Positions 1 through 25,195 of a DNA stretch of 25,195 nt are shown here, one piece after another (the first letter of the stretch is position 1; each line of letters opens with the position of its first letter). The translations under genes and the position numbers were made by a program. The notes below the pieces were generated by a model that worked only from the letters and a program-made list of their open reading frames with translations, had not been told where the DNA came from and ran no database searches. The DNA is from a virus. Lineage: Duplodnaviria > Caudoviricetes. The stretch lies in the IMG/VR virus record IMGVR_UViG_3300018757_000032, positions 1 to 25,195 of that record. The stretch is one strand, 5' to 3'.

Positions 1-351
1 GGCAAGCAGAAACGGATCAAAATAAATAAGGCCCTAAAAAAGGCACTGGCTGACTATATTAAAGATAGAGATGACCAGGAATTTTTATTTAAGAGCCGCG
101 AAGGACTAAATAAACCGATCAGCAGAAGCACGGCATACAACATATTGAAAGAGGCGGCGGAATACGTGGGGCTTGATGGCATCGGCACCCACACCATGAG
201 GAAAACGTTCGGTTATTGGCACTACAAAAAATTCAAAGATGTGGCCCTGCTGCAAGAGATATTCAACCATTCCAGCCCGGACGTCACGCTTCGATATATC
301 GGGATCACTCAAGACACAATGGACCAAACAATGGACGCATTCAGCTTGTAA
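1..351 (+). CDS. Tyrosine recombinase/integrase family protein, C-terminal part (5' truncated by window edge)
   Basis: Frame 1 is open from base 1 (GKQKRIKINKALKK...FLFKSREG...) through track ORF 145..351; it has HTMRKT (HxxR) and FNHSS...TLRYI (His and catalytic Tyr) motifs. Confidence 0.93.
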   Translation, partial: GKQKRIKINKALKKALADYIKDRDDQEFLFKSREGLNKPISRSTAYNILKEAAEYVGLDGIGTHTMRKTFGYWHYKKFKDVALLQEIFNHSSPDVTLRYIGITQDTMDQTMDAFSL

Positions 352-384
352 GCTCATCTGTCTTCAAAACGGATGAGTTTTTTT
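352..384 (+). terminator. Intrinsic terminator after the recombinase
   Basis: GCTCATCTG pairs with CGGATGAGT, followed by a T-run, immediately after the TAA stop. Confidence 0.8.
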
Positions 385-398
385 CTGCCTATTTTAAT

Positions 399-514
399 GA
401 ACTAACCATAACGAGAAAGTGTCCAACTCATTTTGGCAAAATGGCTTAAAACTATGCAGGGCAAAGGGTTCCGCGTTTCTGTGAATTGGACACAATATAA
501 GATATGGTTAATTC
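399..514. repeat. Bipartite long inverted repeat (candidate recombinase sites)
   Basis: GAACTAACCATA-N8-GTGTCCAACTCA (399-430) versus TGAATTGGACAC-N9-TATGGTTAATTC (482-514); each 12-bp arm matches the reverse complement of its partner at 11/12. Confidence 0.8.
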
Positions 515-531
515 GTGGATAATGTGGATAA
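514..531 (-). promoter_or_regulatory. Two tandem DnaA-box-like 9-mers
   Basis: CGTGGATAA (514-522, 8/9) and TGTGGATAA (523-531, 9/9), the reverse complement of the DnaA box TTATCCACA. Confidence 0.5.
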
Positions 532-564
532 ATGAAAAACAATCCGATTCACCAACAAAATGAT

Positions 565-623
565 TTGGCACAATTTTGGCGCAACGTTGGCACTCTGTTT
601 TGTTTTAGATCGGTTAATATGGT
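565..623 (+). promoter_or_regulatory. Putative activator-dependent late promoter
   Basis: TTGGC(A/G)C x3 at 565, 576 and 587 (11-bp period), then -10-like TAATAT/TATGGT at 615-623 with no good -35; position at the head of the packaging operon. Confidence 0.5.
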
Positions 624-650
624 ATTAGGTCAAAATTGAAAAGCGACTTT

Positions 651-680
651 AGGGGTGAACAAATTGTTCATCCCTTTTCT
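651..680 (+). terminator. Terminator-like hairpin containing the palindrome TGAACAA-A-TTGTTCA
   Basis: AGGGGTGAACA pairs with TGTTCATCCCT, then TTTCT. Confidence 0.55.
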
Positions 681-700
681 TATAGGGGGGGATTCCGGAG

Positions 701-868
701 ATGGAAAATGCGTATGTGGTTTTCTCGGATTATTGCGATGCTTATATAAAGTTCTTTGAAACATATAATGAAGCACAAAAGGAGTTTGCTAACCGCATCG
801 ATGATCCAAGCTGTAATAGCGTAGACACATATCTTTGTAGTGTCATGGTCTATCAGCCAGGTAAATGA
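701..868 (+). CDS. Small hypothetical protein, 55 aa (MENAYVVFSDYCDAYIKFFETYNEAQKEFANRIDDPSCNSVDTYLCSVMVYQPGK); not in the ORF track
   Basis: Translated by hand: ATG 701 to TGA 868, G-rich RBS at 685-691, stop immediately followed by repeat R1. Confidence 0.7.
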   Translation: MENAYVVFSDYCDAYIKFFETYNEAQKEFANRIDDPSCNSVDTYLCSVMVYQPGK

Positions 869-872
869 TCAG

Positions 873-907
873 GCGCTTTCCCAAGCGGGAGGGCGTCTTT
901 TTATTTG
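873..907 (+). repeat. Hairpin repeat R1 (terminator-like)
   Basis: GCGCTTTCCC-AAGC-GGGAGGGCGT-CTTTTTATTTG. Confidence 0.85.
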
Positions 908-1096
908 GGTAGCTACTGACCACGGAAGGATAACGGGTGCACACGTATATCTGGATGAAAGTTAGCGTTTCAAGGGGATTCAGTCTTAAACCCCTTGGTT
1001 TTATGTTCTCTGTAAACCGGGTCCAATGAATCTCAGATCAGACGATTGGTGGCCAATGAGGGACTCTGAGTGTGGGCCCGGTTTAGAAAGAATATA
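908..1096 (+). ncRNA. Candidate structured non-coding RNA
   Basis: No convincing ORF. Stems: 971-977/991-997, 1002-1009/1089-1096, 1013-1025/1073-1085 (13 bp), 1032-1037/1065-1070 and 1045-1049/1053-1057. G-U pairs favour the + strand. Confidence 0.6.
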
Positions 1097-1100
1097 CCAA

Positions 1101-1131
1101 GCGCTTCCCTAAATAGGAGGGCGCTTTTTTT
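1101..1131 (+). repeat. Hairpin repeat R2 (terminator-like, followed by RBS GGAGG)
   Basis: GCGCTTCCCT-AAAT-AGGAGGGCGC-TTTTTTT; compensatory C-G to T-A change at the top of the stem relative to R1/R3. Confidence 0.8.
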
Positions 1132-1145
1132 GGAGGGATTGACCT

Positions 1146-1715
1146 ATGAGCTTTGAAATGAACTTGGCACATATCAGTATTTCAGACCTGTTGGAAAAGG
1201 CAGCAGAAAAGAATGAGTTTATTTTTGTAAGATCGCAGCAAAGACGTCTTGGTAAAACAACCGCGCTTTTAGAGTTTGCGAGAAAGAATAATTATCCTGT
1301 CCTGACAAAAAGAGAGGTAGCGAGATGTTATCAGCTGGAACATCCGGATCTTAATATTATTGGATATGTGGATGGATCAGAAGTCGATGGGCTATATAAC
1401 GTCGTTTTTGATGAAGGGGTGCCGAGGGATGCGGTTAAACGTCTCTATAAGCTTGGTATTTTGCTGACTGGATTTGTTCGTGTGGATGACCAGGAAGTTA
1501 TTAATGATGATAACAGATACTCGGTATTTGATGGATATAGCACAGAAGCACCTTCGAAAAAACCACTTCTTGGGGTGAAACCGAGATCCATTCACGATGA
1601 GCAAAGAGCAGAAGAATTAAGTGGTGCTATCATGAGATATATACAAGCTAATAGGCGTATACCTACTGAATGGTTGGAAGAATACAATGAATTATTAAAA
1701 AAGATGATTATATAA
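1146..1715 (+). CDS. Hypothetical protein with degenerate P-loop NTPase-like N-domain and small helical C-domain
   Basis: 189 aa ORF, RBS GGAGG at 1132; QRRLGKTT (Walker A-like) and VVFDEG (Walker B-like). Confidence 0.75.
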   Translation: MSFEMNLAHISISDLLEKAAEKNEFIFVRSQQRRLGKTTALLEFARKNNYPVLTKREVARCYQLEHPDLNIIGYVDGSEVDGLYNVVFDEGVPRDAVKRLYKLGILLTGFVRVDDQEVINDDNRYSVFDGYSTEAPSKKPLLGVKPRSIHDEQRAEELSGAIMRYIQANRRIPTEWLEEYNELLKKMII

Positions 1716-1721
1716 AACCAC

Positions 1722-1755
1722 GCGCTTTCCCAAACGGGAGGGCGTTTTTTATTTG
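1722..1755 (+). repeat. Hairpin repeat R3 (terminator-like, followed by RBS)
   Basis: GCGCTTTCCC-AAAC-GGGAGGGCGT-TTTTTATTTG; 23/24 identical to the R1 core. Confidence 0.85.
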
Positions 1756-1770
1756 AGGGAGATGATCCAA

Positions 1771-2079
1771 ATGGAATCGAAATGCGAGTATTGCGGCGAG
1801 GTTCATGGGGTTTTATTGCGGGAGGAGAAAAGGGCTAATGGTATTGAAATTGGGTATATTCAATGCCCCGCTTGCCAGCATAGGGCCGTGTTTTCTGTGA
1901 CTACCCCACAAATTAGAGTCCTCCAAAAGCGTATGAGAGGTGTAAAGAACCAATATGCGAAAGCCAAGAGGCTAAAGAAAGCCGAGCGCCTTTTGACAGA
2001 GTATTTCAATTTAAAGGAGCGTATTGGCCTACTTATGCAGCCTTTAGTCGAGCAAGCAAATGAAGAGCTGAACCAATAA
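1771..2079 (+). CDS. Zinc-ribbon-like hypothetical protein (about 102 aa)
   Basis: CEYC...CPAC pair plus basic helical C-terminus; ATG 1771 preferred over track start 1753 because GAGGGAG lies at 1755-1761. Confidence 0.75.
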   Translation: MESKCEYCGEVHGVLLREEKRANGIEIGYIQCPACQHRAVFSVTTPQIRVLQKRMRGVKNQYAKAKRLKKAERLLTEYFNLKERIGLLMQPLVEQANEELNQ

Positions 2080-2105
2080 GTGTTTGACACTGAAGGAGGA
2101 TTACA

Positions 2106-2480
2106 ATGCCACCTAAGCCATTAAGGGAGTGTAAGGCCTACGGGTGTAAGGCCCTTACCAGGGAGGGCTACTGCCCTGACCATAAGCACGTCAAGCAGGA
2201 GGAAACGAAACATTACAACAAACATTCAAGAAACAAAACAATAACAAGTTTTTATAAATCAACTGAATGGAAACGAACAAGAGAACTTGTTTTGCTTCGA
2301 GACAATCGTCTTTGTCAGCAATGCTTGAGAGAACACCGATTCACTCCTGCCGACATGGTCCATCATATTGTGGAGGTAAAGCAGGACTGGTCCAAGCGTT
2401 TAGACCTTTCAAATCTCGAAAGTCTCTGCAATGCTTGCCATAACAAGGTTCACGGCGACCGAAGCAAGTCGGTCAAGTAG
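2106..2480 (+). CDS. Terminase-associated HNH endonuclease
   Basis: RDNRLCQQC...VHHIVE...NLESLCNACHNKVH; RBS AAGGAGG; directly upstream of terS as in cos phages. Confidence 0.93.
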   Translation: MPPKPLRECKAYGCKALTREGYCPDHKHVKQEETKHYNKHSRNKTITSFYKSTEWKRTRELVLLRDNRLCQQCLREHRFTPADMVHHIVEVKQDWSKRLDLSNLESLCNACHNKVHGDRSKSVK

Positions 2481-2483
2481 GGA

Positions 2484-2560
2484 TACCCCCCTATAAAAAT
2501 CCTTGGGAAACAACCGCCGCGGGAACGGCGCCCCCTCTTCTGCAAACAAACACCGCTTTT
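2484..2560. other. Probable cos (cohesive end) region
   Basis: Between HNH and terS: C-run at 2486-2491 then GC-rich AACGGCGCCCCCTC; GCGCCCC (2528-2534) is 6/7 to the phi105 overhang GCGCTCC as I recall it. Confidence 0.6.
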
Positions 2561-2571
2561 CAAAGTTCCCG

Positions 2572-2635
2572 AAAACAAAAAGAACCCTCCCGGCAAATTC
2601 GCCGAGAGGGCTTGATATGACTGGTTTTGTTGTTG
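2572..2635 (-). ncRNA. Candidate about 60-65 nt antisense small RNA
   Basis: On the - strand, downstream of a TG-C-TATGAT promoter: A/C-rich leader, then hairpin CCCTCTCGGC...GCCGGGAGGG and TTCTTTTTGTTTT. Confidence 0.55.
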
Positions 2636-2640
2636 CTTTC

Positions 2641-2668
2641 ATCATAGCATGAGATTGAGAAAAAACAA
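2641..2668 (-). promoter_or_regulatory. SigA-type extended -10 promoter
   Basis: Minus strand reads TTGTTT-16 nt-TATGAT with TG at the extended -10 position (TGCTATGAT). Confidence 0.6.
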
Positions 2669-2709
2669 GCACAAAATTGCAATTTTTTTAAGAAATGAGG
2701 TGAGAAAAC

Positions 2710-3225
2710 ATGCCGAGACCTGCAAAATCCGCAGCCCTTCAATTAATACAGGGCAATCCAAATAAAAAGAATACGAAAGAGCTTGCAGCCAGGGCCAAGC
2801 ATGAAAAAAAGTTGAAAATGCGCTCTGAAAATATCAAACCGCCTACCTGGCTGGATAAGGTGGCTAAAAAAGAATTTAAGCGGATTGCTGCTTTATTATC
2901 TGAGGTGGAAATTATGACGGAGGCGGATATCAGCATGTTAGCCGCCTACTGTAACGCCTATTCTCAGTACATCTCTATTACAAAAATTATTGAAGAAGAC
3001 GGCATCATGATTCATACAGAGGGTCAAGGTGAAAACGGGGAACCGGTCAAGTTGATTGGAGAAGAGCATCCCCTCCTGAAACGACAGAAAAACTTCTATG
3101 ATCAAATGAAATCGGCTGCTAATGATTTCGGACTCACACCGTCTGCACGTGCCAAGCTCGCGATCACCAGGACCCAAGAAGAACGCGAAAAAACAGCAGC
3201 GGAAAAGGAGTTCAATAATGTATGA
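2710..3225 (+). CDS. terS: Terminase small subunit (P27 family-like)
   Basis: MPRPAKS...GNPNK, PPTWL...AKKEF and FGLTPSARAKL motifs; RBS GAGGTG; overlaps terL start. Confidence 0.92.
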   Translation: MPRPAKSAALQLIQGNPNKKNTKELAARAKHEKKLKMRSENIKPPTWLDKVAKKEFKRIAALLSEVEIMTEADISMLAAYCNAYSQYISITKIIEEDGIMIHTEGQGENGEPVKLIGEEHPLLKRQKNFYDQMKSAANDFGLTPSARAKLAITRTQEEREKTAAEKEFNNV

Positions 3226-4931
3226 ATACAATTAAACAATTTATGATTGACTACTCGCGCGATGTGGTATCGGGCGAGATTGTTGCGTGTCAAAAACATA
3301 TTTGGGCTTGTGAGCGATTTTTAAAAGACATCAAAAGGGAAGGGACAAGAGAATTTCCCTACGTATTCGATGACGAGAAGGCTAGGCGTTTTCTATTTTG
3401 GATGACTCAATTTAAACATACCAAGGGGCCGTTACAAGGACAAAATATCGTTCCTGAACCTATACAGATTTTTATTTTTGGAAATGTTTATGGCTGGATT
3501 CATAAGGACACAGGTTTCCGCCGTTTCAGGAAAGTATATTGGCAAGTTGCCCGCAAAAATACGAAAACCCAAAGCCTGGCATGTGTAGGGTCCTATGAAG
3601 GTTTTGCAGACGATGAATATATGTCAGAGGTTTATATCGGGGCGACAAAAGCCGAACAGGCAAAGATATGCTGGAATGAGATCAAGGCACAAATTATGCA
3701 ATGTGATCTATTAAATAAGCCTGAGAAAAAATACAGGATAGCCTACGGCAAAATAGAACACCCAAGAACACAATCTAAAATCGAGGCGCTTTCTAAGGAT
3801 GCCGGTAAAACAGGAGACGGCTTTTCGCCCCAATGCGGCATCATTGATGAGTACCATGCGCATAAAACATCTGAAGTTTATGACGTCCTTGCTTCAGGGA
3901 TGGCAGCAAGAAACCAGCCTTTGATGGTTATTATCACGACTGCCGGCTTTGAATTAAATAATCCTGCCTACCGGGTGGAATATGATTACGTCTCTCGGAT
4001 TTTAGACCCAAACAAAGTAGAAACCAATGAACAGTATTTTGTGATGATCAATGAACTGGATAAGGGCGATGACATCAAGGATGAGCGTAACTGGATAAAA
4101 GCAAACCCTATTGTGGCTGCTAATGAACACGGGTTAGAGTATTTGCGCGGCGAGCTTGAAGTAGCTCTCGCGGTTCCTGAAAAAATGCGTAATTTCCTCA
4201 CTAAAAATATGAATATCTGGGTCAATATGCGCGAAAACGGCTATATGGATATGCAGGCCTGGAAAGATTGCGGGTCCGATCAATTCCCTGATCTAAATGG
4301 CCGAGAGTGCTATGTTGGGATTGACTTATCAAAACGAATTGACCTGACAGCTGTCTCCTTTATTTTCCCATTGGATAATGGGAGCTTTGCTGTAGAGAGT
4401 CACGGTTTTATGCCAGAAGATACATTTTATGAGCGTATGAAGACAGATAATGTACCTTATGATTTGTGGAGGAAAAAGAATTGGTTAACCGTCACCGATG
4501 GCGCTGTTGTCGATTATGACTATATCAGAACCTACATTAAAAAAATGGAGAAAGAGAAAGGGTGGCGAATCAAAGAAATTGGTTACGATCCGTATAATGC
4601 TACACAATTTGCCCAACAGATGGAGGCTGACGGATATGTCATGATTGAAATTCGACAGGGTGTTGCTACATTATCTGAACCAACGAAAGACTTCCGTGAA
4701 AAAGTAAAGGCCAAGAAGATCATTCACAATAAAAATGATCTGCTGACATGGGCCATGGGGAATGCCATTACAAAAGTAGATGCCCAGGAAAACATAATGC
4801 TGGACAAGTCAAAGTCAACACAACGGATTGACCCGGCGGCTGCGCTTATCAATGCACACGTGCGGGCTTCGCAAATTGATACGGCCGTTGACTTAAACGC
4901 TTATATACAATCTGGATCGTTCAGCCTGTAG
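3222..4931 (+). CDS. terL: Terminase large subunit
   Basis: 569 aa; ARKNTKT Walker A variant, IIDEYH Walker B, ITTAG motif III, GIDLS...D nuclease motif, RIDPAAA. Confidence 0.96.
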   Translation: MNTIKQFMIDYSRDVVSGEIVACQKHIWACERFLKDIKREGTREFPYVFDDEKARRFLFWMTQFKHTKGPLQGQNIVPEPIQIFIFGNVYGWIHKDTGFRRFRKVYWQVARKNTKTQSLACVGSYEGFADDEYMSEVYIGATKAEQAKICWNEIKAQIMQCDLLNKPEKKYRIAYGKIEHPRTQSKIEALSKDAGKTGDGFSPQCGIIDEYHAHKTSEVYDVLASGMAARNQPLMVIITTAGFELNNPAYRVEYDYVSRILDPNKVETNEQYFVMINELDKGDDIKDERNWIKANPIVAANEHGLEYLRGELEVALAVPEKMRNFLTKNMNIWVNMRENGYMDMQAWKDCGSDQFPDLNGRECYVGIDLSKRIDLTAVSFIFPLDNGSFAVESHGFMPEDTFYERMKTDNVPYDLWRKKNWLTVTDGAVVDYDYIRTYIKKMEKEKGWRIKEIGYDPYNATQFAQQMEADGYVMIEIRQGVATLSEPTKDFREKVKAKKIIHNKNDLLTWAMGNAITKVDAQENIMLDKSKSTQRIDPAAALINAHVRASQIDTAVDLNAYIQSGSFSL

Positions 4932-4940
4932 GGGGTGGAA

Positions 4941-5135
4941 ATGCTGAAATTTCTAAGGTTCTTGCAGTTGATTTTAGAGGATATCTTGCTGCTCGCAGGC
5001 ATGGTATTCATTTCAATAGCCATATATCGGATGAACGTAAACGCGGGTTTAATTGCAACCGGTGTTTTTTTATTCTCTCTTGCCAGCTTGGCAGGATTCG
5101 TTCGTCAAAAAAATAAGGATGAGGGAGGGAAATAG
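4941..5135 (+). CDS. Small two-TM membrane protein between terL and portal
   Basis: Two hydrophobic stretches; ATG 4941 after GGGGGTG (track start GTG 4935). Confidence 0.75.
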   Translation: MLKFLRFLQLILEDILLLAGMVFISIAIYRMNVNAGLIATGVFLFSLASLAGFVRQKNKDEGGK

Positions 5136-6446
5136 ATGCTATTAAGCCGTTTAAAGAGCGGAATAAAAAATGAAATTGCTGAAGAGGATAGCGGTTTCCT
5201 TCTCCATCCGGCTAATTGGTTTAAAAATATTTTTGCTGGAACAGAAAGTTCATCTGGTGAAAGGGTATCAACAAAAACGGCTGTTTTGCATCCGGATGTA
5301 TATGCTTGTGTGATTGTTTTGGCTGATGATATTGCGAAACTGCCAATTAAGCTTTTTCAGAACCAAAACGGCAACATACAACAGGTTCAAAATAAAGTAA
5401 GCGGCATTATTCTAAACAAAGTGAATGACTACATGACAAGCTTTGTATGGAAAAGGCTGTTGGTTACGAGACTTTGCACTTGGGGAAACAGCTATAATCT
5501 TTTGCTTTTTGATAAAGACGGGAATGTGGCTGGGATCAGAGCATTAGACCCTGAAGCGACAAATACGAATATTGATCCAAATAACGGCCGGGTATGGTAT
5601 TCAACCACACTTGACGGCAAGTACCGTGAATTTTTTTACGAAGAGGTACTGCATTTTAAAAACCTGTCTCTTGACGGAATTGTAGGTCAAACCCCGATTT
5701 CAGTTATTCGGGACAATATAGGGTCAAATAGAGCTGCCACAAAATTTAACGCGAAATTTTACAAGAATGGTGGCGCACCGTTTGGCGTTGTAAAAGCGCC
5801 GACTCTTTTAGACCGAAAAAGCAAACAAATTCTTAGGGAAGATTGGGAGCGGGTGAATGCGGGGCAGTCTATTGCAGTTTTAGACGCCGGGCTTGATTAT
5901 TCACAAGTAACAATGCCCATGAAAGATGCCCAATTTATTGAGTCGATGAAATGGAATCGCCAACAGATTGCATCGATTTACAAGGTGCCGCCTCATAAAA
6001 TAGGGGAGCTTGATCGGGCGACATTTTCAAATATAGAGCAACAGTCCTTAGATTATGTCAAAACCACTTTACAGCCAATCGTCACAAATATTGAACAAGA
6101 ATTAAACGATAAGGTTTTGACAGAGAAGCAACGGGGAGCAGGATATTACTTTAAATTTAACCTGGAATCAGAGCTTCGCGGGGATAGTAAATCACGTGCT
6201 GAATTTTATAAAACGATGCAAAGTGTCGGCGCCTTTAGCGTTAATACTATTCTTCAAAAAGAGGACATGACAGGTATCGGGGAGATCGGCGATGAGCATT
6301 ATGGAAACTTAAACCTAGTTCCCCTTTCAATTATGAAAGAGTATCAACTAAGCAAGGTCAAACGGTCTTCAAATCGCCTGAAAGGGGGTGATGGCAACGG
6401 AACAGAAGAAGAAAAACAAGTATTGGAACATGAAGGTTCTGAATGA
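5136..6446 (+). CDS. Portal protein (HK97 family)
   Basis: VYACV..LADDIAKLP, EVLHFK...DGIVGQTPI, IASIYKVPPHKIG, FSNIEQQ; position after terL. Confidence 0.95.
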   Translation: MLLSRLKSGIKNEIAEEDSGFLLHPANWFKNIFAGTESSSGERVSTKTAVLHPDVYACVIVLADDIAKLPIKLFQNQNGNIQQVQNKVSGIILNKVNDYMTSFVWKRLLVTRLCTWGNSYNLLLFDKDGNVAGIRALDPEATNTNIDPNNGRVWYSTTLDGKYREFFYEEVLHFKNLSLDGIVGQTPISVIRDNIGSNRAATKFNAKFYKNGGAPFGVVKAPTLLDRKSKQILREDWERVNAGQSIAVLDAGLDYSQVTMPMKDAQFIESMKWNRQQIASIYKVPPHKIGELDRATFSNIEQQSLDYVKTTLQPIVTNIEQELNDKVLTEKQRGAGYYFKFNLESELRGDSKSRAEFYKTMQSVGAFSVNTILQKEDMTGIGEIGDEHYGNLNLVPLSIMKEYQLSKVKRSSNRLKGGDGNGTEEEKQVLEHEGSE

Positions 6447-7119
6447 TTCGTCCGCTGAAATCACGCTTTACGGTTCGATAACTGGCGAAGGCTGGTTCAG
6501 TGAAAGTTCATCTAAAGCCTTTCAGTCTGAATTGAAAAGTTTAGGTGACGTGAGCTTTATTGATTTGTACATCAATTCGCCTGGTGGGGATGTTTTTGAG
6601 GGGCAGGCTATTCATTCGATGCTTCAGCGTCACAAGGCAAAAATCAATGTCTATGTGGATGCACTGGCTGGAAGTATTGCTTCTGTCATTGCAATGGCCG
6701 GCGATAAAATTACGATGCCGAGTAACGCCATGATGATGATTCACAACCCATACATGGGGATGGTCGGGAATGCCGCGGAATTCCGGAAGGCAGCCGATGA
6801 TCTGGATAAGATTACTGAAAGTATCGTTTCCACATATCTTGCGAAAGCAGGAGACAAACTGGACGACGGGACTTTACGCCAGCTGCTGGATGAGGAAACC
6901 TGGCTCACCGCCGATGAAGCTTTAAATTATGGTTTGATCGATATGGTTTCAGAATCAAAGGATGTAGCAGCCTGCATTGATCATCAGGTACTGGCACATT
7001 TTAAACATGTTCCAGGCAAAATTGTTGCTCAATCCGCTGCTGAAAGTCCGGCAGAAACTAAGCCGGATGAATTACTAAAACAAAAGATCAATATGAAACT
7101 TGAACTCTTAAATCTTTAA
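6391..7119 (+). CDS. ClpP-type head maturation protease (start uncertain)
   Basis: INSPGGDVFEG, ALAGSIASVIAMAGD, MMIHNP and ETWLTADEA motifs of the S14 family. Confidence 0.93.
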   Translation: MATEQKKKNKYWNMKVLNDSSAEITLYGSITGEGWFSESSSKAFQSELKSLGDVSFIDLYINSPGGDVFEGQAIHSMLQRHKAKINVYVDALAGSIASVIAMAGDKITMPSNAMMMIHNPYMGMVGNAAEFRKAADDLDKITESIVSTYLAKAGDKLDDGTLRQLLDEETWLTADEALNYGLIDMVSESKDVAACIDHQVLAHFKHVPGKIVAQSAAESPAETKPDELLKQKINMKLELLNL

Positions 7120-7132
7120 GGGTTCTTTTTTT
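7102..7132 (+). terminator. Terminator-like hairpin between protease and capsid
   Basis: GAACTCTTAA-ATCT-TTAAGGGTTC-TTTTTTT. Confidence 0.7.
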
Positions 7133-7158
7133 ATGCCATTTCTAAGGAGGACAAGCAT

Positions 7159-8439
7159 TTGAAACATAAAAAGTTAATGAACCTTGATATTCAATTTTTT
7201 GCCGGGGGCGGGATGTCCAAAAAAGAACGAGAATTGCGCCAGACCTTGGCGGAAAAACGTACAAAAATTGAAGCGCTGACCGATGAAGGGAAAATGGATG
7301 AAGCCAAAAAACTACTTGCAGAGGCTCAACAAATTAAAGATCAAATTCAGACATATGAAGATATCCGAAATATGCAGGTTTCATACGAACAGGAAGAGCC
7401 GCAGCATGATCCAGAGACAAAGAACCCGCAACAACCAACGGATGATATCGCTAAAACAGAAGTGAAGAACCATGTTCAGCTTTTTGCTTCCGCCCTTAAA
7501 ACAGGAAAGGTACCGCAGCCACTGGCTGCAATGAAAGAAGGTGTGGATGAGGACGGTGGCCTTATTGTCCCGCAAGATATCTCCACGAAAATTAATGAAA
7601 AACGACGTCAATTTGATACCCTGGCAAATCTCGTCGATGTCATTCCGGTATCAACAAACAAGGGTTCACGGGTTCTTGAAAAATTATCAGATATCACCCC
7701 ATTGGCAAACCTTGAGGAATTAGAAAATATTGAAGAGTTAGAGAATCCTAAGTTTGAAAACATTAAATATAACATCAAAGACTATGCCGGGATTTTGGTT
7801 CTTTCAAACGATTTGCTTGCAGATACACAGGAAGCGCTCTTACAGTATCTAACGACTTGGTTGGCGAAAAAATCAGCCGTAACCCGCAATACGTTGATCC
7901 TTAATCAATTGGGGACCCTTGCAAAAACAACGGTTTCAAAACAGGACGACATTAAAGACATTCTTAATGTCAAACTTGATCCAGCTATTAATGCGACAAC
8001 TAAAGTTGTCACAAACCAATCCGGCTTTAATATGTTGGATAAACTGAAAGACGCGTTCGGCCGCTATCTACTTCAGCCGAATCCTACAGACCCGACGAAA
8101 AAGTTGTTGTTTGGAAAGCCGGTTTCTGTGATTTCTGATAAGTATTTGCCGAGCAACGGCACAAAAACACCAAAACATCCGTTAATCATCGGAGACCTTA
8201 AAGAAGCCGTTAAACTGTTTGACCGCCAGCAGTATTCCATTTTAACGACAAATGTCGGTGGTAAAGCATTCTACCGTAACTCTACAGATGTGCGAATCAT
8301 TGAACGTGAGGACGTAGTCCTATGGGATACAGATGCGGTGGTTTACGCGGAATTTTCATCAATTAAAGATGCAGTTCCTGACAATGAAACTCCAAGCGCT
8401 GGCGGCTCAGAAGATAAATCAGTTGATGTTGGAAAATAA
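7159..8439 (+). CDS. Major capsid protein (HK97 fold, N-terminal coiled-coil delta domain)
   Basis: TTG start with AAGGAGG; DGGLIVPQDI, LKDAFGRYLLQP, LFGKPV and IIGDLKEA motifs. Confidence 0.95.
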   Translation: MKHKKLMNLDIQFFAGGGMSKKERELRQTLAEKRTKIEALTDEGKMDEAKKLLAEAQQIKDQIQTYEDIRNMQVSYEQEEPQHDPETKNPQQPTDDIAKTEVKNHVQLFASALKTGKVPQPLAAMKEGVDEDGGLIVPQDISTKINEKRRQFDTLANLVDVIPVSTNKGSRVLEKLSDITPLANLEELENIEELENPKFENIKYNIKDYAGILVLSNDLLADTQEALLQYLTTWLAKKSAVTRNTLILNQLGTLAKTTVSKQDDIKDILNVKLDPAINATTKVVTNQSGFNMLDKLKDAFGRYLLQPNPTDPTKKLLFGKPVSVISDKYLPSNGTKTPKHPLIIGDLKEAVKLFDRQQYSILTTNVGGKAFYRNSTDVRIIEREDVVLWDTDAVVYAEFSSIKDAVPDNETPSAGGSEDKSVDVGK

Positions 8440-8461
8440 TAAAAGAAAAGGATGAGGAAAA

Positions 8462-8887
8462 ATGGCAGATCAATTTTTAAACCAAAGCAATGGTGTTTAT
8501 ACTTCCGCAGAGGACGACGGCACAGGAAAACCGGTAACGCCTGTTTACTTGAAAGGCAACAGTGAAGATAATCCTTTATACATCAAAGGGATGCCGGGGG
8601 AACCTGGGCCGCAGGGACCCCAAGGTCCAAAAGGCGACAAGGGGGATAAAGGCGAACCAGGTCCGCAAGGTGAACAAGGACCACAAGGCCCGAAAGGTGA
8701 CAAAGGCGATCCGGCTGAAATTGGAGAGAAAAGTATCCTACATGAAATGCTTGCGGACAAGTCTGTTAGAAGCAACAACATCGGAACCGGCAGTGTCATG
8801 CCGGATCACTTTAACAGCGAAGTAAAGGCCATTTTTGAAGACCTACAAAAGCAAATTGATGAGCTCAAAGGCGGTTCATCTAGTTAA
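8462..8887 (+). CDS. Collagen-like repeat protein (putative head fibre/decoration)
   Basis: 14 consecutive Gly-X-Y triplets (8588-8713) and a C-terminal coiled coil; directly after the capsid gene. Confidence 0.85.
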   Translation: MADQFLNQSNGVYTSAEDDGTGKPVTPVYLKGNSEDNPLYIKGMPGEPGPQGPQGPKGDKGDKGEPGPQGEQGPQGPKGDKGDPAEIGEKSILHEMLADKSVRSNNIGTGSVMPDHFNSEVKAIFEDLQKQIDELKGGSSS

Positions 8888-8907
8888 CGAAAGATAGGTG
8901 ATGCCCT

Positions 8908-9210
8908 ATGACTGAAACCCAACAAAAAGAGCTTGAAGAGGTGAAAAAATTCCTCCGGGTCGATGGTGATCTGGAGGATGATTTAATTCTTGGGTTTATC
9001 GCTTCAGCAAAAGAATACATTACGACCGCAACGGGCCTGAAATTCCCAAATAATTCAGCTCGCGCAGATTTGTGTGTAAAGGCTTTTGTAACTCACTGGT
9101 ATGAAAACCGTGAAATAGCTGGCACAACTTCAAACCTTGATGGAGTTTTGACAACGTTGATCAATCAATTAAAATACACAGTTCCGGAGACTGAGGCCGA
9201 TGCTGAATGA
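8908..9210 (+). CDS. Head-tail connector (gp6-like)
   Basis: LEEVKKFLRVDGDLEDDLI...VTHWYENRE. Confidence 0.9.
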   Translation: MTETQQKELEEVKKFLRVDGDLEDDLILGFIASAKEYITTATGLKFPNNSARADLCVKAFVTHWYENREIAGTTSNLDGVLTTLINQLKYTVPETEADAE

Positions 9211-9508
9211 CATGCGATATCGAATCAAGTTTCAAAAGAAAAAAGAAGGCGGCCGTCTCCCTGTGGAAGGTGAATATGAAACTATCGTTGAATGCTGGGC
9301 AAAAGCTGAAGGATTAAAAGGCCGGGAATACTATGCAGCGGCGGCTGTACAAAAAGAACATACAGTAAAATTTACGATCCGACACCGAGAGGATATCGAC
9401 AAACATATGCGGATTCTGTTTCAGAACCAATCATATGAGATCGAATCAATTCTTCCGAACTATTCCCGAAGAAATTTCACCACAATCAGGGCAAAGGCGG
9501 TGGAATAA
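9200..9508 (+). CDS. Head closure / head-tail adaptor (SPP1 gp16-like)
   Basis: CWAKAEGLKGREYYAA...FTIRHR...MRI...YEIESI; gene order. Confidence 0.88.
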   Translation: MLNDMRYRIKFQKKKEGGRLPVEGEYETIVECWAKAEGLKGREYYAAAAVQKEHTVKFTIRHREDIDKHMRILFQNQSYEIESILPNYSRRNFTTIRAKAVE

Positions 9509-9906
9509 TGAAAATCGAAATGGAAATGCAGGGCTTTAAAGAATTAGATTCATATTTATCTTCACTTGCAAGAAAGGACGAAAAAATAAATAAAGCCACT
9601 GTGAAAGCCGGCGGCGCGATTCTTGCAAAGGAAATTAACAAGAATGCTCCCCGTTCCAATATTGGGGGGAGCCATCCTCACATTGATGAAGATATCATAG
9701 TCGGTAATCGTACGAGAAAGGACCCCGATGGTGAGATATATGCAGTGGTCGGCCCTACAAAAGATACAAAATACCGTGTCCACTTACCTGAGTTCGGTAC
9801 TATCCATCAACCGGCTAACCCGTTTATTCAGCAGAGTATGAAAAGTGCAAATGATCGAATGCTTGAAGCGATGGTAGCCGTTATCAGGAAAGGGTACAAG
9901 CTATGA
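9508..9906 (+). CDS. HK97 gp10-like tail component
   Basis: GFKEL...NAP...EFGTIHQPANPFI. Confidence 0.88.
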   Translation: MKIEMEMQGFKELDSYLSSLARKDEKINKATVKAGGAILAKEINKNAPRSNIGGSHPHIDEDIIVGNRTRKDPDGEIYAVVGPTKDTKYRVHLPEFGTIHQPANPFIQQSMKSANDRMLEAMVAVIRKGYKL

Positions 9907-10286
9907 ATGTGGCAGAGAGAGCATTACAACTAAAAAACAGAGTATTTGAAGCGCTGGAAACTGATCCGGCGCTTTTATTATTGGCTGATCCTGCAAACAT
10001 TTTTGAACTTGCGGTACCGATTGGTATCAAAAGCAAACCGCCTTATATCGTCGTACAGGAATTGGAGTACAGAACTACCAAGTGGGCTGACGGAAAGCCG
10101 ATCAAGGACAGTTCTGTATATCAAATCGATGTATACAACGCTTCTTCCTGCGATCAGATTTTGGCTGCCGTTGTTGGGGTCATGAATCGATTGGGTTTTC
10201 AAACATCGGTTTTAATCAATGGCTTTTTAAAAGATGAAGGGCTGATCCGGAAAGGTTACCGGTTTGAGGCCAATATTTTAATATAA
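9903..10286 (+). CDS. Tail completion/terminator protein
   Basis: PPYIVV...YQIDVY...MNRLGF; immediately before the major tail gene. Confidence 0.8.
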   Translation: MNVAERALQLKNRVFEALETDPALLLLADPANIFELAVPIGIKSKPPYIVVQELEYRTTKWADGKPIKDSSVYQIDVYNASSCDQILAAVVGVMNRLGFQTSVLINGFLKDEGLIRKGYRFEANILI

Positions 10287-10300
10287 TTGGAGGTTTAAGA

Positions 10301-10918
10301 ATGCCTGAATACAGTTCAGTTACCGGATTGGAAGGCGTTAAATTTGCGCCTTTAAAAAAGGAAAATGGCTTTTATGTAGCTACAAAAATTATTGATTACC
10401 CTTACGCAATTAACGCAAAGGTCAATACGGAAACATCAACAGAAAAGCAGTATGCAGACAACAAACTGGTGGATATGGCTGTCACGACTGGTTCCACAAA
10501 ATTGGAGCTTGAAATGCGGGATCTGCCAATGGAAATTTTGGAGGAATTGTTTGGGATAGAAGAAACAGACGGGATCTATATGTTCAAAAAGAATGTTATC
10601 GCGCCATGGGTTGCTATGTCTTTCTATGGGCCAAAAGCGAACGGCAAGAATCGCCATGTAGGCTTAGTGAAAGGGCGTTTTTCTCTTCCGGATGATGAAT
10701 GGAAAACAAAAGAAGAAAAGACAGACTTCCAAACAGTCAAACTTTCTGCTGAATTTATGGAACGAGAACAGGATGACATCTATAAAGTATTGGCTGATGA
10801 GGACGCACCGAATTTCAGCTTGGACAAGTTTTATGAAAAAGTGTTTGGCGATGCTTATAAAAATCCGGACTCAGGCTCTGATAATAAATCCAGCGTAGAC
10901 ATTGGAAAGACAGTATAA
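10301..10918 (+). CDS. Major tail (tube) protein, phi13-like family
   Basis: GLEGVKFA, QYADN, LVKGRFSLP..EWKTKEE; gene order; RBS GGAGG. Confidence 0.9.
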   Translation: MPEYSSVTGLEGVKFAPLKKENGFYVATKIIDYPYAINAKVNTETSTEKQYADNKLVDMAVTTGSTKLELEMRDLPMEILEELFGIEETDGIYMFKKNVIAPWVAMSFYGPKANGKNRHVGLVKGRFSLPDDEWKTKEEKTDFQTVKLSAEFMEREQDDIYKVLADEDAPNFSLDKFYEKVFGDAYKNPDSGSDNKSSVDIGKTV

Positions 10919-10942
10919 AGGGAAGCTCCGTGCTTCTTTTTT
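10919..10942 (+). terminator. Terminator-like hairpin after major tail gene
   Basis: GGAAGC-TCCGT-GCTTCT followed by a T-run. Confidence 0.55.
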
Positions 10943-10971
10943 AAATCTAGCAAAATAAAGGAGGAGTCAAC

Positions 10972-11337
10972 ATGGCTCAAAAACAAATTTCGGTTAAATT
11001 ATGGTTTGAAAAAGAAGAAAAATACAAAACATTTATTGCACCTCGCACAAATACAAAAACTTTGTATGAAGCTCTTGAGTTAGATGAGGCAGCCGCTAAA
11101 AATACCAACAGTATTAAGGCAGTGCTTAAAAGCCTTGAAGATCGTATGAAATTCATTGTGCGTGTATTCCATAATCAATTTACTTTAGAGGAATTTCAAG
11201 AAGGCCTTCAGTCCTTTGAAGTTTCAAACGAAGTAAGGCGAATCATGGGCGAAATTATGGGTTATGAGGAAGTTAAGGAGGAAGAAGATTTTTTATCGGC
11301 AGCGGAAGCGGAGGCCTTTCGGCAGAAAAAGGAATAG
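10972..11337 (+). CDS. Tail assembly chaperone (gpG-like)
   Basis: Between major tail and tape measure; RBS AAGGAGG; slippery T TTT TTA at 11289-11295. Confidence 0.85.
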   Translation: MAQKQISVKLWFEKEEKYKTFIAPRTNTKTLYEALELDEAAAKNTNSIKAVLKSLEDRMKFIVRVFHNQFTLEEFQEGLQSFEVSNEVRRIMGEIMGYEEVKEEEDFLSAAEAEAFRQKKE

Positions 11338-11483
11338 AACAGCTCAATGATTTATATGCGGCCCTTTTAAAACAGGGATGGACCATGACTGAAATTGACG
11401 AGATGGATATTTACCATTACTTAGAAGTCATGGCTCATGAAAATAAACCAAAAGTTGTTCCAATTGATCAAGTGTTTTTCTAA
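11295..11483 (+). CDS. gpT-like extension reached by -1 frameshift (gpGT fusion 10972..11483, about 170 aa)
   Basis: The -1 frame is open from the slippery site: IGSGSGGLSAEKGIEQLNDLYAALLKQGWTMTEIDEMDIYHYLEVMAHENKPKVVPIDQVFF*. Confidence 0.82.
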   Translation: MGSGSGGLSAEKGIEQLNDLYAALLKQGWTMTEIDEMDIYHYLEVMAHENKPKVVPIDQVFF

Positions 11484-11509
11484 GACTGGCTTTATCGCCG
11501 GTCTTTTTT
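11483..11509 (+). terminator. Terminator-like hairpin before tape measure
   Basis: AGACTGGC-TTTATC-GCCGGTCT-TTTTT. Confidence 0.65.
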
Positions 11510-11545
11510 CGTTGAGTTTATGCCAGGGAAGCGGGGTGGATACAT

Positions 11546-14500
11546 ATGGCGCAACCTATCGGAAATATGATTATTAAAGTAGGCCTTGATGATACCGGCT
11601 TTAATCGTGGAATTGAAGGTTTAAAGCGGCAAATGCGTTTAGCGAATTCGGAAATGAAAGCATCCGGTGCAGTTTATAAAGCTGCGGGAAATCAGTCAAA
11701 GTTTCTTCAATCGCAAGTAGAAGGACTCAATAACAAATACCGCATACAAGGCCGTTTAGTAGATGAGCATCGAACAAAATACAATAAGTTAGTCAGAGAA
11801 AAAGGGCTGGACAACCGAGAAACGCAGATACAAGGTCGCCGGCTGAATGATGCAATTGCCGTTCACCAAAGCCTTGGAAATGAACTGCAACGAGTAACAA
11901 AACTATTTGAAAATACCACAAACAGCACCCGGCGAGCAGCGGGTGTTTTTTCTGTGTTTAAGCGTAATTCAGGAGAAGTATCTAAAGAGCTAAACGCGGT
12001 GTATCAATCAGCTACAACCGCCGGAAAGGCTCTTTCTGCTATCGGTGCAGCAGGAACTTTGGGAATCGGCATGTCTGTTAAAGCCGCAGCTGATTTTGAG
12101 AAAGCGATGAGCCGCGTAAGTGCTTTGGCAAATGCAACAAATGATCAAATGGGTGAGCTTACAAAAACAGCCCGTCATTTGGGTGCAACAACTCAATATA
12201 CAGATGGGCAAGTGGCAGAAGGTATGCAGTACCTTGCGATGGCCGGATATAAAACAAATCAAATTATCGGGGCTATGCCTGGCCTTCTCGCGACTGCCGC
12301 AGCTGGTCAAACAGACCTTGGAGTTACGGCCGATATCGTTTCTGACATTTTGACTGAATTTCATATCAAGGCTGAAGATACAAACCGTGTTGCGGATGCA
12401 ATGACATATACTTTTACGAATTCAAACGCCACCCTGCAAGAAATCGGGCAAACAATGAAATATGCAGCACCGGCCGCAAAAACAGCGGGAGTCAGTATGG
12501 AGGAATTGGCGGCGGCAACCGGTATCATGGCAAACAGCGGGATTAAAGCCGATATGGCAGGAACGGCTTTAAGGTCTACCTTGACGCGACTCTCTGCACC
12601 ACCAAAACCAGCTGCATCAGCGATTGAAGAGTTGGGTCTAAAAGTTACAGATTCAACCGGTAGAATGCGTCCGCTTGCTGATATTATCGGACAAATCAAT
12701 GAGAAAACAAAAGATTATACCGAAACTGAGCAAATTCGTATTGCAAAACAGCTGGCGGGGCAACATGCGCTTTCCGGTTTTATTACCTTAATGCACGCCG
12801 GGAAAGATAAGCTTCAAGAATTCACAAAAGAAGTTGAAGGAAGCGGCGGCACAGCTGAAAGAGTAGCCAAACAGCAAATGGACAACCTGGCTGGCTCTAT
12901 TGATTATCTTAAATCTGCTACAAACAATGCTGTTATCACTTTTGGAAATCAGTTCTTACCTGTTATCCGGGCTACAGCTGACGGACTAACGAAGCTTGTA
13001 ACCTGGTTTGATTCATTGCCCCCTTCCGTTGCGAGCACTATTGCAATTACTGGCGGAGCCGTCACTGTATTTTCACTATTAGGTGGCGCGTTCTTACTAT
13101 TGCTTGGCTCATTGCCAAAGGTAGCAGCAGGCTGGAATATGCTTCGGACCGCGGGCGGGTATTTAACACGGAATGTAAATCAAGCATCAGCCAGTCTTGG
13201 GGTTTATTCTACGGAAGCCATTGCAGCGGGCGCAGCTTCCAGAACAGCGGCTGCAGGAATGACAACAACATCTGCGGCGGCTGCGGCAGCATCCACACGA
13301 ATGGGACGTTTTCATCAGTCAGCCAATCTGGCAACAACCAGAGTCGGGAGGCTCGAACAATCATCCAGCAGAAGTGCTAAAGCCATGCGGGGCCTGGGCG
13401 GTGCTTCACGTGTTGCCGGCGTTGGTCTTGGATTGTTTGGCGGACCAGTTGGTTCAATTGCCGGGCTAATTCTTTCATTTGCTCCTGAACTCTTAAAATT
13501 CGGCGGGAGTATTTTAAAGGTTGGAGCCAATGCAATTAAAGGCGCCGGCGGCTTTATGAATTTAGCAAAAAGCGGTTTTGGCCTATTCAACATTCTCAAA
13601 AAAGGAGCAGGAGTTGTCGGCCTTTTACGTAGCGGATTGAGCTTGTTAGGTGGTCCTGTTGGTCTTGCTGTAACAGGAGTGACACTTTTAACCGAAGCTG
13701 GTACAAAGTATTATGACAATCTGAAGAAAAGGGTTCTTCCATCGACTATTGATTTTGGTGAGGGAGTATCGAAGGCAACTGCAAAAGCTGTGAATGCTTA
13801 TGAAGATATGAATATTAAAGTCACAGCAAAGCTCAATACCCTTCGAGCAACAAATACAAAGATCACCAAGGATATTGCCGATGATGTGACAAAGCAATTC
13901 ACTGAAATGGGAGACTCGTTGAAAAAGGGATTTCAAACAAGTGCCGATTCAGCCACCAAAGTGTTACAAGATTTTTATGCTTCAAATGATAAAACATCAG
14001 ATAAAGAAGCAGCTAAAATTCTCAATAAAATCAAAAATGGGAATGATAAGAAGCAGAAAGAAATACAAGGTTATGTGGATCGGGTAAATGAAATTTACAG
14101 AACCGCGGCTGAAGAGAATCGTAAAACAACAGCAAAAGAAAATAAGGAAATAGCAGAGATACAGGGGAAAATGTTGGCTCAAATGGAGACAGCTCTTACT
14201 CGAAGCAAGGACGAACAAATTAAAATTTCAAGAAAGCTGAAGGAAGAATCCTCTAACCTATCTGCTAAACAGGCTGCTGCTGTAGTAAAAAATAGTAATA
14301 AAGCAAAAGAAAAAACAATAAAAGCAGCCGAAAAGCAGCGCGATTCTGTTATTGCTGCTGCTGATGATCAGTATTATGTAAAAGGCACAATTTCAAAGGA
14401 AGAGCACGATGACACTGTTGAAAAAGCAAGAAGCCAAACCAAAAAAACAATTAAGCAAGCAGAAAAGACGCATCAAGGTGTAGTCAAGGAGGCAAAGCTT

Positions 14501-16015
14501 CAAGCTTATGGACATCTTGATCAAGTTGATTTTGAGACAGGTGAAGTCCTTAATAAATGGGATATTTTTGTCCTCGACTTAGCTGGTGTTGTGAATAAGA
14601 TTACCGGTGGAATTAACACGGTTCTTGAATTTATGCATGCCCCAACCATTCCAGAGTGGAAGCCTAAAGGTTATAATGGCCGGTCTGAAAAAATGCAAAT
14701 TGCGCCTGGGGCTAATTATGCGAAAGGGACAGACTTTCACCCTGGAGGAAAAGCGCTTGTTGGTGAAGAAGGATGGGAGCTTGCACATACACCAGGCGTC
14801 GGAACTTATGTTGTAGGGGCAAGCGGCCCGCAAATTTGGGACCTACCGCGCGGAACATCTGTACTTCCTCATGATCAGTCAAAAGAGCTTGCGGCTTCGG
14901 GGCTTCCTGGGTATGCAGGCGGGGTTGGCGACTTTTTCAAAAAAGCTGCTGAAGGCTCTAAGAAAATGGTCAACGGAGCAATTTCTTTCGGAAAAGGTGT
15001 TGTGGACAGAGTCGGGGATGTTAGTTCAAGCGCTATGGACTTGATTATTAACGGTCCCGGTAAATTGATTAAAAAACTTTTTAGCGGGCTAATACCATAC
15101 AAATCAGGAAAAGGCATTGATTCGTTTGGAACCGGTATATTCAAGACCTTAAAAAATGGGGCAACTGAATTTTTGAAAGGAGTCATGCCAGAGCCGTCCA
15201 CATTTAAAGGGACCGGAGGAACGAAATCCGTAAACCAATGGGTGACAGAGGCTGTAGGTTTAGCGGGGGTACCTCTTTCATGGATTCCAGGGCTTGTGAC
15301 CATCGCCATGAAGGAAAGCGGCGGAAATCCAAATGCTATCAACTTATGGGATTCCAACGCGAAAGCAGGCCATCCTTCACAGGGATTGATGCAGACGATC
15401 CCGAGCACTTTTAACGCAAATAAGTTTCCTGGTCATAACAACATTTTGAATCCGATAGATAATACGTTGGCTGCAATTAACTATATCAAGCGCAGATATG
15501 GAGACATTAGCAATCATCCAGGCTTAAAATCAATGGCCCGGGGTGGCGGCTATGTTGGTTATGCAAAAGGCGGTATCTCGCCAGGTCGAGGCGGCTCAAA
15601 ATGGGCCGTTTTAAATGAACGAGGGTATGATGAAACAACCATCACGGAAGACCCTTCATATAGGGAGCGTAATATTGGGCTATGGACTCGGATAGGTAGT
15701 AAGCTTGGCGTACTTCCGGATTTGCAGGATGGGATGATTTCAAAAGCACTTCTCCTGCTTCAAAAAGTTTCGGCAAAACCTGAACAAGAGCTGTCACCAT
15801 CTAATGATTTTTCTGTGGACATTAGCCGTGTTGTAAAGAATCAAGAAAAACAAATCAGTATGATGGCAAAGCAGATTGATTTTCTAAATAAAAATGTGCA
15901 GCTCTTGCAGCAGCTTTTACTTAAAGACAACAACACATATCTGGATGGCAGAAAAATTGACCAATCAGCCGGGGATCGGTTTACTCGAACTTCATTTATA
16001 AACGGGGTGAGATAG
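11546..16015 (+). CDS. Tail tape measure protein with C-terminal lytic transglycosylase (SLT) domain
   Basis: 1489 aa, Ala/Gly-rich, TP901-type core ([11 protein letters not shown]...[12 protein letters not shown]); [10 protein letters not shown]...GLMQ...[11 protein letters not shown] near the C-terminus. Confidence 0.95.
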
Positions 16016-16851
16016 TGAAATTATTCCTTGATTACGATAATGGACTTGGGGAGCAGAGCTTAAATAGCCTGCTTCCTTTTTTTGAACCTTTAAGCTTCAC
16101 GCCTGAAGCACCGGGGATTGATCGTGAAACGGTTAGCATCCCGAGAATAAACGGAGTTGTCCTTCCGCAGCATCCTCGGGATGTCACATATACAGAAAGA
16201 AAAATAACTGTTGAATTCTATTTAAATTCAGTCATCGCTGAAAACTTTTATCAATTTAGGCGGGAACTTTATGCGCTTTTAGTCAAGCCGTTCCCCTATT
16301 ATATCTCGACCGATTTATTGCCGAATCTTCGTTTTCGTGTAACTTGTGATGGGAATTTTAGTATTCCAAAAGAAAAGGAGAAAAACTTTGTAACGTTCAC
16401 AGTTGAATTTAACAACATCACGGGACTGGCAGAATCAAAATTTACTTCTCTGACAAAGCAGAATTTTGATGGAGAACATTGGAGTCCGGGAATGAATATT
16501 CACATGCGTGACGATCTGGAATACAGGTTCAAAAATCGAAAGAGGTTTCAGGTTTATAACACCGGTGATGCCTATATCAATCCTCTGGAACATGCCTATA
16601 ATGTGACCTTATGGGCAGCCGGAAAAAATGTGACGATCATTAACCATACAAATGGTGAAAAGCTTAAAATTGAGCAAGAATTAAAAAAATCGCAGCGTGT
16701 TTCTTTTATCAAGCAATACACGGTGATCAATAAAACACCTATCAAAACATCCGGCAGGCTCCCGGGACTCGATATAGGAATGAATGAGTTTGAAATTCAA
16801 AATACCAGTGATTTTGAGATTATATTCGATACTCGTTTTTACTATCCGTAA
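16015..16851 (+). CDS. Distal tail protein (Dit)
   Basis: GTG start overlapping the TMP stop; 278 aa; VYNTGD...GMNEFEI; position. Confidence 0.85.
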   Translation: MKLFLDYDNGLGEQSLNSLLPFFEPLSFTPEAPGIDRETVSIPRINGVVLPQHPRDVTYTERKITVEFYLNSVIAENFYQFRRELYALLVKPFPYYISTDLLPNLRFRVTCDGNFSIPKEKEKNFVTFTVEFNNITGLAESKFTSLTKQNFDGEHWSPGMNIHMRDDLEYRFKNRKRFQVYNTGDAYINPLEHAYNVTLWAAGKNVTIINHTNGEKLKIEQELKKSQRVSFIKQYTVINKTPIKTSGRLPGLDIGMNEFEIQNTSDFEIIFDTRFYYP

Positions 16852-16863
16852 GGAGCATGTAAA

Positions 16864-18576
16864 ATGGCAAACACAGATTTTATAAAGGAAATTGCACCGG
16901 ACGCCCAAAGAGTCTATAAAAAATATGATATTCTCGCGTCTCTCATTATTGCTCAAGCTTGTTTAGAGAGCGGATGGGGTACAAGTGAACTGGCGCAGAA
17001 AGGGAAAAACTTATTCGGCATCAAGGGTACTTATAACGGTCAATATGTTCTCATGTGGACGACTGAATATGATAAGAACGGAAATGCAACCAAAGTGCAA
17101 GCTCGCTTCCGAAAGTATCCGTCTTGGTATGAATCGATTCAGGATTTAGCCAAGCTATACATAAACGGAACGAGCTGGGACCCGGATCATTATAAAGCCG
17201 TAGTGGGGGAAAAAGATTACAAGAAGGCGACAGCTGCACTCGTAGAAGCTGAATATGCCTCCGATCCAAATTACGCCACCAAATTGAATAGTCTCATTTT
17301 CACTTACAAACTCACACAATATGACACTGCGGATGGGGTGCCAGATGGACCTGACGAGCCTGCAAACCCGAATCCTACCCCAGGGTATCCAAGCAAGGAA
17401 TATGACGGGAAAGATATAACACTCAATCAGAATCTGCCGTCAGATGTTGATTTTCCACAGCTGCATGTCTCATCAAAAGACGGAAAAAAGGTTGTGGAAA
17501 TAACGGGCGTTTCCGTCGATCTGACGGACAATACGACTGGCAAAAAGAGTTTTACCTTTACGATCACAAAAACACAGGAAAACGCTACTGAATTTGATTT
17601 ATTGGTGGATGACAATATTCTTTATTTGGACGAGAAAAAATTCAATCACCAAAAATATTACATTACGGGTGTCCAACTTCATCAAGAGAAAAATGTCATA
17701 AGGAAAACCGTTACAGCAAGCCACATATTCACTGTGCTGCTTATTAACAACAGGATTCATGAAACTGTATCAAAGAAATTAAGATTGAGAGATGCGCTTG
17801 ATTTTGCTTTGAAGAATACAGACTTCAAATATATTTTTAAGACGCCGGAGAGTGAATTTGAATCAGCAGATCAAGAAAATTTCGGTGATAAAAACTCGAC
17901 AGAGCTAATGGATGAAATCATTGAGGATTATGGGATTGAAATAGACGTGGATAATTACAAAATTTATATCTACAAAAAGATGGGGAAACGGATTAATTTC
18001 ACCCTAGATTCGCGCTATAATATGCCCGGCATTTCAATTACAACAAACTCGCAAAACAGTACAACACGAGCCTGGGGATACGGGGCCTTAAAAAAGGGGA
18101 GCAGTACTGATGACAAAAACCCTCAGTACGAGTTTGAGCCTATTTTATACATTCATCCAGACGAAAAGAAATTCTTGATTGAAGGGAAGCCACGCTGGGC
18201 TGAACCGATCAGGGATGAGCGCTATAAAAAAGCCAGCAGTATGATTTCTGCATTAAAAAGGCATGTGAATCCATATCCGGAAATGACGGTAGAAGCTGAT
18301 TTCCAAAAAATCTATGAGCCGAAGCTTTTAGAGATCGAGCAAGATTTCTGGAAAGGTGACACAATCCATGTCCTGGCTGATACGGCGGATGGTATCACAT
18401 TTGAAGATGATGTGAGACTTGTGTCCATCCAGTACAACCCTTTGAACCCATACAGCAGTCCCAAATTGACGTTTGCGAACTTCCGCAAAGATATCCAAAG
18501 CATAAATGTGGATCAAGCGAAAAGGCTTAGAGATCAAAAACGATATATTGACCAGCTTTTCAAAACGCTCAGGTAG
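16864..18576 (+). CDS. Tail-associated lysin/hub (Tal) with N-terminal GH73 glucosaminidase-like domain
   Basis: IAQACLESGWG...NLFGIKG...FRKY...YASDPNY, a Pro-rich linker, then a phage-tail endopeptidase-like domain (TTRAWGYG, IRDERY, KGDTIHV). Confidence 0.87.
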   Translation: MANTDFIKEIAPDAQRVYKKYDILASLIIAQACLESGWGTSELAQKGKNLFGIKGTYNGQYVLMWTTEYDKNGNATKVQARFRKYPSWYESIQDLAKLYINGTSWDPDHYKAVVGEKDYKKATAALVEAEYASDPNYATKLNSLIFTYKLTQYDTADGVPDGPDEPANPNPTPGYPSKEYDGKDITLNQNLPSDVDFPQLHVSSKDGKKVVEITGVSVDLTDNTTGKKSFTFTITKTQENATEFDLLVDDNILYLDEKKFNHQKYYITGVQLHQEKNVIRKTVTASHIFTVLLINNRIHETVSKKLRLRDALDFALKNTDFKYIFKTPESEFESADQENFGDKNSTELMDEIIEDYGIEIDVDNYKIYIYKKMGKRINFTLDSRYNMPGISITTNSQNSTTRAWGYGALKKGSSTDDKNPQYEFEPILYIHPDEKKFLIEGKPRWAEPIRDERYKKASSMISALKRHVNPYPEMTVEADFQKIYEPKLLEIEQDFWKGDTIHVLADTADGITFEDDVRLVSIQYNPLNPYSSPKLTFANFRKDIQSINVDQAKRLRDQKRYIDQLFKTLR

Positions 18577-18590
18577 GCGTTTTTTTATTT
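18562..18590 (+). terminator. Terminator-like hairpin after Tal
   Basis: AAAACGCT...GGCGTTTT followed by a T-run. Confidence 0.55.
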
Positions 18591-18612
18591 TGTCAAAAAG
18601 GGAGTGATGAAC

Positions 18613-21258
18613 ATGTTGCGGCTGATTAAGCACTATAATAAAACCCGTAATTCACTTTATGAATCCCAGCTAAGTGAAGATATGCAAACCATAGAAAATG
18701 CGTTGAATGATCACGACTATAATTTGAAAAGACATGAGTCTTCCAGAGCCGCCCACACGTCGGAACAAATCGACCATGGCGGCTTCACTGTTGGAAACCG
18801 TCTGAAAAATTTATCAGCTCGCTTTGCCAACTTGGTCACAAATCACGATGGTTCAGATGTCAAAGAGGTTGTGGATGCCCGGGTAACAACTGACGGAGAA
18901 ATTGCTCAAACATTGAAAGATCGTCTGGACTTAGAATTTAATAGACTCGCACAAAAAATAAAGCGCACTGTGTATGTAGATGACTTTGGGGCCGTTCCGG
19001 ACGGAAAAACCGACAGCACTGAGGCTTTCAAAAAGGCTTTAGGGAATGGCCGGGTGCGAATTGAGTTAAGTGCCGGTACTTATATTGTGAAAGGCATCAA
19101 GCTCCCATCCTGGACGTACTTGAATGGAAAGGGAAAAGGTATCACGACCATCAAGCTTCATGAGGATACGCCCGCCAGTGAGTGGGTGCTTACAAATGCA
19201 GACTATGAGAAGGGGAACAGAAACATTTTTGTGCAAGGGATGTCGCTTGACTGGAACCCGAATAGACAAGGCGGAGTTCGGGCGACTGGCGGGCAACATT
19301 CCAGCTGCTTAACACTTGCCAATGTGAAATACGGCTGGGTGAAAGATGTTGAGGCGATAAACCCAGGGCTGCACGGATTTGATATTACAGCTCCTACTTA
19401 TGATCATTTGCCAACAACCGATTATACGAAGAACGGGAGTCGTTATATATGGCTAGACAATTGCGTTGCATACGGATATGGCGACGATGGGATTACCACA
19501 CATTACAGCGAATATATTTTCATCTCCAATTCACATTGTGTTTATCCAAGCGGCAAAGCTCATAAACAGGGGGAGTCCAATTCCAACGGTATTGAAATTG
19601 ATGACGGTTCAAAGCACGCCTGGATACTGAATTGCTATTCTGAGGGAAATGTCAGGGGCGTGGAGGTTAAAGCTCATGCCAAATGGCCGGCTGCTCAAAA
19701 TGTCCATGTCATCGGTCATGTGTCTTATCGTGATGTGCGGTCATACGATATCCGTCATATCGGCCATCATTTAGCATCTGACCCTGAAAGCACGACAGCT
19801 TACGGTGTCACATTAACAGATTGCACGGCGATTGAACCGGTATTTAATTCCTTGTATAAGGACCTTTCACCGCGTGCGCTTGTTATTTCTGCCTATAAAA
19901 ATGTCGTGGTAAGCGGCTTTACAGCCATCGGTGATCCTTCATACGATTATAAAAACTATCCGGCTATCGCATTGCAATATCGCAGCCGAAACATCTCACT
20001 CAATGGGATTCAAGTGCGTGGATTTAAAAAAGCTGAAGCGGATATCCGTCTATTTGGCGGTGACCAGCGGACCGACAATGTTAATATTTCGAACTTTACT
20101 TTTTATAAATCGGCCAAAAGCGGCATCGTGATTGGCGGGAGAGTATATAACGTTAATATCAATAATGGGATTATGACAGGGGAAAAGGGTGCTTACGGTA
20201 TCACTTCACCAAACAGTCAAGCCAATATTGTGGGTGTTTATGCAGAGGGTTATGATTACGCGGCAATGATTAAAGGCCAAAAGTATAAATATGTGCCAAA
20301 CAACTTAAAAGGCGGGACGAGGGCCGCCACAACTTCAGGATATGCGACCTCAGAGACCGGTTTTATTGCGGCTTCTTCCGGTGATCCTGTCGCTTCCGGA
20401 GAGGCTTCATCTGTCATTGGATCAACCGGCGGATGTAAGGCACAAGGTACGCGGAATGTGGTGATCGGTTCTTCTGATAGATCGACCACAACAAAAGAAG
20501 GAAGCCGGTCTGTCATTGGATCATCAAATAATGTCAGGATTGAGGGGGATGGAGTATCCCGAACAATTTTATCCTCACAAGCTGTCATAAACAATAAGAG
20601 CTATACGGTGGCGCTTGGATACGGCACCGGGAGTCCATCGGCTTCAAATAAAAAGATAGAGATCAACGCAAAGGCTGGGAATGTTTTAGGCACCGGTCGT
20701 ATTGAAAGTGTATCTGACTTAAAGGACTTGGCTGAATACTTTGAATCCAAAGACGGCAGCAAGATTGAGTCCGGTTACCTGGTAACATTGGACGGCGATA
20801 AAATCCGGAAAGCAGAAAAAGGTGAAAAGGTTTTAGGCGTTATTTCAGAGACAGCCGGCGTCATTATGGGCGGCGCAGCTTTTTATTGGAATGATCGCTA
20901 TTTGAGAAATGAGTTCGGCGGGATCATCTATGAAGAAATCGACATTGAATCAGAAGACAAAGACGGTAATATGGTAATTCAAAAAGAACTTGTTCCGAAA
21001 GAAAATCCACATTACGATCCGGATGTAGAATATATTCCGCGGGAAGAGCGAGACGAGTGGCATGTTGTGGGGCTGGTCGGCCAGGTCTATGTCAGGATTG
21101 ATGATACGGTCCAAGCAGGAGACAGCATCGTTCCTTCGGGCGGCATTGGCACGAAATCAGAAGACGGAACAGGCTTTTATGTGATGCGTATTAAGCAGCC
21201 TCACTCTCATCAAAAAGGATATGGTGTCGCCCTGGTCTTTATGTATCCGCAGCTGTAA
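18613..21258 (+). CDS. Tail spike / pre-neck-appendage-like protein: beta-helix plus C-terminal peptidase G2 autocleaving chaperone
   Basis: EVVDARV N-domain, VDDFGAVPDGKTDSTEAF (pectate_lyase_3-like start), beta-helix repeats, DLAEYFES...GVIS...EWHVVGLVGQV. ATG 18613 fits RBS AAGGGAG best. Confidence 0.87.
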   Translation: MLRLIKHYNKTRNSLYESQLSEDMQTIENALNDHDYNLKRHESSRAAHTSEQIDHGGFTVGNRLKNLSARFANLVTNHDGSDVKEVVDARVTTDGEIAQTLKDRLDLEFNRLAQKIKRTVYVDDFGAVPDGKTDSTEAFKKALGNGRVRIELSAGTYIVKGIKLPSWTYLNGKGKGITTIKLHEDTPASEWVLTNADYEKGNRNIFVQGMSLDWNPNRQGGVRATGGQHSSCLTLANVKYGWVKDVEAINPGLHGFDITAPTYDHLPTTDYTKNGSRYIWLDNCVAYGYGDDGITTHYSEYIFISNSHCVYPSGKAHKQGESNSNGIEIDDGSKHAWILNCYSEGNVRGVEVKAHAKWPAAQNVHVIGHVSYRDVRSYDIRHIGHHLASDPESTTAYGVTLTDCTAIEPVFNSLYKDLSPRALVISAYKNVVVSGFTAIGDPSYDYKNYPAIALQYRSRNISLNGIQVRGFKKAEADIRLFGGDQRTDNVNISNFTFYKSAKSGIVIGGRVYNVNINNGIMTGEKGAYGITSPNSQANIVGVYAEGYDYAAMIKGQKYKYVPNNLKGGTRAATTSGYATSETGFIAASSGDPVASGEASSVIGSTGGCKAQGTRNVVIGSSDRSTTTKEGSRSVIGSSNNVRIEGDGVSRTILSSQAVINNKSYTVALGYGTGSPSASNKKIEINAKAGNVLGTGRIESVSDLKDLAEYFESKDGSKIESGYLVTLDGDKIRKAEKGEKVLGVISETAGVIMGGAAFYWNDRYLRNEFGGIIYEEIDIESEDKDGNMVIQKELVPKENPHYDPDVEYIPREERDEWHVVGLVGQVYVRIDDTVQAGDSIVPSGGIGTKSEDGTGFYVMRIKQPHSHQKGYGVALVFMYPQL

Positions 21259-21271
21259 AGGAGGCTCATTG

Positions 21272-22621
21272 ATGATTTATAAACAAGGTGGTATATCACT
21301 TGATATAAACGCGCGGAAATCGAGCGCGCAATCAACCAACATCCAATTTTTCACCCAGGATACGGGCAGCGCAAAGCTGTCCTTTTCTTTTACAAAAGAT
21401 GGCGTTCCATTGCCCCTTTCGGCCGTAGACGCTAAAATTGTCCTTCTGTATGCGGACGACTCGTTTTATAAACGCAGTCTGACGCTGACGGACAAGGTAA
21501 ACGGGAAAGCCGAATATGTTTTGTCTGACGAAGAACTCAAGCATTACGGAGAGTGTAAGGCTGAAATCAAGCTTTATTATACGAATGGTCAGGCGCTTGC
21601 GACGGTCTTTTTTACCTTCCACATTGAGAAAACTCTTGAAGATCAAAACATCGTGCCTGTTGCGGAGTATTATATTGACGATTTTGAAACGCTCCGGGCT
21701 GGCATTAACAAAACGGTGGCGGAGATTAGCCAAACTCTTGATGAGATCAAAGCAAAATTTGCGGAGTTTGAAAATATTGAAACAAAAGACGGGGCAACGG
21801 AAAAGGCGAATAAGGCTGAAGCGAATGCAAAGGAATACACGGACAAAGCTGAAGCGAGCGCGAAAGAATACACTGACAAAGCGGCAGTAAGCGCGAAGGA
21901 ATACACGGACGCTCATGCCAAAAACACGGATATTCATATCACGGCAGCTGAGCGGGATAAATGGAATGAGGCGGAGTCCCGGGCTGAGTCTCATATCAAT
22001 AATCAGTCGAACCCTCATCAAGTAACGACAAAGCAGGTTACACTTATTAATGATCCAGCATTTCAAGATGCTTCTTATGAGGGAGATAATTATCCAGATG
22101 GAATCTCAACATTTCCGCTATTAGTTAATGAAGCCACAGGATACCCGAATTCATATGGCGGTATTTTAAATGTGAAATCAACTCAATATCGGTTTGCTCA
22201 GGTTTTCTTTCCAGCGGGAAATTTGAAAGACCCGAGAATTTACATTCGTCATTGGTATCATAGTCTAGGTTGGACTGATTTTGTCATGATTCCAACTTCA
22301 AATGATCTAAAGCCTGCCTGGACTGAAGTTCCTTTAAAAAACGGTGCGAAACATGGGGCCAGAAAAGTTATGTGTGCGGTGGTTGGCGGTTTTCTTTGTT
22401 TAAAAGGCGAGGTAATCACCAATAGAGGTGTGATTTTTGGCACGCTCCCAGCTTCTTATAGACCTGACCAGCTCCGCAGCAGACTTGTTCCTATATTCGG
22501 TACAACAGGGATGACCAAATTGTATATCGAAACAAACGGAAATATGAGGCTGGAGGGGCAAATCGCTGATAAGTCCGAGAACATAACTTCTTATGGTTTG
22601 GACGAAATTATTCCCCTGTAG
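21272..22621 (+). CDS. BppU-like baseplate upper protein / tail fibre
   Basis: FFTQDTGSAKLSF...GKAEYVL N-domain, coiled-coil repeats, IHITAAERDKWN, HINNQSNPHQVT, C-terminal GTLPASYRP. Start moved to ATG 21272 after AAGGAGG. Confidence 0.85.
   Translation: MIYKQGGISLDINARKSSAQSTNIQFFTQDTGSAKLSFSFTKDGVPLPLSAVDAKIVLLYADDSFYKRSLTLTDKVNGKAEYVLSDEELKHYGECKAEIKLYYTNGQALATVFFTFHIEKTLEDQNIVPVAEYYIDDFETLRAGINKTVAEISQTLDEIKAKFAEFENIETKDGATEKANKAEANAKEYTDKAEASAKEYTDKAAVSAKEYTDAHAKNTDIHITAAERDKWNEAESRAESHINNQSNPHQVTTKQVTLINDPAFQDASYEGDNYPDGISTFPLLVNEATGYPNSYGGILNVKSTQYRFAQVFFPAGNLKDPRIYIRHWYHSLGWTDFVMIPTSNDLKPAWTEVPLKNGAKHGARKVMCAVVGGFLCLKGEVITNRGVIFGTLPASYRPDQLRSRLVPIFGTTGMTKLYIETNGNMRLEGQIADKSENITSYGLDEIIPL
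21812..21910 (+). repeat. Three tandem 33-bp in-frame repeats (KAEANAKEYTD / KAEASAKEYTD / KAAVSAKEYTD)
   Basis: Read directly in both DNA and protein. Confidence 0.9.
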
Positions 22622-22633
22622 GAGAGATAAGTC

Positions 22634-22957
22634 ATGAAAAACATTTTTAAATATGACAAAGAGACGTTCTTGTTGATTGATAATGATATCATTCAGCCTG
22701 ATGATCAAGGGAACTATGAAATTCCGGATGGATGGACAGACATTCCTTTTGACCCTGGTTTATATCTTCCGAAGTTTTATCCGGACGAAAAGGTGTGGAA
22801 GGAATCGGCTACAAAAGAGTATATTGAAAGCTTGCAGCCTCCGGAGCCTGAAGCGAGTGAAATTGAGCTATTAAAAAAGCAAAATGCTTTACTCTCTTAT
22901 CAATTGGCCCGTCTTCAAAAAGAAGTTGCATCATTGAAAGGTGATGGTTCTTCATGA
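22634..22957 (+). CDS. Small tail-associated protein (XkdW/YomQ-like)
   Basis: IPDGWTDIP...GLYLPKF...WKESATKEYIESL plus C-terminal coiled coil; precedes an XkdX-like gene. Confidence 0.7.
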   Translation: MKNIFKYDKETFLLIDNDIIQPDDQGNYEIPDGWTDIPFDPGLYLPKFYPDEKVWKESATKEYIESLQPPEPEASEIELLKKQNALLSYQLARLQKEVASLKGDGSS

Positions 22958-23139
22958 TATATCCAGACTTTGCGGCTATTAAGCAGTTTTACGATTGGGG
23001 TTGTTATGATGATGACTCAATCATGAGAGATTACGTAGATTGGGGCCATATTACCCCGGCAGAATATGAAGAAATAACAGGCCGGAGCTATGACAAACCC
23101 GCTGTCTGTGTGGATTTAGGAATGACAAGCGCCCGATAA
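22954..23139 (+). CDS. XkdX family protein
   Basis: IKQFYDWGCY...YVDWGHITPAEYEEITG. Confidence 0.88.
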   Translation: MIYPDFAAIKQFYDWGCYDDDSIMRDYVDWGHITPAEYEEITGRSYDKPAVCVDLGMTSAR

Positions 23140-23154
23140 GGGTGTTTTTATTTT
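23128..23154 (+). terminator. Terminator-like hairpin before the lysis cassette
   Basis: AGCGCCC-GATAA-GGGTGTT-TTTATTTT. Confidence 0.6.
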
Positions 23155-23201
23155 GCCTCAAAGGAGGTGAAAACGATGTGAGAACAGGAGGATTAGGGGA
23201 C

Positions 23202-23471
23202 ATGACGCAACCGAATGATTATGATGTTTTACAAAAAGAAATCGCAGAAATTAAAGCAGATCAAAAAACACAAGATCAGCGGATTACTACTCTCGAAAGA
23301 ACAACTGACCGTCATGATCAGCAAATCATTTCTATCAATGAAAAGCTGAACAAGATCGAGGAAAACACAACTTGGATCAAGCGCAGCATCACCGGCGCGA
23401 TCATTACAGCGGTCAGCACCGGCATCATCGGCGGCGCAATCGCTGTTTTTTATAATCTACTGCAGAAATAA
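23202..23471 (+). CDS. XhlA-family holin-accessory protein (alternative start GTG 23178)
   Basis: Coiled coil, then KIEENTTWIKRSITGAII and a C-terminal TM; RBS AGGAGG at 23186. Confidence 0.85.
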   Translation: MTQPNDYDVLQKEIAEIKADQKTQDQRITTLERTTDRHDQQIISINEKLNKIEENTTWIKRSITGAIITAVSTGIIGGAIAVFYNLLQK

Positions 23472-23486
23472 GGAGGAAAACACAAT

Positions 23487-23750
23487 ATGAAAAACTTTGA
23501 CAAAGGCACGGTCGTCCGGACGGTGCTTCTTTTTATTGCATTGGTAAACCAGACATTGATCATGTTCGGAAAGGCAGCTTTGCCGATCAGCGAGGATCAG
23601 GTCAATACGTTGGCCGACGCTTTGTATGTGGCCGGCTCCACGATTTTTACAATTGTCACGACGTTGGTCGCTTGGTTTAAAAACAACTATGTCACCGGTA
23701 AAGGTAAGCAGCAAAAAGAAGTTCTGAAACAAAAGGGATTAACAAAATGA
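23487..23750 (+). CDS. Holin (SPP1/XhlB family)
   Basis: [18 protein letters not shown]...[18 protein letters not shown]. Confidence 0.92.
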
Positions 23751-23778
23751 GGTTGCCGGCTGGCAGCCTTTTTTATTT
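23750..23778 (+). terminator. Terminator-like hairpin between holin and endolysin
   Basis: AGGTTGCC-GGCT-GGCAGCCT-TTTTT. Confidence 0.65.
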
Positions 23779-23801
23779 AAAACAAAATAGGAGGAGTTCA
23801 C

Positions 23802-24881
23802 ATGGTTAAAGTTGTGAAGAATTATGTTAAAGTCAATCAGTATACCCGGCCGGGTCTGAAAATGTCGGGAGTTAAAGGCATTGTCATGCACTGGACGGCT
23901 ACTCCTGGCGCGTCCGCACTGAATGAGCGTAATTATTTCAATGGCACGTGTATTGCGGACAAACGATATGCGTCATCCCATTATTTTGTGGATCGAAAAG
24001 AAGCGCAATTGATTATTCCCGAAAATGAAGTCGCCTACCACGCACATGATCAAAACCGTTGCTATGTCAGTTTTTTAAAGCCGAATGCCAACATAAAGGC
24101 GATCGGCGTTGAAATGTGTGTCGAAAAAAACGGACAGATTCACAGCGAGACCATTCAAAATGCTGCCGAAGTGGTAGCCGATCTATGTCGGCGTTACGGC
24201 CTTTCTACAGACAAAATCGTGCGGCATTACGACGTGACAAATAAAAGCTGCCCAGCGCCGTGGGTGAGGGATTCAAGTCAACTGACGACATTCAGGAAAA
24301 AAGTCGATTCCCTGCTTGGAAATAAAACTGTGTCAAAGACGACATCATCCACGAGCCAGTCAAGCAAATCCACAGGAACTATCCTGAAAAAAGGGTCGTC
24401 CGGTTCCCAGGTCAAGGCGCTGCAGAAACGTTTGATTGCCGCTGGCTTCTCACTGCCGAAATACGGGGCTGATGGGTCTTACGGAAATGAAACGGTGCAA
24501 GCTGTCAAAGCTCTGCAAAAGAAAGCGGGTATCGCGGTGGATGGAATTTACGGACCGGCTACAGAAAAGGCTCTCGCAGGTATTGAAGCGAAAAAGAAAA
24601 AGTCGTCCTCAAGCAGCAAAAAATCATCCTACCCGCTGCCAACGGGCATCTACAAAGTCAAAAGCCCGCTGATGAAAGGGACGGCTGTCCGGCAGATTCA
24701 GGAGGCTTTAGCTGCCCTCTATTTCTATTCAGAGAAGGGCGCGAAAAATAACGGTATAGATGGTTATTACGGGGCGAAAACGGCAAACGCGGTCAAACGG
24801 TTCCAACTGATGTACGGGCTGCCTGCGGATGGTATTTACGGTCCAAAAACGAAAGCAAAACTTGAATCCTTACTGAAGTAA
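23802..24881 (+). CDS. Endolysin: N-acetylmuramoyl-L-alanine amidase (Amidase_2) with two PG_binding_1-like domains
   Basis: IVMHWT, SSHYFVD, AYHA, IGVEMC, RHYDVTNKSCP; repeated DGxYGxxT..AV motifs separated by Ser/Lys linkers. Confidence 0.94.
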   Translation: MVKVVKNYVKVNQYTRPGLKMSGVKGIVMHWTATPGASALNERNYFNGTCIADKRYASSHYFVDRKEAQLIIPENEVAYHAHDQNRCYVSFLKPNANIKAIGVEMCVEKNGQIHSETIQNAAEVVADLCRRYGLSTDKIVRHYDVTNKSCPAPWVRDSSQLTTFRKKVDSLLGNKTVSKTTSSTSQSSKSTGTILKKGSSGSQVKALQKRLIAAGFSLPKYGADGSYGNETVQAVKALQKKAGIAVDGIYGPATEKALAGIEAKKKKSSSSSKKSSYPLPTGIYKVKSPLMKGTAVRQIQEALAALYFYSEKGAKNNGIDGYYGAKTANAVKRFQLMYGLPADGIYGPKTKAKLESLLK

Positions 24882-24882
24882 T

Positions 24883-24912
24883 AAAAAAAGGCCTCAAAAA
24901 AGGGGCCTTCTT
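24883..24912. terminator. Bidirectional terminator between convergent genes
   Basis: A-run, AAGGCCTC-AAAAAA-GGGGCCTT, then CTT. Confidence 0.7.
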
Positions 24913-25195
24913 ATCTCCATCTCCAATTTATTTCATTATCATTTTCGTAAATCCCCGGAAGGGATATACCAACCTTTTTTTGCTTTTCATCAATAATAAA
25001 CCAATTTTCATCATCTAACCATTCTTCACTATACTGTTCAATGGCAAAAGGATCATCCTCGTTTACTACAGCCTTAAAGAAATCTCTGAACTTTTCCATG
25101 TTTTTATTAGGAATGATTGTTCCATACATCCAGACACCTTCAACAGTAGCGCCTTTTATTTCACCCAAGCATTCATTTTTATAATATAGAAGCAT
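24911..25195 (-). CDS. Hypothetical acidic protein, convergent with the lysin (may extend beyond the window)
   Basis: 94-aa ORF whose ATG falls on the last bases of the window; AT-rich; ends at the shared terminator. Confidence 0.7.
   Translation of the reverse strand: MLLYYKNECLGEIKGATVEGVWMYGTIIPNKNMEKFRDFFKAVVNEDDPFAIEQYSEEWLDDENWFIIDEKQKKVGISLPGIYENDNEINWRWR

Follow-up and report, generated by a model that had tools for sequence, protein, structure and literature searches.

Integrons are recognised by IntI, attI, attC and Pc, and hotspots for morons and defence genes in temperate phages are likewise an established concept. In T4-type phages, according to the available text of PMC2839356, motifs that combine a terminator with a ribosome-binding site (PeSLs) drive gene shuffling. 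The ArpU sites described in the accessible part of PMC3753634 consist of three 7-nt direct repeats, the layout also found in the promoter P of the present locus, and the rRNA stalks of Bacillus are substrates of RNase III (PMC4838370, available text). The window analysed here, a stretch of 25,195 nt, belongs to a phi105-like Bacillus phage and carries three hairpin repeats (R1-R3) in its late leader, with an ArpU-type promoter on one side and the HNH/terminase genes on the other (Table 1). We propose, with a probability of about 0.68, that R copies serve as terminator-like joints where ordinary recombination exchanges accessory genes independently of the neighbouring recombinase, and that the hairpin E is the conserved core of the leader.

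Table 1. Features of the late leader and the start of the late operon (positions in the window)
Feature	Position	Strand	Basis or remark
Tyrosine recombinase, 3' part (116 aa of 180)	1..351	+	phrog_216, PF00589
Terminator-like hairpin behind recombinase gene	350..380	+	also conserved in relatives' alignment
Conserved block travelling with recombinase	398..531		colinear in alignment
P, predicted ArpU-activated late promoter	565..635	+	direct repeats, -10 hexamer; layout
T0, promoter-proximal terminator-like hairpin	651..675	+	folding/terminator score
55-aa ORF	701..868	+	no known family; rare cargo
R1, terminator-like hairpin and T tract	873..896	+	consensus match, folding
M, optional conserved non-coding module	899..996	+	12/69 leaders
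E, conserved covarying RNA hairpin of ~100 nt	998..1098	+	fold, covariation, distribution
R2, T tract and ribosome-binding site	1101..1136 (hairpin 1101-1124)	+	consensus match, folding
189-aa chimeric ORF	1146..1715	+	family comparison of both parts
R3, T tract and ribosome-binding site	1722..1761 (hairpin 1722-1745)	+	consensus match, folding
Zinc-ribbon protein	1771..2079	+	phrog_1315
HNH endonuclease	2106..2480	+	profile matches; opens conserved late operon (2106..3225)
Terminase small subunit	2710..3225	+	profile matches; start region of conserved late operon

The hairpins that the initial annotation had placed at 873, 1101 and 1722 are exact matches to the R consensus, which has no further site in the 25,195 nt at up to 3 mismatches and none in 100 shuffled sequences. 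R1 and R3 are identical at 23/24 positions, as had been claimed; the description "near-identical" does not extend to R2, which shares only 18/24 and 19/24 with the other two. R1 and R3 begin 4 and 6 nt, respectively, past a stop codon, and in both R2 and R3 a T tract leads into a GGAG-type ribosome-binding site, in agreement with the original description. The predicted folding energies of R1, R2 and R3 are -20.1, -14.3 and -16.5 kcal/mol, all three score as terminator-like (termination itself being predicted), and the phi105 counterpart of R1 carries a terminator annotation. The low number of R copies in five Bacillus genomes (0-7 per genome) and their neighbourhood (13/13 copies near an E hairpin) rule out that R is a generic host terminator spread genome-wide, which the initial annotation had named as counting against its proposal.

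The expected variability of the cassette content was confirmed among relatives, in which 69 distinct leaders show 60 architectures and 126 ORF families; the loci of the initial pattern scan were mostly chance matches, which a profile filter removed. The ORFs claimed for the leader exist in the window. The 55-aa ORF was found in one further lineage (L082), while the zinc-ribbon gene is the commonest gene of the leaders (29/69), preceded by R in some and not in others. A role of R as the delimiter of a cassette array is not supported, however: 25 of the 69 leaders have no copy, 37 have one, seven have two and none has three, and R stands before only 41/293 cargo ORFs and 10/126 cargo families. 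As many as 183 of the 293 ORFs lie directly behind another gene with no module between them. The proposed order of units holds for the ORFs and the repeats, but the segment between R1 and R2 consists of two modules and the ORF between R2 and R3 is a fusion. Residues 1-139 of the latter belong to a small P-loop-like family (phrog_21294) while residues 138-189 come from the C-terminal end of a 161-aa protein not related to that family, with the junction at ~1557-1565; the R2-R3 unit, a chimera of two gene families joined within an ORF, is not an intact cassette.

Comparison of the leaders yielded 92 distinct breakpoints, 29 at R copies, 30 at the edges of E, 14 after the block behind the recombinase, 11 at P, seven in the 189-aa ORF and one near cos. 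Selection on a conserved element amid variable cargo also yields breakpoints at the edge of the element. Flanks reassort across R: the two upstream classes (the end of E and the C-terminal part of the 161-aa family) are each joined to three downstream genes, so that all six combinations exist, which, together with the 29 breakpoints, upholds the suggestion that the repeats are exchange points of short homology. A four-combination test across R was passed by one upstream pair only; its downstream classes are over-split, three of them being M, and hence only the six-combination result is used. Deletion between R2 and R3 is expected to leave the arrangement E-R-Zn-HNH, which five relatives have, four of them without the recombinase. 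Joints such as 1096 to 1723 were also seen in the contigs of four of five RNA runs (shares 0.05-0.07); these contigs derive from mixed related phages, and such joints are thus no evidence of rearrangement or expression.

The same breakpoints may be read differently. R copies could be conserved regulatory terminators only, the cargo being changed by illegitimate or microhomology recombination anywhere, with selection leaving the breakpoints at R edges. The 30/92 breakpoints at the edges of E, the 25 at other conserved blocks and the seven inside an ORF agree with this, as do the birth of the R2-R3 unit of the window by fusion within an ORF and the apparent loss of M at T-tract microhomology. 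This reading does not account for the occurrence of six of six flank combinations across R, nor for one 24-mer being kept before 10 unrelated families while other terminators of these leaders vary freely, and we consider it unlikely, albeit worth keeping in mind.

The tyrosine recombinase reported upstream is present, its tail matching phrog_216 and PF00589. It is a catalytic domain only (180 aa at full length), the fragment in the window is identical to the full-length L012 protein at 115/116 positions, and in relatives its gene lies directly behind arpU, which itself is outside the window. The block behind it comprises inverted arms of ~35 bp (398-432 and 480-516), followed by two tandem 9-mers at 514-531, which we take to resemble DnaA boxes, and is colinear across 42 distinct aligned sequences. 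None of the 92 breakpoints falls inside the arms (398-516), and 14 lie just past them, at 522-540. The block is likely the recombinase's own site and not a crossover point of the cargo. A FimB-type invertible switch at the arms was discarded: with a palindrome-free query the inner segment is on the same strand in 20/20 matches, and 10 minus-strand matches to the arm block, caused by a palindrome in the original query, disappeared.

With recombinase, candidate site, single promoter and variable cargo side by side, a possible integron-like system had been suggested, as an analogy only. In such a system cassettes at R (or E) would be added, taken out and shuffled by the recombinase, under the control of a single promoter. 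The cargo is indeed variable under a single upstream promoter (126 families in 69 leaders), both R and E form hairpins, and R stands in front of 10 different gene families. Nevertheless, the recombinase is not an IntI (34 bits against the integron-integrase model TIGR02249, cut-off 265), and both strands of 1-2100 are devoid of paired attC-type cores. R is independent of the recombinase: it occurs in 25/31 leaders with and in 19/38 leaders without the gene, E is likewise frequent without it, and in phi105 the region holds R, M and E without such a recombinase. Conversely, 13 loci with a 79-82% identical recombinase have P and variable cargo yet neither R nor E. In the leaders compared, some of the cargo precedes the promoter, and the recombinase arms are free of breakpoints. 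An integron-like mechanism, and with it the role assigned to the recombinase, is largely refuted and very improbable.

The three 7-nt direct repeats of P (565, 576, 587) are followed by a -10 hexamer at 615, and P is present in 29/31 recombinase-bearing leaders. By its sequence layout P is a predicted ArpU/Ltr late promoter, which ArpU would bind and activate. The single upstream promoter of the initial annotation was found: P occurs once in the window and there are no sigma-70-type sites in 1-4000. Many cargo genes of relatives have a promoter-like module of their own. The position of T0 is occupied in relatives by R or a related hairpin, and a terminator-like hairpin lies behind 53/65 late promoters compared with 4/120 shuffles; R itself makes up 19 of the 65, as counted from the listed cases. 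R represents one form of the terminator-like hairpin found behind most late promoters of these phages. A predicted terminator closely downstream of a regulated promoter (53/65) is shared with Q/AlpA-type systems, but the P repeats end 21 nt before the -10 hexamer and are not between -35 and -10. The structural model of ArpU gave weak Foldseek matches to sigma region 4, none at E <= 0.001, with neither Q nor AlpA among the matches listed; homology of ArpU to Q or AlpA is supported neither by sequence comparison nor by Foldseek.

The segment between R1 and R2 folds well, as had been noted (z -4.2), but is divided into two separable modules, M and E. M is flanked by T-tract microhomologies and is absent from L082, the order of which is orf55-R-E. 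A pseudoknot drawn by hand for M, partly mis-registered, is unsupported, with only 50.8% paired. E has a folding z of -5.65, and in its alignment 96.9% of cells are paired with 98 both-side changes, a level attained in 0/500 shuffles. It is found in 58/63 close leaders (missing from 5/63) and in 32/49 Bacillus genomes, ahead of unrelated terminase modules, and is common to four cultured phages and to prophages with such modules; it is missing at 14/42 recombinase-anchored loci. A hairpin with a U tract precedes E in 100/103 contexts. Neither the window nor 12 relatives gave an Rfam match at the gathering score, and E is apparently an uncatalogued structured RNA. A Phe_leader match (25.9 bits vs 55) reflects only the layout of a hairpin followed by a terminator, and a promoter at E, annotated as "putative" in the phi105 record (L35561), was rejected, as its hexamers are poor and E covaries as RNA.

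The basal stem of E resembles the Bacillus rRNA processing stalk, including an opposed G-G mismatch that is present in 54/56 copies, and its 5' arm is identical to the arm of the stalk at 11-13/15 positions in 55/56 close copies; the rRNA comparison was chosen only after E had been seen. In matrix scores the stalk 3'-arm (5.2 bits) is within the background (3.5-8.1), the 16S-leader site (7.1 vs a background of 6.6) is barely above it and the 23S-spacer site (13.9) is the only one that stands clear; in leaders without E no boxA-like site rose above the background of the matrix scan. On the transcribed strand E forms a long double helix that is conserved, and we regard it as an even chance that it is an RNase III processing stem that copies the host rRNA stalk.

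The 15-mer of the rRNA leader and spacer to which the 5' arm is similar is known as the Bacillus boxA. E might instead act in cis as a boxA/nut-like or put-like RNA that causes antitermination and so enables read-through of R2, R3 and the later terminators of the 22-kb late operon. Antitermination is nucleated by the rrn boxA (PMC8632103, available text), E lies ahead of the terminase genes of unrelated modules, copies with the 5' arm alone persist, and terminator-like hairpins are found between late genes (for example at 7102, 11482, 18562, 23127 and 23749). Several observations weigh against this role. E is downstream of T0 and R1 and therefore cannot relieve those hairpins, just as its copies elsewhere follow a hairpin and U tract in nearly every context; the boxA-like 15-mer lies paired in the stem, where the 5' arm meets its partner within 90 nt; in the copies that have diverged most (L431, L432 and L435) the boxA-like letters are lost and the G-G stem is retained; and the terminator-like sites in 4000-23999 are not far over chance (27 vs 19.7 +/- 4.6). 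We hold this function of E to be doubtful. A speculative and rather improbable version would place the whole late operon of Bacillus temperate phages under unrecognised antitermination, the terminator behind the ArpU promoter and the R copies beyond it ensuring silence and E, as a copy of the host rRNA boxA stalk, recruiting the ribosomal antitermination or processing machinery of the host to late mRNA.

Returning to R as a joint, we propose that the repeats, two of the three fused to a ribosome-binding site, would allow related phages to swap neighbouring accessory genes of the variable late leader by ordinary recombination at short homology, for which the tyrosine recombinase would not be needed. 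R may have originated as the terminator-like hairpin ~20 nt past the -10 of the late promoter and may then have been copied downstream, where its copies would block leaky and cargo-driven transcription into the late operon in the lysogen. It would be one among several shared joints, together with the promoter, E, the cargo-promoter module and T tracts. Lytic transcription would need read-through of four terminator-like hairpins.

The locus is similar to integrons in having a tyrosine recombinase gene beside a promoter and variable hairpin-bounded genes, and differs from them in that the recombinase is not IntI, attC cores are absent, the array is recombinase-independent and the recombinase site is without breakpoints. 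As in moron and defence hotspots, the leaders of relatives hold defence-type cargo (DarTG, HicAB, MazF-like, SocA, RelA/SpoT, SLATT, TIR, PIN, Tad2-like and CotD-like genes), whereas the three ORFs of the window have no PADLOC match; the leader would mark a site where defence and counter-defence genes abound, the majority of them without known families.

The regulatory points appear to be the larger ones, namely E as a structured RNA and the hairpin behind most late promoters. Like the Bacillus rRNA stalks and the RNase III sites of phage SP82 (PMC4838370, available text), E has a long imperfect stem, and its basal helix shares sequence and the G-G with the stalks; in contrast, it is a local 100-nt hairpin in the late mRNA of a phage, immediately follows a terminator-like hairpin and has no Rfam family, and its cleavage is predicted. 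P is like the Ltr/ArpU late promoters (Quiles-Puchalt et al. 2013, PMC3753634, available text) in its three 7-nt repeats, with ArpU upstream (in relatives) and terS downstream, but it is set apart from HNH by four terminator-like hairpins and 1.5 kb of cargo. ArpU/Ltr phages have been described only as activator-controlled, the word "antitermination" being absent from the available main text of PMC3753634, and the literature searched, which was largely without subscription papers, yielded no account of R or E or of antitermination in ArpU phages; the hairpin behind the promoter raises a question of read-through that is testable in phi105.

The closest parallel to R is that of the T4-type PeSLs (Arbiol et al. 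2010, PMC2839356; Comeau et al. 2014, PMC4122927). R differs from PeSLs, which contain a strong sigma-70 promoter and give mini-circles by exchange between nearby copies, in lacking such a promoter (0 promoter-like sites in 1-4000), in being present in 0-3 copies per phage where PeSLs are many, and in belonging to a temperate phage of a Gram-positive host, in its late leader. Both are repeated intergenic stem-loops with terminator character (predicted for R) that end in a ribosome-binding site, both are located in a hyperplastic region as points of homologous exchange (probable for R) between unrelated genes, and gene replacement maps to the motif. With swapping mediated by R, the concept of PeSLs would apply to temperate phages with Gram-positive hosts as well.

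The window comprises the entire virus record and starts within a tyrosine recombinase gene. It covers the late genes of a phi105-like Bacillus phage, arranged in the order HNH, terminase, portal, head, tail and lysis. Since closely related records carry the names B. paralicheniformis, B. glycinifermentans and B. haynesii, the host is probably a member of the B. licheniformis group.

The three copies of repeat R lie where the initial annotation placed them and are not due to chance; their proposed near-identity holds for R1 and R3 (23/24), R2 being only 18-19/24 identical. Each is a predicted hairpin followed by a T tract, and a fourth hairpin of this type, T0, lies between the late promoter P and a 55-aa ORF. 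Positions 873-1095 align at 70% with the phi105 genome, in which the counterpart of R is annotated as a terminator. Five genomes contain 2, 1, 0, 3 and 7 copies of R at <=2 mismatches (reversed control: none), all 13 within 1.5 kb of a hairpin termed E; this scarcity and the proximity of every copy to E rule out R as a host terminator.

Features of the window and of related loci (L-numbers)
Feature	Position
Tandem 9-mers	514-531
Late promoter P	565-635
Hairpin T0	651-675
R1	873-896
Non-coding module M	899-996
RNA hairpin E	998-1098
R2	1101-1124
189-aa ORF	1146-1715
R3	1722-1745
Zinc-ribbon gene	1771-2079
Tandem repeats, collagen-like and 33-nt, in tail-fibre/minor tail genes; ordinary	8597-8722, 21794-21910
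Promoter-proximal region compared	640-660; L082:2615-2670
Post-promoter block, ~250 nt	L103:2430-2640 (phi105); also L252, L237, L037, L178, L038
Module Q	L027:3454-3515
Partial E copies	L027:2564-2596, 3425-3457; L183; L293; L406:2501-2534
CotD-like genes (examples)	L001:4221-4442; L045:3172-3489

Relatives were gathered through HNH (79 loci), the R pattern (22), the recombinase (42) and E patterns with chance matches filtered out. Among the 165 loci mapped, 98 have a complete leader (arpU to HNH or terS), corresponding to 69 distinct sequences, 60 architectures and 126 ORF families (80 singletons), of which a few may be spurious, ORF calls and clustering having been made for this analysis.

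The proposal of an integron-like cassette array run by the recombinase was not borne out. The 180-aa recombinase scores 34 bits versus 265 for integron integrases, and 1-2100 contains no attC-type core pair. R is present in 25/31 leaders with the recombinase and 19/38 without it, E in 24/31 and 29/38, respectively; 13 loci with a 79-82% identical recombinase keep the promoter and variable cargo, with R and E both missing. A block with two inverted arms accompanies the recombinase, colinear across 42 aligned sequences (three diverged), and its inverted orientation was not found among the relatives. Homology to the window begins or ends at 92 distinct breakpoints; none of them falls within these arms and 14 lie immediately past them. 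The low score, the missing attC cores, the occurrence of R and E without the recombinase and the breakpoint-free arms led us to reject it as driver of the array; our guess is that, with its own block, it has a putative role in multimer resolution. Two tandem 9-mers resembling DnaA boxes close the block in most relatives, the cargo beginning directly behind; in L384, L387 and L393 a cargo gene apparently lies between the recombinase gene and the block.

What survives of the claim that the repeats are exchange points is exchange by short homology, not its site-specific, integron-like part. The 53 distinct R occurrences have 13 upstream classes. Two of these, one formed by the E end and the other by the C-terminus of a 161-aa family, each precede the zinc-ribbon gene, a P-loop gene and a third gene, a pattern that requires exchange within R and its ribosome-binding site. 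The order E-R-zinc ribbon-HNH, which an R2 x R3 deletion would yield, occurs in five relatives, four of them lacking the recombinase, and 29 of the 92 breakpoints are at R copies. A pure R-cassette model is counted against by the breakpoints at E edges (30), at the promoter (11) and inside the 189-aa ORF (7), by R heading only 41/293 cargo ORFs, and by three R copies occurring in none of the other complete leaders. The R2-R3 unit is itself a fusion: residues 1-139 of the 189-aa ORF are 83% identical to the L087 P-loop protein, and residues 138-189 are 85% identical to the tail of an L017 protein.

Scans with Pfam (104/125 family representatives) and PADLOC (71 representatives and the window's three ORFs) matched cargo to DarTG, HicAB, a MazF-like toxin, SocA, RelA/SpoT, SLATT, TIR, PIN, Tad2-like and CotD-like proteins, most scanned representatives having no match in either. 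CotD-like spore-coat genes are the second commonest cargo (14/69 leaders). A repeated 57-nt module, Q, absent from the window, has about 100 further sites in relatives and heads 42/293 cargo ORFs; it starts with a Spo0A-box heptamer, ends with a -10-like hexamer, and probably serves both as a promoter shared by cargo genes in stationary phase and as a further exchange joint. Partial E copies (first ~33 nt only) are mostly joined to Q through a 4-nt overlap, and in L027 such a unit is duplicated in tandem with a trypsin-like gene.

Of greatest interest are E, an RNA without an Rfam match, and the terminator-like hairpin that follows the late promoter; both can be tested in phi105. E is predicted to fold at -43.1 kcal/mol (z -5.65), and its complement folds less stably by 10 kcal/mol. 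Pairing is kept in 96.9% of cells with 98 both-side changes in 56 non-redundant copies, and in 90.3% with 75 such changes in 23 more diverged copies, covariation counts that shared ancestry inflates; 0/500 shuffles reach these values and slid controls drop to 34-57%. E, whole or part, is present in 58/63 leaders (six distant ones set aside), in phi105, yong1, A9Y and rho14, in 32/49 genomes of the genus and in 4/141 sampled from the order (two weak, two from the genus). Among 20 diverged matches fetched, 14 precede other-type terminase genes, two HNH and one holin plus endolysin, while one is in a decayed prophage and two in ordinary chromosomal regions. A hairpin precedes E in 100/103 contexts, its T tract marking the start of E (shuffles 7/40). 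Module M (11 distinct copies) always has a T tract on one side and E, or a remnant of it, on the other, and the letters of two of its segments seem to covary.

At each of four rRNA loci of one genome, a 5'-arm matrix of E has its two best sites in the stalk arms of the 23S spacer (13.9 bits) and the 16S leader (7.1 bits), against a background of up to 6.6 bits; at the stalk, the matrix of the 3' arm does not exceed background. The 15-mer of the rRNA leader is boxA, and RNase III cuts flank the opposed G-G of the stalk. This G-G is found in 54/56 E copies. PMC4838370 describes Bacillus rRNA processing stalks as RNase III cleavage sites. We predict, with a probability of about 0.5, that E is an RNase III processing stem. 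The boxA-like letters would suit an antitermination signal, which we consider unlikely because diverged copies lose these letters though they keep the stem, and because E comes after the first terminator-like hairpins; both points favour RNase III processing.

P, predicted to be ArpU-activated and the sole copy in the window, has three 7-nt direct repeats, as likewise reported for ArpU of phage FL2A (PMC3753634). An ArpU structure model (pLDDT 83.5) matched sigma region 4 only, weakly. A hairpin with T tract lies <=85 nt from the -10 in 53/65 distinct P copies (shuffles 4/120), starting mostly 18-24 nt past it; because this hairpin is R itself in 19/65 and seems related to R in many others, our preferred reading of R is a promoter-proximal terminator later copied downstream. 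Since 1-4000 has no sigma-70-type promoter (8.2 expected), late transcription would have to cross T0, R1, R2 and R3, possibly by leaky termination; the Ltr papers searched contained no mention of antitermination. The promoter-proximal region resembles a short deletion of the L082 version, with two hairpins fused. Leaders without the recombinase have another conserved non-coding block directly after the late promoter, a candidate structured RNA with no Rfam match.

P followed by a terminator-like hairpin recalls lambda Q and AlpA (PMC7969949), but the ArpU-type repeats precede the -35 position. For R, the closest described case is PeSL of T4-type phages, which differs from R in also having a promoter (PMC2839356, PMC4122927). 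The evidence supports short-homology exchange in these leaders, as a variant of the PeSL type in which several shared modules take part.
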